Shown: one piece after another, positions 1-64,000 of the stretch
How the letters are laid out: each line of letters starts with the position of its first letter
Position numbering within the stretch: position 1 is the first letter of the stretch
DNA from: a virus
Length of the DNA: 64,000 bases
Virus record (IMG/VR): IMGVR_UViG_3300045988_179014
Coordinates: 96,001-160,000 of that record
Direction: 5' to 3' (one strand)
Made by a program: the position numbers and the translations under genes
The notes under the pieces: model-generated
Database searches by the model: none
What the model was told of the DNA's origin: nothing
What the model saw: the letters and a program-made list of their open reading frames with translations, nothing else

Positions 1-100
1 TACACCCGCAGAATACTAGTTTCTGTCAATTACTATATTTGATTGTAATGTAAAAACAGTTATGACTATATGCAATAAATTATAGGCAATTTGTAATGAG

Positions 101-173
101 TGGCACCAAAGGGAATCGAACCCTTGACCTTTCGCTTTTCAGGCGAACGCTCTGCCAACTGAGCTACAGTGCC
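101..173 (-). tRNA. tRNA-Phe, anticodon GAA, CCA encoded
   Basis: The reverse complement folds as a cloverleaf: acceptor ggcactg/cagtgcc, D-arm tagctcagttgg, anticodon loop cuGAAaa, T-arm GGTTCGATTCC, 3' CCA. Confidence 0.85.
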
Positions 174-206
174 AAAACTTAGTGATTATACTTTCACATT
201 ATGTTG

Positions 207-279
207 TGCGTTGCCTGGGACTCGAACCCAGAACCCACTGATTAAGAGTCAGTTGCTCTACCAATTGAGCTAGCAACGC
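207..279 (-). tRNA. tRNA-Lys, anticodon CUU, no encoded CCA
   Basis: Acceptor gcgttgc/gcaacgc, anticodon stem actga/tcagt with loop cuCUUaa, T-arm GGTTCGAGTCC. Confidence 0.8.
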
Positions 280-300
280 GTGTTTTATAATAATTTGAGA

Positions 301-609
301 TTACTCTTTGTCCCATCCTTCATGTTCTGGGTGTTTCTCCCAAAATGACTTCTTGTGAGAATGTGAGTGAAAAGGTTGAAGCAATTTGTTAATCCAGGGA
401 ACCTGCTCACACAGCTCATGAGCACATTCATGGCACAACACAGCTTCGTAATCCGTTTCCCCTAACACACCAGAATGCCCTAAGTTGTCAACAAACATAC
501 CATATCCACCGTAAAAGCCTATCCATAAAGCATTGTTGAATTGATAGTTAGTATTTTCATTGGGGAATTGTGGAGCCAATTCTGTTTCACAAGCTGTGCA
601 TTGGGCCAT
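301..609 (-). CDS. small Cys-rich protein (CTAC ... CHEC pairs), possible zinc-binding
   Basis: ORF 301..672 trimmed to the internal ATG at 607-609, which has a GGAGAG RBS 8 nt upstream. The annotated upstream part overlaps the tRNA at 646-718. Confidence 0.4.
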   Translation of the reverse strand: MAQCTACETELAPQFPNENTNYQFNNALWIGFYGGYGMFVDNLGHSGVLGETDYEAVLCHECAHELCEQVPWINKLLQPFHSHSHKKSFWEKHPEHEGWDKE

Positions 610-645
610 CGTTTTCTCTCCCCGGTCTAATTCGTATTTCTCCAG

Positions 646-718
646 TGCCCTTGGTGGGACTCGAACCCACACTAAACAGATTTTAAGTCTGCTGCCTCTA
701 CCATTGGGCTACAAGGGC
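646..718 (-). tRNA. tRNA with anticodon UAA and a short type-I variable arm; identity ambiguous (Leu-like by anticodon)
   Basis: Acceptor gcccttg/caagggc, anticodon stem gcaga/tctgt with loop cuUAAaa, 5-nt variable region, T-arm GTGGGTTCGAGTCCCAC. Confidence 0.6.
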
Positions 719-726
719 ATAATTGG

Positions 727-800
727 TACGGCAGGGGGGATTTGAACCCACCTATTTCCACTTTATAAGAGTGGCGCTCATACCGATTAGCATCTGCCGT
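727..800 (-). tRNA. tRNA-Ile-like, anticodon UAU (reads AUA)
   Basis: Acceptor acggcag/ctgccgt, anticodon stem ccact/agtgg with loop cuUAUaa, T-loop TTCAAAT. Confidence 0.7.
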
Positions 801-888
801 ATGTAGTTTTCACATGTTGTTAAGTTGTGAATCCATTATAACTGATTCATCCAATATTTGCAACAATACTTCTCTTTGTTTTTTGCTA

Positions 889-964
889 GCACCCTCGGTG
901 GGACTCGAACCCACATCAATCCAATTATGCGCTGCCCGCTTAGAAGGCGGTGCCAGTACGAGGG
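889..964 (-). tRNA. tRNA-Arg-like, anticodon loop cuUCUaa; fold atypical
   Basis: Acceptor gccctcg/cgagggt and T-arm GTGGGTTCGAGTCCCAC are clear. The Arg-UCU anticodon arm follows the acceptor after only about 7 nt. A 20-nt D-loop-like segment (cagcgcataattggattgat) lies between the anticodon arm and the T-arm. Confidence 0.5.
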
Positions 965-987
965 CATGTTTTCATATGTTGGCGACT
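964..987. repeat. 24-nt element catgttttcatatgttggcgacttg, inverted copy at 1627-1650
   Basis: Both copies encode MFSYVGDL in opposite orientation and both abut a tRNA gene end. Confidence 0.5.
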
Positions 988-1138
988 TGTCGGGTCTCTC
1001 ACCCGAAGCTCTGGAGTACAAGTCCAGTGTGTTCTTCCCAGAATAGATGACACAAACCACTTTTTCTGGTAGTTCTAGTCCTTGAGGAAGAATTTTGTGC
1101 TTCTTCCTCATTCTGCTAGACCTTACACCATCGCGTCG

Positions 1139-1212
1139 TCGGGAAGACAGGATTTGAACCTGCGACTTCTGGTACCCAAAACCAGCGCTCTACCAAACTG
1201 AGCTACATCCCG
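1139..1212 (-). tRNA. tRNA-Pro, anticodon UGG
   Basis: D-arm tagctcagtttggtagagc, anticodon stem ctggt/accag with loop uuUGGgu, T-arm GCAGGTTCAAATCCTGT. Confidence 0.8.
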
Positions 1213-1255
1213 GTATTTAAGAATATTTTATTGTAAATTATCAGACTAAATTCAG

Positions 1256-1328
1256 CACGACAGGAGGGATTCGAACCCCCATCTAACACTTTTGGAGAGT
1301 GTCGCTCTACCAATTGAGCTACTGTCGT
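1256..1328 (-). tRNA. tRNA-Trp, anticodon CCA
   Basis: Acceptor acgacag/ctgtcgt, anticodon stem acact/agtgt with loop cuCCAaa, T-arm GGGGGTTCGAATCCCTCC. Confidence 0.85.
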
Positions 1329-1370
1329 ATGGATAAATGGCATCCTAATGTTAAAGTGCACACGAAGATA

Positions 1371-1649
1371 CTAGGTACTCTTTAACATCCATTTTTCATC
1401 CAGAATAGATGCTGCATTCTGGATATCTGTAATGGATAACACACCTTCAACATATGAGAAACTACTATTGTTATCACATATGCAAAAATCATAAATTGTT
1501 CCATCTTCAGCTAAGCCATAACAAAGATGAAACATGTCATCTATCTCAAAAGTAATGGATGCAATACGTCCATTACGATATGCGTCATGAAATTCAATGG
1601 ATGTTGGAGTTTTTCCTCGGCTTATCAAATCACCAACATATGAAAACAT
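1371..1649 (-). CDS. hypothetical 92-aa protein embedded in the tRNA array
   Basis: ORF 1371..1715 trimmed to the internal Met (MFSYVGDL...). The longer ORF start overlaps tRNA-Ala. Confidence 0.4.
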   Translation of the reverse strand: MFSYVGDLISRGKTPTSIEFHDAYRNGRIASITFEIDDMFHLCYGLAEDGTIYDFCICDNNSSFSYVEGVLSITDIQNAASILDEKWMLKST

Positions 1650-1671
1650 GACATCACATCCTTCAATCACT

Positions 1672-1746
1672 TGGTGGAAGCTAGGGGATTCGAACCCCTG
1701 ACCCTCTGCTTGCAAAACAGATGCTCTACCACTGAGCTAAGCCCCC
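1672..1746 (-). tRNA. tRNA-Ala, anticodon UGC, CCA encoded
   Basis: gggggcttagctcagtggtagagc, anticodon loop uuUGCaa, T-arm AGGGGTTCGAATCCCCT, 3' CCA. Confidence 0.85.
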
Positions 1747-1780
1747 AATAATAAATATGATTGAAAATTATATACATGCG

Positions 1781-1853
1781 TTGGGACATTGGGATTTGAA
1801 CCCAAGACCTCATCTGTATCAGAGATGCGCTCTAACCACTGAGCTATGCCCCA
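1781..1853 (-). tRNA. tRNA-Ile, anticodon GAU
   Basis: tggggcatagctcagtggttagagc, anticodon stem catct/agatg with loop cuGAUac, T-arm TTGGGTTCAAATCCCAA. Confidence 0.85.
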
Positions 1854-1882
1854 TTAATGTCTCTCATCAAGAGAGACAATTG

Positions 1883-1953
1883 CTGCCCCACCTGGATTCG
1901 AACCAAGATTAACTGAGTCAGAGTCAGTTGTGCTGCCATTACACTATAGGGCA
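1883..1953 (-). tRNA. tRNA-Gln, anticodon CUG
   Basis: Acceptor tgcccta/tggggca, anticodon stem actga/tcagt with loop cuCUGac, T-loop TTCGAAT. Confidence 0.8.
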
Positions 1954-1982
1954 AGGAGAGTATTATTGATTACTTTGTATTA

Positions 1983-2045
1983 GGCCCAGTGGTGCTGTTG
2001 TTGTGGGCTGGTATTTTTTTGAGGTTACCACTGGGCCAACAACAT
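1983..2045. other. structured element (ggcccagtgg ... ccactgggcc with nested gttgttgt/acaacaac) between tRNA-Gln and tRNA-Val
   Basis: 10-bp perfect inverted repeat enclosing a second complementary pair and a T7 run; no ORF. Confidence 0.35.
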
Positions 2046-2099
2046 GGTTGGTATAACATAGGTTTTTTCTTATGAAATCACTATACCATAACTACCATG

Positions 2100-2176
2100 T
2101 GGTGGACACAGAGATAATCGAAATCCCGACCTCCTGGGTGTAAACCAGGCGCTCTAACCAACTGAGCTATGCGTCC
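2100..2176 (-). tRNA. tRNA-Val, anticodon UAC, CCA encoded
   Basis: ggacgcatagctcagttggttagagc, anticodon stem cctgg/ccagg with loop uuUACac, T-arm GGGATTTCGATTATCTC, 3' ACCA. Confidence 0.85.
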
Positions 2177-2200
2177 ATTGTGAAACTAAGCAACATTGTG

Positions 2201-2273
2201 TGCTCTGAACGGGATTTGAACCCGTGTTGCTGCCTTGAGAGAGCGGCGTCCTAGGCCACTAGACGACCAGAGC
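2201..2273 (-). tRNA. tRNA-Glu, anticodon CUC
   Basis: Resembles bacterial tRNA-Glu (tcgtctagtggcctaggac ... GGGTTCAAATCCCG). Anticodon loop cuCUCaa; one mismatch in the anticodon stem. Confidence 0.75.
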
Positions 2274-2294
2274 ATAAAATGTTGGTTTTTATTT

Positions 2295-2368
2295 TGGAAC
2301 GGGTAAGGATTCGAACCTTACATATACCGGTAAAAGGCCGGCCGATTTGCCATTAATCTACCATTCCA
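2295..2368 (-). tRNA. tRNA, probable Lys (UUU); noncanonical anticodon loop ccUUUua
   Basis: Acceptor ggaatgg/ccgttcc, anticodon stem gccgg/ccggt, T-arm TAAGGTTCGAATCCTTA. Loop position 33 is C; assignment is by eye. Confidence 0.55.
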
Positions 2369-2547
2369 TGGGCAATTTCTTACCCATTTTCTCATCCCCA
2401 TCCAAGACTCTAACTTGGATGCCCTTCCGGTGCATTATCTTTATGCTAATGGGGCAACCATAGGTTCATTCCATATTGTAGGACAAACTATTCGAATTCA
2501 TCTATCCTGACAAAAATGAATTGTTCCCGTAGGTTGGATTATATCCG

Positions 2548-2620
2548 CTCCTCCACCTGGACTCGAACCAGGAACCGTTCGGTTAACAGCCGAATGCTCT
2601 GCCAATTGAGCTACAGAGGA
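2548..2620 (-). tRNA. tRNA-Asn, anticodon GUU (copy 1)
   Basis: tcctctgtagctcaattggcagagc, anticodon stem ttcgg/ccgaa with loop cuGUUaa, T-arm CCTGGTTCGAGTCCAGG. Confidence 0.85.
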
Positions 2621-2661
2621 ATATAGTATTACATTACAATAATACTTCAACATTTAGTTGG

Positions 2662-2736
2662 TACGCCCTGTGGGACTCGAACCCACGACCTACGGATTAA
2701 AAGTCCGCAGCTCTAAACCAACTGAGCTAAGGGCGC
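2662..2736 (-). tRNA. tRNA-Lys, anticodon UUU
   Basis: gcgcccttagctcagttggtttagagc, anticodon stem gcgga/tccgt with loop cuUUUaa, T-arm GTGGGTTCGAGTCCCAC. Confidence 0.85.
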
Positions 2737-2808
2737 ATGATAACTTCCCAATTTTTCCTTTGGATACTCGAAAACGCTCCATAATGGAAAAATTATCTCT
2801 GGGATGCG

Positions 2809-2891
2809 TGGATAGGGAGGGATTCGAACCCCCAGCGTTTCTTATGTCACGGTTTTACAGACCGCTTACTTCACCATTTGTATACCTATCC
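2809..2891 (-). tRNA. tRNA-Tyr, anticodon GUA, long variable arm
   Basis: Acceptor ggatagg/cctatcc, anticodon stem gcggt/accgt with loop cuGUAaa, about 15-nt variable arm, T-arm GGGGGTTCGAATCCCTC. Confidence 0.8.
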
Positions 2892-2926
2892 AGGTAATGT
2901 TTGTTTATATTCAATTGTTTTCTCAG

Positions 2927-3013
2927 CGGAGACGACAGGATTCGAACCTGCGGAGGGTGTAACCCCTCGACAGTTTAGCAAACTGTTGCTTTAGGCCTCT
3001 CAGCCACATCTCC
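2927..3013 (-). tRNA. tRNA-Ser, anticodon GCU, long variable arm
   Basis: ggagatgtggctgagaggc, anticodon stem acagt/actgt with loop uuGCUaa, 19-nt variable arm cgaggggttacaccctccg, T-arm CAGGTTCGAATCCTG. Confidence 0.8.
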
Positions 3014-3046
3014 AAGTATAACATATGCATGCTATTGATGCAAAAG

Positions 3047-3117
3047 AGGTGCCTATGGGATTCGAACCCATGTACACGGTTTTGCAGACCGCTGCCTCGC
3101 CACTCAGCCAAGGCACC
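3047..3117 (-). tRNA. tRNA-Cys, anticodon GCA
   Basis: Acceptor ggtgcct/aggcacc, anticodon stem gcggt/accgt with loop cuGCAaa, T-arm ATGGGTTCGAATCCCAT. Confidence 0.85.
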
Positions 3118-3118
3118 G

Positions 3119-3194
3119 CACTCCGGGTGAGAGTCGAACTCACATGTGTCCATTAACCTTTCTACTGGTTCGTAGCCAGAGGGTATACCGGAGT
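3119..3194 (-). tRNA. tRNA-Arg-like, anticodon loop cuACGaa; fold atypical
   Basis: Acceptor actccgg/ccggagt and T-arm GTGAGTTCGACTCTCAC are clear. The Arg-ACG anticodon loop matches the bacterial CTACGAA loop. As in 889-964, the anticodon arm follows the acceptor after about 8 nt, and a 21-nt D-loop-like segment precedes the T-arm. The gene abuts tRNA-Cys. Confidence 0.5.
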
Positions 3195-3260
3195 AATACA
3201 ATCCAAATATTAGGATGATTCATAGATTCTACATTTGTTGGTAACAGTAGAATCTATTTT

Positions 3261-3336
3261 GGGGTGACTGACCGGATTCGAACCGGCGAAATCCTGAGTC
3301 ACAGTCAGGCGTGTTAACCTCTCCACCACAGTCACC
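3261..3336 (-). tRNA. tRNA-His, anticodon GUG
   Basis: Acceptor ggtgact/agtcacc, anticodon stem cctga/tcagg with loop cuGUGac, T-arm GCCGGTTCGAATCCGGT, discriminator C. Confidence 0.85.
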
Positions 3337-3342
3337 ATTCTG

Positions 3343-3415
<73 letters not shown>

Positions 3416-4185
3416 ATAGGTCTGATACAGGTATGTTATATCAGACATGATTGCATTGAGGACGGACATACCCCACAAATCAATGCAATAAAGTCTTTTG
3501 TATTCCGCATGAGCGGCAGTCAACACCTAAGTTTCCGAACACGTTTCACAACGTTTCCATTACTGTTCAACAGTGTCAACTCCCAGATTTCCCTTTCACC
3601 GGTATGTTCTGGTCAACACAGGGTCTGCTTCCCCAGCATGCCTAGCTGGACCTCCCTACTAACTACTACAGCAGCTAGCTCTATATTGTGTTTTCACCTT
3701 GTGTGCTTCCATTCTAACAGATAATCAACCTCGTCGCAACCTATGCAAGTCCTCAGTTGTTTATTTGTTTATGTTTACACACTGAACCCAACATGGTGTT
3801 AGGTTTTCTGGCGATAATTCTACGATACACAATGCTCTGCCACTTGTCAAGTGTGGATTAGAGCTGATTTATGAAGGTGTTGTGTGCACCTTATTATTGA
3901 TTTTTAGACTGTCGCTGCAACCCCAAATAATGGGGGAGCTTTTTATACAACGCGGAAACTGGTGCGTTAAAACACCTAGGGACGGTAATCAAAATCGTCG
4001 CCATGACAGTCTCCTTCCTGGTTGTATCGTCTATTGTCGAAACGACTACTAATATCGTTTCAACCACTTGTGAGACCATCATACCAAGAAAATTAGCTCA
4101 TTGCAACCCTCAAACCAAAAATTTTCCTAATCTCGGTTTAGAAGGATAATAAAATGATTAATTTATACAAATATGATAGCGGTTC

Positions 4186-4878
4186 TCATTGCTGGTCACG
4201 CTTTTCGTCACGAGCCGTAGCAATTTCATTAACAATGACGGACACCCAAATTGCCTCCATGGATGATACTGAAGGATTCTCCTGTTTTCTCTCCAATGTC
4301 AGCTCTGCCCCAAAAGAGAAGAGTTCTTTGTTAAAAGTCCATACATCATTGTTTGATGCGTCTTTGATACTACCACTGAGTGTCAATGCAAAATCTTGTC
4401 GTAACGTCCCTTTGGTGCGTCCTTGAGCATCTTTGATGCTGAACGTGTAAAGCCATGAGAAAATCTGCTCATCAATATAACCAGACAAATGGTTGTACTC
4501 ATCATAAACTTTTGCTCGATGGTTGATGATACGAAACTCTTCCCCCTCACGCCCCATCAAATTCCCAGATGCGGTGTACATGCTATAAGTGTCGCCAATG
4601 AGATGGATTGCTTCACCACGGATTATAGCTATTGTCTTCCCATCAACCACTACATCCCAATGGTCCCCAAATGAGAAAACCGCCTTTTTGAGGATAATAC
4701 GGTCAGCTTGGGACAAGACATCTAAAGCTGACTGCGAATCAACAGAGTCTCCCGTACTTATCTGTTTCTCAGGCCCACTGTTGAATGCAGATAACCCTAG
4801 GATAGTTGCTACAAATGCAATACTAAACATGAGGTAAATTGGCCGTTTGAAAGTCGTACTTATGATTTTAATATACAA
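4186..4878 (-). CDS. membrane-anchored hypothetical protein, paralog A (N-terminal TM helix)
   Basis: 230-aa ORF with TM segment FSIAFVATILGL. Shares blocks (SQ..DR..LKK, KEL(F/Y)S...(A/I)IW(V/S)) with the ORF at 5129..5848. Confidence 0.6.
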   Translation of the reverse strand: MYIKIISTTFKRPIYLMFSIAFVATILGLSAFNSGPEKQISTGDSVDSQSALDVLSQADRIILKKAVFSFGDHWDVVVDGKTIAIIRGEAIHLIGDTYSMYTASGNLMGREGEEFRIINHRAKVYDEYNHLSGYIDEQIFSWLYTFSIKDAQGRTKGTLRQDFALTLSGSIKDASNNDVWTFNKELFSFGAELTLERKQENPSVSSMEAIWVSVIVNEIATARDEKRDQQ

Positions 4879-5060
4879 ATACTTTATTATCCTGTCAAAC
4901 CATAAATGTTAATTCAGCTATTTTCTATTTATGGACGAGCCTATTCCTCTGCGAACTGCTAGATTCAAGATAGTGAGTAATATGCATTTAGGGTGATGTT
5001 ATATTTCATGCATTTCAATCAATGATAGCAATATTGTTAAATAATTACTAGTTCAGATAA

Positions 5061-5106
5061 TGCAAACTGCTGTATACAAAATTAAAACATTGTGTACAGC
5101 AGTTTG
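5061..5106 (-). terminator. hairpin downstream of 5129..5848 (caaactgctgtatac ... gtgtacagcagtttg); no clear U-tract
   Basis: 14/15-bp inverted repeat with a 14-nt loop, 23 nt past the stop codon. Confidence 0.4.
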
Positions 5107-5128
5107 AGGGCAATCTAAATCTAATTGT

Positions 5129-5848
5129 CTAGCGTCTTTCTGTAGTAGTCTTATATGGTCTATTTCTTTCTGCCATAAAGATTACTGACCAGATGGCGTT
5201 AATGCTAGATATGGAATCAGAATTTTGTTTCTCTATCTTTATCGTTCCGTTGTCAGAATATAGCTCTTTATCAATTTTCCACAAGTCCTTTCCGTCAGTG
5301 CTTTTAATACTGACAACAAGAGCGGAGCTAAACTCCAATGGCAGATTGCTGAGAATGTTGGAGTCTGCGTCCCTCAACTCATATCCATATGCTTGATAGA
5401 GTGGATACGGTTTGTCGTTGGACTTTTCTGCTATCCCCGCGACCCGATTATCGTATTGGTCATAAATCCAAGTTTCTTCAGGTGCTCTACCATTGGTTGC
5501 AAGATAACGAGGTTCCTGATGGCCAATTGGATTACCAGATGGAGTATATATTATATTTACACGGTTTTCTCCATGTTGGGAGGAAGGATGTATTGTAGCG
5601 ATTACTTCATCATCCACAATAATCTTCCAATGTGATGAATTTGTCCGTTTCAGTAGTATATTGTTAGCAGAGGAAATTCTATCAACCACTGTCTGTGAAT
5701 CAGTATAATCATTACTGATTATTGAAACATGCGAATATGGTATTGATGGCACTATTCTCCAAGACCATACTGATAACGCTATAGTGCCTATTAGCGCGCC
5801 GAGAACAAATATTACTACACTTTTATCCAAAAGACGATAATCTTCCAT
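5129..5848 (-). CDS. membrane-anchored hypothetical protein, paralog B
   Basis: 239-aa ORF with TM segment VVIFVLGALIGTIALSVWSW; paralogous to 4186..4878. Confidence 0.6.
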   Translation of the reverse strand: MEDYRLLDKSVVIFVLGALIGTIALSVWSWRIVPSIPYSHVSIISNDYTDSQTVVDRISSANNILLKRTNSSHWKIIVDDEVIATIHPSSQHGENRVNIIYTPSGNPIGHQEPRYLATNGRAPEETWIYDQYDNRVAGIAEKSNDKPYPLYQAYGYELRDADSNILSNLPLEFSSALVVSIKSTDGKDLWKIDKELYSDNGTIKIEKQNSDSISSINAIWSVIFMAERNRPYKTTTERR

Positions 5849-5990
5849 GGTTATAAGTATACATCATCGTAACCGTAAGGTCAATTCGTACCAATCAGAA
5901 CAAACGGTCGATTCAAGTAATGTTCAGGCACCCATTACGTTTTTCCAAGGTTCCATACACGTGAAAGATAATTCAACTAGACTAATTCAG
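5846..5990. repeat. copy A of a ~145-nt repeat (~80% identical to 6256..6400), holding a decayed endonuclease 3' end
   Basis: By-eye alignment of the two segments. Copy A translates to ...VYGTLEKRNGCLNIT*, against ...VWDSGKTRWVLNIT* in copy B (the real end of ORF 6324..6953). Confidence 0.6.
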
Positions 5991-6098
5991 TTTTAAACAA
6001 TTTGAAGTAACTGTATGCAATGTTTTGTTTACACACAGTTACTTCAAACTAGGAAATCTTGGTGGCAAGAGACTTGTGTGGATACGATATTTTAGAAA

Positions 6099-6260
6099 CT
6101 ATGCCCAAATAAATGCTAGCACCAATACAATTGGCAACACTATAATTAGGGCAAATGCTATAGAGGGATTTATCTTAGAATTATATGCGCTCAGAGCGCT
6201 CCTTGTCTCAGAATCACATTCGCTCATAGCATTCCTTGTCTCAGAATCATATTCTCTCAT
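6099..6260 (-). CDS. small 53-aa protein with internal repeat E(Y/C)DSETR(N/S)A(M/L)S and a C-terminal TM helix
   Basis: Manually translated: MREYDSETRNAMSECDSETRSALSAYNSKINPSIAFALIIVLPIVLVLAFIWA*. Below the 60-aa track cutoff. The start sits at the end of repeat copy B, and a 27-nt direct repeat lies at 6196-6255. It competes with plus-strand ORF 6025..6309. Confidence 0.3.
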   Translation of the reverse strand: MREYDSETRNAMSECDSETRSALSAYNSKINPSIAFALIIVLPIVLVLAFIWA

Positions 6261-6400
6261 GGTTATAGGATACATCATCGTAACGGGAAAGTCAAATCAT
6301 ACCAGTTAGAATAAACGTTCGATTTAAGTAATGTTCAATACCCATCGTGTTTTTCCAGAGTCCCATACACGCGGAAGACGATTCAACCGAGCCAATTCAC
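6256..6400. repeat. copy B of the ~145-nt repeat (endonuclease gene 3' end plus the upstream region and start codon of the next gene)
   Basis: See copy A. Both copies end at the CAT (ATG on minus) start codon of a membrane-protein gene. Confidence 0.6.
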
Positions 6401-8464
6401 TCTCAGACAAGGAATCATTCCACAGCAAGTTTGCATCTTCACGAAACTGTTCTCTTCTGAATCGAAACTTGTGCACCCGGCGACCTTGCGCCACATAAGA
6501 ATAATCAGAGCTGAGTTCTTTATCTGTCACAAAACCCAATGATTTATACATGCTACCATTGCTGACATCATGAGCAGAGAAAGTGACGATTTGGTTGATT
6601 CCTTCAATTACGCACCATTTTCTGACGTATTCAAGCATCTTCCCCAATCCGCCCATCACAATACAAGACGTGGCATATCGGTCCAACACCAAACTCTGAT
6701 TCCTGCGACTCCAAACGGAAACCGCCACTAAACCATCCTGTTCAGTTTTCAACCCCAAATACAATGAGCCAGTGGTAGTTCCCTGAATATGATAAACATT
6801 CAAAAAATCAGATACATCAGTATATTGCAAAACTACAACTTTAGTTTTTCTCGCAGCTATCCTTTTGCTCTCATTCAGTCCCAGTTTGTGTTGTATCATA
6901 GATTTGATGATAGAAGAACGATAACACCAATCATCCTCCCAAACCTGCAACAATTGAATGCCTTTTCTTTACACAATCGCCATTTCATCGAATGATAGTT
7001 TTTGTCTTTACCATTGGTGTCAGAATGCCAATGCAAACCATTGTATTCAATAGCAAAATTCTTTGATGGTATATAAACATCCAGTTCATACGGTGGAATA
7101 ACAGCACGAGTATTGCTAACAACAGAATCCTCATCACCCAACAATTGTTTCACAAACTCTTGAAGTTCTTTCTCAGCTCTGGACGTGAATGAACCAGCCA
7201 CACAATCAGGACATTGACTATTGTAAAAATTACGTGCATTGACTCTTGCACACCACACATGGCCTTTACTGCATTTCCACCAGATTTTGTGATTGGAACC
7301 AGCAGTTACTTCCTCAGGGGTCAAGGAATTGAGTTGGTTGTCCCATTCCTGCGCTAAATGAGGATTAATAGTCGCCAAATCATTGAAACCAGGAACAACA
7401 ACACGATTATTACAAACAGGACACAACTGCATTGATGAGTGAACAGCTTTTTTAATAGATTGTGTCCATTGGTGACCAAGTGAACATTTCCAGTGAACTA
7501 TTTCCCGTGAATTGGGATACACAGCATAGGGATTCAATGGCTGATTAAGTTCCATATCCCAAAAACTCATCAATTCAGGACAACAAACACCCAAGCTCTT
7601 CTCTCTTGGTGCTATCGTGGATTTTTGTACAACACAATATGGGCATTTGGTTCTTTTATTGACACGTTGTTTAACAGTAGCCACCCATAAATGCCCCTCA
7701 GAACATTTCCAATGAACACGAATTTGCTGTGACGGTTTAATCATGGATGGATTGATGTCAGTATTGAGAGCATAATCCCATTCATTCAACAGCTCTGGAT
7801 ACAAAGTCGCAAAATCATTCACACCCACCACTAATTTATGATTACTGCATACCGGACATTTAGTATTTCGTTTAGTACGTTGCGAAACCGGTGCCATCCA
7901 TGTGTGTCCATTCTTGCACCACCAGTAAACCTTGACGCTGGAATTAGCAGTCACATCATTAGGCGATAAGGAATGATTCTGTTCATAATCCCACTCAGAT
8001 GCAATCACTGGATGAGTAATGTTCAAAGTATTGACATTTTGTTCTGGAAGCTTACCTTGACATATTGGGCATGAGCCGCTTTTAATCCGGTGTTTCACTC
8101 CCATGACATATTCATGACCTGATGAACAAATCCAATGGAAACGTTTTGAGTTGGTTCTAGCAACTTGTCCAAAAGGGATTCCATTCATGTTCTCATCCCA
8201 TTCTGACAACAAATGAGGGTATCGAACATCCAATCTTTCTGATGGTGGTCCCAATCTTGCGCACAATGGACAACTACTGCCATTGACTCGGTTACGGACA
8301 GAAGCCATCCACTTGTGTTGACAATGATGACAAACCCAACCCACTTTTTCAATCGTCCCAGCTGAATAATCGGATGGAGTGTGCTTGTTGATAGTCGTGT
8401 CCCATTCCATCAACAACTGAGGAGCCACATCCGTGAGTGAACGTTTGGGTTGAGGTTTACGCAT
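6324..8464 (-). pseudogene. frameshifted paralog of the modular endonuclease family (zinc-ribbon repeats + DUF559-like + conserved C-terminal domain)
   Basis: ORFs 6896..8464 and 6324..6953 lie in different frames and overlap. Together they reproduce the full architecture of 21891..23792 (..YELDVYIPS..AIEYNGLHWH.. then ..QLLQVWEDDW..VWDSGKTRW). The frame break is at the A/T run near 6960-6968. Confidence 0.6.
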
Positions 8465-8466
8465 AT

Positions 8467-11439
8467 CTAACTCAAACGATTGGGTGGAGTGGTTTTGGCC
8501 GCAGCTGCACGAAAAATGTTCTCCAAAACATTAGCATCCTCCACTGTGGAACCAGTCATGGAACGCATATTGGCTGTCTTGTTGGTGTATGCATCAATAA
8601 TGTTTTCATCCACAGTACCTTCCAAATAGGGAAAATAGGCATTGGCATTTTGACCGTCTCGATGTGCCCGACCCAATGCTTGCTCAGTATCCAAATTGTT
8701 CTGTCGGATATCATGAATTATGCTGACACGTGGGTTACTGCTTGCTTTGTTTCCATCTGGTAATGTTTCTCCAGCATGTAAAGAAATACCAGCAACCACT
8801 GTACACAAAACAACATCTGCTTGCCCCGTCTGAAACTTGATACGTTCTGTTTCTCTCATGGAAACATTACGTCCACTGATTTCCGTTACTCGGAGTTTAC
8901 GCGCTTCCAAAAGTTCTTTATATCGGTCTATTGTTTCCATGAATTCACATGAAATGTATACTTGGTTCCCTGAATCCACAAGGTCTGCAATCATGTCAGC
9001 CATGGAATCAACTTTTAACAATGAGGATTTTTGTCTATATCGTAAGGTTTCTACCAGTGCGCCTTTGGGGTCTCGTTTTGCTGGGGTGAGTCTCAACCAG
9101 TTACGGAAACGTGTCCAAGCTTCCTCGTAAATGGGCCGTTGTTGATTGGTTAGTGCGATTGGGAAAGGAATGGTCAACTGTTCTGGCCATCCTGCTATGT
9201 CTTTGGGTGAACGCATAATGAAAGGAGCATCTGGTTTCAGTAATCCGCGACCTATACGTTGAGCGTCTTTTCGTTGGATTTCTTTTGCGTGTTTGATAGC
9301 TATTTCATATTTTCTGCGTTCCACGGGGTCTTTGGAATTCTTGCTGAAACTGGGAACAGAAGCCCACGAATATCCTGTTTTACCTTTGGTCACAGCGAAA
9401 TTATGTTTTTCCAAGAACGGTCCCCAAGTTGCTGGTGTTACCGTTTTTGATGCTGGCATATTTGTCAACAATGGAGCAATGATTCCAGCCATACTAGCAA
9501 AATTCAGTGGGGATGCTCCAGGTGTGGCAGTTGAATAGACCACAAAAGGAGAAACGTCTTTCTGGTAGGGTTTTTCCAATTGAGCAATGTTCACCGCAGC
9601 AACAGACATGGTGGAGCTGGGATAGTTTTTCAAATAATGAGCTTCATCAAAAATAATGAAGTCCCATTGTATTATGGGGGTTCCTTTCTGTGATGTTTGT
9701 CTGTTCTTGGTTCGTTGTTTCTTAGCGGTTTTGGCTGTTTCAGGAGTTTCCAGCAGTTTGTTCAATTGTTGATAGTTGATGACCATTGGACGCATGAGTG
9801 CTGTGGAGACAGGGTAATTGTGAAGTGTTTGTCTCCATTGTGGAATAACACTTTTAGGGCACACTATCAACAGTTTGGCTTTGTGTTTGACCCCGAATCC
9901 GCGCTGTTTTGCCAATGCAGTAATCCCTGAAAGTGTTGACAGTGTATTGTGAGTGGGAATATGCTCTCGCCCGGCCAGATACAAATGATTAGGACTGTCA
10001 ACACTAATGCAATAATAGGGCTCAGTTTTCTCAATTTCCTGCACTGAAACAATGTATCTGAACTGGTATTGTGCATTGGCAGCGAAATTGTTCAAATATT
10101 CATTCAGCAATGAGGCTTTGTCTTCAATACGGAAAACTTGATGAGTGGGACAATAGTGCAAAGATTTTTTTGTGGTGTTTTGATTCCGTGTGATGTTTGG
10201 TTTTGTACAATCCATGACTTGCCAGCCAAAACTACTAATCAGTGTTTTCACGTCAGCTTGCAGAGGGTCTGGTAAATCAAATTGGACTCCATAAGAATCC
10301 ACAGAACCAGCCACATCCATGATTCCTTGTAACAGTTCCAGTCGTTGTTCCCAATGTGATGTGAGATAACTTACAGGAATTGTTTTAGATGGTGCAGAAT
10401 CATACAGTTCATTCAATTCTTGATTCAGTTTTTCAAAACCATAATCATTCAATATGTTCATGCTTGCCACAGAATCCATTGAACCCAACCATGCACCCAA
10501 TATGTATGGATTGATTGGTAGTTCCTGGTGTGTACCTTCCACCATGGATGCGTTGTAAATACAGTGATTGGGTGTTCCAGTTGTAGCGTAGAGAGAATCC
10601 ACAATTTCTCTAGTGGTTTTGACAGAATCTTGATGCTGCTTGTCATGTGGTGCAGTTGCTCGGTCCAATGCTTCTAGAACTTCTTGTGGATGGTATAGAT
10701 GATGTTGGTTTTGCAGATTCAGAGGATTCACTGTTTCCAGCAGTTTTTGAATAAACACTAGGTTTTCACATTCGCTGGAAAGGGAATTGTAGTCTATTGC
10801 ATTGTGTTGATGTTGTGCATCCAACAAGTAGTTTTGTAATGCTTCGTGGTCTGAATGATTCAGTGGTGGGAATCGGTTGTTTATTTTAGGGTGATTTCGT
10901 TCAGCCAAATTACTGGTTAGCCAACGATGGTCTTCGTCAGCATCCAATGTGCTTCCATCCGAGAAAGTTATACAGTAGAATTTGTCGGCTTTTGATTCAT
11001 ATTTGGCTGTTACCATAGTGGGTAGACCATCAGAACTCAGCACGTATTGCCCCACTGCGATGTCTTTCATGGGAACTAAACCTTGTGGAGTTGGTAGTAG
11101 AGTGCTGGATGCAAGACCTTTACCCAAACCGGTTTTGTCCGCTTCCAGGAATCCTCTCCACCCTTGCTGGTAGGCTTTGATGATTTTCTTGGCCGCTTCC
11201 AGTTGATGTTCTCGTGGGGTGAAACTGACTGAACTTTTCTCAGGGGGCATTACCATTTTGTTCAGTTCATCTTCCTGCCAGCGAGCATAGGAAAAATCCT
11301 CACTACGGTATGGTCTCAACTCGGGGGGAAGAATAGTTCCACGGTATACATGAATTTTGTGGTTTTTCCAGTATTGTACATCTGGGTGTTTGAATCCCCA
11401 TGGAAGTTCCAATGTATGAATCATGTACCACTCACGCAA
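8467..11439 (-). CDS. SNF2/DEAD-like helicase interrupted by an intein
   Basis: N-terminal helicase P-loop ..EADKTGLGKG.. and C-terminal helicase motif VI (QALGRAHRDGQ). An intervening ~390 aa carries intein and LAGLIDADG motifs. Confidence 0.8.
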   Translation of the reverse strand: MREWYMIHTLELPWGFKHPDVQYWKNHKIHVYRGTILPPELRPYRSEDFSYARWQEDELNKMVMPPEKSSVSFTPREHQLEAAKKIIKAYQQGWRGFLEADKTGLGKGLASSTLLPTPQGLVPMKDIAVGQYVLSSDGLPTMVTAKYESKADKFYCITFSDGSTLDADEDHRWLTSNLAERNHPKINNRFPPLNHSDHEALQNYLLDAQHQHNAIDYNSLSSECENLVFIQKLLETVNPLNLQNQHHLYHPQEVLEALDRATAPHDKQHQDSVKTTREIVDSLYATTGTPNHCIYNASMVEGTHQELPINPYILGAWLGSMDSVASMNILNDYGFEKLNQELNELYDSAPSKTIPVSYLTSHWEQRLELLQGIMDVAGSVDSYGVQFDLPDPLQADVKTLISSFGWQVMDCTKPNITRNQNTTKKSLHYCPTHQVFRIEDKASLLNEYLNNFAANAQYQFRYIVSVQEIEKTEPYYCISVDSPNHLYLAGREHIPTHNTLSTLSGITALAKQRGFGVKHKAKLLIVCPKSVIPQWRQTLHNYPVSTALMRPMVINYQQLNKLLETPETAKTAKKQRTKNRQTSQKGTPIIQWDFIIFDEAHYLKNYPSSTMSVAAVNIAQLEKPYQKDVSPFVVYSTATPGASPLNFASMAGIIAPLLTNMPASKTVTPATWGPFLEKHNFAVTKGKTGYSWASVPSFSKNSKDPVERRKYEIAIKHAKEIQRKDAQRIGRGLLKPDAPFIMRSPKDIAGWPEQLTIPFPIALTNQQRPIYEEAWTRFRNWLRLTPAKRDPKGALVETLRYRQKSSLLKVDSMADMIADLVDSGNQVYISCEFMETIDRYKELLEARKLRVTEISGRNVSMRETERIKFQTGQADVVLCTVVAGISLHAGETLPDGNKASSNPRVSIIHDIRQNNLDTEQALGRAHRDGQNANAYFPYLEGTVDENIIDAYTNKTANMRSMTGSTVEDANVLENIFRAAAAKTTPPNRLS
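9946..11110 (-). mobile_element. intein with a LAGLIDADG homing endonuclease domain inside the SNF2 helicase (boundaries approximate)
   Basis: C-terminal intein block ..NHLYLAGREHIPTHN followed by Thr; LAGLIDADG-like motifs PYILGAWLGSMDS and LLQGIMDVAGSVDS; inserted next to the helicase GLGK P-loop. Confidence 0.6.
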
Positions 11440-11583
11440 TCACAGGAGTAACATTTATTGGACTAGGCGCAGGTAATGGTTCAGGCGTTATCATATTCGG
11501 TTTCGACGTATTCATCCACGTGTAAATACCAAACAAGACCAGAACAATCAGAACAGCAATCAAAACCAATAGTCCCCGTTTGT

Positions 11584-11922
11584 TCATGATGCCTCCAGTA
11601 CAGTAATTGTCTCGTTTGGAAAAAACCAGCGTGTATGATTTAGTTTCTCATCTGACAGTGAATACAGCAAATTGTCAATGATGCAAATAGCTTCTTGCTG
11701 CTTGTTCAGATTCACGATGTTATTACGATGCAGATGTAGAGAAAATTGGTTGAGTGTCCGATTAAGTTGCTTCAGTTTACCAGCTTTAATCGCTTCACGT
11801 ATTCTGTCCAATAGAGCTTGACGCATTTCTCCACCTGACAACCCCATTTCTACTGCTTCGCCAAGGTTGTGAGACTGAGGGGGAGCGCTAAGAAGGTCGA
11901 ATTCCATGACTTCTCTCCTCAA
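11584..11922 (-). CDS. hypothetical protein
   Basis: 112-aa ORF in the gene-dense minus-strand run. Confidence 0.4.
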   Translation of the reverse strand: MRREVMEFDLLSAPPQSHNLGEAVEMGLSGGEMRQALLDRIREAIKAGKLKQLNRTLNQFSLHLHRNNIVNLNKQQEAICIIDNLLYSLSDEKLNHTRWFFPNETITVLEAS

Positions 11923-12190
11923 AAACGGTCCATACTACCTTAAAAATATCTGCACCCATTTTACCGAAAGAGGAAAATCTCAATTTTACCCACCAAAATA
12001 ATGCTCAATCCACCAAAAATCAGAAACGAACCAATATGTATTATTTATAGTGTTAATAACATGAGATTGAAGAACCATAATAGGAACTAAATTGATAAAA
12101 ACTATTGAATCATGTAGTCAGTAGTTCTAGCATTCAATACTTATCTCGTATTGTTGGTATTTTGGTTGTGTAAATTAGTCGGGTTTCATA

Positions 12191-13102
12191 TCAATTATTG
12201 AGAATGTAATCCTGGAATGCTGGGCTATCATTGAGGTTCACTTTATCAGGATTGACGCTAGTATTGTTCAAGTATGCAATAGGTGGATAATACCCAGTTT
12301 TGAGGTGTGTATCATCCCCAACGGCCAAAATCCAACTGGCAAATGTTCCATTGCTGATAGATTTCTCATCCACATCCTGTACGTTTACACTCTGTGCTGT
12401 TTCAACCACTGCTTTAATAACTTCATCGGATTTTGTAGTGTTCAAAGTAGCAGATTTCTTCAACAATGCCAACATCAAATCCCAAGTGGTGTTTGGGGAT
12501 GTAACAACTGATTCTGCCAAAGTTTCAGCAGCATACATTGACATGGCATTACCAGTTGGCACAGGATGTACTCGTAGTTCAATCACCCCATTCTCCACCA
12601 TGCGCTTGAAAGATGTTTGATTCAACAAAACAAAGTCTCGTGATTTGGGTGAATCAAAATCAATGTAAATGTCCAAAATCTTCTTGTTATCAGTTTGTTT
12701 GTCATTGGTGAAAATGAAAACAGCAGAATCTTTGCCATCATTCCCGCGAACAAGAGATTTTTGCTCTGTGTTGGTTGATTCAATGATTTGCCCATGGAAT
12801 GTTTCCAACTTATTATTGGCAACAACCATGTTTCCTTTCCGGTCAGCAACTTGGGACAATTCGTCTGAGTTTTTCATTTGCTGAATCCAAGGAATAGTGA
12901 ATTTAGCCACTCCAATACCCAACAATGGCATGACAACAATCAAAACCGCTAAAACAATGATTACAGTTTTGGGAGTAAAAAACGGTTTGGAAACAGGCGA
13001 GTTTGAATCAGTCGTAATTTCTGTGACGTCAGGTGTATCAATCGTTGACTGGGCGGAATCAACTTTTTCATCAGTTGGTTCAATCAAATCATTCTGATTC
13101 AA
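12191..13102 (-). CDS. membrane-anchored exported protein; possible degenerate DsbA-like fold
   Basis: N-terminal TM segment VIIVLAVLIVVMPLLGIGV. The segment LDIYIDFDSPKSRDF resembles a DsbA h-D-F-x-C-P-x-C block with both Cys replaced by Ser. Speculative. Confidence 0.45.
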   Translation of the reverse strand: MNQNDLIEPTDEKVDSAQSTIDTPDVTEITTDSNSPVSKPFFTPKTVIIVLAVLIVVMPLLGIGVAKFTIPWIQQMKNSDELSQVADRKGNMVVANNKLETFHGQIIESTNTEQKSLVRGNDGKDSAVFIFTNDKQTDNKKILDIYIDFDSPKSRDFVLLNQTSFKRMVENGVIELRVHPVPTGNAMSMYAAETLAESVVTSPNTTWDLMLALLKKSATLNTTKSDEVIKAVVETAQSVNVQDVDEKSISNGTFASWILAVGDDTHLKTGYYPPIAYLNNTSVNPDKVNLNDSPAFQDYILNN

Positions 13103-14339
13103 GGGTTTCCTCCTGTCCCAGTTTCACAAAATTACGGGCTTGTTCAACCACTTGCTCCTTGGTCGTCGTTTCTACGCCCTGCAATGACGGAGCGGTATTC
13201 ACCCATTCATCGTAGCCTTTCACCACATCACTGTTGTCAAACCCTTGAAGATGTTCAGGTAATTCCCTGTTTTGCTGTTTTGAGGATAAAGGTTGCAATG
13301 TGGCATGTTTCACACTCCAAGACATTGCATGTTTCGTATTTTTGTCAATAGTTCCCCAATCCAGAGCTTGATACTTTGCTGGAGAAATATTGATGATGGT
13401 TTGACGCAGAATTGGGGCTATACGAGCATCAAATGAGGTACCATTCACTTGTGTTTCTTGCAAATTGTTAAGAATTCGCTCAGTAATGTCTGATGCATTC
13501 AAATTTTTGGCATCAATAGTAGCAAAATCATATTGTGGACGTTGTGCTATAGTACGAACATCAGCTGTGAAAACCCCTGATTCATCTATCATCCACAATG
13601 TCCATCCACGACCTAGTTTTGCTTTCTTGTCACTGAAACCGCGTCGAATGGTAGAACCATTATAATAGATTTTGCTTTTTGCTGTATCTGTCATCCCATC
13701 AGTTGAACCCACCCAGCCTCTTTCGTGAATATGACCAAACAGGGAATAGCTCCAATTGTGGTCATCCAAAAGTGTGGGGGGTATCACAATTTCTCGGGGA
13801 GATTGCTCTGCATGCAGGGTTTCATGAAGATACTTGTCAAATATGCTACCATGTGTGGACAAAATGTTGATTTCCCCATCAACCGGTTTCACCAGCTTCA
13901 TGGTATCGGCTTGTTCCCCATACATGTGATGAGAGACCATGTGTAAATGAATGCCATCAGCGATTTCATGGGTTACATAAGGTTCAGCATGTGAAAACAC
14001 CTTACGCCACGGGTCATGCAGCACTCTGGATGCGGCAATATCAGCTCGGATGTCATTGGTGTCATGATTCCCCGCTAACAAATAAGCTGGAATCCCTGCA
14101 CTCCATAAACGCCTCAACTGGTTTTGAACGAATATGATGGTTCGGATATCTGGGGAAGGTTGATGAAAAGTGTCTCCAGCCCAAACAGTGGCATCAACAC
14201 CTTCTTCAATGATTTCAGTGATGATACGCGACAAAGCAAGGTATCCATCAGCTTCACGCAAATTGATTCCTTGTGTATTCACTAAACTGGTAGCTTTGTA
14301 TCCAGCATGGGGGTCACTGATATGCGCCAATTTGAACAT
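13089..14339 (-). CDS. Mre11/SbcD-family metallophosphoesterase nuclease
   Basis: Motifs ISDPH, GDTFH, LLAGNHD, HMVSHH, GHIHERG. No adjacent SbcC/Rad50-like gene is seen. Confidence 0.7.
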   Translation of the reverse strand: MFKLAHISDPHAGYKATSLVNTQGINLREADGYLALSRIITEIIEEGVDATVWAGDTFHQPSPDIRTIIFVQNQLRRLWSAGIPAYLLAGNHDTNDIRADIAASRVLHDPWRKVFSHAEPYVTHEIADGIHLHMVSHHMYGEQADTMKLVKPVDGEINILSTHGSIFDKYLHETLHAEQSPREIVIPPTLLDDHNWSYSLFGHIHERGWVGSTDGMTDTAKSKIYYNGSTIRRGFSDKKAKLGRGWTLWMIDESGVFTADVRTIAQRPQYDFATIDAKNLNASDITERILNNLQETQVNGTSFDARIAPILRQTIINISPAKYQALDWGTIDKNTKHAMSWSVKHATLQPLSSKQQNRELPEHLQGFDNSDVVKGYDEWVNTAPSLQGVETTTKEQVVEQARNFVKLGQEETLESE

Positions 14340-14416
14340 GCTGTCTCCATGAATTCGCCAATTAATACCAAGTCATTCTATCAACTAAGATTAATCGGTG
14401 AATTCAGTAATAGACA

Positions 14417-14980
14417 TCAACAAATACGGTGACGACGAGCATATTCACTCATGATAACAGCTGCACTTTGAGCCACATTCAATGACCGTACCACCCCATA
14501 CTGTGGAATATAAATCATGGCATCACACTGTTCAACAACTTCTTTACTGAGCCCTTTCTGTTCCTCCCCATAAATGAAAGCAGACTTTTCAGGAATGTCC
14601 ACATCATAAACAGGTTGCGGGGAGAATCCTTCACTATTGTCAACGGCAAAAAATGTGTAGCCTTTAGGAATGAGCAAATTGAAGACATCATCCAACTCGT
14701 CAGCATGTAGCACATTTTCATAATGATGCATGCCAACAGTGCCGCGACGGTCGAAACGCCGTTTGCCCACCATGAACACACTATTACCAAGAAATGCATT
14801 GGAAGCACGCACAACGGACGCTTTGTTGAAGTCGTGTGTCAGGTTCATACAAATACTGACCATTGCAGAACGGCCAGTCTCCACAGCGTTTCGAATCTGT
14901 GGAGTAGTCATGTTGAAAAATTCGTCTTGGACATTCTTAGGTCCGACATGATGGCTGTTAAAATCATAATTGCTAATCAT
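14417..14980 (-). CDS. SpoU/TrmH-family RNA 2'-O-methyltransferase
   Basis: SpoU motifs IYGEEQKGLS and IYIPQYGVVRSLNVAQSAAVIM. Start chosen at the internal ATG at 14978-14980; the ORF track extends to 15097. Confidence 0.65.
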   Translation of the reverse strand: MISNYDFNSHHVGPKNVQDEFFNMTTPQIRNAVETGRSAMVSICMNLTHDFNKASVVRASNAFLGNSVFMVGKRRFDRRGTVGMHHYENVLHADELDDVFNLLIPKGYTFFAVDNSEGFSPQPVYDVDIPEKSAFIYGEEQKGLSKEVVEQCDAMIYIPQYGVVRSLNVAQSAAVIMSEYARRHRIC

Positions 14981-15071
14981 AATGCAACAATATGACACAA
15001 TATGGTTGAAAAAGCAAATCCTGACTATCGTGATGGAGCGATATTTTGACAAGCCCAACCAAGGAATATTG

Positions 15072-15521
15072 ATGAACGAAAAACCCATATTAGACAACGA
15101 CTATGCTGATGATTTGGTCACTGTACGCGAAATGTTGATTAGCGAAGTGGAACAAATCCATAAAGCACTATCCAATGAGGTAACTCCAACACTTGGTGGT
15201 GTGAGTGTTGTGGGAATAATGATGGCTGGAGTACTTCTAGGTAGTGGATTGCTCATTCTAGAGATTTTGGCTGTATTGTTGTTTGTTGCAATAATTGTGA
15301 TGTTTATTGTTGGTCGTTACTATCTTTTTGCTAGGTCATGTTCCAGTGTTTTGAATCATTTGCAACAAGGCGACCCATTGTTGTCTCCTTCCAATGTTAG
15401 GCTTCCGTTTCGTCGTACACCCATTCCCACACCTGAGAACGTTTACAATGCCGCTTGGAACGGTCTGGATGGAGAATGGCAGGAATTACGTCCATTATTA
15501 GAATCTGAACTGAACCATTGA
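15072..15521 (+). CDS. small two-TM membrane protein, one of few plus-strand genes
   Basis: ORF 14970..15521 trimmed to the Met (MNEKPILDN) preceded by an AAGGAA RBS. Two hydrophobic helices. Confidence 0.4.
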   Translation: MNEKPILDNDYADDLVTVREMLISEVEQIHKALSNEVTPTLGGVSVVGIMMAGVLLGSGLLILEILAVLLFVAIIVMFIVGRYYLFARSCSSVLNHLQQGDPLLSPSNVRLPFRRTPIPTPENVYNAAWNGLDGEWQELRPLLESELNH

Positions 15522-15591
15522 TGTATGTAAAAACATATGGAAAAGCCCCTTGTGTCATATTCATCACAAGGGGCTTTCATTGTTGATGGAA

Positions 15592-16707
15592 TCAGAGACG
15601 TCCGATTTTGAAGCCTGATTTTAGGAACCAGTTGAGGTCAGTGATAACTACACCACGTCTTGGATTAGCAGCATGAACCACTTTGCCATTGCCAACATAA
15701 ATTCCGATGTGCACACTGGTCCATAAAATGTCCCCAGGTTGAATCTCGTCTTTACTGACAGGAGTGGATGCCAAACCTTGAGCATGGGCGATACGTGGAA
15801 TGTTTTTACCATTGTGTGTATGATAAGCCCAATACACCAGTCCAGAACAGTCAAATGCATTAGGGCCAGAAGCACCCCAAACATATGGTTTCCCAACTTG
15901 GTCAATAATCATTTGAATAGTGGCATTGTCCACATTTGATGCTTTCAATGAACGCTTCTCATCATCTGTATTACGACCCCACTTATCACCTGAAGATGAA
16001 TTAGTGTTTGATGAATGAGCAGCAGTACGACCAGGGGTGTTGGCCACTTCATTAACAGTAGGCTCATTTGATGTCACAGCAGGTTCGGTTGTTGTGGTCT
16101 CTTTTGGACGCTCTTTGGTGCCAACCAGTACAACCTTGGGTATTGGCGCAGTTAAAACAGTCAACTTTTCTTCACTGGCGGTTTCAGTTCCCGCTTTAGC
16201 ACGACTTTGCGTTGAAATCACTGTTTTAAGGGCTTCACCTGCTGCTCCCTCATTTTCTACTTTGGTTTCACCCACATACAAATCATCACTGTTTTGGGTA
16301 ATTTCTGGTGCAGGTAATGTCACAGTAGATGATGTTCCAGCTATCTCATGTTTGTAGAGCACTAGATTTTCGTTGTTTTCAAGTGTTCGAGATGCAACGA
16401 GAGGATGGTCGCCTTCAATACGGTACTCATAGCTTTTGAGTCCTCGTGCTGACAATAATTCATCAATGGTGGCTTTGGCGTCAGTTACATCAATCACTTG
16501 TGTGTTTTCGTCAGAATTGACAACAATACGTGCTTTGAATGAGGAATCAGTACTCCCGGTCCCTTCAGCATTCAAAACAGCAGTATTGTCAATTGGGGAT
16601 GGAGGTACAGCCATAGCCACGGTAGGACTCAACGAAATCATGGCTGTAATAAGTCCTGTTGTTAGTTTTGTTGTTGTTCTTTTTTTCATCATAAGCTTTC
16701 GATTCAC
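15592..16707 (-). CDS. secreted peptidoglycan hydrolase: signal peptide + G5 domain + NlpC/P60 endopeptidase
   Basis: N-terminal signal peptide; G5-like middle region; C-terminal NlpC/P60 with catalytic CSGLVYWAY ... H ... H. Confidence 0.75.
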   Translation of the reverse strand: MNRKLMMKKRTTTKLTTGLITAMISLSPTVAMAVPPSPIDNTAVLNAEGTGSTDSSFKARIVVNSDENTQVIDVTDAKATIDELLSARGLKSYEYRIEGDHPLVASRTLENNENLVLYKHEIAGTSSTVTLPAPEITQNSDDLYVGETKVENEGAAGEALKTVISTQSRAKAGTETASEEKLTVLTAPIPKVVLVGTKERPKETTTTEPAVTSNEPTVNEVANTPGRTAAHSSNTNSSSGDKWGRNTDDEKRSLKASNVDNATIQMIIDQVGKPYVWGASGPNAFDCSGLVYWAYHTHNGKNIPRIAHAQGLASTPVSKDEIQPGDILWTSVHIGIYVGNGKVVHAANPRRGVVITDLNWFLKSGFKIGRL

Positions 16708-16929
16708 CAGTACATACCGGTTTTGTGTTATTTGATTTTCGGATTAACAGAAACTCATTAAAAGAGATAGGATAAATGCAAAAACCTACAATAATGAGCA
16801 CGAACGTTTGATAATATCAATACCCCAGCGGTTTGGTAATTATAATATTTCAGCAATATTGAGCATTTTGTTTAATGGGCAAAAGAATGGCCGCAGACAT
16901 TTAGGAATCTGCGGCCATTCTACAATGTA

Positions 16930-18036
16930 TCAAGATTGGGGTTTTGAAACAATAATAACAATGTTTTCTTCACTCTTGCCAGTTTGTCCCACACCAGGAA
17001 CCACATGTGTTACTTGAGGGGAAGTAACTGTTGAACTTACCACTTCCACAGTCTTGATATGACGGAATCCTGCAACCGCTAAATCGGTTTGTGCTTGTTC
17101 CGCAGTTTTGCCAATCACATCAGGAACAGTAATTTCCTTGGACTCGAATGCTTTGGAAACAACAACCTGCACATCGCTTCCACTTTCCACCTCACCCGCT
17201 TTAGGAGTCTGTCCAATGACAATACCTGAAGGTTTTTCTGACTCTTCCTCGCTGAAAATAACGTTCAACCCAAGCTGTTCTGCTTCAGCAGTGACAAGTT
17301 CCTTGCTCTTACCTTCCCAGTCAGGCAGTGTAACCTTACCGTTGGAAACATTCAAAGTGACGGATGTTCCATTAGCTACTTCAGTACCCGGTTCGATGCT
17401 TGCGCTGACGACATTTCCGGCTGGAAGCCCTTTACCGTCCACTTCATTCACAGCCTCAACAGAAACATTCATCTCATACAATTTTGCTTTTGCTTCTTCC
17501 AACGGTACATTCACTAAATTCGGAAACTCTGATTTGGCAGGACCATTGGAATATTTCATGGTCACTGTTTCTCCAATTTTTGTTTTTGTACTTGGTTCTA
17601 TATTCTGCTCAACCAATGTTCCACGTGGTTTTTCATCATTAACCACCCATGTTACCTGACATTCCAGTTTGGCCTCTTTGAAAGGAGCACAAGCATCATC
17701 GTTGGAAGCAACTTTACTGATTGCTTGTGGGACATGCGTATAATTAGCATTATCATAAGCAAGATAGATGAAATAACCACCAATAAGCAACAGAAAAGCA
17801 ACAATAGTGCTAACAACAATGACCCATTTACGTTTCTTGGATACGGCAGCTTGAGAGTTGGTGGTTGATTCTTCAGAATTATTGTCCTGATTCACTGAAC
17901 AATCTTCTTTAGTTTTATTCGAATCATCATCAGTATCAAAAACTGATGTTTCAGAATCATCAGCTATTGTTTCCGAATTCTTCTCAACAACTGTATCCTT
18001 ATTGTCTTCAGTTGTGTCATTAGTGTTATCATTCAT
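16930..18036 (-). CDS. membrane protein with three or four extracellular PASTA domains and no kinase domain
   Basis: Short acidic N-terminus; TM segment WVIVVSTIVAFLLLIGGYFIYLAY; repeated PASTA-like modules (..VPDVIGKTAEQAQTDLAVAGF.., ..LPDWEGKSKELVTAEAEQLGL..). Confidence 0.65.
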   Translation of the reverse strand: MNDNTNDTTEDNKDTVVEKNSETIADDSETSVFDTDDDSNKTKEDCSVNQDNNSEESTTNSQAAVSKKRKWVIVVSTIVAFLLLIGGYFIYLAYDNANYTHVPQAISKVASNDDACAPFKEAKLECQVTWVVNDEKPRGTLVEQNIEPSTKTKIGETVTMKYSNGPAKSEFPNLVNVPLEEAKAKLYEMNVSVEAVNEVDGKGLPAGNVVSASIEPGTEVANGTSVTLNVSNGKVTLPDWEGKSKELVTAEAEQLGLNVIFSEEESEKPSGIVIGQTPKAGEVESGSDVQVVVSKAFESKEITVPDVIGKTAEQAQTDLAVAGFRHIKTVEVVSSTVTSPQVTHVVPGVGQTGKSEENIVIIVSKPQS

Positions 18037-18100
18037 ATTTTACTTGACCTTCCTTGTGTTTTCGTTTGTCATTGTAACAAGTTGACACAATGGCCCTATT

Positions 18101-19666
18101 TCATGTGTTGTCTTTCTTCTTATCCCGTTCACGACGGACATTCCCGGCTTCCTCTTCATCCCAATAACAAACTGCCAGCAAGGGATTTGTAAGAATTTGG
18201 CTATTGTCTTCTGGATTCTCTGCAAACTTTAATCGTGCTGCATATGCTCGACGTTTGACGTATCGTGAAATACGTTGAGAACGTGAAGACACCTGCAAAG
18301 CTTTCTCGTCATAACCTTCCAGCAGAATGTCATCAACACTACGGGCTCGTGAAAGCGCCACATACCCCAAACCAGGAGTGAAACAATTAGAAAGGTCCAC
18401 TTTAATGGCATCGAATGTTTGTCCTTGGGATTTGTGAACCGTGATTGCATACCCCAGTTTCAGTGGGAATTGATTAATCTGTGCTTCCAATTCATCCACT
18501 TCCACTATCTTGTTCTCTGGCGAAGTGGTAATTGTTTTCTTGCGATAAGCCTCATACACTAAACGCGTAATTCCAACAATGTTTCCATTGTTCAACTGCA
18601 CCTGTACTGAATCGTCAGATATGGAAATAATTTTTCCCACACTACCATTCGCGGCTACCATTTGTTCCATGGCCGCATCATAGTAGTTAGCGGTAACAAT
18701 AACAGTGGCATCAATTTTCAATTCCAAGACTTCTGGAATATTGCGTGTTTTAATCATTTTGTCAACGGCGTCAGTATTGCCGAAAATCTTCTGAACATGA
18801 AACACTTTCAATGGGTTTTGGTTTGATGCCAGCTGTTCTTCATTGTATTTGTTCACATTTTTGTTGGTGGTGAACAGAGTAGTATACGTTTTGTTTGTAT
18901 CAGGTGTATTTGTTCGACAGTCTTCCAGAATATGGTAACTCTGCTCATCCATTTCACCACGTTCAATGGTGCGAAGTAAATGCAACAAGCGTTTATCCGC
19001 TGTACGTCGCACCTTGTCCATGTATGCATATTGGATGTTTCCGTTCTTCCAAGCATTTGAACAAATCGCTGGTTGGTAATTCGCAGTATTTGTTCTATTT
19101 CGTGGAGCAACTGGAGGAAGTTGAAGAAAATCCCCCAAAAGAACTACTTGAATACCACCAAAAGGTTCATCATTTTTACGAATTGTTTTACACACTCGGT
19201 CGATGTTGTCCAAGTAATAAGCCGGCAGCATTGAAATTTCATCAATAATTAATACATCCGTATATTTAATACGAGTTCTCGCGGCATAGCTGATACGGTC
19301 CTTTGTGGTGAATTCTTTGTCAAGAATACCCAACCCAGACCATGAATGAACAGTACGTCCATCAATCAATGCAGCTGCCAATCCTGTAGAAGCAGTAACA
19401 GCAACAGAAAAACGACCCTCAAATTTTGCATCCAACAGTTTGATGAATTGTTGGACAATGTGTGTTTTCCCAGAACCAGCTGGACCTGAGATGAACAAAT
19501 TCTCGCGTTGCAGTAATCGAGCCAATACCTCAACTTGACTGGAACACATACAATCATTCATAGCATCAGTTGGGGTTTCGTAGCCAATGAACGGGTCGGC
19601 CTCGAAAGCCTCCAATGTTTCCCGTCGTTTTTTCTGAGCACGTTCAACAGCTGACATCCGTGCCAT
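18101..19666 (-). CDS. PIF1/RecD-family helicase
   Basis: Walker A ISGPAGSGKTHIV; AAA_30/UvrD_C-like layout. Confidence 0.7.
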   Translation of the reverse strand: MARMSAVERAQKKRRETLEAFEADPFIGYETPTDAMNDCMCSSQVEVLARLLQRENLFISGPAGSGKTHIVQQFIKLLDAKFEGRFSVAVTASTGLAAALIDGRTVHSWSGLGILDKEFTTKDRISYAARTRIKYTDVLIIDEISMLPAYYLDNIDRVCKTIRKNDEPFGGIQVVLLGDFLQLPPVAPRNRTNTANYQPAICSNAWKNGNIQYAYMDKVRRTADKRLLHLLRTIERGEMDEQSYHILEDCRTNTPDTNKTYTTLFTTNKNVNKYNEEQLASNQNPLKVFHVQKIFGNTDAVDKMIKTRNIPEVLELKIDATVIVTANYYDAAMEQMVAANGSVGKIISISDDSVQVQLNNGNIVGITRLVYEAYRKKTITTSPENKIVEVDELEAQINQFPLKLGYAITVHKSQGQTFDAIKVDLSNCFTPGLGYVALSRARSVDDILLEGYDEKALQVSSRSQRISRYVKRRAYAARLKFAENPEDNSQILTNPLLAVCYWDEEEAGNVRRERDKKKDNT

Positions 19667-19673
19667 ACGATTC

Positions 19674-20630
19674 TCACTTCCTTACCTGTTTGGCAATCTG
19701 CACAAGCAGAAGTTCCATTGTAACAGAATCATCCGCCTGAGACCCACCCTTCAAATCAGTTTCAGCTTGTGCTATTAATTCTGTTAACTTTTGACAAATG
19801 CTTAATCCTAATTGTCGTGACATGTTCTGTGCCAATTTGAGTGCATAACTGTTGGAAACAGATAGGACAGCAGACAATTGTGCTCTATCAGTGATGCCGT
19901 GAAAGTGCTCCAAAGCAGCTATTCGCCACATCAATTGTATCTTATTGCGTAAAACAGATAACACCACCAAAGGATGACTGTGTAAAATGATTCTGCGATA
20001 AACACTTATTGTTTCAGGTACATCGCCTTGCATCAAAGGTTTCTCGATTTCCCAAGGTGGAATGGACCCTGGAGGTTGCGGCAGACGAATCATCAAATCT
20101 GCTACCGTAATCATGGATTGCTGTTTAGGAGTCAATGTTTCCAGTGACCGTAACAAAGAAAGCAAACTGTCATAATCTTCTGCAACATAATCTTCCAAGA
20201 AGCGTTTTTCACTACGTCCAAGAGATAGATTTGACAGCAATTTAGTGGTTACACTTGATTTGTCTTTGGATGATTCTTTGGCCAGTATGACACGGCCACC
20301 CAAATGATTGACGATTTGTTCCAATTTCTTTGTTGAGTTACGATTGGCCCCTGAAACCAGAACCAACCCATACCGTAATTTATGATTCAATTCATTCTTT
20401 GATGATGATTCCAAATCTTTGACCAATTTTTTGATTGTACTGATGTCATCCAATTCCATAACAGCTGTAGGCGGGTTTCCGAAAATGGTTTCTTGTCCCA
20501 CTTCGTCCAATGAATTCACTCGCTGAACATCAGTATCAGATTGCCATTGTTTCAAAATGCTCGCACGCTGAAAATCTCGGAAAGCAGACGATTTGTCCAA
20601 GATTAACGCCAATTTCATTCCGCACCTCAA
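19674..20630 (-). CDS. hypothetical; possible DNA polymerase III delta (HolA)-like clamp-loader subunit
   Basis: Length and C-terminal ..GGSQADDSVTMELLLVQIAK.. resemble HolA domain III. Weak. Confidence 0.35.
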   Translation of the reverse strand: MRCGMKLALILDKSSAFRDFQRASILKQWQSDTDVQRVNSLDEVGQETIFGNPPTAVMELDDISTIKKLVKDLESSSKNELNHKLRYGLVLVSGANRNSTKKLEQIVNHLGGRVILAKESSKDKSSVTTKLLSNLSLGRSEKRFLEDYVAEDYDSLLSLLRSLETLTPKQQSMITVADLMIRLPQPPGSIPPWEIEKPLMQGDVPETISVYRRIILHSHPLVVLSVLRNKIQLMWRIAALEHFHGITDRAQLSAVLSVSNSYALKLAQNMSRQLGLSICQKLTELIAQAETDLKGGSQADDSVTMELLLVQIAKQVRK

Positions 20631-21184
20631 AATCGAAAAACGATGGTACCATGGTCAACAACATCATACTTGGGAATAAAAATTTTATCCATGTTTCCGT
20701 CACAGAAAATACGACGCGAATCCAAACTGTGACTTGCATTGTCACCCATGACGAACAATTCCTCCCCAGTCAATGTGTGCTCATATCCTGTTTGTCCTTT
20801 AGCGCATTCGTAATTGTCTTGCTCCAGTTCATATACTGTTTCCCCATTTACCATGAATGCTTTCCCATCAAATGCGAGTGTGTCTCCAGGTATTGCTGTG
20901 ATGCGTTTTATCAAATTGGTGTCACGCTCCACATATGAATCCCACGAATTTGGTTTCTTGAATACAACAATTTGTCCACGGGAAACATAATCCGATTGCT
21001 TCAATACAATACTGTCCCCATGATGCAAAGTTGGTTCCATTGACCGTCCAGAGACGGCAAAAACAGAAATCCTAGCTATCATCAACACAACAAAAAACAA
21101 AACCGCAAGTATGGTTACTGCAACAACAAGACCTATACCAATTTTTATGATTCGTTTACCCAAATCTCTACTTGCCAAGTCCAT
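20627..21184 (-). CDS. lepB: signal peptidase I (S26 family)
   Basis: TM anchor; catalytic Ser box SGRSMEPTL; later Lys-box region. Confidence 0.75.
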   Translation of the reverse strand: MDLASRDLGKRIIKIGIGLVVAVTILAVLFFVVLMIARISVFAVSGRSMEPTLHHGDSIVLKQSDYVSRGQIVVFKKPNSWDSYVERDTNLIKRITAIPGDTLAFDGKAFMVNGETVYELEQDNYECAKGQTGYEHTLTGEELFVMGDNASHSLDSRRIFCDGNMDKIFIPKYDVVDHGTIVFRF

Positions 21185-21189
21185 TGTTG

Positions 21190-21672
21190 TTACTCCATTT
21201 TCATTTGTTGACGGAGATTGTTTCCCAATGTTTGGAGGGTCTGCAATTCCAATCGTAAAGTGTTGCTCAGTCGTGTCAGTTCCAGTCGTGCTTGTTCATA
21301 AATGAAAGCATCATTCTCCAGATTTTCACAACGTAAATCCGCTTGAGCTTTACGCAATGCTTCGGTTTTACCGCTGGCCGACATGTATTCGCGACGATGT
21401 TGACGTGCATATTTGGCTTTTGCTCGTTTTTCATGACGTTCGAAAGTATTGATATCATCCATCACCCGAAACAACGCCAGACGCGCCTGCTGAATGGACG
21501 AATTGAGTTCTTCCAGCGATTCATAATCAGTTACCTGATTGTCGTAGTCATAGTATCGAGATGTCTTCCAAACACGAAAATTTGGAAGATTCATTTTAAC
21601 AGCTTCATCAACTGTCTTGGCGCCTTGCTCCTCGAAAAGGTCATTGTCATCATTCAAAGCCGAATCGTCCAT
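21190..21672 (-). CDS. hypothetical coiled-coil protein
   Basis: 160-aa ORF, charged and helical. Confidence 0.4.
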   Translation of the reverse strand: MDDSALNDDNDLFEEQGAKTVDEAVKMNLPNFRVWKTSRYYDYDNQVTDYESLEELNSSIQQARLALFRVMDDINTFERHEKRAKAKYARQHRREYMSASGKTEALRKAQADLRCENLENDAFIYEQARLELTRLSNTLRLELQTLQTLGNNLRQQMKME

Positions 21673-21890
21673 TTTATGACCTTAACTCCTACGCTATAAT
21701 CGCTTTCTGTAACGCCCCTGAATAAGCTTGGTAAAACCTAGCTGATTTGGGGCATTTGTTTCAACTTACCATGAGATTTTACCAAATCCGATGTTTGCGA
21801 TACATGCATCAGGAAACACAAAAACCAAGCTCAAAAGGCTTCCTGTAACGTCAAGTATTCTTACACAGTATTTCTGTACACAACACAAGG

Positions 21891-23792
21891 TCATGAATCC
21901 AGCATCTTCACCCAACGAGTCTTACCCGAATCCCAAACTTTGCTCAAACCGTTCAATTCCACCAATTCGGATTCGGTCAAACCATCTTGCCACAATAATT
22001 CCGGGTCTTTCATGAAACGTTGTTTACGAAACACAAACTTGTGGTATCTACAATTCTTCCAAACATACTTGTAATCTGGTGGCAATTCTCTGTCCAGTGT
22101 GAATCCATTGGAAACATACACAGTACCATCACTGACTTCATGGTCTGAGAAAGAAACAATCCGATGAACACCTGATAATTGAACAACAGCATATTTCAGC
22201 AATTTACTGAAACCACCAGGAACAGACACGGAAGTGGCGAAACGTTCCAATACAGCAGTCTCATTTTGCAGAGAAAATGACATAACCGCCACCAACGAAT
22301 TGGTCTCATCCACTAAACCAAAAGACCTGGTAAAATCCTTGAAACCCTGAATATGGTACGAATTCAAAAATTCACGAACCACATTCTTGTCAGGAATCAC
22401 ACCAACCGTTTTACGCGCCATGACACGACTGACACTCAACCCTAATTTGTGTCGTATCATAGATTTGACGATAGAAGAACGATAACACCAATCATCCTCC
22501 CAAATCTGCAATAATTGGACCTGTTTGTCATGACACTGTTTCCACTTGTTGTAATGATACTGACGAGGATTGGGACGTCCAGCTTCACGCATCACATTTT
22601 CTTGATGCCAATACACGCCATTCACTTCAATGGCCAAATGCTTGGATGGTATATAAACATCCAGCTCATATGGCGCAATAAGTGAACGGTCATGTCGCAC
22701 CACGGATTCAGACCCCACTAAACCTTCCACGAACTTTGCAATCTCCAACTCGCTCACTGATGCATTGGACCTGCATTGTCGACAACCACTGTAGCGACGT
22801 GAATAAACTGCCGCTTTCCAAGAATGTCCTTTTTGGCAACGCCACCAGACTTTTCGAGATGATTGAACTGTAACCATTTCTGGTCCATTACCATTCAAAA
22901 CCTCATCCCACTCACATGCAAGGTCAGGAGAAACTGTTTTCAAATCATTGAATCCCACCAAAACCCTAGTGTTTGAATTTGAACAATAAGGACAACCTGT
23001 GGATTGACGATGAGCCACTGATGCTTCCCAAGAATGTCCTCGGAAACACTGCCACCAATATTTGTTAGCTGTTCCATAAAGAACTTCGGATGGCGTCACC
23101 AACCCATTCTTTGATGGATGCCATTCCTGTGTCAGCTGCGGATTGACAGTAGCCAAATCGTTGAACCCGAACCATACTTTCCGATTAGCGCAATACGGAC
23201 ACCCTTGTCGTCTTTGACTTCGTTTAATTATGGATGCTTCCCACTCATGGTTGTTCACACACTTCCACCACACCTTTTTGGAACTGGTGTACAAAACCTC
23301 ACATAGTGATTCAAGATTTTTCACATTCCATTCCGGAACCAACTCTGGATTACAACTGGCCAAATCGTTGAAACCAGATAGAACCTTCCTGTTGGCACAA
23401 TAAGGACAACCTTGATTCCGTGTTGTACGATACTTGACTTTGGCTTCCCAAATATGACCCAAAACACATCGCCATGTGAATACTTGTGAACTGGTAGCAA
23501 GAATAGAACTTGTATCAGGTGTGTTCACGTCCATGATTAATTCTGCTGCTATTTGTGGGAACTGTGACTTCAAATCATTGAACCCAGCAAGCACTTTCCG
23601 ATTCGCACAATAAGGGCAACCACTGTGTCGATTGGATTTGTTGTTGACAGATGATTCATAAGAATGCCCTAATGAACACAACCAATACGCTTTGATGGAG
23701 GAACCTTGTGGAAGATGGTCAGGATTCAAATGAGAATTACGTTTCCAGCCCCATTCACTCATAAGTAACGGAGAATCTGATACATTCCGCAT
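21891..23792 (-). CDS. modular nuclease, probable homing endonuclease: ~9 zinc-ribbon repeats (DUF4379-like) + DUF559/Vsr-like PD-(D/E)xK + conserved C-terminal domain
   Basis: Repeats of W.C..GH.W.A.V..R.....GCPYC.N..V..GFNDL; then YELDVYIPSKHLAIEVNGVYWH; then the QIWEDDW...HIQG...VWDSGKTRW domain shared with the two paralogs. Confidence 0.65.
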   Translation of the reverse strand: MRNVSDSPLLMSEWGWKRNSHLNPDHLPQGSSIKAYWLCSLGHSYESSVNNKSNRHSGCPYCANRKVLAGFNDLKSQFPQIAAELIMDVNTPDTSSILATSSQVFTWRCVLGHIWEAKVKYRTTRNQGCPYCANRKVLSGFNDLASCNPELVPEWNVKNLESLCEVLYTSSKKVWWKCVNNHEWEASIIKRSQRRQGCPYCANRKVWFGFNDLATVNPQLTQEWHPSKNGLVTPSEVLYGTANKYWWQCFRGHSWEASVAHRQSTGCPYCSNSNTRVLVGFNDLKTVSPDLACEWDEVLNGNGPEMVTVQSSRKVWWRCQKGHSWKAAVYSRRYSGCRQCRSNASVSELEIAKFVEGLVGSESVVRHDRSLIAPYELDVYIPSKHLAIEVNGVYWHQENVMREAGRPNPRQYHYNKWKQCHDKQVQLLQIWEDDWCYRSSIVKSMIRHKLGLSVSRVMARKTVGVIPDKNVVREFLNSYHIQGFKDFTRSFGLVDETNSLVAVMSFSLQNETAVLERFATSVSVPGGFSKLLKYAVVQLSGVHRIVSFSDHEVSDGTVYVSNGFTLDRELPPDYKYVWKNCRYHKFVFRKQRFMKDPELLWQDGLTESELVELNGLSKVWDSGKTRWVKMLDS

Positions 23793-23820
23793 TCATCCAC
23801 CTTCCATTTGTGTTCAGTGT

Positions 23821-23866
23821 ATCCAAAAACCCAGAAGCCGTAATGAAAAAAACAACTTCTGGGTTT
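23821..23866 (-). terminator. rho-independent terminator after nrdE
   Basis: Perfect 11-bp stem aaacccagaag/cttctgggttt, followed on the minus strand by UUUUUU. Confidence 0.7.
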
Positions 23867-23892
23867 CAGGAATGTTTTAGTGTGTCATTGTT

Positions 23893-26067
23893 TTACAGTT
23901 GACATGATTCACAGTATTCAGCAGCAGTTCCCTCGATTTGAGTACCTGCTAAAGCTCGTTGTTTGATACGAGTGTAATAAAGGGTTTTGCATCCAGCTCT
24001 CCACGCTTTGATGTAGGCGCGATTCAGGTCTCTTGTGGTGGCTGTGTCAGGGAAAAACAGTGTTAGGGACAATCCTTGGTCCACATGTTGGGTAGCAGCT
24101 GCATATACGGCAATAATCGCGTCTGGGCCTATCTTGTATGCATCTCTATAGTATGGAATGGTGTCATCACTGAGATAAGGCGCAGGATAATACACGCGAC
24201 CAAGTTTGCCTTCTTTTCTAATCTCGACAGGTGCGGAAACAGGGTGGATTGAACTGGTGCTGTTATTGATGTATGAGATGCTTCCAGTTGGCGGTACTGC
24301 TTGCAAATTCTGGTGGTATAGTCCATGTGTTTTCACGTCTTCCGCCAACTGTATCCAATCCTGTGGTTTTGGAATATAAATACTGGACCGATGGAACAGG
24401 TTACGTACCTTTTCTGTCTCAGGTTGTGACCAATCCTTGTCAATGTATTTCTGGAAGAACTCACCAGAAGCGTATTTCGAGTCCTCAAACCCATCAAAAG
24501 TTTCACCACGTTCTTTAGCAATTTTGTTGGATGCTCGTAATGCTTGATACAGAACTGCGTAAAAGTAAATATTGGTGAAATCCACTGCTTCAGGGGAGTC
24601 GTAATGAATGTGTTCTCTGGCTAGGAATCCGTGAAGATTCATTTGTCCCAACCCAATGGCATGTGAACGCTTATTCCCGGATTCAATTGAAGGCACTGAT
24701 GCAATATTGGACAAATCTGACACTGAGGTCAATGCACGTACAGCTGTTTCCACTGTTCTGGCAAAATTGGGGGAATCGAAAGACAACGCAATATTCATGG
24801 AACCGAGATTACATGAGATGTCTTTTCCAACATGTTTGTAATTCATGTTTTCATGATATGTGGACGCTTCAGAGACCTGTAGAATCTCTGAACACAAATT
24901 GGACATGTTGATGCGCCCTTTAATCGGATTTGTACGATTGGCGGTATCTTCAAACAATATGTATGGGTAACCAGATTCAAATTGGATTTCTGCAATGGTT
25001 TGGAAGAACTGGCGTGCTTTTACTTTGCTTTTTCGGATTCTGTTGTCATTTACCATCTCATGATACTTTTCAGTAATGGAAATGTCTGACAGAGGGATTC
25101 CGTATACTCGTTCCACATCATATGGAGAAAACAGATACATGTCATCATTGTTTTTAGCGAGTTCGAAAGTAATGTCTGGAATCACTACGCCCAAAGAGAG
25201 GGTTTTGATACGAATTTTTTCGTCGGCATTTTCGCGTTTGGTGTCAAGGAAACGCATGATGTCTGGATGATGAGCGTTGAGATATACTGCTCCTGCTCCT
25301 TGACGTGCACCCAACTGATTGGCGTAAGAGAATGCATCCTCCAAAAGTTTCATCACAGGTATGACTCCACTGGACTGATTCTCGATTTGTTTGATAGGTG
25401 CTCCCTGTTCACGCAGGTTTGTCAAGTTGAGAGCCACACCACCACCGCGTTTCGATAATTGCAGGGATGAGCTGATACCACGTGCGATGGATTCCATGTT
25501 GTCCTCAAGCCGCATCAGGAAACAGCTAACCAGTTCCCCTCGTTGTGCACGTCCAGCATTGAGAAAAGTTGGTGTTGCAGGTTGGAAACGTCCAGTCATT
25601 ATTTCATCCAGGATTGTTTCAGCCAGTTTTTCGTCACCATGAGCCAAGTAGAGTGATACCATGGTCACACGGTCCTCAAAACGCTCCAAGTAACGTTTTC
25701 CGTTGAAGGTTTTCAGGGTGTATGCTGAATAATATTTGAAAGCGCCAAGGAAACTCTGGAAGCGGAATTTGAACGCATACGCTCTCTTGTACAGGGACTT
25801 CACAAAATCAAAAGCGTATTGTTCTATCACATCTTCTTCATAGTATCCATTGTCAACCAAATACTCCAGTTTTTCTTCCAAATCGTGAAAATACACTGTG
25901 TTCTGGTTGACATGCTGGAGAAAGAATTGACGGGCGGCTTGACGGTCAGCATCCACTTGTAGACGACCATCACTCCCAACCAAGTTAAGTTTGGCGTTCA
26001 ATGCATGATAGTCCATTTCGGGGGTGCTGGTTTCGTCATAGTCAATGGCATTATTGGGTGCTGACAT
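23893..26067 (-). CDS. nrdE: class I ribonucleotide reductase large subunit (NrdE-like, no ATP cone)
   Basis: Active-site SNLCSEI; C-terminal Cys pair ..YCESCQL; overall R1 length. Confidence 0.85.
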
Positions 26068-26307
26068 TGGTGAGTGCTCCTTAAATGTTTAATGTGGTTC
26101 CGGTTTTTCTAACACAACATTTGATAACCAGAAAAACCCGAGAACGGCAGATTCTACTTGGTTTATTTCAAAAGTCGAATATTACGAAATTGGTTGGTTC
26201 GTTAAAAATCTACACAATGAGAACAGTAGATGTATTTATCACTGTATCAACTTTGGCGAGAGTGATTCATGTCATAAAACAGGTAATGTTGAAGCTCGTC
26301 CAATGTC

Positions 26308-26919
26308 TCAATCTTCACTGTCGTCATCAATGGGGTCAAGTCCTAAACGCTCCCGACGACGATTTTCCCGATTACGCTCTTTAGCTCTTTGAGCAGCTTG
26401 GCGCGCTTCCTCGCGTAGTCTGAGTTCTCGTTCAAATCGAGTGTCTCTTACATCTGGAATATTCAATTCTTCACGTGCTGCTTCGTCTTTGGTGGTGCGC
26501 ATGAAAGCGAACAATGCTATCACAATAACTACGAAAATGGATGAAATAATGGTGTATCCAATACGGTATCCATTAGCGTACAAGACAACAACCATGATAG
26601 CCGCTACAACCGCTGAAACACGTCTACGCCAAGTTGGGGAGAGACGCAAACGGTATGGTATCCAGTTAGGGTCACCAGATGTTTTCGCGTAATGCAAAAA
26701 CAGGCTCACAGCATATCCAAAAATAAACATTGTGACAGAATATGGAAGCAGGAATCCACTTCGAACCAGATTTCCCCAACCCCCAAATGGTAAGAAAGCA
26801 TCCAATAGAATTGCTATCACAGTACCCAGAACAGTACCTATACCGGACCACAGGAAAAGACGACGTGGTTGTTGGTTGTACTCACGGCGAATACGAACCA
26901 AGAATTTGCGGAACAACAT
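26308..26919 (-). CDS. four-TM membrane protein with charged C-terminal tail
   Basis: Hydrophobic helices; Arg/Glu-rich C-terminus. Confidence 0.45.
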   Translation of the reverse strand: MLFRKFLVRIRREYNQQPRRLFLWSGIGTVLGTVIAILLDAFLPFGGWGNLVRSGFLLPYSVTMFIFGYAVSLFLHYAKTSGDPNWIPYRLRLSPTWRRRVSAVVAAIMVVVLYANGYRIGYTIISSIFVVIVIALFAFMRTTKDEAAREELNIPDVRDTRFERELRLREEARQAAQRAKERNRENRRRERLGLDPIDDDSED

Positions 26920-29633
26920 TAAATCATCCTCTCCTCTGCCTCAAATTTTTCTTTACTGTCGCGTAACGCTTGCTCTCGGAATGGGGATTTGAGAATTGCT
27001 TTCGCGGTTTCTTTGGCTTCATTGATTCGGTCAGCATGTTTCGCTAAACTGGCAAAAATCATTTCTGACCTTCCCGATTGTTCGACACTAAATAATTTAC
27101 CTTCTCCACGTGTTGACAAATCAGCTTTGGCAATAGCAAATCCGTCCTCATTTTCTACCAACGCCTGAAGACGCGATTGTGCCGCTTCTGTCGAGCCCAA
27201 AGAAACCAAATAGCAAATGGATGGTTTGTTGCTTCGTCCAACTCTTCCACGAATTTGGTGTAATGATGCACTTCCCAGCCGCTCAGCCGATAAAACCACT
27301 ACTCGTGTTGCATCTGGAATGTCAACACCAACTTCCACCACCAATGAAGAGACCAGAACATCATAATCGTGGTCTCGGAATGCGGCCATTACTTCTTGTT
27401 GTTGTTCAGATTTCATTTGCCCGTGAACCAGACCAATACGTAAACCTGACAGAGACAAACTGGAAAGGTTCTTGAATGTACGTTCCACTGATGCTGCATC
27501 AATTTTATCGGATTCAGACACCAGTGGAGCAATGATGAAAGTTTGGTTTCCTTTATGAGCTTCATTGATGACATCAGTCCAAATCTCATTGGTGGCCTGT
27601 TCCAACACACTCAACGAATCCTCTTGAACCCATTTGGTCACAATAGGTAAACGACCGGGAGGTTTTTCACGTAACTCAATCATATCCACATCACCATAGA
27701 ACACTTGCGCTGTGCTTCGTGGAATAGGGGTTGCTGTTTGCATCATTATGTGAGGTATGGAACCATCTACCCGAGCTGAAAGCATTCGACTTCTTTGTTG
27801 CGCCCCGAATTTCTGCTGCTCATCAATGGCGACAAAACCCAAATTATAGTATTCAATACTTGTCATGGCGGTTGGTGTGCCCACGATAATGTTGGTTTCA
27901 CCACTAGCAATACGAGCCATCATTGCCCGTTTGTCCTTGGCTTTCATTTTTGACTTCACAAAATCCAGTGTGATGTTTCTGGCATCCCGACCCATGGCAT
28001 TCAGCAGTTTCTCAAACCCATGATGAAGCTGGGTGGCCAAAACCTCAGTTGGTGCCACAACAACCGCTTGATAACCTGCATCCACAGCTCGTAACGCGGC
28101 CAGCTGAGCAATAACAGATTTACCTGCTCCAACATCAGCATTCAGTAATGTCATGGATGCATGTGAAGACGCCAAAAAACGATTCATGGTGACAGTAGCA
28201 CGTTTCTGGTCTTTTGTAAGCTGGAAAGGTAGCGCTCTAATACCTCGTGCTTGTAGTTTCTGTTCACCTTCCAACATCGCCAAACCAGGGCGACCGGCGT
28301 TTTTGGTTTTGGCGTCCTGAATCAAAATCTGCATATGCACCAATTCATAAAACGCCAAAGTGTCCAATGCTTCCCTGTGACGTTGCATACTGGAAGGAAA
28401 ATGAAGTTCAGTCAACGCTTCACAGTAATTCATGCGCCCTTCCTGCCGAAGGTAAGCCGGCAGTTTGATGTTACCCAATCGTGAAAGAAGCTCCCGGTTG
28501 GCTGACATGATGAAATAGGTTGTAACACCTTTGGACGGTGATTGTTTGTACACCGGAACAATAGGAAGAACTATAGCTTCATCAGCATGCTCAATAGAAC
28601 TCCCACTGATTTGTGGGGTGTGATTCCACCAAGAGAATTTACCTGTAACCAACACATTGTTACCAATTTTGAATTTGTTGGTTAACCATTTTTGATTGAA
28701 GAAAGTACTTCTAATTGTATGACCTGTATTGGTTTTAACTTTGAAAACCGCTCCACCACGACCAGAAGTAATTTCCCCAACTTCTTCCAATGTGCCTACA
28801 ACAACTGCGGTTTCCCCTTCAATCAAATCTTTGAAATCTTGAGGTTGTGATTTATCAATGTAGCGTTTAGGCAATGAAAAAAGTAAATCATACAAACTGT
28901 CAATTCCCAGACTGCTAAGTTTCTCTTCCAAAGTCTGTTTTGATGTTTTCAAAGCTTTCCAGGATTGATGATTTGCAGACACAATATTGAGTGCACTGAC
29001 AGGAATAGTTTTCAATGATTGTAGTGTTCCATCAAAACCAACAATAGGTTCCCGGTTCAACTGTAATACTTGACGGTCGAATTGGATTTTGGGGAATGGT
29101 GATTCCATGGTTTCAGACATTGCTTCCAAATCCAAAACTCGTGCAATGTCAATTCGATAACCATTTTTTACAGGATAACCATGAACTTTCCTTACCAAAT
29201 CACGATACAACTTAATATTGGGTATTGTGATGTTTACATGTTTCCCATCCTCGGACAATTCAGCACGTGGGACAGGAATCGTGTCAGCAGCCGAAGCCAG
29301 AATTTTGGCATCAGTGGAGTCAATGATGGTTTTATAATTTCTCAAAGCTTGCCGCAAAACATAAGCATTCAGTGGTCCCATACGCATTGCATAATGATTG
29401 GTACCATCTGATGATTCAACCAGTCGTAAACCCAAAAGATTGACGAACAACCCACCACTTAAATCTTGCTGTGAAAACAGATGAATGTCTTGTTCGTCCA
29501 ATGTCAACACAACTTGTTTTCCATACACTTCAGGCAAAAGAGTACTGGTTTGTGTATAGGAGGATGTTTCAGGGGATGGTAGAGATGATTCAGTGGTTAG
29601 CTCCTCATCTGCCCACAAATCTATTTCTGTCAT
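26919..29633 (-). CDS. recG: RecG/Mfd-like superfamily-2 DNA helicase with N-terminal extension
   Basis: Wedge/OB region; helicase motifs DVGAGKS, DEQQKFG, QIRGRVGR. Confidence 0.7.
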   Translation of the reverse strand: MTEIDLWADEELTTESSLPSPETSSYTQTSTLLPEVYGKQVVLTLDEQDIHLFSQQDLSGGLFVNLLGLRLVESSDGTNHYAMRMGPLNAYVLRQALRNYKTIIDSTDAKILASAADTIPVPRAELSEDGKHVNITIPNIKLYRDLVRKVHGYPVKNGYRIDIARVLDLEAMSETMESPFPKIQFDRQVLQLNREPIVGFDGTLQSLKTIPVSALNIVSANHQSWKALKTSKQTLEEKLSSLGIDSLYDLLFSLPKRYIDKSQPQDFKDLIEGETAVVVGTLEEVGEITSGRGGAVFKVKTNTGHTIRSTFFNQKWLTNKFKIGNNVLVTGKFSWWNHTPQISGSSIEHADEAIVLPIVPVYKQSPSKGVTTYFIMSANRELLSRLGNIKLPAYLRQEGRMNYCEALTELHFPSSMQRHREALDTLAFYELVHMQILIQDAKTKNAGRPGLAMLEGEQKLQARGIRALPFQLTKDQKRATVTMNRFLASSHASMTLLNADVGAGKSVIAQLAALRAVDAGYQAVVVAPTEVLATQLHHGFEKLLNAMGRDARNITLDFVKSKMKAKDKRAMMARIASGETNIIVGTPTAMTSIEYYNLGFVAIDEQQKFGAQQRSRMLSARVDGSIPHIMMQTATPIPRSTAQVFYGDVDMIELREKPPGRLPIVTKWVQEDSLSVLEQATNEIWTDVINEAHKGNQTFIIAPLVSESDKIDAASVERTFKNLSSLSLSGLRIGLVHGQMKSEQQQEVMAAFRDHDYDVLVSSLVVEVGVDIPDATRVVVLSAERLGSASLHQIRGRVGRSNKPSICYLVSLGSTEAAQSRLQALVENEDGFAIAKADLSTRGEGKLFSVEQSGRSEMIFASLAKHADRINEAKETAKAILKSPFREQALRDSKEKFEAEERMI

Positions 29634-29652
29634 GTTTTGCTTTCATTGAATC

Positions 29653-30492
29653 TTATTCGCCTTGCGCAGCTTTCAGCACATTCTGGGTTGCCACAATGTA
29701 TTCAATAATCTGTTTGTCCAACCCATTGATGCTTTCCTCCAGCTCTTTTGCATATGTCAGCTGGTCAGCATTATCTGTGAAGTTCTTACCCGTCAAAGCT
29801 GTAACCAGATTACCAAGACTGCGAAGTACATCATTTGATAGACGAAGAATGTAGAAGACTCGTTCCACTCGCTCTCTTTCACTGGCGGAATCACGTAATG
29901 CTTCCATGGTTTTACCGAGCATGGGGTCAGCATTTAATGCACGTACCACCACTTTGGCTTCATCATCAACGTTCTCAACATCTATGAACTGGATAACCAT
30001 ACTGCGTACAGTCTGACTTAAACCACGATAAGTGTCCAAAACATTGATAATGCGTTGAGTCTCGTTGATGAAATGTGTTTCGGTTTTCATGGTCAGTTTA
30101 CGCTCAACAGGAGATTCATGTGAAGTAGTATGAGGTTTTTCACTTACCATGTTAGGTTCGGAATTGTCATAAGTGGTTTGATTATGTGCAACTGGCTCAT
30201 TGGTAGTGTTCACTGTCTCAACACTTGTAGACATGACCGTGGTGGTTGTAGTATCTGTAACCTGAGAATCTGATGTGTAGGTAGTATTGTCATCAAAGAA
30301 ATGTGCTGTATCTTCTTCCCCATCAGTGTCCGCTCCCATATTGGCCACTGTCAGCAATTCATCCAAACTGTTGCCATCATCAATTGCGAAACCTGAGCCT
30401 TCATTCTCAATGCCAAAATCGTCATTGTCAGTCATAGAAGCTATTCTCCGTTCAGTAATCATCAACCGAAATCGTTTTAGTGCTCTTGTCAA
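29653..30492 (-). CDS. hypothetical protein (acidic N-terminus)
   Basis: 279-aa ORF. Confidence 0.4.
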   Translation of the reverse strand: MTRALKRFRLMITERRIASMTDNDDFGIENEGSGFAIDDGNSLDELLTVANMGADTDGEEDTAHFFDDNTTYTSDSQVTDTTTTTVMSTSVETVNTTNEPVAHNQTTYDNSEPNMVSEKPHTTSHESPVERKLTMKTETHFINETQRIINVLDTYRGLSQTVRSMVIQFIDVENVDDEAKVVVRALNADPMLGKTMEALRDSASERERVERVFYILRLSNDVLRSLGNLVTALTGKNFTDNADQLTYAKELEESINGLDKQIIEYIVATQNVLKAAQGE

Positions 30493-32467
30493 AACTTAAA
30501 ACGATTTCTTTGTTTTTGTTGTCAGAATGGTTACGTTTGACCATACTGTGAGCAACAGGATTGGACACATGTTTTAACACCACTCGCTGAATCTCGCGAG
30601 CACCATATTTGGATACATCAGATTTAGCTAGCAGTTCTTGAAGAATATCATCGCTAATAGTTGCAAGAGAGTATCCATTTGTCGCCATTCTTTCCGCAAG
30701 TATTCCAATTTCTTTCATTACAATTTTACGGGCGGTATCTGTAGAAAGTTCATTAAAAATGACAATCTCATCCAAACGGTTAATCAGTTCAGGACGAAAT
30801 TCAGCTTCTACTGCTTTCATGACAATATTTTTTGCATTTTTCTGTCGCTGAGTGTAAGCCTCATTATCAGTTGAGAAATTAAAACCTGTAGATGGTTTCA
30901 TCAAATCTGTGGCGCCTAGATTACTGGTCATGATAATGATGCATTGTGTGAAATCAACTGTTTGTCCCATACCATCAGTCATACGTCCAGCATCAAGAAT
31001 TTGTAGGAAACTGTCCCAAATTTTTGGATGTGCTTTTTCGATTTCATCCAGCAATACAACAGATTTGGGGTTTTCACGTACAGCATTTGTTAGCACCCCA
31101 CCTTGTTCAAATCCTGTGTATCCAGGAGGTGCGCCCAAAAGTTTCGCGGCCTCATGGGATTGACTGTATTCCGACATATCAATACGGACAACATGGAAAG
31201 GTTCTTCAGCAATATTTTCAGCAAGTGTCAATGCCATCTTTGTTTTCCCCACACCTGTTGGACCCAAAAACAGTAATGACCTCAGAGGTTTTTGAGAATC
31301 ATTCAACCCGGCTGCTGGCACTACCAAGCCATTAATCAAGGATTGTACAGCAGAATCCTGACCCATAACCTCATTTGTCAATATTTGTTGAAGTTTGGAC
31401 ATGTCATTGAAAACAATTGGCGTTTTTTCGTGATTATCGTTTTTGTCACTACCAGCATTCACACTCTGTCCTAAAGCGGCCAATAGATTTGAAGGAAGTG
31501 CGATACCAATACTCTCACCTTCTGGTCCACGCAACATGACTGCCGATAAGCTTTCATCTTCTGCAACACCTGGAATATAAGAGACCAACTCATCTTGAAG
31601 CTCATTGAATACATTGCCAATAATACGACTAACAACAACTTCATTGTTGCGATTACGGTATTCTGGTGATTCTGACAATGCCAATATGCCACCTAAACGA
31701 CGAATAGCCATCATCCATGCCCCAATAGGAGGATAAATAAGCCCTTTTCGGCCTTCTTCACGGCTAACCAATTCCGGGGTTTGTCTGATAGCATAAGAAA
31801 CAAACCTTGTAATCAATTTTTTGGTGACATCAATGTTGAATGTTTCTTGTATTTGTTTGTTGAGTGCAAGGTGTAAAAGATTTACGAGTTCTGTACGTTT
31901 CAAAGACAATTCTACAGTGTCAGTAAAACTCCAACTTGACCAAATCTTTGTAATACCTTGTTGTTCCAGTTGGTGGATTCCCATGAAATTATTGTGATTC
32001 GTTTCCATGATGATATGCGATTTATGAGGGAACCCAAACAGTTTTGCCGCTACTATTGGTTCTTCTGTAATGAAGCAAATGTCTCGTTCTTGGCATTGTA
32101 AAGTTTCTGTAACCGCATTGATGTAGGTGGAGTAGCGACGCGGGAAACTCATGATTTGTTCAAGCGTATCCGAACTAATACGCACAAAATGCATCTTATT
32201 GCGATTCAGCTTTTTCAAGTATCTGTCAATGTTGCTAATCAGAAGATTGATGAGAAACGTTTTGCCACTCTGAGGGGTTCCAACCACAGCAATATGTCCT
32301 TGACTGGGGTCCAACAACTCACTCACTAGGCTGTCCAGTTCATTTTTGTAAACTTGTGGAAGCTGCTCGTACACAACAGATTGACGTGAAGTATCGTTAT
32401 TGACCAAATCAATTTCGAGTACTGTTGTGGGATTCAAAATGTTATGTTGTAGATTTGTGGTTAGCAT
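30452..32467 (-). CDS. ClpA/ClpB-like two-domain AAA+ ATPase
   Basis: D1 Walker A VVGTPQSGKT; D2 FLGPTGVGKT ... VVLLDEIEKAHP ... sensor region. Confidence 0.65.
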   Translation of the reverse strand: MLTTNLQHNILNPTTVLEIDLVNNDTSRQSVVYEQLPQVYKNELDSLVSELLDPSQGHIAVVGTPQSGKTFLINLLISNIDRYLKKLNRNKMHFVRISSDTLEQIMSFPRRYSTYINAVTETLQCQERDICFITEEPIVAAKLFGFPHKSHIIMETNHNNFMGIHQLEQQGITKIWSSWSFTDTVELSLKRTELVNLLHLALNKQIQETFNIDVTKKLITRFVSYAIRQTPELVSREEGRKGLIYPPIGAWMMAIRRLGGILALSESPEYRNRNNEVVVSRIIGNVFNELQDELVSYIPGVAEDESLSAVMLRGPEGESIGIALPSNLLAALGQSVNAGSDKNDNHEKTPIVFNDMSKLQQILTNEVMGQDSAVQSLINGLVVPAAGLNDSQKPLRSLLFLGPTGVGKTKMALTLAENIAEEPFHVVRIDMSEYSQSHEAAKLLGAPPGYTGFEQGGVLTNAVRENPKSVVLLDEIEKAHPKIWDSFLQILDAGRMTDGMGQTVDFTQCIIIMTSNLGATDLMKPSTGFNFSTDNEAYTQRQKNAKNIVMKAVEAEFRPELINRLDEIVIFNELSTDTARKIVMKEIGILAERMATNGYSLATISDDILQELLAKSDVSKYGAREIQRVVLKHVSNPVAHSMVKRNHSDNKNKEIVLSFDKSTKTISVDDY

Positions 32468-32557
32468 GAGCCTCTTCCTAAGATACCAGTAAGGGACAGG
32501 ATTATTCTACCAATCCTGTCCCCAGCCAAAATATTACTATTGTTGTTTACAATTATC

Positions 32558-33442
32558 TTATTCTGCACGCAATTCCAATAGTGTGCTAAAACGATTTAGG
32601 AAAGCTAGTGCCTCATTTGTTTGGTCCAACATTTCTTTGACACGAGAATCTGGAATAACATTTACAAAATCATCAGGTTCAGGAAGTGAATTAAGACCGA
32701 CCAGCGCATTGACCAGATTGTAAATATTCATGGAATCGGTTGGGCTCATTCCGCCGTCCCCATCAACTTGTACTTCAAGGAATTCGTCATCCGCAGAAGA
32801 TGTCATCTTGTCTGGCATATCAGCTTCCAGAAGAGCATCAGCGGCAGCTTCAAGCCCTTTCTGGTATCCTTCTTGTTCAGCTTCAACAAGTTTCTTCTCT
32901 TTTTCAGCAACAACCTTGTCATCTGCCTTTTTCTGGGCACGTTGTTCCTCAATGATACGTTCAATAGCATCAGAAGCTTCATCTGGTGGCAAATCTTTTG
33001 TTTCTTCACGAATCTGCTCAGTAATACGTGGAAGTTCGCGTTTGATGTCTCTTGCCTGAGCTTCTGTCAATTTAACGGTGGTACCTTCAGGTGACACTTC
33101 TTCAATCATGGTTATTGCTTTTGACAAATCCAATAATTGATAGCTACGAGCAGGAGAAATCTCGAACTCTTCAGTGACATAGGAAGCCCATGTATCATAC
33201 CCCAGTGCCTTGTACGCTTTACCTTCATGCGCTTGTGCCAGAAGAATGTATGTGGCTGTGGCAGCAGACCGAATTGCCTCAGTTAACTCCCGAGCCTCGG
33301 TTTCAGACATGGCACTTTCAGTCTCAAGAATTTCATCCAACTCCATTGAATAGTCCAAACCATCTGAACCATTATCCTCATCTTCAAATAATTGCTCATC
33401 CCCATCAATGAGGTCATCAATACTATCAAGAATGTCAGACAT
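32558..33442 (-). CDS. hypothetical highly acidic protein
   Basis: 294-aa, Asp/Glu-rich ORF. Confidence 0.4.
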   Translation of the reverse strand: MSDILDSIDDLIDGDEQLFEDEDNGSDGLDYSMELDEILETESAMSETEARELTEAIRSAATATYILLAQAHEGKAYKALGYDTWASYVTEEFEISPARSYQLLDLSKAITMIEEVSPEGTTVKLTEAQARDIKRELPRITEQIREETKDLPPDEASDAIERIIEEQRAQKKADDKVVAEKEKKLVEAEQEGYQKGLEAAADALLEADMPDKMTSSADDEFLEVQVDGDGGMSPTDSMNIYNLVNALVGLNSLPEPDDFVNVIPDSRVKEMLDQTNEALAFLNRFSTLLELRAE

Positions 33443-33493
33443 AAAACGCCTTCCTACAAGTTTTAAGCACGAATATCAATCAAATTGTAAACA

Positions 33494-34177
33494 TTAATAA
33501 AGAATTGTGTTGAAAAGCAAAACAGCCAAGAGAAAAGGGGCAATAATAATTGGTACCAAAGGTTGTGAAATCTTCTCAGTAAACAGTTTTTTTACTGACC
33601 GTTTCCGAACTGCTAAACCAATTCCCCAGAGTAATAATAATACGATTAGGAAAATCAGCCCCCATTTGAAACCTGAAAACCCGAGAATTGGGAAACCAGC
33701 CGCTACCACCAATTGTATTGCCCGACCATCAGATGCACCAATGTTCGGTAAAAATATGGCAACTGTAGCGCAAGCAAACCACAACAGGTAAACAGTTAGT
33801 GTTGTTTGATTCGTATGCAATCGAAGAAAGACCAAGCCTGCGATAAAAGCTAACACAGTGGAAAATCGAAGAATCCGTCTATCTGCTTTACGATGAATGA
33901 AATCAGTGAAAATGGTTTGACCCAATACGGTAGTCATCAAACCAGTTCCCAGAATGCATACAAAAACATACATTGGGGATTCATGAAGAACCACTAATCC
34001 CACTAAGGTCGACAACAGCCATGAAATTCCCCAAGAAGTTAGATTGATAGCCCTCCAGTGCGGTTTTAACGGACTATCAGACAACCAGGCAGGCGGAGAG
34101 AGCAATGAGAGCATTACAAGACACAGAGGGGCAAATAAAGCCAACCACGGCCAATAATCGAGCAGGTCAATCATCAC
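33494..34177 (-). CDS. polytopic membrane protein
   Basis: About six hydrophobic helices. Confidence 0.45.
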   Translation of the reverse strand: MMIDLLDYWPWLALFAPLCLVMLSLLSPPAWLSDSPLKPHWRAINLTSWGISWLLSTLVGLVVLHESPMYVFVCILGTGLMTTVLGQTIFTDFIHRKADRRILRFSTVLAFIAGLVFLRLHTNQTTLTVYLLWFACATVAIFLPNIGASDGRAIQLVVAAGFPILGFSGFKWGLIFLIVLLLLWGIGLAVRKRSVKKLFTEKISQPLVPIIIAPFLLAVLLFNTILY

Positions 34178-34180
34178 ACA

Positions 34181-35386
34181 TCAATTCATTTGACTCAGAG
34201 CAACCATAATGAATACATTGCTCACATTGTTACCATTTTCCGTCACTGGCTCAAAAATGAAAGCAGTGGAGTCAGTTCCCCATTTGAGACGAACATCTGT
34301 AGTTGCTACTGGATGGAAAGCTGAATTAATTACTGTACGGGAGAATTTGGCTGTATAAGGTTCATCAGATTCGTAGTTCAAACCCTCAAGCTCAACAGTC
34401 AATGTGTTTGAACCGTTGGCATCACTGACACTCAACCCGTCCTTATCCACTGTCAGGTAAACTGCATATTCTGCTGGAGACAGGTCCGAAATGACTTTAA
34501 TGGCATTTTTGAGAGCTGTTGTGTTTACTGTAATGTCATATTCCACACCTGATTCCACTGCTTTCCTCATTTTGTCAGCATGAGTAAAAGCTGTGGTATT
34601 TGTCAAAGCAAACAATGCCAAACGCCCGTCAGGGAATGAATAGCCAAAACGTAAAGCCCCACGGTGTGTTTTCTCCCCCACCAAAGTGATAGAAGTGTTC
34701 AGCCCTTTAGTAGGAGGAACAACAGTAGCACTGGCACTTGGTAACAAGATGTGTTCAGTTGTGAAAGATTCCACCAATGTATCATCATCGTCAACATTCG
34801 CTGGACTGAAATCAAGAGAAATCTGGGCCAAAGCGTAACGGTCAGTAGCAAACAACGTTAGTTTGTTGTTTGCAGAATCAAGTCCTAAATCAACTGACCC
34901 CAAGAATGATGTGGCGCCAGAATTTTTAGCATCACATAGTTTCGCGATACGCCCCAATGAATCAAAAAATTCTGTATCATCAACTTCACCCAACTCAACC
35001 AATTCAGGAACTTTGGAAACACGAAAATCCAGTAATGGAACAGTAAATTTTCCCAAATTGGTTTTCATAATTAAAACAGTGTCAGATGTTTTAGTAACAG
35101 TTACATCACCATCAGATTTGACCAGCGCATTGGCGAGACTTTTGAGATAAGTCCCTTCCAACGCCAAATCCACTTGTGTCACTCCATCAGTAGATAAATC
35201 AATCGTTGAAACATTGAATTCTGCTTTCATATAAGAATTACTATTCTCATGAGCAAAATACCCGCTACCTTGTTCATTCACTGATAACACAACATGTGAA
35301 CGACTGTTTTTCGTATCGTAATTCTTGGTAGCCCATAAAATGGCTGTTACCAGGTTTTTGACATTGGCCACAAACTTCATCAACAT
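34181..35386 (-). CDS. dnaN: DNA polymerase III beta sliding clamp (DnaN)-like
   Basis: Clamp-length ORF with the characteristic ..FATDRYALAQ.. motif (compare ATDGHRLA). Confidence 0.55.
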   Translation of the reverse strand: MLMKFVANVKNLVTAILWATKNYDTKNSRSHVVLSVNEQGSGYFAHENSNSYMKAEFNVSTIDLSTDGVTQVDLALEGTYLKSLANALVKSDGDVTVTKTSDTVLIMKTNLGKFTVPLLDFRVSKVPELVELGEVDDTEFFDSLGRIAKLCDAKNSGATSFLGSVDLGLDSANNKLTLFATDRYALAQISLDFSPANVDDDDTLVESFTTEHILLPSASATVVPPTKGLNTSITLVGEKTHRGALRFGYSFPDGRLALFALTNTTAFTHADKMRKAVESGVEYDITVNTTALKNAIKVISDLSPAEYAVYLTVDKDGLSVSDANGSNTLTVELEGLNYESDEPYTAKFSRTVINSAFHPVATTDVRLKWGTDSTAFIFEPVTENGNNVSNVFIMVALSQMN

Positions 35387-35403
35387 ATCCTTTACACATA
35401 TTT

Positions 35404-35847
35404 TTAAAACTGGATGGATTCCACATCAGTTGAGTCCACAAGACCATCAGTGAACTCATCAACACTGGAATCTGAGCTACATGAAGAATTACAATCTGAA
35501 CCAACCAACTCTATATCTCCAACAATGGAAATAGTCTCAGGTGTTTTGTTGTCAATTGTTTCCACAGAACCAGCTTTGGATGAATTGGTTTTGCGTTTAC
35601 GAGCTACAGACGACTTTTTCGTATCTGATTTCTGGTCATGATTATCTTCATCTGAAACTGTATTGGTTTTATCCAAAGCTGCCAACATTTCAGATTCCAA
35701 AGTACTTAATTGATGGATTTCATCTCGGATGTCCTGCAATGCTTGTTCCAACGCTTTTCGACGTAAAATCATCTGTTGCTGGGCCTGATGATATGCTTCC
35801 AGTGCTTCACCACCAGATTCTATTCTGTCATTCTTTGTAAAAGCCAT
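35404..35847 (-). CDS. hypothetical coiled-coil protein
   Basis: 147-aa ORF. Confidence 0.4.
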   Translation of the reverse strand: MAFTKNDRIESGGEALEAYHQAQQQMILRRKALEQALQDIRDEIHQLSTLESEMLAALDKTNTVSDEDNHDQKSDTKKSSVARKRKTNSSKAGSVETIDNKTPETISIVGDIELVGSDCNSSCSSDSSVDEFTDGLVDSTDVESIQF

Positions 35848-35894
35848 ATGCTAAAAACCCTCCAAGAAACTAAGGTATTCCACATTCTACCGAA

Positions 35895-35923
35895 ATAGGG
35901 GCCAAGTTTCGCTCAGCCCCTAT
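35895..35923 (-). terminator. hairpin after the PBP gene (ataggggc ... gcccctat)
   Basis: 8-bp perfect stem, followed on the minus strand by UUUCGG. Confidence 0.45.
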
Positions 35924-35941
35924 CACGGATTATATGGATTG

Positions 35942-38314
35942 TCAGGAGGATGTATACAGAACAATCTCCTTTTTGGTTCCCACTGGTAATTGCAATCCAG
36001 GGGTCAAAGACTGTTCCACAACCACCCCGGATGGATACCCTTCTGGTGCAGGTTTTGTTTCTTTACTGACATGCACCACAATACCCAATGATTCCATGGT
36101 ACTGACAGCTTCAGCCGGTTGCATTCCAACAACAGACGGGATAGTGAAAAAATCACGTTTCTCAACTGGTACAGGTTGCAATGAGCGGTCAGCATTATCG
36201 TAATCCAATGGCTGATTTGACTCACCTGAACCTGCCACAATTGCTCTTAAAACATCTGATGCGGCTTGTGATGCTGGGTTGATACTTTGACGCTGCCCAC
36301 GATACACCATTCCGTCTACACCTCTGGTTACTGTATCCATGTCGTAAATACCCATGTAGATGGAGTGTGTTTTGGATACTTGAGCCCATGCATAATTGTA
36401 ATTCTGGTTGGTTCCAGATTTACCCACAGCATCATATCCCTGAATTTGCGCTTTGGTTCCGAAAGCCCCCTCAACTTCACCAGGATATGTGTTCGCACGC
36501 ATTGCTTGAAGCACTGTTGATGCTGTGTGTGGACTCATGACTCGACGACAGGAGTCTTTGGCCGGGTCATAAGTATCCGGAATCGCTGGTGAGGTTCCAT
36601 CAGCGTATTCATAATTGGCAACAGGTGTGGCAGGGCAGAAAACACCCCCATTCGCAAATGTTGCATAAGCAGCTGCCATATTGATGGGACTGTTTTCAAC
36701 AGAACCCAAAACAAATGACAGGCTACGTTCAGTAACACCTTTCGGAACATTGAGATTCAAGTTTCTGCTCATGTCAAAAATCTTGTTCATCCCAATTTTG
36801 GTGGCTAGTGTCAAAAACCAAGTGTTGGAAGACCATGCAGTAGCTTGTTTGTAGTTGATGTTGCCAGCTTGATATGTACACCCATTCGAGTTGTGGAAAC
36901 CGCCTCGGGGATGGTCATAGCCAGAAGGGGAATATGGACATTGTGATGAGAACTGCATATCTGCTGGGTCCATACCTGATTCCAATGCTGCGGCTAATGC
37001 AACCATTTTGAAGGTGGAGCCAGTTGCCGCTGGATTAGCTGGCACATTGAGTGTTGTTTCTCCTTCACCAACACCATAATTACGATTCACCCCGATGCCT
37101 GATACTCCACCATTACCAGGATTTACAACTGCGACAGGGGCAACCACTCGATTGCCGTTACCAAAATCTTTTTCCAGCTGTTCATCAATTAACTGCATTT
37201 GTTGAGGATTCATATATGTTTTGATGTGCAAACCGCCTTTGGCCAGAATCGCATCTCGTTCATCTTGAGTTTCCCCCAGTTTTGGACTCTTGGACAAATA
37301 TTGGAAAACATAGTTGCAGTAGAATGGGTATTTGGATGACACACAATTCCCAGCAGAACGTTTTTTACGTACAAGAGTCAACTCCTCAGCTAATGCATTT
37401 GATGCTTCTTCTTGTGTGATGTAACCTTCTGCGACCATACGATTGAGGACAGTTTTTTGACGAGTTTTCCACTGGTTTTTACGGTCATCATTGTCCAAGT
37501 TGTATGCAGCCGGGTTTTGCACTGACCCCACCAGCACAGCAGATTCCGCCAAAGTCAAATCCTTGGCAGATTTCCCAAAAAAGTAATTGGAAGCTGATTC
37601 AATGGAGTAAATATTAGGTCCACCAAAAGCAACTGTATTGAAATAAGCCAACAGAATCTCATCTTTACTGTGAGTTTTTTCATACTCAATAGCAAGTTTC
37701 AGTTCTTTCAGTTTTCGTGTATATGTGCTTTCAACCGCCTCTTTTTTCTTCTCTTTACCCGCCATATTATAGAATTGCAGATTTTTCACCAATTGCTGAG
37801 TGATACCAGACCCACCCCCGGAACTCAACAATGCTCTAAAAGTTCCTTTGGGGTCGAATCCTTTGTGTTCATAGAACCTTTTGTCTTCAGTTGCCAAAAG
37901 ACCTTTCTTGGCATAATCACTGATTTCATCCAATGATTTCAGAGCAATACGGTCCTCTGACCAGACTTCAGCGAAAACGTCCCCATTTGTGTCATATAGT
38001 GTGTTTCGTTGGGCGATTTGAATGTCTCCCAGCTCGGATGGCATTTGTTTCCATACACTTACCATAGGGTCAGCAACCATAGCAGCACTACTCAGCATTG
38101 CAAGGGGCAACATGGACACCAAAAGACCTGCAACAACAGATATCCCAATAATACCGAAAATGGCTCCAACAGTTTTCTTAGCACTTCTTTTTTCAACAAC
38201 ATGCTCTTCCACAGAAGCTACGCCATCGAAAAGTTCATCAATACTTACTGTGGTAGCGTTTTTGTCATTCCACTGACCAAACATATAATTCCTCCAAGAA
38301 ACTGTGACCGCCAT
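35942..38314 (-). CDS. class A penicillin-binding protein (glycosyltransferase + transpeptidase) with a C-terminal PASTA domain
   Basis: TM anchor; GT51 motifs (RFYEHKGFD, QQLVKN); transpeptidase STFK; C-terminal PASTA. Confidence 0.85.
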   Translation of the reverse strand: MAVTVSWRNYMFGQWNDKNATTVSIDELFDGVASVEEHVVEKRSAKKTVGAIFGIIGISVVAGLLVSMLPLAMLSSAAMVADPMVSVWKQMPSELGDIQIAQRNTLYDTNGDVFAEVWSEDRIALKSLDEISDYAKKGLLATEDKRFYEHKGFDPKGTFRALLSSGGGSGITQQLVKNLQFYNMAGKEKKKEAVESTYTRKLKELKLAIEYEKTHSKDEILLAYFNTVAFGGPNIYSIESASNYFFGKSAKDLTLAESAVLVGSVQNPAAYNLDNDDRKNQWKTRQKTVLNRMVAEGYITQEEASNALAEELTLVRKKRSAGNCVSSKYPFYCNYVFQYLSKSPKLGETQDERDAILAKGGLHIKTYMNPQQMQLIDEQLEKDFGNGNRVVAPVAVVNPGNGGVSGIGVNRNYGVGEGETTLNVPANPAATGSTFKMVALAAALESGMDPADMQFSSQCPYSPSGYDHPRGGFHNSNGCTYQAGNINYKQATAWSSNTWFLTLATKIGMNKIFDMSRNLNLNVPKGVTERSLSFVLGSVENSPINMAAAYATFANGGVFCPATPVANYEYADGTSPAIPDTYDPAKDSCRRVMSPHTASTVLQAMRANTYPGEVEGAFGTKAQIQGYDAVGKSGTNQNYNYAWAQVSKTHSIYMGIYDMDTVTRGVDGMVYRGQRQSINPASQAASDVLRAIVAGSGESNQPLDYDNADRSLQPVPVEKRDFFTIPSVVGMQPAEAVSTMESLGIVVHVSKETKPAPEGYPSGVVVEQSLTPGLQLPVGTKKEIVLYTSS

Positions 38315-38357
38315 ATTTTAACAATCTCAGGCATAATCTAAAATATTTGTATACTAT

Positions 38358-39119
38358 TCAGTCAGCAAAATGTTCATTTATCAATTCTTCCGACAACTTG
38401 GACGCTGATTGTTTGGATGCAGAAGTGGACTGACCTTGTAATTCAACAGATGTTTTTTCAATCAGTTCCATCAGTTTTGCATTACCTGAATCATTGAGAA
38501 CTGCACCAAACGATTCCGGCTTGTCATTACTGGTGAAAATGGCAGTGAGTGAATTGCTGTAAACATGGTCGATGAATCTCTCCAACAATGGAAGTTCTCT
38601 ACGTTCATCATAAAAATCTCGTGCTCCCACATTATCCAAGATGAACACTTTGGTTTTATCGGACAGCAAGTTCTCAAATTTTGCACGTCCTTCAAAACCT
38701 GTATATGCCAAACTCAGCATAGCTTCTTCAGAAATGATTTTGACCTGTGAGAATGTAGTCCATCCAGCACCAATGAATTTCCGAACAATTGCATATGCCA
38801 AGTACTTCCCTAATTCAGTTGCACCATGAATGAAGAAACTCTGTTGACCATATGTGTTGATGAGTTCAAGAATTTCATGAGCGGCTGGATGGTTCATTCG
38901 TGACAATGACGCTTTCTGCCAGCGTTTTGGAAGATTGTTGTCCCATCGTTGAAGGTTGAGACGTCGCTCATGTATAATGCGTTCCCGTTCCACTTTGGCG
39001 TATCGTTCATCCATGGAATCCTGAAACTGTTTGAAAGCATCAAAATCTGTTTCGTTGTGTCGGGCATAAGTAAAACGCCCACTTGAGCTGGCAGTGTGCA
39101 AATCATCCATCTCAGTCAT
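38358..39119 (-). CDS. possible DnaC/IstB-like AAA+ helicase loader
   Basis: Weak Walker A FIHGATELGKY and Walker B VFILDNVG; sits downstream of dnaB. Confidence 0.4.
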   Translation of the reverse strand: MTEMDDLHTASSSGRFTYARHNETDFDAFKQFQDSMDERYAKVERERIIHERRLNLQRWDNNLPKRWQKASLSRMNHPAAHEILELINTYGQQSFFIHGATELGKYLAYAIVRKFIGAGWTTFSQVKIISEEAMLSLAYTGFEGRAKFENLLSDKTKVFILDNVGARDFYDERRELPLLERFIDHVYSNSLTAIFTSNDKPESFGAVLNDSGNAKLMELIEKTSVELQGQSTSASKQSASKLSEELINEHFAD

Positions 39120-39505
39120 CTGCGGCTCCTACGTGAACGTTTGGTATTGTTTTCACGGTCATGAATCAATCCACCCCGGTCCAACGTTGCAACTGTCAAT
39201 GGAAGCTTTTTCTCAAAAATCTGATTGATTACTTTGACGTATTTTTTCTCAGACCATTTATTGGTAAGAACAAGTTTTCGATAATAAAGTTTTACATCAC
39301 GAAGAATATGGTCCACGCTTTTGGCCGATGATTTAAAATATGTCTCATATGTTTTTATGGGATTGATAACATCCATGTATTTTGACATAAAGGAATCAGC
39401 TTTTTGTTCATCAGTTAAACTTTGTACATCGAATTCATCCCCAAAATCCAATGTGTTCTCACCTTGAAATAATGGGTGACGTTTCACAGAGGTATGATTG
39501 TCCAT
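39116..39505 (-). CDS. hypothetical protein
   Basis: 129-aa ORF overlapping its neighbours by 4 nt. Confidence 0.4.
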   Translation of the reverse strand: MDNHTSVKRHPLFQGENTLDFGDEFDVQSLTDEQKADSFMSKYMDVINPIKTYETYFKSSAKSVDHILRDVKLYYRKLVLTNKWSEKKYVKVINQIFEKKLPLTVATLDRGGLIHDRENNTKRSRRSRR

Positions 39506-39506
39506 T

Positions 39507-40982
39507 TTATAAGTCCTGAATGCTTAAATCGTCGTCCAAATTATCTGGGTCAAACTCAGAAAAATCCATGTCATCAACTATTTCTTCCATTTCTTCTTCC
39601 GTCAAACGTTCATCAATCTCTTTTTCACGTTTGATTTCGCGAAAGATGGAACACTCCAGATTTGTGTGACATCGAATAATTTTGTTTGCTTCACCATCCC
39701 GGTTTTTCGCCAAAACAACCAATGTGTGTGGTGTAGTATCATCTTGCGGTAAATCACGGTGAAGAAGAACAACCACATCAGAGTCCATAGCAATAGAGCG
39801 GGACTCACGAATGTTGTCCAGAGTTGGAAGTTTTCCTTCTTCATCGTCATCTTTATTATTCAACTGCACAAGAATCATAATCGGTACACCAAGTGTTTTT
39901 GCGGTTAACTTCATACTACGGGACAAATCAGCCACCGCTTCTTGACGAGTACCAAACCTTCCTACTGGTGTCACCAATTGTAGATAATCCAAAATCACCA
40001 TGTCGAGACCATCAGGACTTTGCGCACGCTTGAAGGCTTTAGAACGAATGGAATCCACAGTGGCTTTGGGGTCTGTGTCAATCATTATTTTCATGTGGCA
40101 AAGCTCATCGTAAGCTTCCTCCACCAACACTCGGTCCTCAGGGGCTAGTTTGCCACGTTTTAGCCTGCTTTGTGACACCCCAGACATGCATGCCACAATA
40201 CGGTCAATAATAGAATCATGAGACATCTCAAGTGAAAAAAACAGAACCGATTTTCCTGCTCGTGCTGCCGCAACCAAAGCCATAACCGCAAAAACAGATT
40301 TACCAATACCCGTTCTGGCACCTACAGTAATCAATTGTTGTGGCGACCAGCCCAAAGTGTATCTGTTCAATGTAGGTAATAGGGTTGGAATCCCCTGTAA
40401 ACCATCTGATTTTTCATCATTTTCTTGAGTTATTTTTTCACGATGATTCAATAATTCAAAATAGTCGTCTTTGTACGCAGCAACATTGATTATAGTCGAG
40501 TCATCAGATAAATGGAAAAGCACATCATTGAATTCAGATGTGAGATTGGATATTGCTTCTACAGCTGAAATGCCAGAATTATCCTGGAAAGTTGGTTGAG
40601 CACTTTTAATTAAAGCACTGGCACGGTTTTTTGCCGCAGATTCCCTCACCACTTGTGCGTACAATTCGGGGGTTCCTTGCAGTAGATATCTTTCCCCGTC
40701 ACGGTGTAATTGATATAGTCCTGCTACACCACCCAATTGTTCCAAAGCGCCACGTCGCTCTAAAAGATGAGCCACAGAAATAACCGAGATTGACTCATCT
40801 TGACGGGCCAGCTCCATAATACAGCTGAAAGCTGTTTCCCACATCGGTTCTGAAAAATCGTCTGGACGCACCAACTCTAAAACACGATTGGTTGAGGTGC
40901 CATCATAAATTAATGACGCTACTAATCGCCGCTGAACTTGCTGATATAGTTCACACCCCTGTTCCGCCAAAACAAACCCCAA
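39507..40982 (-). CDS. dnaB: replicative DNA helicase DnaB
   Basis: N-terminal DnaB domain; RecA-like core GARTGIGKSVFAVM. Confidence 0.85.
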   Translation of the reverse strand: MGFVLAEQGCELYQQVQRRLVASLIYDGTSTNRVLELVRPDDFSEPMWETAFSCIMELARQDESISVISVAHLLERRGALEQLGGVAGLYQLHRDGERYLLQGTPELYAQVVRESAAKNRASALIKSAQPTFQDNSGISAVEAISNLTSEFNDVLFHLSDDSTIINVAAYKDDYFELLNHREKITQENDEKSDGLQGIPTLLPTLNRYTLGWSPQQLITVGARTGIGKSVFAVMALVAAARAGKSVLFFSLEMSHDSIIDRIVACMSGVSQSRLKRGKLAPEDRVLVEEAYDELCHMKIMIDTDPKATVDSIRSKAFKRAQSPDGLDMVILDYLQLVTPVGRFGTRQEAVADLSRSMKLTAKTLGVPIMILVQLNNKDDDEEGKLPTLDNIRESRSIAMDSDVVVLLHRDLPQDDTTPHTLVVLAKNRDGEANKIIRCHTNLECSIFREIKREKEIDERLTEEEMEEIVDDMDFSEFDPDNLDDDLSIQDL

Positions 40983-41066
40983 TCATAGTCATCATGCTGT
41001 TTTATTGTAACATTTGGTCCCAGAACCATCTAATAAAGTTCCGGGGCCAAATTACGATTATTCGCC

Positions 41067-42269
41067 TTACTTGTCCCCTCTTTCGGAGAGGGCCGGGGCG
41101 TAACGTTTTGTCACCTGAATCAGAGCGGTCTTGATTTCCGATTTTTCCGCTGTTGTTAGCCCCCGCAATTTATTTGTTGCAGCAACCAAAGGCTTAATGT
41201 GCGCTACCACGTACGCACATTTGTCCATGTCCGCAAAAATGTGGAGGACTCTGATGACCGCTTGAGCGCGTTGCATCGGCTCATCTGTACCCTCCGTCAG
41301 AGATTCGCGCAGAGACCGTAGAATCATATTTGCATCATCAAGGGTCAACTTTTCCCAGTCTTCAAAATCATCAGGATTTTTGAGGATGGTTTTTAGGTCA
41401 AGGCGACCATTCTTGCGAAGCCAATCTTGAAACCGCAACGTGGCGCCGTAACCAATAGTACCCTGCATCAATACGCCCTCCAGCTCTACATCACTGGATG
41501 GCATAGAGCCGAGTACACGTGATAGATTGTCCCAGCTACGTCGCGAAGGCCAGGCGCATTGGAGAACAGTGAGAGCTGATGCATCATTGACGTTCACCCC
41601 GTAAGCATCGGGGCTATTTTTCGTACCACCTTCCTGGTGCAGGCAACCAGGATTCTCGCGGATAAAACGCACAATCAAGTTACGCCACTCTTTTTCACGA
41701 GGCTGCGAAAAGCCACGTCCCCAGTTGTCTATCATCCCATCCAACCAGGATTTCGTGTCCGGTTGCCATGCCAACCAGATAATTCTGTTGGCAGTGGCAG
41801 CATCGACGTCGTAGCCGTCGGCTGCCGATTCCGTGGGATTCATCGCGCCAACTAGAGCCGTCTCCTCCGGAAATTTCTGACCATTGGGGAACTCTCGATT
41901 TTGTATCACGGTCAACAACGACGCTTTGACCGCGGGGTGAGCGTTCGAAAATTCGTCAAAAAATAGGATTACTTTCTTTTTCTTCATGACGTCTAATTGC
42001 CACTTTTGTGGCGCATACTCTGTTACGGGAGTTATTCCCTCGGCAGTTTCGACTTCTCCCCGAGTGGGGAAGCCCGAGACATCTTGGGGGTCCATGCGTG
42101 AGGCGATAACTGGTATCACCACGTATTCCATCTCATGCGCAATTGCTTCAACCGTTGCCGTTTTGGCCGTTCCGGGGGCTCCCACAAGCATAACAGCCTG
42201 TCGCGCTTTGATGGCATAGAGGAGTGCTTTCGCTGATATGTGTTGTGGAATACCTGAAGGGTGACTCAT
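41067..42269 (-). CDS. MoxR-like AAA+ ATPase
   Basis: Walker A VMLVGAPGTAKT, Walker B LFFDEF, AAA_5-like layout. Confidence 0.75.
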   Translation of the reverse strand: MSHPSGIPQHISAKALLYAIKARQAVMLVGAPGTAKTATVEAIAHEMEYVVIPVIASRMDPQDVSGFPTRGEVETAEGITPVTEYAPQKWQLDVMKKKKVILFFDEFSNAHPAVKASLLTVIQNREFPNGQKFPEETALVGAMNPTESAADGYDVDAATANRIIWLAWQPDTKSWLDGMIDNWGRGFSQPREKEWRNLIVRFIRENPGCLHQEGGTKNSPDAYGVNVNDASALTVLQCAWPSRRSWDNLSRVLGSMPSSDVELEGVLMQGTIGYGATLRFQDWLRKNGRLDLKTILKNPDDFEDWEKLTLDDANMILRSLRESLTEGTDEPMQRAQAVIRVLHIFADMDKCAYVVAHIKPLVAATNKLRGLTTAEKSEIKTALIQVTKRYAPALSERGDK

Positions 42270-42425
42270 CGAAAATCTCCAAATCTCCTACTGGGCAAAT
42301 TTTACTGATACCATTATAGCTTGTTCCAGTCAGAAGTCAAATATGAGCCTGATGCCTTTTTGATGCAATAATTAAAGGTAGACTAGAAACACTAATCTAC
42401 CCTTAATGAACTATTTTTCTACTAT

Positions 42426-43571
42426 TCAGGACTCCACCTCAACTGCTGTTTCATCATCCTCAATTCCATACAGGTTTTTGGCTAAGTGCTTTTTAACCGC
42501 TTCTGTCAAACGGTTTATTAATGTCGCATCCTGTTTCAATGAATCTAGAGCTTCCGCTTTGCTCTTTCCAATAACTTGCCCTGTTTCTGCTTCAATATAT
42601 GTGCGATTGTTGGGTTTGGTGATTACTCCATATTCGACACCAACCTCCATCATTTCAGCTGGGACATTTATACCTTGATTAAAGGTCAAAACGGAAACGC
42701 CGGTGCCATATGGTGGCGCAATTTTGTTTTTTACGATTTTGAATTTAATTTCATTCCCAATAACATCTTTTTTGTCATTGGGGTTATCTCCTTTGACTGG
42801 AGCGCCTTTTTTGATTTCAATGCGCTGTGAGGCGTAAAAACGTAACGCCTTCCCACCAGGAGTTGTTTGTGGAATACCAACAGGAGAGAAACCACCAATT
42901 TTATCGCGAGTTTGGTTCAGGAAAATGATAGTTGTGTTGTTTCTATTAGCCGCTCCAACTAATTTTCGTAATGCTTTGGACATGAGTCGTGCTGCTAATG
43001 CCACTGTAACGTCACTAGCATCTCCATCCAATTCAGCTTGGGGCACTAATGCTGCCACTGAATCCAAGACAATAATGTCTACGACTCCGGATTCAGTCAA
43101 ATCTTGGAGTAAATCTAATGTTTGTTCTGCTGAGTTGGGTTGAGCTACTGCTAAGTCTTTAACTTTAACCCCTAATTTAGCAGCATAGCGAGGGTCTAAC
43201 GCATGTTCAACATCAAGGAATACTGCGGTCCCTCCTGCTTGTTGCACATTTCCTACAGCGGTCAGTGCAATGGACGTTTTACCAGAGGATTCTGGACCAT
43301 AAATCTCAATCACACGACCTTTGGCTAATCCTCCTCCAAGAATCTGGTCCAGTACCATGGAACCACTGGAGATAGTCTCTACTTCTAATGGTTGGTCTCC
43401 CAATTTCCTTAGTATATCTTGCGACCCATCCCCAGTTTGGTATTTTTTATCTCTATTCACGTTGTCAATGGTGGCTTGAAATTGCTTAAATCGTTCAGCA
43501 TTGATAATAGCCATGTATATGTTCTCGCTTCCTAATTCTGGTGAGGGTCGGCGTCCTCCTAATTCTACCAA
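42426..43571 (-). CDS. recA: recombinase RecA
   Basis: Canonical RecA blocks (GSMVLDQILGGGLAKGRVIEIYGPESSGKT, FLDVEHALDP, IIVLDSVAAL). Confidence 0.9.
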   Translation of the reverse strand: MVELGGRRPSPELGSENIYMAIINAERFKQFQATIDNVNRDKKYQTGDGSQDILRKLGDQPLEVETISSGSMVLDQILGGGLAKGRVIEIYGPESSGKTSIALTAVGNVQQAGGTAVFLDVEHALDPRYAAKLGVKVKDLAVAQPNSAEQTLDLLQDLTESGVVDIIVLDSVAALVPQAELDGDASDVTVALAARLMSKALRKLVGAANRNNTTIIFLNQTRDKIGGFSPVGIPQTTPGGKALRFYASQRIEIKKGAPVKGDNPNDKKDVIGNEIKFKIVKNKIAPPYGTGVSVLTFNQGINVPAEMMEVGVEYGVITKPNNRTYIEAETGQVIGKSKAEALDSLKQDATLINRLTEAVKKHLAKNLYGIEDDETAVEVES

Positions 43572-43765
43572 TCCATATCCATTAGCGTCTTATTCTTTTA
43601 GCACTGCTATCAAGATACCGAGAAGCGTTTTGAGCTTGATTTTTGTGTTTCCTGATGCATGTATCGCAAACAAGGTTTTCTCCCGAAACCTCTTGAAAAT
43701 GCGAAAACTACCCCTGAATAAGTTAGGTAAGACCGGGCTTATTCAGGGGTAGTTATAGATGGATT

Positions 43766-45361
43766 TTAACTTAGTCGGCTGTCATCAGAGATGTTGATGA
43801 CATTACATATTTTGTGTAGCGAATCAGGTACCGATGAAAAACCGCCTTCTGTTGTCACGAGAATAACCGAATAATATGTACTGCACAGTAGCTCTTGTTC
43901 AACCCGCTGCCAATCCGTGTATCCGTCGGTTCCCAGTATAACAATATTAGGCCGTTTCTTGCGGGGAATCGAGTTGGCGTACTTAAAAGCTACGCTCATA
44001 TCAGTCCCCCCGCCCCCATACAAATCAATTTCACGAACTGATTTCAGGGGAGCAATATTCTTGATTTCCGTGTCAACCGAAAAAACCGTCAACCCACCTT
44101 TTTGCCGCGAACTATTTGAGACAATTGATTCTGCTTCAATCAGCACACTCTCATAATCAGACTTGGTCATGGAGCCAGACGTGTCAATTCCGATGTACAC
44201 CACCGGAGCATAAGACACTTGTCCGGGGAAAATTATCTTTCCAGTATAGCGACGATTAACTTTCCGGTACGAAGTTTCCGTCCTTCCAATTATAATATTA
44301 GAGTAAGCATTTGAAACTGCTCGTCTAAGCAACTCCTGCCACCGAACTTTGGGCGGTTCCATCAAGTTCAGCATAGCTTTTAGCAACTCTGTGGCCGTAC
44401 CGTAACCCTGTCCACCCGAGTTCAGCTCGTCCTTGATGCGCGCTGTTGTATTTCTTTGTGCGAGTGAACGTTCGGTATCAGTAATACGCTCGATGCCAGC
44501 TTCGTCAGCCGCATCCGAACGCGAAAGAGTGCTTTCATCACAGTGTCGTGAATTTTTGGATGATTTGTTACCTTGAGACATTCCTTTTTTGAAGTCATCC
44601 AGTACATCAGAATCGGATGAACTGCCATTGCCCGAGTTTGATTCATTAGACGGATTCTGCGAACCGGAGCCATTTTGGGAAGATGACTGGTCAGAATCGT
44701 TTTCAGAACCTTCTCCTGAAGAATCCTGACCCTGACCATCATTGGTATCTGAATCGTTTCTCTCAGTTCCTTGTTGGCCTTGGTTCTGGCCTGATTGTGA
44801 CTGACCAGATAAACCAGAGCTGTTTCCAGAATCATCACCATTCATGGACAAAGCATCTGCATAAAACTCCATAGTCTTAAATGGCGGCAGATTGAATTTT
44901 TTCGGCGTTAGAAGCATTGAGAAATCGCCCCGTTTTAGGGTTTCCAAGACAGTATTGATTTCCAAATCGCCTGCAACGTTCATCTGTTCAGGCCCAATGC
45001 CCAAACTCTCCGCACGCACAAAATGATTATTTAGCACATGCATACATTCATGCAACAGTACTATAGCTTGCATTTCTTTGTCGCACTGGTAAAGAAACCA
45101 GTACGAAAGTCCCACACGAGCATGAACGTCTGTGTATGCAGTTTTAGCGGTTGCATCCAAAAATGGGCGTAACACGGACAACGCATCACGAAACGATGGG
45201 AGAATGTCTTGAGCTTTCCAGAGCGCCCGAGAAAATATATTGCGCTCATCCGTTGTAAGCGCGCGAATTGGATGATTCTTCAAATCGTATTCCAACCGCT
45301 TCAGAATCTCCTTTTGTTCCGGGGTGAAGTTCTCAACCGTGTTATTGTTATTGTTCACCAC
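43766..45361 (-). CDS. metallopeptidase (HExxH) + von Willebrand factor A domain protein, MoxR partner type
   Basis: HECMH motif near the N-terminus; acidic linker; C-terminal MIDAS GIDTSGSM. Confidence 0.7.
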   Translation of the reverse strand: MVNNNNNTVENFTPEQKEILKRLEYDLKNHPIRALTTDERNIFSRALWKAQDILPSFRDALSVLRPFLDATAKTAYTDVHARVGLSYWFLYQCDKEMQAIVLLHECMHVLNNHFVRAESLGIGPEQMNVAGDLEINTVLETLKRGDFSMLLTPKKFNLPPFKTMEFYADALSMNGDDSGNSSGLSGQSQSGQNQGQQGTERNDSDTNDGQGQDSSGEGSENDSDQSSSQNGSGSQNPSNESNSGNGSSSDSDVLDDFKKGMSQGNKSSKNSRHCDESTLSRSDAADEAGIERITDTERSLAQRNTTARIKDELNSGGQGYGTATELLKAMLNLMEPPKVRWQELLRRAVSNAYSNIIIGRTETSYRKVNRRYTGKIIFPGQVSYAPVVYIGIDTSGSMTKSDYESVLIEAESIVSNSSRQKGGLTVFSVDTEIKNIAPLKSVREIDLYGGGGTDMSVAFKYANSIPRKKRPNIVILGTDGYTDWQRVEQELLCSTYYSVILVTTEGGFSSVPDSLHKICNVINISDDSRLS

Positions 45362-45486
45362 GACATCCTTACTGTTAATCTTCCAATCCCGCCAATTCTA
45401 TCATGGAATCATCTCATACACCAAATTGAACGCATCGAGTTCACATGCGGAGTGAGGAAAATATAACACTCTCCTCACTCCAGCAC

Positions 45487-46512
45487 TCACAATCCATGCT
45501 TTAGTAAATATTTGTTGTTGATGATTTTAAAATTCCTATTAACATCAAGCCATTCTGGTAGTGTTGCTGTGGAATCATCTACCAAATGGAACACAATGCC
45601 TTCATCGAGCAGGCCATTGGTAATCTGTCCACGAAGCGTTGAGACTTTTTCAATCATCTCATCCAAATCCCCGGTTGGGGCCCATTCATCACCCAAAACA
45701 GGGACAGAGCACTTGTTGAAAACATCATCCCAATCAGCATGAGGAACTTTGACTGAATTCTCCCATATGGCAAACACGAATGGACGCAAATGCTCAAGCT
45801 TTAGCCGATTCCCATTAAATTTTGGTCCGGCCAGCTCAAATTGCACAGCCATACCAGGATATTGCTTAATGGCATCTACAAGACCAAATTGCTCAGCCAC
45901 TTGGAACCCTGCAACATCCTTTGACGTTTCCCAATTCCGACTGAAAATCCGGATATTTTCTCCATCGTTTAACAAGGTTTGAGAAGACCCATCTACCTTA
46001 ACTGTCGGGACCCATTTCATTTCTTTGATTAAGTCCCAATATTCCGAAAGAGTTTGCACCCGAATAGCATCCGTTTTCGGAGCCCATTTGGTATCAAACC
46101 GGCCAATGATGTTCCCATTCTGAGGTAGCTGTTCCTCCCATTTATAAACACCTACCATATCTGTCACATCTGTTCCAACGGGGAGAGAAGCATCCAATCC
46201 AAGTTCTTCCAGGGACATAAGCAAACCCTGAGAGACTACGCCCCTCAGTTTACGGGTACGCAGAACATGTCCTTTGACTGTTGTGCCATTGACTACAACA
46301 CTTTTCTGCTTATGAGTTTGAAACGATTCAAAATGTGGATTGGTTTCTGGTAGTAATGTATCCGTCTCAAAATACACAGCTTTCATGCCAGGCCGGAACG
46401 TGTTTTTACGAACAACCACCTTCCAACCCAACACATGTGCTGTCTCAATTTGGTCAGCATTGTCAATAGTCTCTATTGCTTTTACTGTCTGAATAGTTGC
46501 CAGCTTCCTCAT
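45487..46512 (-). CDS. ATP-dependent ligase-like nucleotidyltransferase (putative RNA ligase)
   Basis: Motif I KVDGSS in an about 340-aa protein. Confidence 0.5.
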   Translation of the reverse strand: MRKLATIQTVKAIETIDNADQIETAHVLGWKVVVRKNTFRPGMKAVYFETDTLLPETNPHFESFQTHKQKSVVVNGTTVKGHVLRTRKLRGVVSQGLLMSLEELGLDASLPVGTDVTDMVGVYKWEEQLPQNGNIIGRFDTKWAPKTDAIRVQTLSEYWDLIKEMKWVPTVKVDGSSQTLLNDGENIRIFSRNWETSKDVAGFQVAEQFGLVDAIKQYPGMAVQFELAGPKFNGNRLKLEHLRPFVFAIWENSVKVPHADWDDVFNKCSVPVLGDEWAPTGDLDEMIEKVSTLRGQITNGLLDEGIVFHLVDDSTATLPEWLDVNRNFKIINNKYLLKHGL

Positions 46513-46558
46513 TTTTTATCCTATCCTATAATCTAATGCTAATACAGTATAAACTATT

Positions 46559-47038
46559 TTATTCAATTACTACAATACCCAATCTGCTCAATGCTTCACA
46601 TAATCGTTCAATATGTGTAGAGTAACGCTCAATCAAACGAGCAGGGGGATTATTGGACAAATTGACTTTCATGTCTGCATATTTGACAGAAAGTGCTATT
46701 GTGCTATTTGAACGAATCAACCGGTCAATGTATGCAGAATAAGTTTCTTCGTTCTTCCGACTATCCATTAGCAACACATCAATCAGGTCAGGAAAATCCA
46801 GCCTGATTCTCTCCTCGTATTCTGGATGGTCTTCTATAACATCATGTAACCATGCTGCCGCTTCCACCAATGGCGAGTTTGACAACTTTCTTGCTTCATG
46901 AGCAGTCAAAGCCAGATGAGTCGTATATGGAAATTCTCCCCACTTGTCTTTTGCGTGTGCTTCTGAGGCCAACAAAATAGCCTTTTCAACCATGTCTTTT
47001 GAATCCATATTACCCCCTGTATATTCTTTGCTACACAA
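46559..47038 (-). CDS. HD-domain phosphohydrolase
   Basis: H ... HD (LHDVIEDH) motif. Confidence 0.6.
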   Translation of the reverse strand: MCSKEYTGGNMDSKDMVEKAILLASEAHAKDKWGEFPYTTHLALTAHEARKLSNSPLVEAAAWLHDVIEDHPEYEERIRLDFPDLIDVLLMDSRKNEETYSAYIDRLIRSNSTIALSVKYADMKVNLSNNPPARLIERYSTHIERLCEALSRLGIVVIE

Positions 47039-47108
47039 TAAGACAATTACTTGCTGATTGAAACAGGAATCATTAATTCATAATTCCTGTACATTCTCAA
47101 AACTGCTT

Positions 47109-47651
47109 TCATTGACTTATTTCTTCCATAGCTTGGTACAAAGCGACTTGTAGTCGGTTTTCTCGCTGCGGTTTGAAAACAGTCGGAATTTTAGGGTATG
47201 AAAAACCCACCTCTTCCGGGGTATGGTTACCCTTTCTCCCATTACAGGACAAACAGGCAACACAGAGGTTACCCCAAGTATTTAAACCACCTCGGGATTT
47301 CGGGATAATGTGGTCAATGGTATCACCATATTCATGACAATACTGGCAAGTCCAATTATCTCGAATCAAAATCATGTTTTTGGATACCGTGGTGTCCATA
47401 TTCACTTTTTTAATTCGACCACGAGGGACATAGCGATTTAGCCCGATAACTAGCGGACGGGCCATGGAAAAATGTTGGCTCCGTACCATGGAACCATCTG
47501 CACGGGGAATCAAAACATATGCATCATGGCTCAACACCATTGTGGTAGCTCGCATCCACGAAATAGTGTTCATCACAGTCATGGAGGTATCCACAACTGC
47601 AACACGATTTTCCCCGATTTCTTTTTCCAAGATACTTATATGTTCCATCAT
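47109..47651 (-). CDS. HNH endonuclease
   Basis: CQYCHE ... DHIIP ... GNL..AC..CN.RKGNH. Confidence 0.75.
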   Translation of the reverse strand: MMEHISILEKEIGENRVAVVDTSMTVMNTISWMRATTMVLSHDAYVLIPRADGSMVRSQHFSMARPLVIGLNRYVPRGRIKKVNMDTTVSKNMILIRDNWTCQYCHEYGDTIDHIIPKSRGGLNTWGNLCVACLSCNGRKGNHTPEEVGFSYPKIPTVFKPQRENRLQVALYQAMEEISQ

Positions 47652-47718
47652 GGTCTCTTTCTGACTTGCTTTTCCCTTCTAGCGCGTCGCTTCTGTATCC
47701 TATCCAGTCATACTTATA

Positions 47719-49302
47719 CTACTTCTTTTGTGTTGCTCTCCACATCTCACGACTTGCATCCCGTCGTGAAATGTCTTCACCTTTCAGTCTAGCATCCAAG
47801 AACTGGAAAAGTAAACTCCTGTCCGCATCAAACGTAGCTACTCTCTTCGCAAATTCCCGTTTGACGCTATTGGCATCACTTTGCAAGTCTTTTTCAGGTA
47901 GTTCGTCTATTATCTTTTTAGCTTTAGCAACCGCGTGTGCTCTGGCGAGAACAGTATTCTGGTAGTATTCCAGCCGTTGTTTTGTGGTGTACTCAGCCCA
48001 ACTGCCTTTCTCCACATCGTCTGGGATGGTTGCTTTCAACTCGGGAATACTTAACACATCTCCGCTTTTAGCAATCCCCATCAAATCAGCATATGTAAGT
48101 TTGATGCCTTGAATAGTTTTTCGTGCCGCGTCTTTTGAAAACACAGTACGCATTTTATGCAGTTTCAAATAATCCTCTTGTTTGATTTTTACTTGCATCT
48201 GTTTCTTGGGGTCATCAGAAATAATACGAATCACCATACCTTCACGGTTTTCACGGTCAGGTAATTTCAACGCTTCATTCAATGTTTTTGCAGGTAGTGT
48301 TTCAGCGGTATTCAATCCTTTTGCTTTGCTCCAAATATTTGTATAATCCGATGTTGACTCGTACAAACCAGTATTCTTTTGTACTGCCCCAATCATGGAA
48401 ATGTCCACTTTATTGTATGAAAGCACAATTTGATTCTTGCCAGGACCTACACCTTCGAAAAGAAATGTTGTATCACTATGCTCTTGCAACAAGCGTTCTG
48501 CCGCGTTACGGAATTTTTCTTCCTGTTGCAGCATTTGAGTGAATTGAATAGCTTGTTCAGATTTGAAACTTCCTTTTGTCGCTACTGCTGGATTTCCTTT
48601 CGGGTCACGATACAGAATCAACATCGAACCATCCATTTTGTCTGTGACTTCAGCAGGAGCATCAAAATCCAATTTTGACAAATCAATACTTGGAATTTGT
48701 GGTGCTTCATCTTCATCATCACCCAACATCCAATGCGGCGTCATGTTCCCATCCGACCATCCTGATTCCATTTGACTCAATGTGAAAAACTTGGCCCATG
48801 GTCGTTGAAGGATGTAAGCATCACTGAAATCATCTTGACTACTACGAATCATGAGTCCACGAGCAGTCTTGGTGGCATCATTCCATTTGCCCTCCATTTG
48901 TGCTCGTTTTCCATAGCAAAGAACAATCATGTCGGAGTCATCAGGATGTTGACTGGTAAGAATGTATTCGTGGTCTACCATATCTTTGAGCAGTTCTACA
49001 TCCATGATTTCACTCAATGCAGGCCCCATGTCACTGCGACGATTGGTTCGTAAAGGACGCAACAAGGAACCTTTCATCATGGCTTCATAAGCTTGTCGCG
49101 CTTCACCATGACTGTCAAAATGGTCATCTGGAGCTAAACCAAAAGGACACCCACGAACCCCAGTACTGTGACATACCCCAGTGGCACCTGTTTCTGGATT
49201 GATGTGAATTTTGCCAACCATATGACGACTCCTAAATAACGAAGAAACTTCATGCATATTCTCTAATAATGAAGAACTATTGTTGAATAAATTGTATCCC
49301 AC
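47719..49302 (-). CDS. RNA ligase (Rnl-type) with an N-terminal Cys-motif domain
   Basis: Motif I TDKMDGSM; N-terminal HINPETG..GVCHSTGVRGCPFG. Confidence 0.6.
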   Translation of the reverse strand: MGYNLFNNSSSLLENMHEVSSLFRSRHMVGKIHINPETGATGVCHSTGVRGCPFGLAPDDHFDSHGEARQAYEAMMKGSLLRPLRTNRRSDMGPALSEIMDVELLKDMVDHEYILTSQHPDDSDMIVLCYGKRAQMEGKWNDATKTARGLMIRSSQDDFSDAYILQRPWAKFFTLSQMESGWSDGNMTPHWMLGDDEDEAPQIPSIDLSKLDFDAPAEVTDKMDGSMLILYRDPKGNPAVATKGSFKSEQAIQFTQMLQQEEKFRNAAERLLQEHSDTTFLFEGVGPGKNQIVLSYNKVDISMIGAVQKNTGLYESTSDYTNIWSKAKGLNTAETLPAKTLNEALKLPDRENREGMVIRIISDDPKKQMQVKIKQEDYLKLHKMRTVFSKDAARKTIQGIKLTYADLMGIAKSGDVLSIPELKATIPDDVEKGSWAEYTTKQRLEYYQNTVLARAHAVAKAKKIIDELPEKDLQSDANSVKREFAKRVATFDADRSLLFQFLDARLKGEDISRRDASREMWRATQKK

Positions 49303-49377
49303 TCATTCTGCAACTTGACACGGTCCAATAGACTCAGAATTGAATAGACAACATAAAACACTTCAGATAGAATAGGT

Positions 49378-50013
49378 TTGAATGATGATGCCATCTACCC
49401 AACATGGAGTGTTATGAGTTCATATTGTCATATGTTCCCGTTAGACGACATTTGGAAACAATGTCTGGCTAATCCAGTGTACTCAGAAACACAGCAGTGG
49501 CCAGATACCATGAAATCATTGATGGATGACCCAATTGACCGTCATATCATCAATGAACTTATGAGACAGTATCAGAAACAAGGCAAATTCCGTTATCCAA
49601 TTGTTTTAGCGCGGGACAATAATGAGCCTTACATGGTGGTTGATGGTACACATCGTGTAATAGCAGCAAAACTATTGGGATTGGAAACAATATGGGTGTC
49701 ATACGGTTTTGTTGAAACTGACAACAACACGTCTTTGGTTACCACTATTTGTTTTTCAGAAGACCAGTGGACCCAAAACCTGTTCGATGACTCCATAACA
49801 GATGTATTTCGCTCTGTTCCAGGTAATGATGAAATATGGTTTACAAGCTCAATGATGAATCCAGGAAACCCCTTCGCCATTTACTGGGATGCTGAAGAGG
49901 GCGAAACAAAAGACATACCTTTATTGCATAACTCTTTGCAGCAATTGATAACAAGATACATCAAACCAAACGTTACATATACGCTTCACACCACAGAAGA
50001 GCCTATTGATTGA
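49378..50013 (+). CDS. ParB-like nuclease domain protein
   Basis: ParB/Srx motif VVDGTHRVIAAKLLGLE; plus-strand gene. Confidence 0.5.
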   Translation: MNDDAIYPTWSVMSSYCHMFPLDDIWKQCLANPVYSETQQWPDTMKSLMDDPIDRHIINELMRQYQKQGKFRYPIVLARDNNEPYMVVDGTHRVIAAKLLGLETIWVSYGFVETDNNTSLVTTICFSEDQWTQNLFDDSITDVFRSVPGNDEIWFTSSMMNPGNPFAIYWDAEEGETKDIPLLHNSLQQLITRYIKPNVTYTLHTTEEPID

Positions 50014-50187
50014 ATGGATACAGTATTCTAACAATTGTTTTATTCGGTTATAAACAAATACTCATTCTACATGATTTTATTTTCAAATGAGCCATAATCT
50101 AAATCGTATGTGTGAAGACACTCTGTTGGCATTTATGTTTTTGAGCTAATAAATAACGATTGGTGGATAAAATTCAATTGGAAAATG

Positions 50188-50232
50188 AATGAGGCCAGTG
50201 ATTATTCTACTGGCCTCATTCGTGGTTTATTT
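50188..50232. terminator. bidirectional rho-independent terminator between convergent genes
   Basis: 12-bp perfect stem aatgaggccagt/actggcctcatt with a T-rich tail. Confidence 0.6.
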
Positions 50233-50245
50233 CAAAATATAAACA

Positions 50246-50926
50246 TCAATTGCGGAGAATGCCCAGAATATTGAGCAAATTGACAAAAATGTTGTAAATG
50301 TTCAGGAAAAGATTCAATGCATAGAATGACGCTGGGATGTTATCATGAGGATTACGGTCACGCAACATTTGGATATCTATGAAAGTGTAAATAGCCATTA
50401 TCACCACAACAGCCATGGAAATAAGCAATGATATCAGTGTCAACTTGAAGAAGAGAACATTCAAAATACTGAGAACAATAATGCCAAGTAGAATGAAGAA
50501 CAGTTTTGGCATCCATCTGTTGAGGTTGACTTGACTTACCCAACCTAGTACAGCCATTCCGCCGAAAATAACCACTGTACCCATAGCAGCCATGGACACT
50601 ATGTTACCCATACCAGAGCTGAGATAGTAGTTCAGTGTAGGGTACAGTATTATTCCCAACAGAGCTGGTATAGCAATGGCGAAAACATTAGAAAACGTGG
50701 GATTCAATGTTCTGCGTGAAAAACTGGCCACAATCAATGCGATAAGAACTACAACATACAACGGCAACATTAAAGCAGGTGGCACCAATGGACCGATGAA
50801 GAGACTTCCAAACGCAGCAGCACTCATAGCAGCTGTAACCCAAACCATTACTTTCTGATAAAAGACACTATTATTGTTTACAGCAGGCTCTCCATAATTT
50901 AAATTACTATAGGAATATGTCATCAC
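50246..50926 (-). CDS. Bax-inhibitor-1/YccA (TMBIM) family membrane protein
   Basis: Seven hydrophobic helices; family-like C-terminus ..FYALNLFLNIYNIFVNLLNILGIL. Confidence 0.55.
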   Translation of the reverse strand: MMTYSYSNLNYGEPAVNNNSVFYQKVMVWVTAAMSAAAFGSLFIGPLVPPALMLPLYVVVLIALIVASFSRRTLNPTFSNVFAIAIPALLGIILYPTLNYYLSSGMGNIVSMAAMGTVVIFGGMAVLGWVSQVNLNRWMPKLFFILLGIIVLSILNVLFFKLTLISLLISMAVVVIMAIYTFIDIQMLRDRNPHDNIPASFYALNLFLNIYNIFVNLLNILGILRN

Positions 50927-51065
50927 ATCTCCTTGTTAACTGTGTAGAGTGAAATATCATGTACATATGTGATTGGCGATTAAACAGAGCAACAAATGAT
51001 GCAACCAATCATACATATACTCTCTATTACTCATACAGTATCATGTAAAATACTACACGTGTTTG

Positions 51066-51707
51066 TCATCCGATTGAACGCATTGTGGGTATTGTGACCA
51101 TATCAGCAATTTCAAGCATGTCTATTGTGGTCATTACTCGCCCTACAATCAATGGCCAACGTTTACGGTCAGCTTTGATACCATGAAGTGATAGGATTTG
51201 TTGAGCAAACTGTCGTGCATCATAGCCTCGCACATGTTTCTCGTTTCCAATTGCTTCCCCAGTTGAGTAATCCACATAGGTTGTTTTTGTTTCAATAATG
51301 GGACCCAAGGATTGTGCTATACGCTCTAATACAGCAATACCACGACTGTTTTCTTCCAGTTCACACACCATTACCATATCCATGAGTGTGGTTTCAGCAG
51401 GGTCCTCCAACATGGCCACATTACGCAATTCAGCCAAAATTTCTGGAGTAAGCTGTCGCAACAGTCTTTTCCCTTCTCGGCGACGTTCAGCATGATAGCT
51501 ACGGTCAAATGATGATTCCACATACCACAGATGGTTTCCTGATACACGTGCTGTCACTGTTTTTTCAGGACAGTTGTCATCCACTAATTCCAGTTCATAC
51601 ATGGAATCAGGAATATGCTCCTCAAATGGTTGCGCTTTTACTGGTTGGCCATTCAATCCTCGAATAATGTCTCCAGGTTCCAAATCACCAATACGTTTAA
51701 GTGCCAT
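51066..51707 (-). CDS. hypothetical protein
   Basis: ORF 51066..51797 trimmed to MALKRIGDLEP to limit overlap with the upstream gene. Confidence 0.4.
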   Translation of the reverse strand: MALKRIGDLEPGDIIRGLNGQPVKAQPFEEHIPDSMYELELVDDNCPEKTVTARVSGNHLWYVESSFDRSYHAERRREGKRLLRQLTPEILAELRNVAMLEDPAETTLMDMVMVCELEENSRGIAVLERIAQSLGPIIETKTTYVDYSTGEAIGNEKHVRGYDARQFAQQILSLHGIKADRKRWPLIVGRVMTTIDMLEIADMVTIPTMRSIG

Positions 51708-52752
51708 TGTTGTGCCTTTCTTTGGTTCCGTCATCCAATGTATCCAAAAACTTGGCATATGCTTCATCTTCTCGACGCCATTGTTCTTCACGCTCAATAT
51801 AGTATTGTGAAGGGGTGAACTCCAGCGGATGAAGAATCACCAACCTGTCTTGATTTCGAAAGTATGCCACCCCAATAATTGTTTGCAAAATACTGTAATG
51901 ACCATCTCTCATAGTTGAATGAGCAACATTTCGACAATGGTCACTGTTTGATTCACCAAGATACACCGCCCAATGCAATTCCTTTTCCAACTCTTTCGGA
52001 AAAGTTGATGCATGTGCCACAACAGGAACCATATATATACGTTCATTGGATGAATTCTGCAATAAGCTTTTGAAAGCTGTTCTGGCAGTCGTATCATTAC
52101 GTAAAATACGCAAATCATCAGTGTTGAGAGGCAACAGAACAAACAACAGTTTACGACTTGATGCTTCAATCAAACCCAGTTTCCTTGTTTTTGTTTTGAT
52201 TTCTTCCCTCAGTTTCAGCAAATCACCTAACAAACTGAATAAACTGGCTTTGTATGGATGGTATTGGAAAGATGGGTATTCTGTTTCCAATTCTTCTCCC
52301 AAATCGGATATACAATCATGCAAATCAAATAAAGCAATTTCAGCTGATGCGGAGAAACGTCGGGATTGATGAGCCATGTTTCGTATGAACAGTTCTTTTT
52401 CGTGTTGGTTGTCTCCGTAAAACAGTGCCAAATTATTGTAGAAGAAGGAACTCCAACTTACTTTGACACGGTATGTACGATACAGTCGAAATGATACCTG
52501 TTGCTTAAAAACCCGATTTCTGTTGTCAATGTCAGAACTGAGTTGTAACCTATTCCAAGGCAGAAACTTCATTCCAGTCCTTCCAATACAAAAATCCCCA
52601 ATACCACAAATATCAGGTAGTATCAGGGATTTTTGAGGATAACAATGAGGTTCAAATATTGAGTGAACCAGCCAGTGTAACGGACAGCCGGTCATGAAAG
52701 TTTTCGTCGGAATAATCCAAAGACAGGATTTCAATGCCATCCTGGAAAACAT
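51697..52752 (-). CDS. hypothetical protein
   Basis: 351-aa ORF; the start may be internal because it overlaps 52652..52909. Confidence 0.4.
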   Translation of the reverse strand: MFSRMALKSCLWIIPTKTFMTGCPLHWLVHSIFEPHCYPQKSLILPDICGIGDFCIGRTGMKFLPWNRLQLSSDIDNRNRVFKQQVSFRLYRTYRVKVSWSSFFYNNLALFYGDNQHEKELFIRNMAHQSRRFSASAEIALFDLHDCISDLGEELETEYPSFQYHPYKASLFSLLGDLLKLREEIKTKTRKLGLIEASSRKLLFVLLPLNTDDLRILRNDTTARTAFKSLLQNSSNERIYMVPVVAHASTFPKELEKELHWAVYLGESNSDHCRNVAHSTMRDGHYSILQTIIGVAYFRNQDRLVILHPLEFTPSQYYIEREEQWRREDEAYAKFLDTLDDGTKERHNNGT

Positions 52753-52909
52753 TCAAACCAGTAGCATCCCCAGTGTCATCGTATATTGTTTCCAACATGA
52801 TTTGGGTACTATCATGTATGGAAGCCATAGTAATTTCATCAATAGGAACGGCCCAACCGTTTTCTACATAACGTTCAACAATACTTTCAGCCAAATTAGA
52901 ATCTACCAT
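52652..52909 (-). CDS. small hypothetical protein
   Basis: 85-aa acidic ORF. Confidence 0.3.
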   Translation of the reverse strand: MVDSNLAESIVERYVENGWAVPIDEITMASIHDSTQIMLETIYDDTGDATGLNVFQDGIEILSLDYSDENFHDRLSVTLAGSLNI

Positions 52910-52927
52910 ATTTGTCCCATCTCAATT

Positions 52928-54220
52928 TTACGGAGTTTCCACTACACGAATAGAAACCCTTCTTGCATTGAAAATTTTACCAAATCTATTTTCTGATAAC
53001 ATTTCCCGCGCTAATTTTTTACTGGGAACAAATGTTTTTCTGGTAATCTTTTTCAAAACATCAGGAGGAAGAACTTTTGCTGCTTTTTTACGGTCAATAG
53101 TTTCACGTCCACTAATCAGAAGAGCATTTTTACGTGAACGACCTGGAATAACAGTGTTGACATGTTGACCTGACACGACAGCGGCAATTTTGACCTTGTT
53201 GGCCATATCATCCCGACGTTCTTTGACAGATTTGTAACTACCCCCAAAAGATTCACGAGCGGAGCCATAAAAATCAGCCAATGCTTGAGTCCCATCCTGT
53301 AAACGCTCTTCAGCTGATTGGCCCATAAAACGAGTACGTGGTTCAAATGTTTGCTGTTTGATGTTACGTGGATTACCAGCAACATAATCCAGTACTTGAG
53401 TGTTTGAGATAACTTGACGTAACTGCTCATCACTTAAATGTTCACGAGCCAAATCAATGTCAATAATTTCCCTTGAAGTTGAAATAAGTTCGCGTTGTGC
53501 TGGACTCAAGTTTGCAAGGGCATGCTCATTCAAACCATCATCACTGACTGTCACCACAAATGTACCCGCATCCGTTTTGACAGTATGTTTGAAGGATTCC
53601 CCAGGTTTTAGTTGTAGACCCAAAGCTTCACGTTTTAAGGCATTTTGTAATTTGGTGCGACCATCTTCCACTGTTTTCACCGCCACATCTTTAGCAAGAA
53701 CATCTTCAGTGTAGAATTTGTCTCCATCCCGAGTCATAATCACCGACGTTGGCACCATACGTGCTTTGGAAGCCTTCTCCGCCAAATGCATGTTTCCACG
53801 TTCAGCAGCTTTAGCAATCACATTTGAAATTACTTCTTTAGCACGGTTAGGGTCCCCATGGTCAGGTTCCACCAACAAATCACCAACCTGTTTTGCGCGA
53901 TACTCCACAATATTGGCTGACATGTTCAAAATCTGTTCACTCAAAGCTGCTTCTCGATTGGGCATCACAACATCACCTATACGAGAAGTAGCAGCATCAA
54001 CTGGGCGTGCTTTGAATTTAGGGGCCTTCTTACGGGAAGGAAGCACCCCACCATGTTTTTGTGCCATGATAGCTTCCCCAGCAGCTTGAGCCTCAGCCAG
54101 AGTCGCATAATGGTTTTCCTGACCATTCAGTCCACCATATGGGCAACCCTTCTTCTGAGCAGAGCATTCACCTGACTCCCCTGTTTCCGTATTGACATGA
54201 TATCGGCGATAACCTTTCAT
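52928..54220 (-). CDS. hypothetical protein with N-terminal Cys motif shared with the Rnl-type ligase
   Basis: N-terminal YHVNTETGESGECSAQKKGCPYGG, against HINPETGATGVCHSTGVRGCPFG in ORF 47719..49302. Confidence 0.5.
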   Translation of the reverse strand: MKGYRRYHVNTETGESGECSAQKKGCPYGGLNGQENHYATLAEAQAAGEAIMAQKHGGVLPSRKKAPKFKARPVDAATSRIGDVVMPNREAALSEQILNMSANIVEYRAKQVGDLLVEPDHGDPNRAKEVISNVIAKAAERGNMHLAEKASKARMVPTSVIMTRDGDKFYTEDVLAKDVAVKTVEDGRTKLQNALKREALGLQLKPGESFKHTVKTDAGTFVVTVSDDGLNEHALANLSPAQRELISTSREIIDIDLAREHLSDEQLRQVISNTQVLDYVAGNPRNIKQQTFEPRTRFMGQSAEERLQDGTQALADFYGSARESFGGSYKSVKERRDDMANKVKIAAVVSGQHVNTVIPGRSRKNALLISGRETIDRKKAAKVLPPDVLKKITRKTFVPSKKLAREMLSENRFGKIFNARRVSIRVVETP

Positions 54221-54370
54221 AACCTCTCCTCAAACCACCAAACAAACCAATAACAACTTATCTAATACAGATTTCGTTCATACATGTTTGCACAATCACC
54301 CAGTTGTATTCTCATTCAACAATTGTTTACAACACAATCTGCACGAAAACAAAACTCAACGTGTGAAACA

Positions 54371-56056
54371 TCAATCAAAAGTTTTCACCCAGCGCACCTT
54401 ACCAGAATCCCAAACTTTGCCTAAACCATTCAATTTAGCCAATTCGTTCTCAGTGGCGCTGGAATCAAACAACAAATCAGGGTCACGTTCAAACCGAAAA
54501 CCGTTCTGCTCATACAAAAATCCATCACTGACTTCACAATCCGAAAAAGTCACCAGCCTACGAGGATTACAAACAATCTCGAAATGCTTCAACAATTTAC
54601 TGAACCCACCAGGAACAGACACAGAAGTAGCATAACGAACAATGAAATAACAATCCTGCTGCTTCATCACTGAAAACACTGCCACCAGTAGATTGGTTCT
54701 CTTGTCCCACAAACCAAAATGCTTCGACGCTCCAACAAAGCCTTGAATATGATTTGTATTCAGGAACTCCCGTGCAACGGAAACCGAAACGTCCCCTATT
54801 CGAGTTTGTCGTGCCCCCACCCCTTTCGGAGACACCTTCAATCTGTGTGCAATCATTCGTTGTAGAATTGACCGTTTGTAATACCAGTCATCTTCCCAGA
54901 TTTGAAACAATGACACACCTTGAGCACGACAGGAAACATACTTGTCACGATGATAGTTACGATTTTTGCCAAATTGTTCACTGTGCCAATACAACCCATT
55001 CACTTCAATAGCAAAATGTAACTCTGGAAAGAAGAAATCCACTTCATATGGTCCAATGAGACTACGCACTCGTTCCTCTACAGGCCCAGAATAAACCGAA
55101 CGAACAAAGGCCCCCACTGATTGCTCCAACCTTGATGTCCCTTTATCGCGATTGGCAGGTAGTAAAGGCATCATCCACCGTTCCAACCAGCGTATTGTAA
55201 ACTTGGAGTCAGAGTCATCAAGACAATTGTTCAACTCATCCACCAAATCATGATAAGTCAATGTTCTATTGGCATGAAAATATGCAGCCAGTGAGTCCAA
55301 GTCTTTGTAAGGTGTTTTCAATAATCGTGCTAAACTTGTTTCTTTGGCTTTACGTGATGAACGTCCACGATTTTTGACCACGTTGTCTGCACTTTTCTTC
55401 AACTCCAGCTTGTTGACAATTTTACTCCATGTACGTTCCCCAATAGAATGTCCTGTTTCTGTCTTAATCAGTTGCAGTAACTCGGTAGCTGTCAAATTGT
55501 CATCATTGTACAATTCATGTAAACGTTTTTGAGTGAAACCATGTGCAGCCAACTCTTGTATCTGGTTTTCCAAAGTTGTTTGTTTACGAACTTTGATGTT
55601 ACGTTCCTGTAAAATTCTGGAAAGTACTGAAGGAGAAATTCCATATTCTCGATACATGGATTCCAAAGACTTTCCAGTTTGGTATTCTGCCACTGCTTCA
55701 TCAGCTGTGATTCCCACCCCATATTTGGCGTCAGTTGCGTATTTTCTGCGTTGTGATTCATTAATTTTTGCCATACGCAACATATTGGTTTCTTCTATGG
55801 AACGATTCTTCAACCCTGCATATGTCCACAAAGAAGCAAGAGACGATTTGGATATCACCGTTTCCCCAGCTTTTTGATTGATGGCTGCGATGATGTCGTT
55901 TTTACTCATACCATCATCATATTTGGTTTGGATTGTTTCAACATCCCAACCCAATGATGCCAAAACTGTGATACGACGTTCTATCCTCTCTACATTGGTT
56001 GATTTTTTGTTTGGTGTATTGTGTCTTGAATGTTGTGAAATAGTAGAATCTGTCAT
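54371..56056 (-). CDS. modular nuclease paralog with N-terminal helix-turn-helix-like repeats instead of zinc ribbons
   Basis: C-terminal PYEVDFFFPELHFAIEVNGLYWH plus the QIWEDDW ... VWDSGKVRW domain shared with 21891..23792 and 6324..8464. Confidence 0.6.
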   Translation of the reverse strand: MTDSTISQHSRHNTPNKKSTNVERIERRITVLASLGWDVETIQTKYDDGMSKNDIIAAINQKAGETVISKSSLASLWTYAGLKNRSIEETNMLRMAKINESQRRKYATDAKYGVGITADEAVAEYQTGKSLESMYREYGISPSVLSRILQERNIKVRKQTTLENQIQELAAHGFTQKRLHELYNDDNLTATELLQLIKTETGHSIGERTWSKIVNKLELKKSADNVVKNRGRSSRKAKETSLARLLKTPYKDLDSLAAYFHANRTLTYHDLVDELNNCLDDSDSKFTIRWLERWMMPLLPANRDKGTSRLEQSVGAFVRSVYSGPVEERVRSLIGPYEVDFFFPELHFAIEVNGLYWHSEQFGKNRNYHRDKYVSCRAQGVSLFQIWEDDWYYKRSILQRMIAHRLKVSPKGVGARQTRIGDVSVSVAREFLNTNHIQGFVGASKHFGLWDKRTNLLVAVFSVMKQQDCYFIVRYATSVSVPGGFSKLLKHFEIVCNPRRLVTFSDCEVSDGFLYEQNGFRFERDPDLLFDSSATENELAKLNGLGKVWDSGKVRWVKTFD

Positions 56057-56369
56057 GAGCGTTTTGAGATGTTGTAAACAGTTGAGAAGTAGTGTTGTAT
56101 GTAAAATAGTTTTTGCAATGGAATATGCGCTTTTATTGAATGATTCGTAGAAGATTGAACTGTTCTACGATGTTTCCAAAGTGTCAAAATTCAAGCTACT
56201 TCTGATGATTCAAATGAGTCGAAGTTGATTAGCGCCGCTGGGTTGGATATATTTTCAACCATCAATTGTTACCCTGTCAATAAGTCCTATGGTGTTTATG
56301 GGAGGAAGTCCTAATTATCCTCCTCACCTATTTTACACATAGTGCAGTAAACTCAAAAACAGAGACAAA

Positions 56370-57413
56370 TCAGCTTTGACTAGGGGTTTTGTTGTCATTC
56401 AGAACTTCAATCAAGGTATTGGAATCCCAACTTTTACCACCCCCTGTGCCGCCTCCAACGAAAACCATGGGGCTTGTGGTCACTTCTTCCCCAAGCTGTA
56501 GTCCATGCTGTTTAGCCGCTTTCTCTTGTTTTCCAGACAAATCGAAACCAAGAACATTTTCTATTTCCCCAGTTTCGGGATTAGGTAGTTGTAGCCCATT
56601 TTCCACACCTAACGCAATTGGGAAAAACGACCATGCAACACCATCAGACAAAACATAGTTTTCGTTCCATTCAGCATATTGTGGTAAAGGCGGAACAGCA
56701 CGTAATGTTACAACACCTTTTGCGTAATCCCAGCCACCTTCACCAGTTTCAGGGTCTACAAAAGGTACCCAAGCCGTTTCCTGCCCAAACAGCTGATTAT
56801 ATTGTCGTAAAAATCCTTCTTCGCCTTCAGCAGGGAAAGATTCCGGAATATTCGAAAACTGTACTTTGTTGGGTTTCAGAGGGTCAGCCCATTCCAGGAT
56901 TCTGACAACAGCTTCAGGTTGGTTCTCATATTTGGCTGATACTCCTAATTTTACTTTGGCCAAATTATACATTCTACGAACAATATTTTTTCGGTATTCC
57001 ACAATTGATTTGGATGCTGCAATACCGAAACCCATGGCGAAAAAGAAAATGATGAATCCTGCCACAATCATTTGCCACATGTTGACAACTGTTCCGACAA
57101 AAGTGGTGAGTAATCCAGTCAACCAAATCAGTAGAAACACTACCCGATGTTGAATTCCTCCATTAGGTTCTTCACCTGGTTTTGTTTCTTTCTGTTTTTT
57201 TAGAGACAGTACACGTTTGTCTTTGATTGTGTAGGAAATACGTTCCTTCCAAATGGGCCAAATAGGTTGTGGTAGGTCTTCGAAAGGGGTTTTCTTGTTG
57301 AGTTTTTCCAGTTTACGGTCAGTCACCAATTTTTTGTGTGCCAATGCTATCAGACGGAAAACAATCGGCATTACAACAATGTAGACTCCAGCCAGAATCA
57401 AGGGGAATTCCAT
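56370..57413 (-). CDS. membrane protein ending in a P-loop (GGGTGGGKS) 18 aa before the stop
   Basis: N-terminal TM helices; Walker A-like sequence at the extreme C-terminus; followed by 313 nt of noncoding sequence and the endonuclease paralog. Confidence 0.5.
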   Translation of the reverse strand: MEFPLILAGVYIVVMPIVFRLIALAHKKLVTDRKLEKLNKKTPFEDLPQPIWPIWKERISYTIKDKRVLSLKKQKETKPGEEPNGGIQHRVVFLLIWLTGLLTTFVGTVVNMWQMIVAGFIIFFFAMGFGIAASKSIVEYRKNIVRRMYNLAKVKLGVSAKYENQPEAVVRILEWADPLKPNKVQFSNIPESFPAEGEEGFLRQYNQLFGQETAWVPFVDPETGEGGWDYAKGVVTLRAVPPLPQYAEWNENYVLSDGVAWSFFPIALGVENGLQLPNPETGEIENVLGFDLSGKQEKAAKQHGLQLGEEVTTSPMVFVGGGTGGGKSWDSNTLIEVLNDNKTPSQS

Positions 57414-57424
57414 GAGTTGTCTCC

Positions 57425-58309
57425 TTATGTAAGATTCAAAGCGTTGGCGAATGTTTCCACTGAATCTGTATCAGGTAGTGTCAGCATGTAGCCGGAACCA
57501 TTTGATGCAACCACTACAATGATTGGGGTGGGAGTGTTACCAATCAAAGCAACATTCATGGAAGCAGCTGTCACAGTACCAGGAACCGTGAGTTGTTGAA
57601 AATTGGAAGGATTTTCGAACAAGCGTGAATTGGCTGCATCTTTCATCAAATACACTTGAGCTGTTTTCTCCCCCAGAGTGGCATTACCTGCCAAACAAAA
57701 ATCTGTGGGGTCAACAACTGAACAAGAGGTTACCGCTCCTGCAATTTTAGCACCACGTACAGTCAATGTCATGTCACCAGCTTTGAATACTGTGTCAGTA
57801 GCTTGGGAATCGATTTTACCAGTTGTTGTTTTGATGGGTGTTGGTAGAGATGCAGAGAGAGGATTCTTGGGTGGAGTCACTGGTGTAGGACTGGTTTCAG
57901 TGACGGCTTCTGTGGAAACAGCTGAATCAGGATTTGGATTATTGGCTTTTTGTGATGCCAATACATTGATGACAAGTGCAGCAAGACCAATTATTACCCC
58001 TACCCCAATCACGGCCAAACCCAATATGACATAATGATTGCGGCTATTGGATGTTGAGGAATAATTTGCAGGGTCTACTTTTTGTTGTAGCAATTCATCA
58101 ACATTCATTTTCTCGTCAGGATAAAATGCAGAATCATTGGTAGTTGTATTGGTCATGTATTCCTGATTTGGGTTTAAGCGCTCTCCATTTTTGTTGTGTT
58201 CTTTTCTGACCACGTTTTCTCCTACTTGTGAATTTTGAATAAATATCTTCACAATATTCTGTTTATCCAGGTTTATTGTACATAATTCAGGTGCTATGAC
58301 GAGTGACAA
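57425..58309 (-). CDS. membrane-anchored exported protein
   Basis: Single TM helix, Thr/Pro-rich linker, extracytoplasmic domain. Confidence 0.45.
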   Translation of the reverse strand: MSLVIAPELCTINLDKQNIVKIFIQNSQVGENVVRKEHNKNGERLNPNQEYMTNTTTNDSAFYPDEKMNVDELLQQKVDPANYSSTSNSRNHYVILGLAVIGVGVIIGLAALVINVLASQKANNPNPDSAVSTEAVTETSPTPVTPPKNPLSASLPTPIKTTTGKIDSQATDTVFKAGDMTLTVRGAKIAGAVTSCSVVDPTDFCLAGNATLGEKTAQVYLMKDAANSRLFENPSNFQQLTVPGTVTAASMNVALIGNTPTPIIVVVASNGSGYMLTLPDTDSVETFANALNLT

Positions 58310-58394
58310 CGGTTTTGAATTTGGTTGTTTTCATCGACAAAAGAAAGAGGGAAGATGCACGAATAACACCTTCCCTCTTTGTGAAAATGATTGC

Positions 58395-58904
58395 TCAGAA
58401 TGGGATTTCATCCTCTGAGTCAAAATCAAGGTCGAGGTCAAAATCGTCAGTTTCAACCGGTTTTGGAGCTGGTTTGGATGAACGGGAGTTTCCAGTGTTT
58501 CCACTGTTACCATTACTACGGTTTGAGGAAGTTTTGGCTACACGGTTGGAATGAGCTGAATCAAATGCCAACTCCAATCCAACTTCGGTTACAACTACCT
58601 GTTCACGGTCTGGAACTTCTACACCGTCTTTATTGGTGTAGCCATCTTTGGTTTGGGTGTAGCCATAAACAACTACTCGGTCACCAGGTCGGAGTGATTC
58701 ATGGATGTTTTCTGCCAACCGACCCCAAGCAGTACAATTCCGCCAAATGGTTTTACCGTCTTTCCAAGTGCCATTGTCATTGAATCTTGGAGTGACAGCA
58801 ATGGAAAAATCCACTACAGCCTTTTTATCATTGCCAACATGACGCAAATCATGAACCTGACCAATAGAGCCAGTAATTTTTTGCTCAATTCCTACTTTAG
58901 CCAT
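58395..58904 (-). CDS. ssb: single-stranded DNA-binding protein
   Basis: OB-fold region, Gly/Asn/Ser-rich linker, acidic tail ending DEIPF. Confidence 0.85.
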   Translation of the reverse strand: MAKVGIEQKITGSIGQVHDLRHVGNDKKAVVDFSIAVTPRFNDNGTWKDGKTIWRNCTAWGRLAENIHESLRPGDRVVVYGYTQTKDGYTNKDGVEVPDREQVVVTEVGLELAFDSAHSNRVAKTSSNRSNGNSGNTGNSRSSKPAPKPVETDDFDLDLDFDSEDEIPF

Positions 58905-59041
58905 TTTTCATCCTTCTTGTGAGTGGTTGTCTTTCTTACCCAATGGCTGGGAGTATTGTAATCAACAAGTCAAATATTTCCTGATTACTGCCAGTATCTT
59001 ACCAATGAATATGTTTCCATCGATTTCAAAAGTTCAATTGT

Positions 59042-60676
59042 TCACTGCTGCGGTTGTGGCCAAGAGTTGGGGATTGTGACTCCTTCAGGAATACTAGGTG
59101 GCAACGGTTCTGCTGGTTTATCCATGTCCAAAATAGCTGGTCGTTCTGGAACACTGGTACATCCAGCAGGTTTGGGCGGGATGCTGACAGATGGACTGGG
59201 TGAAGGTGCAGGAATGGTGGGTTGAGGAGTCACCCCAACAGATGGCGATGGCTCAGGAACAGGTGGAATGACAGGGGTACGGTTCTGCTGGTCATAGAGT
59301 TCACCCCATTGTTCCTCCCATCGTTTCAACTCATCCTGTTTGGTTTTACATGTTTGCAGTTTTTCGTTGTATGTATTGGATGCAGCAGCTTTACGGTCAT
59401 CAAAAGAACGCCAGTCATTGTGCTGTTCAACATAGGAATACCATATTTTACGAATCTTGTTGCGTTCTGTGATTAACCAAGACCACTTGCTGTGCACTTC
59501 ATCCACTTGTTGTACATAATTGTTCCAGGCGTCAGCTTGTGGGGCTGTCAATGCCATTTTGAAAGACCATTGAAGTTTACTATCCACATACTCTTGAGCT
59601 GCTTTATCCAGTTCGTTTTGTTTTGATTCCAGCGATTGGTTCTTTTCAGTAATCAGTTTGTTCGTATCATACACAGGAGATTTCTGCCCACTCCATGACC
59701 ATCCACAACCAGGTCCAGCAATGTCCGCAACATGATAAAAAGCCTTGTCCGTGAAATCGGTCTGGTCTGCGATTTTTTGTGGTAATTCGGGTTTTGTAAC
59801 GGTTGCTGGTAGTTGCGGAAAACCTGATGGCAATGGAGCTTCTGGTTCAACTGCTTTCGGATTTCCAATTTCCAACAAATTGATTGATGTCGGATTGGGG
59901 AGATTGTCAATTTTCACTGTTGTATGCAATTCTGTGTACTGCACTAAACCTGTGTATGCATCTTTGTCATAGAAAAAACTACGTTTGGCGTCATCTGGTG
60001 ATACTGTGAGGGAAACACATTGGGAAGCTTGTAAACTTGTTGTCATTTCTGTTGAGTAGAATTGCAACAAAATGTCCCGTTGTTCTGAATTGCTTGCTGT
60101 GACTCCAATAATGGCATCTCCCATGGTAATCATGAATGTATTACCTTGAACAGCCACAATCCCATGCTCTTTTTGTGTTACGGATACTTTGCCACATTTT
60201 TCCAATGCAGCTACATAACTGTGGAATGCTTGGTAGGCTTGCCCAGCACCGTAAACCTGTATGCGAGTTTCTACACCGCTTCCTGTTGCTGTAGTCGTGG
60301 CCAGAAGACTGTTGGGGACATCACCAATGCTTCCACACAGTGAAGGATTGATGACATGTTGGGGTTTGGCTCCTTCACTCACTTTCCATTGGTCCACTCC
60401 AGATGGTTGTTTGGCAATCAATTGAGAAGCCCATGTGACAGCTGGCGATTTGGTGCTGGCGATGTCTTGGTAGGGACTGATTTTTTGCGGCTCTTCAAAC
60501 AAATGATTATAACTTGCATACCCTGTATGGACCATTCCAGCAAATGCAATCAAAGTTGCTACCAAAAACATGAGATATAAAACAGGTTGATTGAAAATCC
60601 AAGCAATTAAAGGAAACTTGATAATACTACTTTCCTTGTAATCTCGGTAACGTTTGCGAACCATGTTTCTCCTCAT
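59042..60676 (-). CDS. membrane-anchored protein with Pro-rich C-terminal region
   Basis: N-terminal TM helix; PxP-rich tail. Confidence 0.45.
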   Translation of the reverse strand: MRRNMVRKRYRDYKESSIIKFPLIAWIFNQPVLYLMFLVATLIAFAGMVHTGYASYNHLFEEPQKISPYQDIASTKSPAVTWASQLIAKQPSGVDQWKVSEGAKPQHVINPSLCGSIGDVPNSLLATTTATGSGVETRIQVYGAGQAYQAFHSYVAALEKCGKVSVTQKEHGIVAVQGNTFMITMGDAIIGVTASNSEQRDILLQFYSTEMTTSLQASQCVSLTVSPDDAKRSFFYDKDAYTGLVQYTELHTTVKIDNLPNPTSINLLEIGNPKAVEPEAPLPSGFPQLPATVTKPELPQKIADQTDFTDKAFYHVADIAGPGCGWSWSGQKSPVYDTNKLITEKNQSLESKQNELDKAAQEYVDSKLQWSFKMALTAPQADAWNNYVQQVDEVHSKWSWLITERNKIRKIWYSYVEQHNDWRSFDDRKAAASNTYNEKLQTCKTKQDELKRWEEQWGELYDQQNRTPVIPPVPEPSPSVGVTPQPTIPAPSPSPSVSIPPKPAGCTSVPERPAILDMDKPAEPLPPSIPEGVTIPNSWPQPQQ

Positions 60677-60912
60677 ACACGCATTTCAACAGATGTTCAC
60701 ATTGTAACGAGAATGAGTCAGGGACAAGTACGGAGAACGATTTTAAGCGAGATTTAGCGGTTTCTTGATGCAAGTATCACAAACAAGCATTTCGCATAAA
60801 TCTTCTTGAAAACATGAAAAACACCCCTGAATAAGCTAGGTACAATCTAGCCTATTCTAGGGGCGTTACAGAACGCGATTTTATGGTTTTCTCATATACT
60901 CATTTTTGTGGT

Positions 60913-61884
60913 TTATGATGGATGTTGATTGGTCGAACTGGAAACAGCTTCCTTGTTGCTACTGGTTGAGCTTTGATTAACTGGATTCGTGTTGGGAGCG
61001 GAAGTGGCTGATGGTTCTGGGTTGGAAACAGATGGAGAAACAGTTGGAGCGGATTCTGAAACATGAGAGTTATCAGAATTATTGTTAGAAGAAACTGCTT
61101 GTTGTTTCTTCAACACAGTAATTTCGTCTTGCAATGATTTAATTGTTTCATCATAGTTTTTGGATTCCTTCAAAGCGTCCAATTCTGTTTGAAGTTTTGC
61201 ATTCTGTTTCTCCAACTCTGTAATACGTGTTTTCAATGATTCATCCGAACTTGTTTTTTCAGTTTCATGAGCTTTTGCTGCTGCCAAGTTGATGATGTCA
61301 TGTTTTTCATCTTCACTGATTGTAGCCATGGTTGTGGTGTGAACTGTGGTGTAATTACTATCAGTGTTTACATTACTGGCTGAGATGAGATAGCTGCTTC
61401 CGATTGTGAGCATTGATACCATGAGGAACAACGCAGAAAATTTCAATGTTGGATGAGCAGCAGAATATCTCCTCAACCTATTCCACCAAGATGATTTGGA
61501 TTCGCTCACATCAGAGTCCAAATCTACAGTAGGATGTGTGTTTTCATCTGTTGAGGCGGTTTCATTGCTGTTGGAACGTAATCCAGGAACAATCTTTTTG
61601 GCTCCTAAAGATGTGACAGAAAGCACAACTCTATAGAACTCACTCAAGAATGCAGAACCTACAGATACCAAACCAACAAGAATCAAACTGTTTATGAATC
61701 CGGTCAATTGTGATGAAATGAGTGCCATGGAAACGGCAGTCAAAGCTGTTCCCACCACTTTCAACAATGACAGATTATCACCATCTTTCAAAATCTTTCG
61801 TATGGTGTGTTTAATGTTGTGTGTATTGTTCTCAGCGTTGGTTTCTGTTCTTTCCTGATTGGTTTCTGTAATAGTTGTTGACAC
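60913..61884 (-). CDS. hypothetical TM/coiled-coil protein
   Basis: Two hydrophobic segments; heptad-like C-terminal region; Ser/Thr-rich tail. Confidence 0.45.
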   Translation of the reverse strand: MSTTITETNQERTETNAENNTHNIKHTIRKILKDGDNLSLLKVVGTALTAVSMALISSQLTGFINSLILVGLVSVGSAFLSEFYRVVLSVTSLGAKKIVPGLRSNSNETASTDENTHPTVDLDSDVSESKSSWWNRLRRYSAAHPTLKFSALFLMVSMLTIGSSYLISASNVNTDSNYTTVHTTTMATISEDEKHDIINLAAAKAHETEKTSSDESLKTRITELEKQNAKLQTELDALKESKNYDETIKSLQDEITVLKKQQAVSSNNNSDNSHVSESAPTVSPSVSNPEPSATSAPNTNPVNQSSTSSNKEAVSSSTNQHPS

Positions 61885-62003
61885 CTTTCAAACCCCGTGC
61901 AAATATTGTTGTTGTGCATATTGTTCTCTACAAAAGCTGAGAGCGCCCTTATCAGTTCTCAATGACTGAACAGGACGCCCTCGGAGCCTATTTGTTTATA
62001 TCG

Positions 62004-63905
62004 TTATTCAGTTGTGGACCTGATGAAGTTGATTACCAGGTTGGATTGGATGTCACGAGCGTTAGCACCATTTCCCGCACCTTGGAACAATACTCCATCC
62101 AAATTGTTGGTTGTGCCAGTTCCAGTATTGGTGTGGAATGCGTCAACAGTTGGTGTTTGAGACTCAGTACCATAATTGGCGTAACATTTACCTTGAATAC
62201 TTGTTGTCAATGTCACGGCCTCGCCAGTTTTTTGAGCCCCGTTTGCACCGAAACCAACTTTACTGGCGAATACATTGGTTGAAACATTAGGTGCATACTC
62301 CCATTTCAGGTTTAGAACTTGTGGTTTGTTCTCTTCAGATGCCCAAGTGGATTTGACGTTGAATTCACGATGCAATCCACTCAAAACTGTAGAAGTGGCA
62401 TTGGAGAATGTTCCAGTGTTCCAGTTGCGTTGATTTTCTGGTTTCTGGTTGCCAGTAAACAGTTGGTTTCCATCTTTTGTGGTCATTGTGAATTTTCCAC
62501 CATTACTGTCAGAGATACCAGGAGTTCCCTCATTCCAACGAGTAATGGTTGTGGTCAATGGGGCAGAACCATCATAGGAAACTACACCTTCACTCTTTGG
62601 ATACCACACATCAGCACTAATGGTTTTGTCCTGATTGTCGCGGAACAATTCAAAGAAGTTGGAATTGGAATCTGTAGATTTTGCTCCATATTTTGAATCG
62701 TTGGTTATTTTGTTTTCCCCAACTGGTTTGTTCTCAATATTGTCAACTGCTCCATTGGTTTTTGAAGCACCATTACCTGTAGCAGAAGGAGCACACTCGA
62801 ATGGGCATTCCTTGTCATAGAAGCCGAGTGAAGCAGTTGCGGCCATTGCAGCATTCGGATTTTTTGCGTCACCAAAATCCAGCACTGATGGTTGACGGTC
62901 ATATTTCTTTGAATATGCCACTGCTGAAATAGCTTTAGTTGAATCCCCAGAATCCAAAACTTTGATTCCATTACCTGCGGCCACCAAAGCGTTGAAATCG
63001 GCTTGGTTACAGTGAACAGAAATCATTTGCCAGAAACCAGTGTTTTGCAGAGTTCCGGTTACTTTACTGGCTGTACTGACTTTGCTTACTTGGTCGGAAT
63101 CGGAACATTCCCTGGTTGGAGCAGCATAAGCACCAGCCGCAGCATCCCATTTCTGTGTGTAACGACAAGTAGTTGTAGTAACCGTAGTAGTGGTTTCCGT
63201 AGAACTTACTGTGGCATACTGTGTTTGTTCATAAACGTTAAGCACACCACCTTCTGCCATACCAGCTTTATTCTGTTCATCAAGAGTTACATCTGACCTG
63301 TCAATTTTCGCATCTTTTTCCAACGCATCATTAACAGCAGCAGTCAACTCAGCTGGAGACATTCCTTGGTTTTGTGCAGTGTTCAAATTATCCCACAAAC
63401 GACCATAATTGCTCTTAATAGGTGTTCCACCTTGGTTGTGAAGATTGTCAGCACCAATAGGGTCTTTACCACCTACACTGATTTGACGTTTGATTTCAGT
63501 GGACCAAGAATAAGGATGTGTGTAATTCACGGTTTCTGTACTGGTGTTTGTTTTAGATGATGTTTCAGTCCATGTACGGTCAGGTTGTGAGAACGCACCA
63601 GAACAAATAACGGTGTAACCAGGTTTGGAATCAATTTTATGTCCATTTTCGTTTCGGTCCCAACTGTAAAATGCTTGAATCTCCCCTACGCTAGGACCAC
63701 GATTACCAAACTGCCATTGTGGGTTTTCAATAGTACCTTTATATGGCCAATTGTGGGTACGTCCAGAAAAGTTGAAAATCCACTCTTTGGCTGTGGTGGA
63801 ATACACATACCAGATAACATTGGATTTTTCACAAACTTCAGTTCCGCCCACTCTCTGTCGTACTTGTTTAATGGCAAAATTACGACTCAAACCAGAACGT
63901 GACAA
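62004..63905 (-). CDS. large Thr/Asn/Gly-rich protein, possibly surface or virion-associated; N-terminus may lie beyond the first Met
   Basis: 633-aa ORF with no recognisable catalytic motifs; composition typical of beta-rich surface or fibre proteins. Confidence 0.45.
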   Translation of the reverse strand: MSRSGLSRNFAIKQVRQRVGGTEVCEKSNVIWYVYSTTAKEWIFNFSGRTHNWPYKGTIENPQWQFGNRGPSVGEIQAFYSWDRNENGHKIDSKPGYTVICSGAFSQPDRTWTETSSKTNTSTETVNYTHPYSWSTEIKRQISVGGKDPIGADNLHNQGGTPIKSNYGRLWDNLNTAQNQGMSPAELTAAVNDALEKDAKIDRSDVTLDEQNKAGMAEGGVLNVYEQTQYATVSSTETTTTVTTTTCRYTQKWDAAAGAYAAPTRECSDSDQVSKVSTASKVTGTLQNTGFWQMISVHCNQADFNALVAAGNGIKVLDSGDSTKAISAVAYSKKYDRQPSVLDFGDAKNPNAAMAATASLGFYDKECPFECAPSATGNGASKTNGAVDNIENKPVGENKITNDSKYGAKSTDSNSNFFELFRDNQDKTISADVWYPKSEGVVSYDGSAPLTTTITRWNEGTPGISDSNGGKFTMTTKDGNQLFTGNQKPENQRNWNTGTFSNATSTVLSGLHREFNVKSTWASEENKPQVLNLKWEYAPNVSTNVFASKVGFGANGAQKTGEAVTLTTSIQGKCYANYGTESQTPTVDAFHTNTGTGTTNNLDGVLFQGAGNGANARDIQSNLVINFIRSTTE

Positions 63906-64000
63906 GAATTCTGACCATGCTCGACCAGGTTCGTTGTAGCCAATTGAGTTCCATTGAAATCCGCTTCTTGTAACACGACGAGTGCTGCCGCCACCACCGG

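Follow-up and report, generated by a model that had tools for sequence, protein, structure and literature searches.

Hef of phage U5 is reported to act as a site-specific homing endonuclease that cleaves nrdB (PMC2988022), and Hef belongs to the Vsr-like 'EDxHD' homing endonuclease family of I-Bth0305I (Taylor et al. 2011). Hef-like genes are free-standing, wedged in among conserved genes of the phage and frequently next to those for ribonucleotide reductase, occur in several copies per genome with a variable N-terminal DNA-binding part, and include F-Lim III/VII/VIII/X of Dickeya phage LIMEstone1; proteins of PHROG 559 are also known to be intron-encoded in terminase genes. Single-chain Type IIG/IIL enzymes such as MmeI, which hold recognition, nuclease and DNA-modifying domains in one polypeptide, offer, by analogy only, a precedent for 'modify self, cut non-self', but they use a methyltransferase rather than a GNAT domain, are not homing elements and have no known sequence kinship with Hef-type genes. 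Phage Mu Mom, a GNAT enzyme, takes glycine from Gly-tRNA(Gly) and attaches it to the N6 of adenine in double-stranded DNA (PMC13219725); its R151 is essential, and an HTH-like insertion (residues 175-209) is required for activity. Fusions of Mom domains to REase-fold nucleases have already been described in jumbo phages, where they were read as modification plus restriction rather than as homing elements, with 'five momylating enzymes' counted in PA5oct (Iyer et al. 2021, PMC7824862).

We analyzed a 64-kb stretch of phage DNA, hereafter the window, whose minus strand carries three paralogous nuclease genes (copies A, B and C), all of them true homologues; they are likely to be Hef-type homing endonuclease genes that are mobile and encode a Mom-like GNAT domain. 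A tblastn search of the window with copy A returned copy B (E 7e-128), copy C (E 7e-64), a 24-aa fossil and nothing else. Together with the ORFs, this bears out the three minus-strand paralogues placed by the initial annotation, except that 6324..8464, taken there as one ORF, is split into two by a 1-nt deletion. The features are as follows.

21891..23792, minus strand: copy A, a Hef-like homing endonuclease gene that is intact (633 aa) and lies 100 nt past the end of nrdE.
22773..23792, minus strand: five DUF4379 treble-clef zinc fingers of copy A, residues 1-340 (Pfam PF14311, E 1.3e-69).
22446..22772, minus strand: Vsr-like 'EDxHD' nuclease domain of copy A, residues 341-449 (profile A3 against PDB 3r3p).
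21894..22445, minus strand: Mom-like GNAT domain of copy A, residues 450-633 (AF2, Foldseek, hhalign).
23893..26067, minus strand: nrdE, a conserved gene that precedes copy A and encodes the large subunit of class Ib ribonucleotide reductase.
6896..8464, minus strand: copy B 5′ ORF, 522 aa, covering the six DUF4379 zinc fingers and the larger part of the nuclease domain.
6324..6953, minus strand: copy B 3′ ORF, 209 aa, with the last nuclease strand and helix, then the GNAT domain.
6963..6966, minus strand: copy B frameshift site, an A4 run where the relative has A5 (1-nt deletion).
8467..11439, minus strand: SNF2-family helicase gene with an intein, upstream of copy B (Pfam matches).
54371..56056, minus strand: copy C, a 561-aa Hef-like gene with an HTH-repeat N-terminus, the nuclease, and a GNAT domain with an internal 27-aa deletion.
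54489..54502, minus strand: copy C deletion junction, an 81-bp in-frame loss between two copies of TTCGGTTTGA (DNA alignment with L054).
5929..6000, minus strand: fossil 3′ end of a fourth Hef-like gene (tblastn, 62.5% identity over 24 aa, E 0.013).

The gap to the gene upstream is 100 nt between copy A and nrdE, 2 nt between the SNF2 stop codon and the start of the copy B 5′ ORF, which ends out of frame before the WEDDW strand, and 313 nt between copy C and a 347-aa gene. The copies had been described as lying directly 3′ of SNF2, nrdE and P-loop genes; the placement holds for each, but the term 'P-loop protein' comes only from a GGGTGGGKS motif 22 aa before the C-terminus of the 347-aa product, and neither this protein nor the 430-aa neighbour of copy C has a Pfam or PHROG match. 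The idea that copy C splits a P-loop ATPase gene, comparable to mobE in nrdA of phage Aeh1, was dropped because these flanks have no Pfam or PHROG match and a relative has the same 347-aa gene. Residues 110-498 of the SNF2 protein are missing from its relatives of 51% identity. Around the three nuclease genes, scans for promoters and terminators gave nothing above shuffled expectation, and an Rfam search near them found a tRNA array only, with no intron or other RNA element. The window is DNA of a jumbo phage; a 337,400-bp ENA contig encodes a protein identical to that of copy A. A megablast of window positions 20000-27000 against isolated phages gave no match, suggesting a phage without a close cultured relative.

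All three copies match the Hef-like PHROG profiles 559/3339 end to end, tail included: copy A matches PHROG 559 (E 1.2e-95) and PHROG 3339 (E 1.2e-88), both alignments reaching the C-terminus, copy C gives 2.3e-70, and the two copy B halves give 1.2e-44 and 1.1e-52, the 3′ ORF through PHROG 3339. Matches occur in 472 phage records, and the best are to genes called 'Hef-like homing endonucleases' in Campylobacter phages, each genome having 10-12 such places. When the C-terminal domain alone was the query, it matched 412 phage records, many named 'Hef-like homing endonuclease' and some 'nuclease/acetyltransferase' in GenBank, and 20,792 protein cluster representatives, mostly 450-700 aa long and carrying the domain at their very C-terminal end, so that a region at first considered unassignable is not unassigned. 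Identity to the window proteins is 26-30% for the best full-length isolated-phage matches and 42-49% for the nearest metagenomic proteins. Among the closest described systems is the Hef-like one, represented by U5 Hef (Sandegren et al. 2005) and the Campylobacter phage genes, to which the window copies are tied by a full-length profile match that includes the C-terminal domain, by their free-standing position between conserved genes, by their number in one genome and by their variable N-terminal part; the link to the founding U5 Hef we infer through annotated T4-like 'Hef-like' genes such as that of Yersinia phage JC221. Two 286-287-kb Pseudomonas phages, which we take to be relatives of PA5oct, each have five places that match the C-terminal domain and are annotated as Hef-like homing endonuclease. 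The Mom-REase fusions of Iyer et al. are apparently the same proteins as the Hef-like nucleases. Each of the three proteins consists of a variable DNA-binding N-terminus, a Vsr-like 'EDxHD' nuclease and a C-terminal GNAT domain.

The N-terminal DNA-binding parts differ among the copies, as the initial annotation had proposed and as Pfam, PHROG and a regular expression agree. DUF4379 (PF14311, cut-off 24.5 bits) scores 230.7 bits over five units in copy A and 292.8 bits (E 5e-89) over six units in copy B, both above threshold, and finds zero units in copy C, whose N-terminus looks HTH-like. A regular expression for W.C..H.W...C..C-type units gave counts that agree with Pfam, with five in copy A, and the 'about nine' zinc ribbons first reported come down to five and six. 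The zinc-finger array of copy A is presumably its target-recognition module.

A PDB sequence search with copy A alone returned zinc-finger proteins only, plus a marginal match to 3r3p (E 0.22); profile A3 matched 3r3p_A, the catalytic domain of I-Bth0305I, at E 8.4e-8 over profile positions 15-94, and the nuclease part of the homologues matches PF18741, DUF559 and Vsr. The nuclease residues of copy A (E376, D378, E389, N391, H396, H413, K416, E432 and D433) are, N391 aside, 91-95% conserved over 159 family domains; at the N391 position, 95 have N, 36 have D and 17 have C. We compared them with the catalytic set of I-Bth0305I (E170, D196, H213 and D222, plus E206 and N208): all three copies have equivalents of D196, E206, N208 and H213, those of D196, E206 and H213 being 94% conserved in the family, D222 aligns to a conserved His, H413 of copy A, and the alignment gave no confident placement for E170. 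The AIEVNGVYW block is nearly identical in the two systems, and an N-terminal DNA-binding region stands ahead of the nuclease in both, but I-Bth0305I is intron-encoded, carries NUMOD/HTH motifs, has its nuclease at its end and lacks a GNAT domain.

The AF2 model of the nuclease and GNAT domains together has a pLDDT of 96 and a pTM of 0.90, and the top 50 Foldseek matches of this two-domain model are all GNAT or Mom. Its nuclease part runs helix, three strands, two helices, strand, helix, an order which, set against the Vsr fold, makes IWEDDW and the next helix appear to be the final strand and helix of the nuclease. The motifs listed as shared by the three copies (YELD, AIEvNGxxWH, IWEDDW, YHIQG, SVSVPGGFSKLLK and VWDSGKxRWV) were all found in the alignment. 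A C-terminal domain of roughly 200 aa is indeed shared, but its extent has to be revised: it measures ~185 aa, IWEDDW appears to belong to the nuclease, and copy C lacks 27 residues.

This C-terminal domain is a GNAT fold related to phage Mu Mom and is not new. AF2 models it with confidence as a GNAT domain (pLDDT values of 95.7 and 96.0), phage Mu Mom (PDB 8bv8) is its best Foldseek match, and hhalign against Mom (E 4.9e-4) places H58, R111, S124, D149 and Y159 on H480, R517, S529, D550 and Y559 of copy A. The putative pocket of copy A comprises R460, H480, Q482, R517, S529, K530, D550, Y559, Y574, Y576, R582 and H584. Over 159 diverse family domains, H480, R517, D550 and Y559 are each 97% conserved, 57% have S or T at the S529 position and 38% have G (Gly in 60/157), and among representatives of no more than 50% mutual identity H480, Q482, R517, K530, D550, Y559, Y574, Y576, R582 and H584 are 88-97% conserved. 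The C-terminal region of the three window proteins has no Pfam match at E <= 0.1, the Mom model PF25680 (curated threshold 27.1 bits) included, and no PDB sequence match; among the homologues, PF25680 matches 13 of 41 (E <= 0.01), with 31.1 bits for P0024 as the sole score seen above the cut-off, and GNAT Pfam models also match.

The likeness to Mom lies in the GNAT fold and in equivalents of H58, R111, S124, D149, Y159 and the HKF motif. Mom differs in being a stand-alone protein of 231-241 aa without a nuclease, and no clear equivalent of its HTH-like insertion is seen at the corresponding place: in the Hef domain the aromatic strand is joined directly to the HKF strand and helices follow HKF, so that the insertion may lie elsewhere or be replaced by the helical segment after that strand. 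The GG(F/A)(S/G)K loop of the Hef domain is closer to the CoA-binding GNAT motif than Mom's loop is, suggesting that the donor may differ from Mom's. The five Mom pocket equivalents are present in copies A and C; the GNAT domain of copy C is missing 27 conserved residues. Copy B has a degenerate pocket, in which Gly takes the place of S124 and Ala that of D149, also in the intact copy B of a relative; at least some copies can therefore be retained without this pocket. At position 552, the equivalent of R151, copies A and C have Glu, copy B has Asp, and 115/157 (73%) of the family have Arg; in the window clade, the chemistry or donor may therefore differ, or the enzyme may be less active.

Only copy A is intact in the window, and copies B and C carry recent inactivating lesions. 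In a near-identical phage (IMGVR_UViG_3300045988_187329), with flanking proteins 96-100% identical, copy B is an intact single ORF of 713 aa and copy C has 590 aa, including the segment that is lost here. As the copy B frameshift lies in a homopolymer, it may be a sequencing error. Programmed -1 frameshifting at this A-run was rejected, since the relative has one more A and an unbroken ORF, which makes a deletion or a sequencing error the simpler explanation. The copy C deletion, flanked by 10-bp repeats, takes out the conserved PDYxY...RxHKF hairpin, whose lost residues are 88-97% conserved in the family, and the fossil, ~330 nt downstream of copy B, reads TELV*LNYLSRVWNLGKT*WV with two stop codons. 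All three domains are under purifying selection: dN/dS against the near-identical phage is 0.195 for copy A; the endonuclease genes range over 0.15-0.20, their GNAT domains over 0.09-0.27 and the flanks over 0.02-0.15, with similar dS values.

Mobility is supported at the nrdE site by comparison of the nrdE junction among relatives with synteny on both sides. L002 and L056 have the same gene as copy A, L003 has two different tandem Hef genes that are 41-42% identical to copy A, L004 and L005 have no Hef gene and only a 420-bp gap, and L036-38 have no Hef gene. Such empty sites were seen at site A alone, in relatives with 74-78% nrdE identity, a distance too great to give the exact insertion point or target; nrdE is likely the region of the copy A homing target. 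A metagenome scan added one further near-identical genome with the copy A gene, along with more distant loci without an adjacent nrdE. For site B, a search with SNF2 returned the same lineage and relatives of 51% identity that lack a downstream Hef gene but also downstream synteny, and for site C, searches with the 347-aa and 430-aa neighbours returned the same lineage only. The comparison with related genomes that lack the ORFs is thus informative at site A, where the junction holds the same, another or no Hef gene, and is confined at sites B and C to the same lineage or to non-syntenic relatives. The reading of the genes as free-standing homing endonucleases holds up well against the PHROG Hef-like matches, the I-Bth0305I profile match and the variable nrdE junction.

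We propose a homing cycle modeled on the family, namely on Hef of phage U5, I-Bth0305I and the intron-encoded PHROG 559 members. During co-infection, the DNA-binding array would guide the nuclease to a site within or close to the adjacent conserved gene in a phage without the endonuclease gene, the nuclease would cut that genome at the array-bound site, and recombinational repair would copy the endonuclease gene with its flanks into the cut genome. Once fixed, the gene would decay, as copies B and C and the fossil illustrate. The weakest step is the role of the GNAT domain, most likely an active acyl- or aminoacyl-transferase whose target would be a DNA base, probably the N6 of adenine as for Mom. 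Its mark, placed at sites bound by the same protein, would shield the resident genome from its own nuclease, and each gene would then be a one-protein 'modify self, cut rival' element. That the GNAT domain gives self-protection seems to us possible but short of probable, and the wider proposal, that Hef-type homing endonucleases are self-immunising selfish genes whose GNAT domain marks their own recognition site and whose nuclease cuts the unmarked rival, is offered tentatively and with some doubt. Counting against it, the bulk-DNA modifications reported in Hef-rich phages are not known to be N6-adenine adducts.

Homing has to be weighed against other uses of the same proteins. Iyer et al. 2021 read the jumbo-phage Mom-REase fusions as a restriction-modification-like weapon, in which the Mom-like domain would mark phage adenines genome-wide and the nuclease would degrade unmodified host or competitor DNA, the genes being kept for the benefit of the phage. 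A Mom pocket conserved across ~20,800 representatives, purifying selection on all domains and the presence in one genome of several copies with different DNA-binding arrays agree with such a role, but we consider it unlikely here, given the report of U5 Hef as a site-specific homing endonuclease cleaving nrdB, the intron-encoded family members, and a single intergenic site at which the gene is present, replaced or absent in syntenic relatives. With two of the three copies damaged and a fourth reduced to a fossil, a selfish cycle of invasion and decay fits better than a maintained defence, although the two readings are not mutually exclusive and can both hold. The same lesions and fossil, the missing gene at the nrdE site of syntenic relatives, and non-synonymous change several-fold faster than in the flanks make it very unlikely that these are domesticated or housekeeping genes, for example Vsr-type repair nucleases fixed in the phage replication module, even though they share their orientation with genes for replication and nucleotide metabolism and lie close up against them, the upstream gene is not set off by a terminator-like site, and dN/dS is below 1.

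A second group of alternatives concerns the GNAT domain. It could be non-enzymatic and serve a structural purpose, either pairing two nuclease units for cleavage of both strands or holding or flipping a base of the target. Self-immunity would then depend on the resident site differing in sequence, as it does for other free-standing homing endonucleases. Mom and I-Bth0305I both act as dimers, the two-domain pTM suggests a rigid nuclease-GNAT unit, and the substitutions in the pocket point the same way (Glu for R151 in copies A and C, S124 and D149 equivalents lost in copy B including that of the intact relative, and Gly at the S124 position in 60 of 157 family members). This explanation is nevertheless rather doubtful, as ten pocket residues are 88-97% conserved among representatives no more than 50% identical, which is typical of a ligand or catalytic pocket and less so of an interface, and R517 corresponds to a Mom-specific, substrate-facing Arg that is not conserved across GNATs in general. 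The initial annotation had instead suggested that the C-terminal 200 aa are a previously unknown accessory domain of homing endonucleases, in keeping with the blank Pfam and PDB sequence searches of this region in the three window proteins. That suggestion is not tenable, since PHROG profiles already cover the region, the Hef family carries the domain throughout (412 phage records, many Hef-like by name), it has a GNAT/Mom fold with PF25680 and GNAT Pfam models matching its homologues, and the fusion is published. The tail does match a known family, but one of phage DNA modification and not of housekeeping.

The window offers a snapshot of invasion, fixation and decay, with one intact copy, one frameshifted, one with an internal deletion and one fossil, whereas a sister genome keeps copies B and C intact. 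Beyond the window itself, one very large protein family goes by two names in two separate literatures, 'Hef-like homing endonuclease' and 'Mom-REase fusion / momylating enzyme'; in the literature searched, no paper has both 'Hef-like' and 'acetyltransferase'. As the chemistry of Mom was solved in 2026 as Gly-tRNA-dependent adenine N6 modification, a site-directed DNA-modifying domain in a homing endonuclease family becomes directly testable. If the self-immunising proposal is true, these genes would be the GNAT-based equivalent, in one protein, of a restriction-modification system and would promote their own spread as well, Mom-type hypermodification would be used site-specifically by more than 20,000 protein clusters, and the loss of R151 in the window clade could signal another donor or adduct.

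The window carries three related nuclease genes, as the initial annotation had claimed, all on the minus strand and with a common core:

Copies of the nuclease gene in the window
21891..23792, minus: copy A, 3′ of nrdE, intact ORF of 633 aa
6324..8464, minus: copy B, 3′ of the SNF2 helicase gene, split into two ORFs of 522 aa (6896..8464) and 209 aa (6324..6953)
54371..56056, minus: copy C, 3′ of a 347-aa gene, ORF of 561 aa without 27 residues that copies A and B have

Used as a tblastn query against the whole window, copy A recovered copy B (E 7e-128), copy C (E 7e-64), a short fossil and nothing else, a likeness that, judged from these alignments, is far above chance. The motifs quoted in the initial annotation were found in the copies, and its count of about nine zinc ribbons was too high, as Pfam and a regex count agreed on five DUF4379 (PF14311) treble-clef zinc fingers in copy A and six in copy B. 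Copy C has none, and HTH-like segments stand in their place, as had been described for the third copy.

These genes are further members of an already known family. The profiles of PHROG 559 (labelled “HNH endonuclease”) and PHROG 3339 (“homing endonuclease”) cover all three copies end to end, C-terminal domain included, with copy A scoring 1.2e-95 and 1.2e-88, respectively. By tblastn, 472 records of isolated phages matched. Campylobacter phages gave the best full-length matches, with “Hef-like homing endonucleases” that are 26-28% identical across 93-99% of the protein length and occupy 10-12 places per genome. With the C-terminal domain as sole query, 412 phage records matched, T4-like, ViI-like, PA5oct-like and Lak phages among them; the majority are labelled Hef-like or homing endonuclease, and two Acinetobacter phage records are labelled “putative nuclease/acetyltransferase protein”. 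A profile of this domain matched 20,792 cluster representatives among 1.84 billion (E <= 1e-3), and the best matches were mostly proteins of 450-700 aa in which the domain forms the very C-terminal end. The representatives P0043-P0047 (830-1064 aa) carry the Mom-like domain twice, apparently through fusion of two Hef units into a single ORF. According to a paper citing Sandegren et al. 2005, Hef was defined as a homing endonuclease in phage U5, and nrdB is the reported cleavage target of the U5 enzyme (PMC2988022). Group I introns of terminase genes also harbour PHROG 559 members.

The reading as homing endonucleases is supported both by this end-to-end coverage and by polymorphism at the nrdE junction. 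Relatives came from IMG/VR and metagenome scans, and a 337,400-bp ENA contig encodes a protein identical to copy A. All relatives recovered share one gene order here: a helicase-like gene (904 aa) and a gene of 203 aa precede nrdE, which is followed by a 160-aa gene, the signal peptidase gene, a gene of 318 aa and a helicase gene of the Dda/PIF1 type (identified by PHROG and Pfam).

Junction after nrdE at the loci of relatives, with nrdE identity
L002 and L056, 99%: same gene as in the window
L003, 78%: place taken by two other Hef genes in tandem (568 and 645 aa; 41-42% identity to copy A)
L004 and L005, 74%: Hef gene absent, 420-bp gap
L036-L038, 78% (best segment): Hef gene absent

Present, replaced or absent amid conserved gene order, the gene at site A, the insertion place of copy A, follows the pattern expected for a free-standing homing endonuclease gene. 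At the sites of copies B and C, the relatives recovered were of the same lineage or non-syntenic only, with no informative empty site. Both tandem genes of L003 are intact (10313..12019, 568 aa; 12056..13993, 645 aa). In the jumbo-phage relatives L036, L037 and L038, nrdE is broken by ~620 bp at 9167..9786, its two matching parts overlapping at query residues 354-392; L036, the one scanned of the three, had no Rfam group I intron at the gathering threshold.

The C-terminal regions of copies A, B and C have no Pfam match; among homologues of the window proteins, PF25680 (“Mom protein family”) was found in 13 of 41 and GNAT acetyltransferase models in 4 of 41. When the AF2 model of the domain (pLDDT 95.7) was searched against the PDB with Foldseek, phage Mu Mom (8bv8) ranked first (E 1.2e-7) and ordinary GNATs next, an order unchanged with the two-domain model. 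Because the model is confident and the Foldseek order is as described, membership of the GNAT superfamily is secure. The specific relationship to Mom rests on sequence profiles, Foldseek and residue conservation. The alignment with Mu Mom by hhalign (E 4.9e-4, probability 32%) pairs Mom H58, R111, S124, D149 and Y159 with H480, R517, S529, D550 and Y559 of copy A; mutagenesis has shown all five to be important in Mom, and R111 is Mom-specific, not general to GNATs. Across the family, the H, R, D and Y pocket positions are each 97% conserved, and at the S124 position 57% have Ser/Thr and 38% Gly. The position of R151, which is essential in Mom, holds Arg in 115 of 157 family domains and, in the window's clade, Glu in copies A and C. 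In copy B, Gly takes the S124 position and Ala the D149 position, as in the intact copy B of a relative. The chemistry of Mom was recently solved: glycine is moved from Gly-tRNA(Gly) onto adenine N6 in dsDNA (PMC13219725).

The initial annotation had proposed that this domain could be new, which was not borne out. Both the domain and its fusion to a nuclease have already been described, since Iyer et al. 2021 interpret Mom-REase fusions as pairing modification with restriction and list five of these enzymes for PA5oct (PMC7824862), and two Pseudomonas phages of 286-287 kb match the C-terminal domain at five places labelled Hef-like homing endonuclease. In the literature searchable here, no paper was found that brings “Hef-like” and “acetyltransferase” together.

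In the nuclease domain, homologues match REase_MTES_1575 (20 of 41), and also DUF559 and Vsr (Pfam). A profile of the nuclease plus C-terminal region matched the sequence of the I-Bth0305I crystal structure 3r3p (E 8.4e-8); the AIEVNGVYW block is nearly the same in both, and equivalents of I-Bth0305I D196, E206, N208 and H213 are kept in all three copies. E376, D378, E389, H396, H413, K416, E432 and D433 (copy A numbering) are 91-95% conserved in 159 domains from 150 diverse representatives. Hef-type proteins were earlier assigned to the Vsr-like “EDxHD” family (Taylor et al. 2011). In the AF2 two-domain model (pLDDT 96, pTM 0.90), IWEDDW and the next helix come directly after the other nuclease elements, and by analogy with Vsr we read them as the probable last strand and helix of the nuclease; the frameshift in copy B would therefore truncate the nuclease itself.

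The relative IMGVR_UViG_3300045988_187329, with flanking proteins 96-100% identical to those of the window, has all three genes at matching sites, with neither copy B nor copy C damaged. Copy B of this relative is a single 713-aa ORF with A5 where the window has A4, and a sequencing error in this homopolymer run of the window is possible. In the relative, copy C has 590 aa; that of the window is short of 81 bp, deleted between two TTCGGTTTGA repeats, and so lacks the PDYxY...RxHKF hairpin, whose residues are 88-97% conserved across the family. The fossil (TELV, stop, LNYLSRVWNLGKT, stop, WV; both stops in frame) lies at 5929..6000, minus, ~330 nt downstream of copy B; it is what remains of a fourth Hef gene at its 3′ end and implies an earlier tandem pair like that of L003.

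dN/dS between the window and IMGVR_UViG_3300045988_187329
Copies A, B, C: 0.20, 0.20, 0.15
GNAT domains of A, B, C: 0.15, 0.27, 0.09
nrdE: 0.05
160-aa gene: 0.02
SNF2: 0.11
Signal peptidase: 0.155
430-aa gene: 0.147

dS is alike in the endonuclease and flanking genes. Copies A-C have co-diverged with the genome, under purifying selection that is relaxed but real, and the lesions in copies B and C are recent. Against the near-identical phage L040, nucleotide identity over window positions ~4500..11100 steps from ~99.5% (4500-6600) to ~95-96% (6600-11100); the step falls within the 3′ part of copy B and may be a recombination boundary at the nuclease gene, though mosaic identity is seen elsewhere too.

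Neighbouring features in the window
101..3415, minus: array of 19 tRNA genes (Rfam, gathering threshold)
4186..4878 and 5129..5848, minus: two genes downstream of copy B, mutual paralogues (~30% identity over 189 aa)
6001..6048, minus: 20-pair hairpin TTTGAAGTAACTGTGTGTAA...TTACAGTTACTTCAAA with a T-rich tail, adjoining the fossil
8467..11439: SNF2 helicase gene with a ~389-aa intein (residues ~110-498) inside its GLGK(T) motif I
56370..57413, minus: 347-aa protein, hydrophobic close to its N-terminus in stretches that by eye resemble membrane helices

The tRNA array is typical of a jumbo phage, and neither paralogue has a family match. The hairpin may be a terminator; terminator-like sites in its region do not exceed the shuffled expectation in number. 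The SNF2 insert appears to start at Ala (A110) and to end in HN followed by Thr (+1), and the SNF2 genes of loci L041-L053 (51% identity) are contiguous across the intein point. The initial annotation had called the 347-aa product a P-loop protein; a GGGTGGGKS motif is indeed present, but only 22 aa before the end of the protein, which has neither a Pfam nor a PHROG match and is at most a putative ATPase.

Domain architecture, family placement, conserved residues, selection, the polymorphic nrdE junction and the lesions are established by this analysis. Modelled on the Hef family, a homing cycle would begin with the DNA-binding array docking on a sequence within or close to the neighbouring conserved gene, in a co-infecting phage without the endonuclease gene. 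The Vsr-like nuclease would then cut at the docked site, and repair would copy the endonuclease gene into the cut genome. In what we regard as the least certain step, drawn by analogy with Mom, the GNAT domain may modify a base at protein-bound sites and so shield the resident genome. A precedent for such modify-self, cut-other logic exists in Type IIG restriction-modification enzymes.

The same domain pairing could be a purely restriction-modification-like weapon, as Iyer et al. read it (PMC7824862), a rival that the present, replaced or absent gene after nrdE speaks against. Alternatively, the GNAT domain could be a non-catalytic module for dimerisation or base-gripping, which the substitutions in copy B favour and the family-wide conservation of the pocket disfavours. 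A domesticated gene is effectively excluded, as is the new domain of the initial annotation, which stands in part. Under the homing reading, what a Mom-like domain does in so large a nuclease family is a worthwhile question that can now be tested, though it reaches beyond this window and did not originate with it.

Follow-up and report, generated by a model that had tools for sequence, protein, structure and literature searches.

What does a complete class A penicillin-binding protein (PBP) do on a replicon that is catalogued as a virus, and is this replicon a phage at all? The window analysed here comprises 64,000 nucleotides of one IMG/VR record (IMGVR_UViG_3300045988_179014, positions 96,001 to 160,000). 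Its initial annotation had described a full-length class A PBP of 790 aa with intact GT51 and transpeptidase motifs and a C-terminal PASTA domain, next to a dnaN-like clamp gene and a DnaB region and in the neighbourhood of an S26 peptidase, a G5-NlpC/P60 protein and a PASTA-only protein. Pfam domains and direct reading of the motifs bear out this description, and the neighbours are real, the clamp being recognised by PHROG 947 (Table 1). The replicon itself, which had been taken for a phage or alternatively for a piece of bacterial chromosome, is in our judgement probably something else: a member of a new family of giant plasmid-like elements that carry their own PonA2-like synthase in a Gram-positive host and are analogous to Inocles and Arthrobacter-type megaplasmids.

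The open reading frame of the PBP is intact and lies exactly where it had been placed, at 35942..38314 on the minus strand. The most upstream ATG (38314) is not preceded by a Shine-Dalgarno site like the one found at the second ATG. Since this motif stands upstream of the second ATG and both gene callers and homologues begin there, the real product is most likely the protein of 780 aa. Exactly this product is recorded on five contigs of 0.2-1 Mb. Residue numbers given here follow the 790-aa numbering throughout. Scans for promoters and terminators around the gene delivered no signals above shuffled background.

Table 1. Features of the window, with the evidence for each
Feature	Position	Strand	Evidence and remarks
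Class A PBP, coding sequence	35942..38284	-	most likely 780 aa; mechanical ORF to ATG 38314 gives 790 aa
Shine-Dalgarno site GGAGGA	38290..38295	-	5 nt upstream of second ATG (38284); read from sequence
PBP, N-terminal signal-anchor TM helix	38114..38182	-	residues ~45-67; hydropathy scan (segment from ~47) and AF2 helix 45-67
PBP, GT51 glycosyltransferase domain	37436..37978	-	residues 113-293; Pfam PF00912 Transgly, E 3e-48; catalytic E143, E204
PBP, acyl-serine transpeptidase domain	36344..37132	-	residues 395-657; Pfam PF00905, E 1.7e-23; pLDDT mostly >90
PBP, single C-terminal PASTA domain	35948..36145	-	residues 724-789; Pfam PF03793, 33.8 bits (cutoff 23.2)
DnaC/IstB-like helicase loader	38358..39119	-	directly upstream of PBP; Pfam IstB_IS21, weak; position kept in 5 relatives
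DnaB replicative helicase	39507..40982	-	Pfam DnaB_C, 3.4e-57
Divergent sliding clamp (processivity factor)	34181..35386	-	downstream of PBP; PHROG 947, 1.6e-16; position kept
Type I signal peptidase (S26)	20627..21184	-	Pfam Peptidase_S26, 1.9e-28; SGRSMEPT serine box in sequence
Three-PASTA membrane-anchored protein, extracytoplasmic, kinase-less	16930..18036	-	Pfam PASTA x3, 1.9e-36; TM at ~residue 68
Secreted G5 + NlpC/P60 peptidoglycan endopeptidase	15592..16707	-	NLPC_P60 2.6e-20, G5 2.5e-10; signal peptide, DCSG motif
544-aa membrane-anchored ORFan	59042..60676	-	TM anchor, 6 Cys; tblastn 24.5% identity, E 1e-12, to NF551_RS18365
First 19 tRNA genes of a ~17-kb array	100..3415	-	ARAGORN and Rfam

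The domains of the protein carry the complete set of catalytic motifs. In the GT51 domain these are E143-D144 (EDxxF), G166-G167-G168-S169..T172-Q173-Q174, R200-K201-x-x-E204, K217..N226 and R285..V289, and a phmmer search of the PDB matched this domain to the glycosyltransferase domains of PBP1a and MtgA. The transpeptidase domain has S433-x-x-K436, S495-S496-N497 and K632-[S/T]-G634-T635, the last of which reads K632-S-G-T635 in the window protein. The AF2 model (pLDDT 79) folds the PASTA domain as strand-helix-strand (beta-alpha-beta, pLDDT 79-91). All 15 NCBIfam matches, every PBP equivalog included, stay under their own cutoffs, as exemplified by PBP_1a_fam (TIGR02074), which requires 508.75 bits and receives 299.3; these scores denote a divergent PBP subfamily and not missing domains. 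PonA2 of mycobacteria such as M. tuberculosis consists of a TM anchor, a GT51 domain, a transpeptidase domain and a single C-terminal PASTA domain, and the window PBP shows the identical domain order. The likeness is one of domain order, however, as the best matches to solved structures are instead S. aureus PBP2 and Gram-negative PBP1a/1b: Foldseek placed S. aureus PBP2 first (3dwk, E 5.9e-31, probability 1.0, target-normalised TM 0.66), followed by E. coli PBP1b and A. baumannii PBP1a, with M. tuberculosis PonA1 lower. PonA2 and PASTA are reportedly treated together in one paper.

The gene is not only intact but also conserved, fixed in its position and under selection. We detected at least 120 PBP clusters of 50-99% identity, all with the same three domains (the PASTA domain is present in all 120 relatives listed). 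Among 27 family members with 50-74% identity to the window PBP, all catalytic motifs of both domains and also six cysteines are invariant. The comparison with a 94.7%-identical relative yielded 60 synonymous and 4 non-synonymous changes (dN/dS = 0.018). The gene order helicase loader - PBP - sliding clamp is the same in the five relatives inspected, and the place between loader and clamp is kept in relatives down to 50% identity on contigs of 337-728 kb. Judged from sequence and gene order, the PBP was not acquired recently from a host but belongs to the core genes that a family of giant replicons has inherited vertically. This family is common in metagenomes but absent from 185,579 GTDB species genomes, and in a search of 1.84 billion proteins the nearest outgroups of the PBP were all metagenomic proteins.

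This conservation also bears on the idea that the main function of the PBP is that of a non-catalytic scaffold or decoy, which would titrate host regulators or PASTA-kinase signals or serve as low-affinity PBP for beta-lactam tolerance. Interference with PASTA-based sensing is suggested by the kinase-less three-PASTA membrane protein encoded nearby, the scores below every NCBIfam equivalog cutoff fit a divergent subfamily, and the title of a 2026 preprint is said to name catalysis-independent roles of PonA2 in M. smegmatis. Yet two fully invariant active sites over this range of identity, together with a dN/dS of 0.02, form the pattern expected of an enzyme and not of a scaffold, and we regard such a role as improbable.

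The replicon to which the gene belongs is large. In the window's own PBP cluster (90% identity) the contigs measure 337,400 (ERZ27262748 k119_28504), 343,299, 344,889, 344,924 and 347,407 bp. The window's own element type thus has ~337-347 kb, and its relatives span 385-728 kb, among them two of 436,870 and 436,884 bp and larger ones of 542,517, 670,635, 681,645, 697,643 and 727,572 bp. Our inspection covered ~120 contiguous kb with ~90 ORFs, composed of the window and the colinear 94.7%-identical relative (contig positions ~6.5-125 kb), out of an element of ~337 kb. The GC content of the element is ~42%, the genes of the window are co-oriented and the GC skew is steady. About 45% of the ORFs are without a Pfam family. 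Many membrane proteins are encoded, and exported proteins with signal peptides dominate the region beside the replication block. Two related contigs of 189 and 310 kb are listed as UViGs in IMG/VR. Probes with the homing endonuclease and DUF4379 genes matched the same IMG/VR contig alone, and the search with the DUF4379 protein led to generic zinc-ribbon proteins of gut Firmicutes and Bifidobacterium, with no paralogues on long contigs.

The PBP is embedded in a bacterial-type replisome comprising DnaB, its loader, a split DnaE, DnaX-like and delta clamp-loader subunits, the clamp, SSB and GyrA. The clamp has no Pfam match and is recognised solely by its PHROG profile. RecA, RecG, a class Ib ribonucleotide reductase (RNR), a ClpB-like protein and a dCMP deaminase are encoded as well. 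The tRNA array, complete in the 94.7%-identical relative, comprises ~41 tRNAs and a tmRNA. Other genes of the window have a phage flavour, namely RNA ligases of T4 Rnl1-like and PHA02142 type and HNH and homing endonucleases; inteins are present too.

Cellular-type genes such as the replisome, RecA, RecG, the ClpB-like protein, the signal peptidase, the PBP, the tRNAs and the tmRNA could indicate a chromosome, as the initial annotation had considered, for which rRNA, ribosomal-protein and core-metabolism operons would be indicative. No rRNA was found (Rfam finds tRNAs only), and Pfam analysis of the ~90 ORFs in ~120 kb revealed no genes for ribosomal proteins, RNA polymerase, aminoacyl-tRNA synthetases, translation factors or core metabolism. 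The replicon is not a bacterial chromosome, given that these ~120 kb lack rRNA, ribosomal-protein and RNA polymerase genes and that no member of the family is found in GTDB. A special case would be an unrecognised small-genome bacterium, Patescibacteria- or Saccharibacteria-like with ~0.7 Mb, for which the PBP would be the housekeeping wall synthase. Contigs of 0.54-0.73 Mb fit ultra-small bacterial genomes, and co-oriented genes and a steady GC skew would also suit them. However, a cell genome of 0.34-0.7 Mb should show many translation and transcription genes per 120 kb, where none were found, along with no rRNA; the window's own type has merely ~340 kb, its DnaN is too divergent for Pfam, ~41 tRNAs are gathered in one array, and the family is missing from the GTDB genomes despite being common in metagenomes. 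We consider this reading most improbable and close to refuted. Saccharibacteria and other small genomes, which the large contigs and the PASTA and G5 domains had brought up as candidates, are rejected for the lack of a translation and transcription core in the ~120 kb and the absence from GTDB.

Neither Pfam nor PHROGs detected a capsid, portal, terminase, tail or baseplate gene in the ~120 kb inspected out of ~337 kb, and the label of a phage is unsupported there. The region carries instead a TrbL/VirB6 protein, the adjoining gene for a T2SSE/VirB11-type ATPase and an FtsK/SpoIIIE gene (2.2e-11), and the nearest named PBPs reside on megaplasmids of cultured hosts. The TrbL/VirB6 match in the 94.7%-identical relative is modest (29.6 bits against a Pfam cutoff of 25.9, E 7e-7); the protein is also present in two further relatives, in one instance fused to an M23 hydrolase. 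Among 72,556 plasmids this VirB6-like protein has no BLAST relative, and relaxase, Rep, ParA/ParB and VirB4 were all absent from the ~120 kb inspected out of ~337 kb. Against 50,697 phage records, neither a megablast of 15 kb nor a tblastn with the clamp gave a match, which speaks against a known phage. The PBP reached at best 28.6% identity by tblastn in these records, with matches mostly to unannotated metagenomic 'phage' contigs. Since no virion gene was found in the ~120 kb and TrbL/VirB6, the T2SSE/VirB11-type ATPase and FtsK/SpoIIIE are present, we hold with moderate confidence that the family resembles giant plasmids of Gram-positive bacteria more closely than it resembles phages.

A huge phage (jumbo or megaphage) of 0.34-0.73 Mb in a Gram-positive host, with the PBP as auxiliary gene, is in our view the less likely reading. 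Related contigs are listed as viral genomes in IMG/VR, the clamp matches a phage profile only, and ~45% of the ORFs fall outside any Pfam family. Such phages also commonly share features of the element, namely ~41 tRNAs with a tmRNA, homing endonucleases, inteins, a T4-type RNA ligase, RNR, dCMP deaminase and a split DnaE. Huge phages of up to 735 kb with many tRNAs, tmRNAs and genes for translation and replication have been described (Al-Shayeb et al. 2020, PMC7162821), and the window element resembles them in size range, in its many tRNAs, its tmRNA and its genes for translation and replication, and differs in having no virion genes in its inspected ~120 kb. Penicillin, peptidoglycan and cell wall are unmentioned in the main text of that study (PMC7162821), and penicillin and peptidoglycan in a 2025 preprint on a collection of huge phages. 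A few records of phage collections do carry GT51-transpeptidase genes, e.g. Microcystis phage MaAM05, and the ~215 kb beyond the inspected region could harbour a virion module. If the element were such a phage, the PBP might keep the wall intact or enlarge it in a long infection, or reseal it after entry. Against this reading stand the missing virion families, the TrbL/VirB6, T2SSE ATPase and FtsK/SpoIIIE genes, the failure of DNA and clamp to match any phage record, and the dominance of signal-peptide proteins beside the replication block. Moreover, the same 'phage-like' features occur on a plasmid of a cultured Arthrobacter isolate and on pMP7017. The latter is a conjugative megaplasmid of Bifidobacterium breve with 190 kb, a transcribed array of 20 tRNAs and its own tmRNA (PMC10832533); such arrays are therefore not phage-specific. 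Compared by description, pMP7017 is far smaller than the window lineage, and neither penicillin-binding protein nor transglycosylase occurs in the paper describing it (PMC10832533).

Returning to the plasmid-like reading, the nearest named PBPs outside the family are encoded on plasmids of Arthrobacter caoxuetaonis zg-Y453 (NZ_CP099467.1, 375 kb) and Pseudarthrobacter chlorophenolicus A6 (pACHL01, 427 kb), with 33-34% identity. They score 319 and 254 bits, respectively, against at most 202 for the best chromosomal matches in GTDB. The Arthrobacter protein aligns over its full length, PASTA included, while the alignment to pACHL01 covers 79%. Directly downstream of the Arthrobacter PBP gene lies NF551_RS18365, a homologue of the 544-aa window ORFan, and a 540-aa gene follows the PBP gene of pACHL01 in the same order, which makes the ORFan a candidate partner of the PBP. 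The Arthrobacter plasmid, which was fully inspected, shares the tRNA-array trait (33 tRNAs) and also has class Ib RNR, DnaE, SSB, SNF2, a MoxR-VWA pair, a PHA02142-type RNA ligase, Bax-inhibitor/YccA, HNH, cell-wall hydrolases and FtsK/SpoIIIE; ParA and a T4SS coupling protein are encoded there, and none of its annotated genes is a virion gene. Homologues on it were found for 8 of the 47 window proteins; among these eight are the PBP-adjacent ORFan and the MoxR-VWA pair, whose two genes are adjacent. However, its PBP lies outside any DnaB-loader-clamp block, and it carries ParA, type IV pili and SecYEG, none of which appear in the inspected ~120 kb of the element. With just these eight homologues and a GC content of 64.5% compared to 42% in the window element, we do not claim common descent with the Micrococcaceae plasmids.

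The closest published analogue are the Inocles, giant extrachromosomal elements of oral Streptococcus with 245-395 kb and 24-32% GC (Kiguchi et al. 2025, PMC12340149). A bifunctional protein with TM, transglycosylase and transpeptidase parts is conserved in all Inocle taxa, and S26 signal peptidase, Pol III alpha, DNA gyrase, a RecD-like helicase, tRNAs and many membrane and cell-wall proteins have been reported; in 0.2-0.45 um filtrates, Inocles were depleted and not enriched (PMC12340149). Compared by published description, all these gene types, from the PBP to the tRNAs, are present in the window lineage, and both are giant circular non-chromosomal replicons with replichore-like gene orientation. 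Differences are seen in size and GC content (337-728 kb and ~42% in the window lineage), in the PASTA domain, which is not reported for the Inocle PBP, and in the Inocle marker InoC (PF13814) and sortase A, which are both missing from the ORFs of the inspected ~120 kb. By this analogy the element would work like an Inocle; membership is not claimed.

The host is probably a Gram-positive bacterium of the Actinomycetota, to which the PonA2-type architecture, the six conserved extracytoplasmic cysteines and NrdE give hints. NrdE is 70-73% identical to the Actinomycetota/Rhizobiales type and <60% to the Firmicutes type, a protein that separates these two types but cannot name the host.

In such a host the PBP is predicted to be a type II membrane protein and a working bifunctional class A PBP. 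Its outside-facing GT51 domain would polymerise lipid II into glycan strands, the transpeptidase domain would cross-link stem peptides, and lipid II or peptidoglycan that is not cross-linked is the probable ligand of the single PASTA domain. The element would give its host an extra peptidoglycan synthase of the element's own. Its S26 signal peptidase may process the many exported proteins that it encodes, and synthase, endopeptidase, PASTA-only protein and signal peptidase together might allow the element to modify or strengthen the wall of its host during residence. The location of the synthase gene inside the replisome block hints at a coupling of element replication to host wall growth. That the remodelling concerns the septum, as had been proposed at first, is pure speculation.

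A broader proposal can be put forward tentatively, and we would not rate it above plausible: a widespread, so far undescribed family of 0.34-0.73 Mb in Gram-positive, probably actinobacterial hosts, which would be mis-filed as viruses in IMG/VR at present and would combine a PonA2-like synthase in the replisome block with a full bacterial-type replisome, a secretion apparatus, a tmRNA and a tRNA set that is nearly complete. In virome catalogues, the name of a huge phage may be given wrongly to contigs that lack virion genes but carry tRNA arrays, RNA ligases and homing endonucleases. Should the elements prove to be phages, a megaphage with a conserved bifunctional PBP would be a novelty in phage biology. 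If they are plasmid-like, they would extend the giant extrachromosomal class of Inocles, Borgs and megaplasmids to sizes rivalling small bacterial genomes, and a self-encoded class A PBP would recur among the core genes of such elements when their hosts are Gram-positive and would not be the oddity of one family. This raises the questions why the synthase gene is locked between helicase loader and clamp, and which effect the element has on wall thickness, cell size and beta-lactam susceptibility of its host.

Our analysis bears out the initial annotation of a full-length class A penicillin-binding protein (PBP) with a PASTA domain, by its open reading frame, three Pfam domains and invariant catalytic residues. 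Behind a hydrophobic N-terminal anchor, Pfam assigned a GT51 transglycosylase domain (residues 113-293, E 3e-48), a transpeptidase domain (residues 395-657, E 1.7e-23) and a single PASTA domain (residues 724-789, 33.8 bits vs a cutoff of 23.2), in the numbering of the 790-aa frame. Since a GGAGGA ribosome-binding site lies 5 nt ahead of the second ATG (38284), the start used by gene callers and in homologues, the product most likely comprises 780 aa. Across 27 aligned family members, 50-74% identical to the window protein, the catalytic residues of both active sites and all six cysteines are invariant. Comparison with a 94.7%-identical relative on a colinear IMG/VR contig gave 60 synonymous and 4 non-synonymous changes (dN/dS ~0.02). 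The AlphaFold2 model reaches a mean pLDDT of 79, with values >90 across most of the transpeptidase domain, and its top Foldseek match is S. aureus PBP2 (E 6e-31), followed by other class A PBPs. Every curated NCBIfam cutoff was missed (PBP_1a_fam: 299 vs 508.75 bits). Judged by its sequence, the protein represents a divergent subfamily but clearly an intact bifunctional enzyme.

The PBP belongs to the core genes of a large lineage. A search of 5.8 billion proteins returned at least 120 PBP clusters (50-99% identity), all of ~780 aa and with the same three domains. Farther out lies a shell of PBPs at 43-47% identity. The gene neighbourhood is identical in five independent relatives (L003, L004, L099, L100 and L101), with PBP identity as low as 51%: Bax-inhibitor-like protein, T4-Rnl1-like ligase, HNH, DUF2201/VWA, RecA, MoxR, DnaB, small ORF, DnaC-like loader, PBP, small ORF (absent from some relatives), sliding clamp, two ORFs, ClpB-like ATPase, ORF, RecG, ORF and NrdE. 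Because these five share one neighbourhood, the place of the PBP is fixed between helicase loader and clamp. Contigs in the window's own 90% cluster measure 337,400, 343,299, 344,889, 344,924 and 347,407 bp; a second class has 436,870 and 436,884 bp, one contig has 542,517 bp, and the largest have 670,635, 681,645, 697,643 and 727,572 bp. The 337,400-bp contig is ERZ27262748 k119_28504, on which the window corresponds to ~186-250 kb; those of 727,572 and 697,643 bp are ERZ27247443 k141_1824502 and k141_1324127. As the lengths recur in classes, they suggest complete replicons of ~0.34-0.73 Mb.

Some observations concern individual genes of this lineage. The MoxR-type AAA ATPase and the DUF2201 metallopeptidase/VWA protein flank RecA in an order kept across the lineage. 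In the relative L099 (PBP 52% identical), the position immediately upstream of the PBP is taken by two inserted sugar-nucleotide genes, for an NAD-dependent epimerase/dehydratase and a nucleotidyltransferase, which adds a further envelope-related function here. Inteins are likely in the SNF2 helicase (domain stretched over residues 78-612, weak Intein_splicing match), in DnaB of L003 and L004 (759 aa vs 491 aa in the window, ~270 aa longer) and in the T2SSE ATPase of L107, from a ~700-kb member (LAGLIDADG/Hom_end matches).

Coordinates of features in the window and in related stretches
Feature	Stretch	Position	Remark
PBP ORF	window	35942..38314 (-)	uninterrupted, 790 codons
tRNA array, start	window	100-3415	19 tRNAs; whole array ~17 kb
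tRNA array	L087, L088, L089 (array stretches)	15061-21329; 6752-9226; 10479-16557	
TROVE/Ro60-like gene	L110 (window's own genome)	16474-18057	~0.6-2.2 kb beyond window position 1
TROVE/Ro60-like gene	L087	19105-20688	
T4-Rnl1-like ligase	window	47719-49302	
PHA02142-type ligase	window	45487-46512	
Metallophosphoesterase	window	13089-14339	
DUF4379 proteins	window	6896-8464; 21891-23792	
DUF4379 protein	L089	16573-18327	
SNF2 helicase	window	8467-11439	
Three-PASTA membrane protein	window	16930-18036	no kinase; acidic cytoplasmic N-terminus, one TM, extracytoplasmic PASTA domains
MoxR, RecA, DUF2201/VWA	window	41067-45361	
Membrane-anchored ORFan	window	59042-60676	544 aa, 6 Cys, Pro-rich tail
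DnaE, two genes	L102 (DnaE stretch)	11223-16934	IMG/VR contig ~96.8-102.5 kb
Secretion/conjugation-like module	L104, L107, L108	607-7648; 3870-17872; 4468-16999	~25 kb upstream of PBP block
T2SSE ATPase	L107	3870-6251	
Sugar-nucleotide genes	L099	8144-9992	
DsbA-like protein	L003, L004	49-900; 711-1574	
Stretches of note	NZ_CP099467.1 (Arthrobacter plasmid)	131.6-164.2 kb; 150.3-158.5 kb	

The replicon is not a chromosome, an alternative raised in the initial annotation. Beside its 19 tRNAs the window contains no rRNA, and no ribosomal-protein, RNA polymerase or aminoacyl-tRNA-synthetase gene occurs in a contiguous view of ~120 kb, obtained by extending the window along the colinear IMG/VR contig (188,933 bp) and adding one metagenome contig and two contigs of ~700-kb lineage members. 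Family-specific peptide patterns retrieved no family member from the 185,579 species genomes of GTDB, and a GTDB profile search gave none among the matches listed (best 25-32% identical). The description as phage-like holds as far as a giant mobile element is meant, and is not supported for a phage: Pfam and PHROGs revealed no capsid, portal, terminase or tail family in the ~120 kb covered, out of ~337 kb. The only basis of the phage label is the IMG/VR listing, together with gene types also present on megaplasmids. We regard a giant, plasmid-like mobile element as the probable identity of the replicon and a huge phage as a less likely one. PBPs are unmentioned in two huge-phage papers (main text of PMC7162821; a 2025 huge-phage collection preprint). 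The lineage contigs IMGVR_UViG_3300045988_187329 and IMGVR_UViG_3300031088_000782 are likewise listed as viral; ~100 kb of one such contig contains T4SS-like genes, and no virion genes were seen there. Possibly, giant plasmid-like elements are systematically mistaken for huge phages.

All long window ORFs lie on one strand, with steady GC skew, and many exported or membrane proteins are encoded (TM-like segment in 16 of the 47 window ORFs). The ~120 kb comprise genes for Pol III delta, PIF1 helicase, RecG, SSB, GyrA, class Ib RNR, two RNA ligases, several endonucleases and a dCMP-deaminase-like ORF recognised by eye only. DnaE (DNA polymerase III alpha) is divided into two genes, one for PHP and the N-terminal part (496 aa) and one for the finger/HhH part (918 aa), with a DnaX-like clamp-loader gene (366 aa) between them. 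Just upstream of the window, the conserved secretion/conjugation-like module encodes an SMC/SbcC-like ATPase, a T2SSE (VirB11/PilB-type) ATPase, HU, a lineage-specific 1339-aa polytopic protein and a TrbL/VirB6 protein. The latter exceeds the Pfam cutoff and is fused in L107 to a Peptidase_M23 hydrolase domain. Downstream, an FtsK/SpoIIIE ATPase is encoded.

The best named PBP relatives are located on Micrococcaceae megaplasmids. The PBP of the 375-kb plasmid of Arthrobacter caoxuetaonis aligns at 34% identity across 98% of the protein, with the PASTA domain covered (319 bits), and that of pACHL01 (427 kb) of Pseudarthrobacter chlorophenolicus scores 254 bits, compared with at most 202 bits on the same scale for the top chromosomal matches in GTDB. 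The whole Arthrobacter plasmid is circular, carries mostly hypothetical genes and has no virion gene in its annotation. It encodes ParA, FtsK/SpoIIIE, a T4SS coupling protein, DnaE, SSB, NrdEFI, SNF2, RtcB, RNA and DNA ligases, SecYEG, cell-wall hydrolases and a 33-tRNA array; ClpX, two sigma-70 factors, Lsr2 and type IV pilus genes were also observed. Homologues of 8 of the 47 window proteins are present, including the adjacent MoxR-VWA pair (~1.8 kb apart). The 544-aa ORFan of the window, which has no Pfam or PHROG match, is homologous to the gene that immediately follows the Arthrobacter plasmid PBP (24.5%, E 1e-12), and on pACHL01 its counterpart follows the PBP in the same order. It may be a partner or regulator of the PBP. 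The Arthrobacter 'plasmid' looks like an undescribed giant element and, since it sits in a cultured host, might serve as an experimental model.

With regard to the host, the PonA2-type architecture of the PBP, its conserved cysteines, the closest named PBPs on Micrococcaceae plasmids and an NrdE of Actinomycetota/Rhizobiales type (70-73% identity; Firmicutes <60%) hint at Actinomycetota. However, the element's GC content of 42% is low for that phylum, and the host may instead belong to the Firmicutes.

In the 94.7%-identical relative the tRNA array comprises ~41 tRNAs for nearly all amino acids, including the rare tRNA-Ile(UAU), and a tmRNA with the tag ANAIQDDYTLAV. A transcribed array of 20 tRNAs with tmRNA is known from the conjugative B. 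breve megaplasmid pMP7017 (PMC10832533). Inside the array, a 527-aa TROVE/Ro60-like protein is encoded (weak Pfam TROVE match), whose C-terminal part appears VWA-like by eye only. Together with the two ligases and the metallophosphoesterase, it may form a module for RNA repair or quality control. DUF4379 treble-clef zinc-finger proteins with 5-6 repeats were also observed, the L089 copy looking by eye like a repeat protein with an endonuclease-like part; homologues occur widely in gut Firmicutes and Bifidobacterium, and the Arthrobacter plasmid has one.

The PBP would insert as a type II membrane protein, its GT51 domain is predicted to polymerise lipid II outside the membrane and its transpeptidase domain to cross-link stem peptides, with uncross-linked peptidoglycan as probable ligand of PASTA. 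The six invariant cysteines could pair into three disulfides, which typify exported proteins of Actinomycetota rather than those of Firmicutes. In two relatives, a gene near the PBP block encodes a DsbA-like Thioredoxin_4 protein (weak Pfam match); it agrees with these cysteines and suggests that the element has its own means of oxidatively folding the proteins it exports. Since promoter and terminator scans around the PBP were uninformative, its co-expression with the replication genes is proposed as a hypothesis only. With an S26 signal peptidase, a secreted G5-NlpC/P60 endopeptidase and the three-PASTA protein, the PBP may form a small wall-remodelling toolkit. The three-PASTA protein looks like a PknB/StkP sensor ectodomain lacking its kinase and might act as a competitor in the PASTA-kinase sensing of the host.

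Among the Inocles, which are giant plasmid-like elements found in oral Streptococcus, a bifunctional PBP is likewise conserved in all taxa; they also encode an S26 signal peptidase, Pol III alpha and gyrase, and filtrates are depleted of them (PMC12340149). Set against the Arthrobacter plasmid and the Inocles, the latter compared by description, the lineage is a distinct and larger family whose PASTA-bearing PBP has a fixed place within the replication module.

Follow-up and report, generated by a model that had tools for sequence, protein, structure and literature searches.

Two RNA ligases and an alarmone hydrolase-type protein in a large uncultured phage: parts of known kinds, not a T4-style repair operon

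Does a block that joins two ligase-like genes, an HD-domain gene, and an HNH nuclease gene in a tRNA-bearing phage genome constitute an RNA-repair operon of the T4 kind? The question is raised by a locus in the 64-kb stretch of viral DNA analyzed here (the window; positions 96,001 to 160,000 of IMG/VR record IMGVR_UViG_3300045988_179014), which also falls within the 188,933-bp record IMGVR_UViG_3300045988_187329 and belongs to a large, uncultured phage (genome of at least 189 kb) whose host is probably actinobacterial and Coriobacteriales-like. Four consecutive open reading frames (ORFs), all on the minus strand, occupy positions 45487-46512, 46559-47038, 47109-47651, and 47719-49302. An initial annotation read them as ligase, HD protein, HNH nuclease, and ligase, with HD-mediated end healing followed by sealing as in T4 Pnk/Rnl1, and combined them with a tRNA array into a composite counter-defence against host toxins that target tRNA. 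The coordinates, the ligase motifs (KVDGSS and TDKMDGSM), and the domain calls hold; the individual genes belong to known kinds, and the block is not a T4-style repair operon.

Gene 1 (45487..46512, minus strand, 341 aa) is, as judged from profile comparisons, an Rnl5-type, nick-sealing, ATP-dependent RNA ligase. It matches the OB domain PF21189 (E = 2.5e-24, aa 4-100) and PF09414 (E = 3.6e-8) in Pfam, the RNA ligase family phrog_968 in PHROGs (E = 1.8e-50), and NgrRnl (5cot; E = 3.3e-37) in the PDB, and aligns end to end with TIGR02306 at 95.6 bits, under the 151-bit equivalog cutoff. The lysine of its KVDGSS motif, K172, is invariant in the family alignment and, together with G175, E226, G229, F247, E304, G305, V307, and K329, is unchanged in 7 diverse homologues. 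Rnl5 ligases join 3'-OH/5'-PO4 nicks in duplexes with RNA as the 3'-OH strand.

Gene 4 is, by profile and predicted fold, an Rnl1-type ATP-dependent RNA ligase. Its longest ORF encodes 527 aa from a GTG start and reaches 49302; the ATG at 49221 is the likely start because AGGAG lies 7 nt upstream and the resulting 500 aa fit homologues of 502 and 493 aa, placing the gene at 47719..49221 (minus strand). The protein comprises an N-terminal HCCH module, a nucleotidyltransferase domain, and a C-terminal all-helical domain, and it matches PF09511 (RNA_lig_T4_1; E = 5e-12), phrog_562 (E = 1.3e-45), and, by sequence, T4 Rnl1 (2c5u; E = 2.7e-7); against TIGR02308 it scores 63.5 bits, under the 242-bit equivalog cutoff. 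The best Foldseek matches of its AF2 model (pLDDT 88.9) are T4 Rnl1 (E = 1e-16) and the ligase domain of fungal Trl1 (E = 5e-10). The lysine of its TDKMDGSM motif (K195, or K222 in the 527-aa numbering) is invariant in 61 homologues, as are D197, G198, E256, E327, G328, K345, and K347. Rnl1-type ligases join breaks in tRNA anticodon loops. Both ligase-like ORFs thus belong to RNA ligase families, and the difference in substrate preference between the two families does suggest two substrates, as initially proposed.

The His-Cys-Cys-His (HCCH) module at the N-terminus of gene 4 (49063..49221, minus strand, ~50 aa), with the consensus YHVNPxTGxxGxCxAxxxxCPFGxxxxHYxxxxEAxxAYE, has no Pfam match at E ≤ 0.1. 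An exhaustive HMMER search recovered it in 1731 cluster representatives (E ≤ 1e-3), nearly always at residues ~3-52, with H6, G12, C17, C24, H35, and A42 invariant in 149 of them; the AF2 model suggests two hairpins and one helix (pLDDT 80-92). Among the ORFs of the window, the module HMM matches gene 4 (E = 4.2e-20) and a 430-aa protein with no known domain (52928..54220, minus strand; E = 1.5e-23), and no further ORF; the two copies are 40% identical over the module in pairwise alignment. The module is common to many effector-like proteins.

The HD gene departs furthest from the initial reading. Its longest ORF, to 47038, encodes 159 aa, and its start is most likely Met11 (47008), which gives the 149 aa found in all 30 homologues (gene 2; 46559..47008, minus strand). 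Pfam HD_4 is matched under its cutoff (E = 1e-3) and phrog_990 at E = 6.7e-21. The family profile retrieves from the PDB the (p)ppApp hydrolase Aph1 as first match (7smg; E = 3.2e-16), followed by the Pseudomonas aeruginosa small alarmone hydrolase (SAH; 6yvc, E = 6.8e-15), and then Rel/SpoT and MESH1. Foldseek comparison of the AF2 model (pLDDT 94.5) likewise ranks 7smg first (TM 0.77-0.80, rmsd 2.4 Å), and all top matches are RelA/SpoT-type (RSH) hydrolases. H18, H31, H55-D56, E59-D60, K109, D112, and N116 are invariant in homologues. Sequence and fold thus place gene 2 among the RelA/SpoT-type 3'-pyrophosphohydrolases, as a compact small alarmone hydrolase with Aph1 as its nearest match, and its assignment as a generic end-healing HD enzyme was rejected on these sequence and fold matches. 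The initial annotation had named two findings that would speak against it, the ligases proving to be DNA ligases or mRNA-capping enzymes and the HD protein a (p)ppGpp hydrolase; neither ligase falls into the former classes, and the HD protein does group with RSH hydrolases.

Gene 3 (47109..47651, minus strand, 180 aa) encodes an HNH endonuclease (HNH_5, E = 1.3e-12; HNH, E = 1.1e-10; phrog_16726, E = 1.6e-23) with the core CxxC...DH...N...CxxC at aa 102-150, to which its similarity to IscB, Cas9, and PtuB is limited. Homologues with 54% identity follow DUF7455 in 2 loci devoid of any Rnl1 (L003 and L006), and a third locus (L016) has Rnl1 without HNH. The nuclease, taken initially for a member of the repair set, is resident in this phage lineage and not evidently part of RNA repair.

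The genomic setting also differs from that first described. ARAGORN detects 19 tRNAs rather than 21, in an array (100..3415, minus strand) that lies not beside the block but ~42 kb from it, on the same strand and with ~35 genes between. A SpoU/TrmH/TrmL-like RNA 2'-O-methyltransferase (14417..15097, minus strand; SpoU_methylase, E = 1.5e-23), whose PDB matches are tRNA Gm18 and Cm34 methyltransferases (E = 3e-10 to 8e-9), is possibly a further tRNA-directed function of this genome. The 64-kb window yielded no 5'-kinase, 3'-phosphatase, cyclic phosphodiesterase, RtcB, or Hen1, which leaves the T4 Pnk/Rnl1 logic incomplete: the genes visible here could not seal the classical breaks made by anticodon nucleases (5'-OH and 2',3'-cyclic phosphate).

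In relatives (45-57% identity), the order Bax1-I - Rnl1 - HNH - [variable] - Rnl5 - DUF2201 - RecA - MoxR - DnaB is kept, and HD, Rnl1, Rnl5, and HNH are each absent from some of them; one close relative (L165) has both ligases and no HD gene. The gene order of the block is inherited, and its four members are each present or absent independently of the rest in related phages and so do not make up a single conserved operon. In the clade of long Rnl1 proteins, an Rnl5 gene lies 5-6 kb downstream in 10 of 13 loci, and Pnkp or tRNAs occur within 10 kb in none of the 13; in the short clade, Pnkp is linked in 29 of 38 clusters, and 15 of the 38 have at least 3 tRNAs within 10 kb.

Elsewhere, HD homologues merely 25-38% identical among themselves directly adjoin RNA-repair genes in separate lineages. 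Pseudomonas phages PAK_P1 and UNO-G1W1 combine HD, phosphoesterase, Rnl1, and P-loop kinase genes; 5 IMG/VR loci (L041, L042, L050, L051, and L053) have consecutive kinase, phosphoesterase, HD, and Rnl1 genes; Vibrio phage vB_CoeS_P1 has consecutive HD-Rnl1-Pnkp genes; another locus (L071) holds Rnl5, HD, and Rnl1 within 12 kb; and in a further one (L040) RtcB lies 5 kb from the HD homologue. SAHs, moreover, strip the 3'-pyrophosphate from toxin-modified tRNA CCA ends in vitro and in vivo (bioRxiv 10.1101/2021.04.30.441581). On account of these cassettes and this activity of the family, the best reading of the block is a looser role in RNA damage reversal, for which we put the chances at about even; this much of the proposed tRNA counter-defence may stand, and the T4-style operon does not. 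The block would then consist of auxiliary genes, a description about as apt to be right as wrong, in which three independent enzymes restore damaged or blocked 3' ends of RNA or nucleotides, next to an unrelated HNH nuclease. During infection, both ligases would rejoin tRNA, of the phage or of the host, and other structured RNAs after cleavage by host nucleases; given that neither a kinase nor a phosphatase lies nearby, their direct substrates would be breaks that are already 3'-OH/5'-PO4, such as those from metal-dependent PIN or Toprim nucleases, or else ends that had first been healed by an enzyme whose gene lies elsewhere. Gene 2 would remove 3'-pyrophosphate from (p)ppApp, (p)ppGpp, and/or tRNA CCA ends to which defence toxins of the toxic alarmone synthetase type have added it. 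The enzymes would not form an obligate pathway, since each is encoded without the others in some relatives. Together, the two RNA ligases and the alarmone-type hydrolase could plausibly serve as a toolkit for reversing damage that the host inflicts on tRNA.

It is rather unlikely, in our view, that gene 2 is only an alarmone hydrolase, acting on (p)ppGpp against the host stringent response or on toxin-made (p)ppApp, with no tie to the ligases beyond inherited order. All its nearest relatives in sequence and fold are alarmone hydrolases, 12 Aph1 homologues hydrolyse ppApp in vitro (PMC10083569), the homologous Pakpunavirus gene is read as an alarmone hydrolase in the literature (PMC12846349), no RNA-repair gene lies near 20 of 25 de-duplicated phage HD clusters, and L165 retains both ligases without HD. 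Against this, HD genes beside Rnl1 with kinase or phosphoesterase genes recur in at least 5 deeply diverged HD lineages, 2 of 6 Aph1 specificity residues are not conserved in gene 2 (D116 is replaced by S118 and R119 by P121), and no (p)ppApp synthetase toxin with a RelA_SpoT domain was found among the ~60 window ORFs scanned, so that an Aph1-style immunity role would have no partner here. Decidedly improbable in our view is a strict heal-and-seal scheme in which the HD protein converts 2',3'-cyclic or 3'-phosphate to 3'-OH and the ligases seal tRNAs cut by PrrC-type nucleases. RSH-type hydrolases do target ribose 3'- or 2'-(pyro)phosphates, and HD genes lie within kinase cassettes such as that of Pakpunavirus, where the kinase lacks a phosphatase domain and another cassette enzyme must therefore heal the 3' end (PMC12846349); yet these cassettes also encode a calcineurin-type phosphoesterase, the usual 3' healing enzyme, opening of a 2',3'-cyclic phosphate is known for no RSH hydrolase, the window has no 5'-kinase, and a 5'-OH can be ligated by neither Rnl1 nor Rnl5.

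The surroundings of the block suggest a role in DNA metabolism, which we regard as quite unlikely: the Rnl5-type ligase, if not both, would seal nicks with a ribonucleotide 3' end, such as those left by RNA priming or ribonucleotide tailing, during phage DNA replication, recombination, or repair, with the HNH nuclease serving the same DNA-processing region. The block is embedded among genes for DnaB, a DnaC-like protein, MoxR, RecA, RecG, PIF1, SSB, a Mre11/SbcD-like protein, RNR, and pol III delta; Rnl5 always adjoins DUF2201-RecA-MoxR-DnaB in this lineage; and the window shows no DNA ligase. Deletion of Deinococcus Rnl5 slows genome reassembly after irradiation, the sole physiological datum for a family whose role is otherwise described as "uncharted" (PMC5397189). 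All characterised Rnl1-type enzymes, however, are tRNA or RNA repair ligases, with T4 Rnl1 and Trl1 the top fold matches of gene 4, and the short Rnl1 relatives are tightly linked to Pnkp and tRNA arrays. Rnl5 homologues of the cultured actinophages Racecar and Cece likewise lie within tRNA arrays (in Cece close to RtcB), and 11 of 40 Rnl5 clusters have at least 3 tRNAs within 10 kb.

The block resembles several known systems in part. As in T4, where Pnkp and Rnl1 counter PrrC, gene 4 has all nucleotidyltransferase motifs and the C-terminal helical domain, and the genome has a tRNA array; unlike in T4, the window has no Pnkp, and gene 4 is ~125 aa longer than T4 Rnl1, with the extra HCCH module and a score under the NCBIfam equivalog cutoff. 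Gene 1 shares with DraRnl (Deinococcus) and NgrRnl (Naegleria) the N-terminal OB plus nucleotidyltransferase architecture, the conserved catalytic residues, and the length (341 versus 340 aa), but is a phage copy, scores under the TIGR02306 cutoff, has an Rnl1-type ligase as its partner, and in its lineage adjoins DUF2201-RecA. With Aph1 and the small alarmone hydrolases PaSAH, MESH1, and ATfaRel, gene 2 shares the compact HD fold and the metal-binding and catalytic residues (H, HD, ED, D, and N), at an identity of only 23-24% and with the 2 altered (p)ppApp-specificity positions; it adjoins an RNA ligase instead of a (p)ppApp synthetase toxin or MuF protein. The same enzyme family detoxifies FaRel2, CapRel, and PhRel, but no toxic synthetase is encoded near gene 2, whose putative role would be phage counter-defence rather than that of an antitoxin. 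Further parallels are the Pseudomonas (Pakpunavirus PAK_P1/Adele and Otagovirus UNO-G1W1) and Vibrio phage cassettes; the Adele genome paper already reports an SAH, a 5'-kinase, two RNA ligases, and 17 tRNAs (PMC12846349). Their HD proteins are 29-30% identical to gene 2 (Pseudomonas phages) or fit its family profile at E = 3e-28 (vB_CoeS_P1), and there too the HD gene neighbors a ligase of the Rnl1 family, in a large phage that also carries a tRNA cluster, whereas in the window the kinase and calcineurin-type phosphoesterase are absent, HD adjoins Rnl5 rather than Rnl1, an HNH gene is interposed, and the Rnl1 comes from the long, HCCH-bearing clade.

The four genes of the block lie consecutively on the minus strand, exactly where the initial annotation had placed them, and are separated by gaps of 46–125 bp: an Rnl5-type ligase gene (45487–46512, 341 aa), a gene for an HD protein (46559–47038, 159 aa as an ORF), an HNH gene (47109–47651, 180 aa), and an Rnl1-type ligase gene (47719–49302, 527 aa as an ORF). 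Upstream of the block, a gene for a 211-aa ParB-like protein (49378–50013, plus strand) diverges from it. The 527-aa ORF opens with GTG, and an ATG at 49221, positioned 7 nt after AGGAG, yields a 500-aa ligase, the homologues of which are 493–502 aa long; for the HD protein, the most likely start is Met11 (47008), which gives 149 aa, as in all of its homologues. The block had also been described as adjoining the tRNA-rich region, which is incorrect because the array of 19 tRNA genes identified with ARAGORN occupies positions 100–3415, 42 kb and ~35 genes away. The search for an Rfam family of structured RNA returned none, and the counts of promoters and terminators were close to the shuffled expectation (promoters below it, terminators ~1.7 standard deviations above). 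Assignment of the block to a defense system was rejected, the PADLOC matches being to the generic HNH core only. Loci with 100% identity place the window within the IMG/VR contig IMGVR_UViG_3300045988_187329 (188,933 bp). No near-identical DNA was found in cultured phages.

Both ligase-like ORFs encode RNA ligases, as initially annotated, and the profile, PDB, and motif evidence resolves them into two kinds, Rnl5 and Rnl1, neither being a DNA ligase or a capping enzyme. The 341-aa protein displays the Rnl5 architecture, with an N-terminal OB domain (PF21189, aa 4–100, E = 2.5e-24) upstream of the nucleotidyltransferase domain (PF09414, RNA_ligase, aa 166–312) and without a C-terminal OB domain. 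It matched phrog_968 (E = 1.8e-50) and Naegleria NgrRnl (E = 3.3e-37) and could be aligned end to end (positions 2–341 of 341) with TIGR02306, the DRB0094-type model, at 95.6 bits, below the 151-bit equivalog cutoff. Motifs I, III, IIIa, IV, and V are present together with the lysine nucleophile, and K172 (KVDGSS), G175, E226, G229, F247, E304, G305, V307, and K329 are invariant across 7 diverse homologues. By architecture and motifs, we assign the protein to the Rnl5 family, albeit as a diverged member. Rnl5 enzymes seal 3′-OH/5′-PO4 nicks in duplexes, provided that the 3′-OH strand is RNA (PMC4408790, PMC5397189). Their activity is Mn-dependent. Homologues of this ligase are found within dense tRNA arrays of Arthrobacter phage Racecar and Microbacterium phage Cece, and the latter also encodes an RtcB ligase and an ADP-ribosylglycohydrolase within 4 kb of the Rnl5 homologue. 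In the window, RecA is flanked by a MoxR-type AAA ATPase (41067–42269, minus strand) and a DUF2201 metallopeptidase/VWA protein (43766–45361, minus strand), a gene group that always adjoins Rnl5 in this lineage. In Serratia phage Kashira, an HD homologue is four genes from a "putative metallopeptidase," preceded by a "replication factor protein" gene.

The 500-aa ligase matched PF09511 (E = 5e-12), phrog_562 (E = 1.3e-45), and, by sequence, T4 Rnl1 (E = 2.7e-7), with a score against TIGR02308 of 63.5 bits, below the 242-bit equivalog cutoff. All of the Rnl1-type nucleotidyltransferase motifs I–V were recovered, and K195 (TDKMDGSM), D197, G198, E256, E327, G328, K345, and K347 are invariant among 61 homologues. 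When the AlphaFold (AF2) model (pLDDT 88.9) was searched with Foldseek, T4 Rnl1 was the best match (E = 1e-16), followed by the ligase domain of the fungal tRNA ligase Trl1 (E = 5e-10). The C-terminal all-helical domain of T4 Rnl1 confers tRNA specificity. The model of the window protein has a helical domain at aa 363–500, a candidate counterpart; the PHROG and Pfam matches end near aa 390–403 of the 527-aa ORF, and the Foldseek alignment with the 375-aa T4 enzyme spans 434 columns but at an rmsd of 15.8 Å, with the domains placed differently.

Rnl1-type homologues fall into 2 clades that keep different company. The short clade (~360 aa, 28–36% identical), which resembles the ligases of Streptomyces phages, has a Pnkp gene within 10 kb, and usually within 2 kb, in 29 of its 38 de-duplicated clusters, and 3 or more tRNA genes within 10 kb in 15 of the 38; an Rnl5 gene is found nearby in only 3 of 63 loci. 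The long clade, which includes the window protein, has neither Pnkp nor 3 or more tRNA genes within 10 kb in any of its 13 loci, and Rnl5 is located 5–6 kb downstream in 10 of them. Several long homologues reside on very large contigs, including those of 727,572 bp (related locus L014), 300,084 bp (L016, GCA_020054605.1), and 437,576 bp (L157/L158, with 2 copies of the gene), and these contigs also encode gyrase A/B, RecA, and DnaB. Genomes well above 189 kb may occur in this lineage, unless the large contigs are mis-binned or concatenated assemblies.

Relatives with 45–57% protein identity were found on metagenomic contigs, the longest of 727 kb, and share a backbone running from Bax1-I through Rnl1, HNH, a variable segment, HD, Rnl5, DUF2201/VWA, RecA, and MoxR to DnaB, with Rnl1, HNH, and HD each missing from some relatives. 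In relatives, the variable segment is filled by genes of thioredoxin-like, sugar-nucleotide, or ParB_N/TAGT type or by large genes of unknown kind; in the window it is almost empty, which brings the four genes of the block into contact. In loci L003–L007, a 266-aa gene separates the neighboring HD and Rnl5 genes; L014 and L165 lack HD, and L003 and L006 lack Rnl1. Since its members come and go separately, the gene orders indicate that the block is an inherited arrangement with independent gain and loss rather than a conserved four-gene operon, and the operon-like unity implied by the initial annotation is unsupported. At the Rnl1 end, a gene for a BI-1/YccA-type (Bax1-I) membrane protein (50246–50926, minus strand) is located two genes from Rnl1, with the ParB-like gene between, as in L002, and is directly upstream of Rnl1 in L165. 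Three relatives (L003 at 2293–6986, L006, and L016 at 11577–17209) encode a dTDP-sugar isomerase, an epimerase, a ParB_N-like protein, a thymidine kinase, and a TAGT glycosyltransferase between the ligase genes, a set that looks like a module for DNA base hypermodification; the window has only the ParB-like gene at this place.

The HNH protein has a standard zinc-bound HNH core, to which its likeness to IscB, Cas9, and PtuB is limited. The gene keeps its place downstream of Rnl1 in L002, L014/L015, and L165, is found at that point of the backbone in L003 and L006, which lack Rnl1, and is missing from L016, which retains Rnl1. A free-standing mobile homing endonuclease, sporadically and recently inserted, was rejected on the grounds of this synteny and of a divergence like that of the neighboring genes (54% versus 46–57% identity), and comparative evidence identifies HNH as a resident gene of the lineage. 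No tie to RNA repair was found.

A generic HD phosphoesterase is ruled out for the HD protein, whose profile and fold matches are to hydrolases of the RelA/SpoT-homologue family. Compared with PDB, the family profile recovered the (p)ppApp hydrolase Aph1 (7smg, E = 3.2e-16) and the small alarmone hydrolase of Pseudomonas aeruginosa (E = 6.8e-15); Rel, SpoT, and MESH1 came next. The AF2 model (pLDDT 94.5) likewise had 7smg as its best Foldseek match (TM-score 0.77–0.80, rmsd 2.4 Å), and nearly all of the top 41 matches, to E ~0.5, were either hydrolases of the RSH family or closely homologous HD proteins such as Lmo0812. The metal-binding and catalytic set (H18, H31, H55-D56, E59-D60, D112, and N116) is invariant in 33 sequences. 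As a single sequence, the protein scored 19.2 bits against Pfam HD_4, below the 27.2-bit gathering score, which is exceeded by a homologue (P0019) and by the HD protein of locus L071. The signature of (p)ppApp specificity in Aph1 comprises D24, R96, D116, R119, K133, and Y134 (PMC10083569). In the HMMER alignment to 7smg, 4 of these 6 positions are kept, with equivalents of D24, R96, K133, and Y134 (D21, an Arg, R128, and Y129, respectively), and D116 and R119 are opposite S118 and P121. Aph1 is an immunity gene beside a MuF- or PAAR-fused (p)ppApp synthetase toxin, whereas the window gene lacks such a neighbor, there being no RelA_SpoT (p)ppApp synthetase or MuF domain in the ~60 window ORFs scanned; most Aph1 homologues are also without an adjacent synthetase toxin (PMC10083569).

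The first ~50 residues of the Rnl1-type ligase (49063–49221, minus strand) form a His-Cys-Cys-His (HCCH) module with the consensus YHVNPxTGxxGxCxAxxxxCPFGxxxxHYxxxxEAxxAYE. A second copy forms the N-terminus of a 430-aa protein encoded in the window (module 54050–54220, gene 52928–54220, minus strand), and relatives carry it in L003 (8546–8700, in the 266-aa protein), L016 (19060–19200 and 19668–19830), and L156. The module is shared by the 266-aa protein and the ligase as their only common part, and a ligase or kinase assignment of the former was rejected. That protein (L003, 8546–9346) has a C-terminal Cys...His...Asp pattern reminiscent of papain-like enzymes, with no significant Pfam match. 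No Pfam family matches the module, and tblastn did not find it in cultured phages. An exhaustive search of a library of 1.84 billion proteins recovered 1731 cluster representatives, in which the module is almost always located at residues 3–52 of carriers 52–708 aa long, with H6, C17, C24, and H35 invariant. Most carriers are without a known domain; those with one include effector-like Fic, GNAT, ADP-ribosyltransferase, Zeta/AAA_33 kinase, HD_4, and HD proteins, as well as proteins with the LPD1/LPD29 domains of polyvalent proteins. The 4 invariant residues make a zinc knuckle likely, and the range of carriers suggests a shared zinc-binding leader or adaptor of phage effector enzymes.

Among cultured phages, the ligases are closest to those of actinobacteriophages infecting Arthrobacter, Microbacterium, and Streptomyces, and the closest genome-bin matches are contigs in MAGs of Coriobacteriales, at 46–51% identity; we infer an actinobacterial host. 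The sample numbers of some relatives resemble what we take to be Human Microbiome Project identifiers. The window further encodes a ClpB-like ATPase, RecG, NrdE, PIF1, and SSB, together with cell-envelope genes unusual for a phage (35942–38314, 16930–18036, 15592–16707, and 20627–21184, all on the minus strand), a set that comprises a class A penicillin-binding protein (transglycosylase, transpeptidase, and PASTA), a three-PASTA protein, an NlpC/P60 plus G5 protein, and a type I signal peptidase. A SpoU-family RNA 2′-O-methyltransferase (14417–15097, minus strand) is closest to the tRNA Gm18 (TrmH) and Cm34 (TrmL) enzymes; a phage tRNA 2′-O-methylase could shield tRNAs from nucleases that require the 2′-OH, and a SpoU-type homologue is also encoded near the Rnl1 gene in L016. 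Two large proteins (6896–8464 and 21891–23792, minus strand) consist of 5–6 tandem DUF4379 treble-clef zinc-finger repeats (E = 5e-89 and 1e-69), a domain that recurs in relatives (L014). The SNF2 domain of a 990-aa SNF2-family helicase (8467–11439, minus strand) is split by ~350 residues with a weak match to an intein-splicing domain; an inserted intein is the probable cause of the interruption.

Host defenses that cut tRNA are classically countered by phage RNA ligases, the roles of which have been little characterized outside T4; to our knowledge, none has been established for Rnl5 in any virus. The block had initially been read as T4 Pnk/Rnl1-like tRNA repair, in which the HD protein heals the ends that the ligases seal. 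A tRNA-related counter-defense remains plausible given the 2 kinds of RNA ligase, but the further parts of that reading (healing by HD, a kinase/phosphatase partner in the window, a contribution of HNH, and the unity of the block) were not supported. By profile, fold, and catalytic residues, HD belongs to the family of (p)ppGpp hydrolases, an outcome named beforehand in the initial annotation as counting against its reading; the other such outcome, DNA ligases or capping enzymes in place of RNA ligases, did not arise. No partner enzyme was found within the 64-kb window: searches with Karimac Pnkp (tblastn) and a DxDxT motif scan found no Pnkp, a motif scan found no kinase-like P-loop ORF, queries with the kinase and phosphoesterase of PAK_P1 retrieved no homologues, and none of the Pfam-scanned ORFs encodes Pnkp, a healing enzyme of the phosphoesterase type, RtcB, or a kinase. 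A 416-aa calcineurin-type Metallophos protein (13089–14339) was rejected as a 3′-healing enzyme, being Mre11/SbcD-like. In a Pnkp profile scan of IMG/VR, the 80 best of more than 324 matches included neither the source contig nor its relatives, an outcome uninformative about the rest of the source genome. A strictly T4-like pathway in which HD does the healing is the least probable of the readings considered here. The predicted products of the block comprise 2 RNA ligases of different families and a RelA/SpoT-type 3′-pyrophosphohydrolase, all with intact catalytic residues, and an explanation that we regard as having an even chance is that they form a loose toolkit that would keep translation-apparatus RNA functional while the host attacks it. 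The Rnl1-type enzyme would seal breaks in anticodon loops and the Rnl5-type enzyme nicks in duplex regions, and the hydrolase would strip the 3′-pyrophosphate from one or both of two substrates, alarm or toxic nucleotides and blocked tRNA ends. As no kinase was found in the window, the direct substrates of the ligases would be 3′-OH/5′-P breaks, by established enzymology the kind left by metal-dependent nucleases.

The hydrolase might instead be an alarmone enzyme only, its adjacency to the ligases being meaningless, a reading that we consider unlikely. An RNA-repair neighbor is absent from 20 of the 25 de-duplicated IMG/VR clusters of HD homologues, and a 2025 genome paper on Pakpunavirus, which reports a small alarmone hydrolase, a 5′-kinase without a phosphatase domain, 2 RNA ligases, and 17 tRNAs, regards the hydrolase as acting on alarmones (PMC12846349). 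On the other side, HD homologues are encoded directly beside RNA-repair genes in lineages with HD proteins only 25–38% identical to each other: with a calcineurin-type phosphoesterase, Rnl1, and a P-loop kinase in Pakpunavirus PAK_P1 and Otagovirus UNO-G1W1; consecutively with kinase, phosphoesterase, and Rnl1 in IMG/VR loci L041, L042, L050, L051, and L053; with Rnl5 and Rnl1 within 12 kb in L071; in the order HD-Rnl1-Pnkp in Vibrio phage vB_CoeS_P1; and 5 kb from RtcB in L040. Moreover, small alarmone hydrolases (MESH1 and ATfaRel) free tRNA CCA ends of the 3′-pyrophosphate added by toxic alarmone synthetases, an activity likened by its authors to the 3′-phosphatase of T4 Pnk (bioRxiv 10.1101/2021.04.30.441581). 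Less likely still is a role in DNA replication or repair, at least for Rnl5, which is favored by the replication and recombination genes surrounding the block and by a Deinococcus phenotype (PMC5397189).

Extending the toolkit explanation, we put forward, as a doubtful proposal, that RelA/SpoT-type small hydrolases are a so far unrecognized part of phage RNA-repair toolkits, removing from tRNA 3′ ends, alongside Rnl1 and Rnl5, the pyrophosphate or phosphate added by toxic alarmone-synthetase defenses such as CapRel or FaRel2, and that, in the lineage of the window, Rnl1 also belongs to an effector family marked by the HCCH zinc module, possibly a common leader for virion packaging and injection or for binding to a host target that the carriers share. 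Toxic alarmone synthetases block tRNA 3′ ends, and hydrolases beside RNA-repair genes in unrelated phages would link tRNA repair with this defense, fields usually treated apart. If true, the link would lengthen the list of phage counter-defenses and clarify the substrate range of RelA/SpoT-type hydrolases; if not, the locus would be a set of ordinary auxiliary phage genes of known families. None of the parts of the block falls outside known families, and Pakpunavirus phages have already been annotated with a similar set of genes; new here are the long clade of Rnl1 ligases, which carries the HCCH module and is partnered by Rnl5, and the recurrence of alarmone-type hydrolases in phage RNA-repair neighborhoods. 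The long clade differs from the T4 paradigm in its partner genes: it gave up the usual kinase-phosphatase and travels with Rnl5 instead, which points to ready-made 3′-OH/5′-phosphate substrates or to a different healing enzyme.
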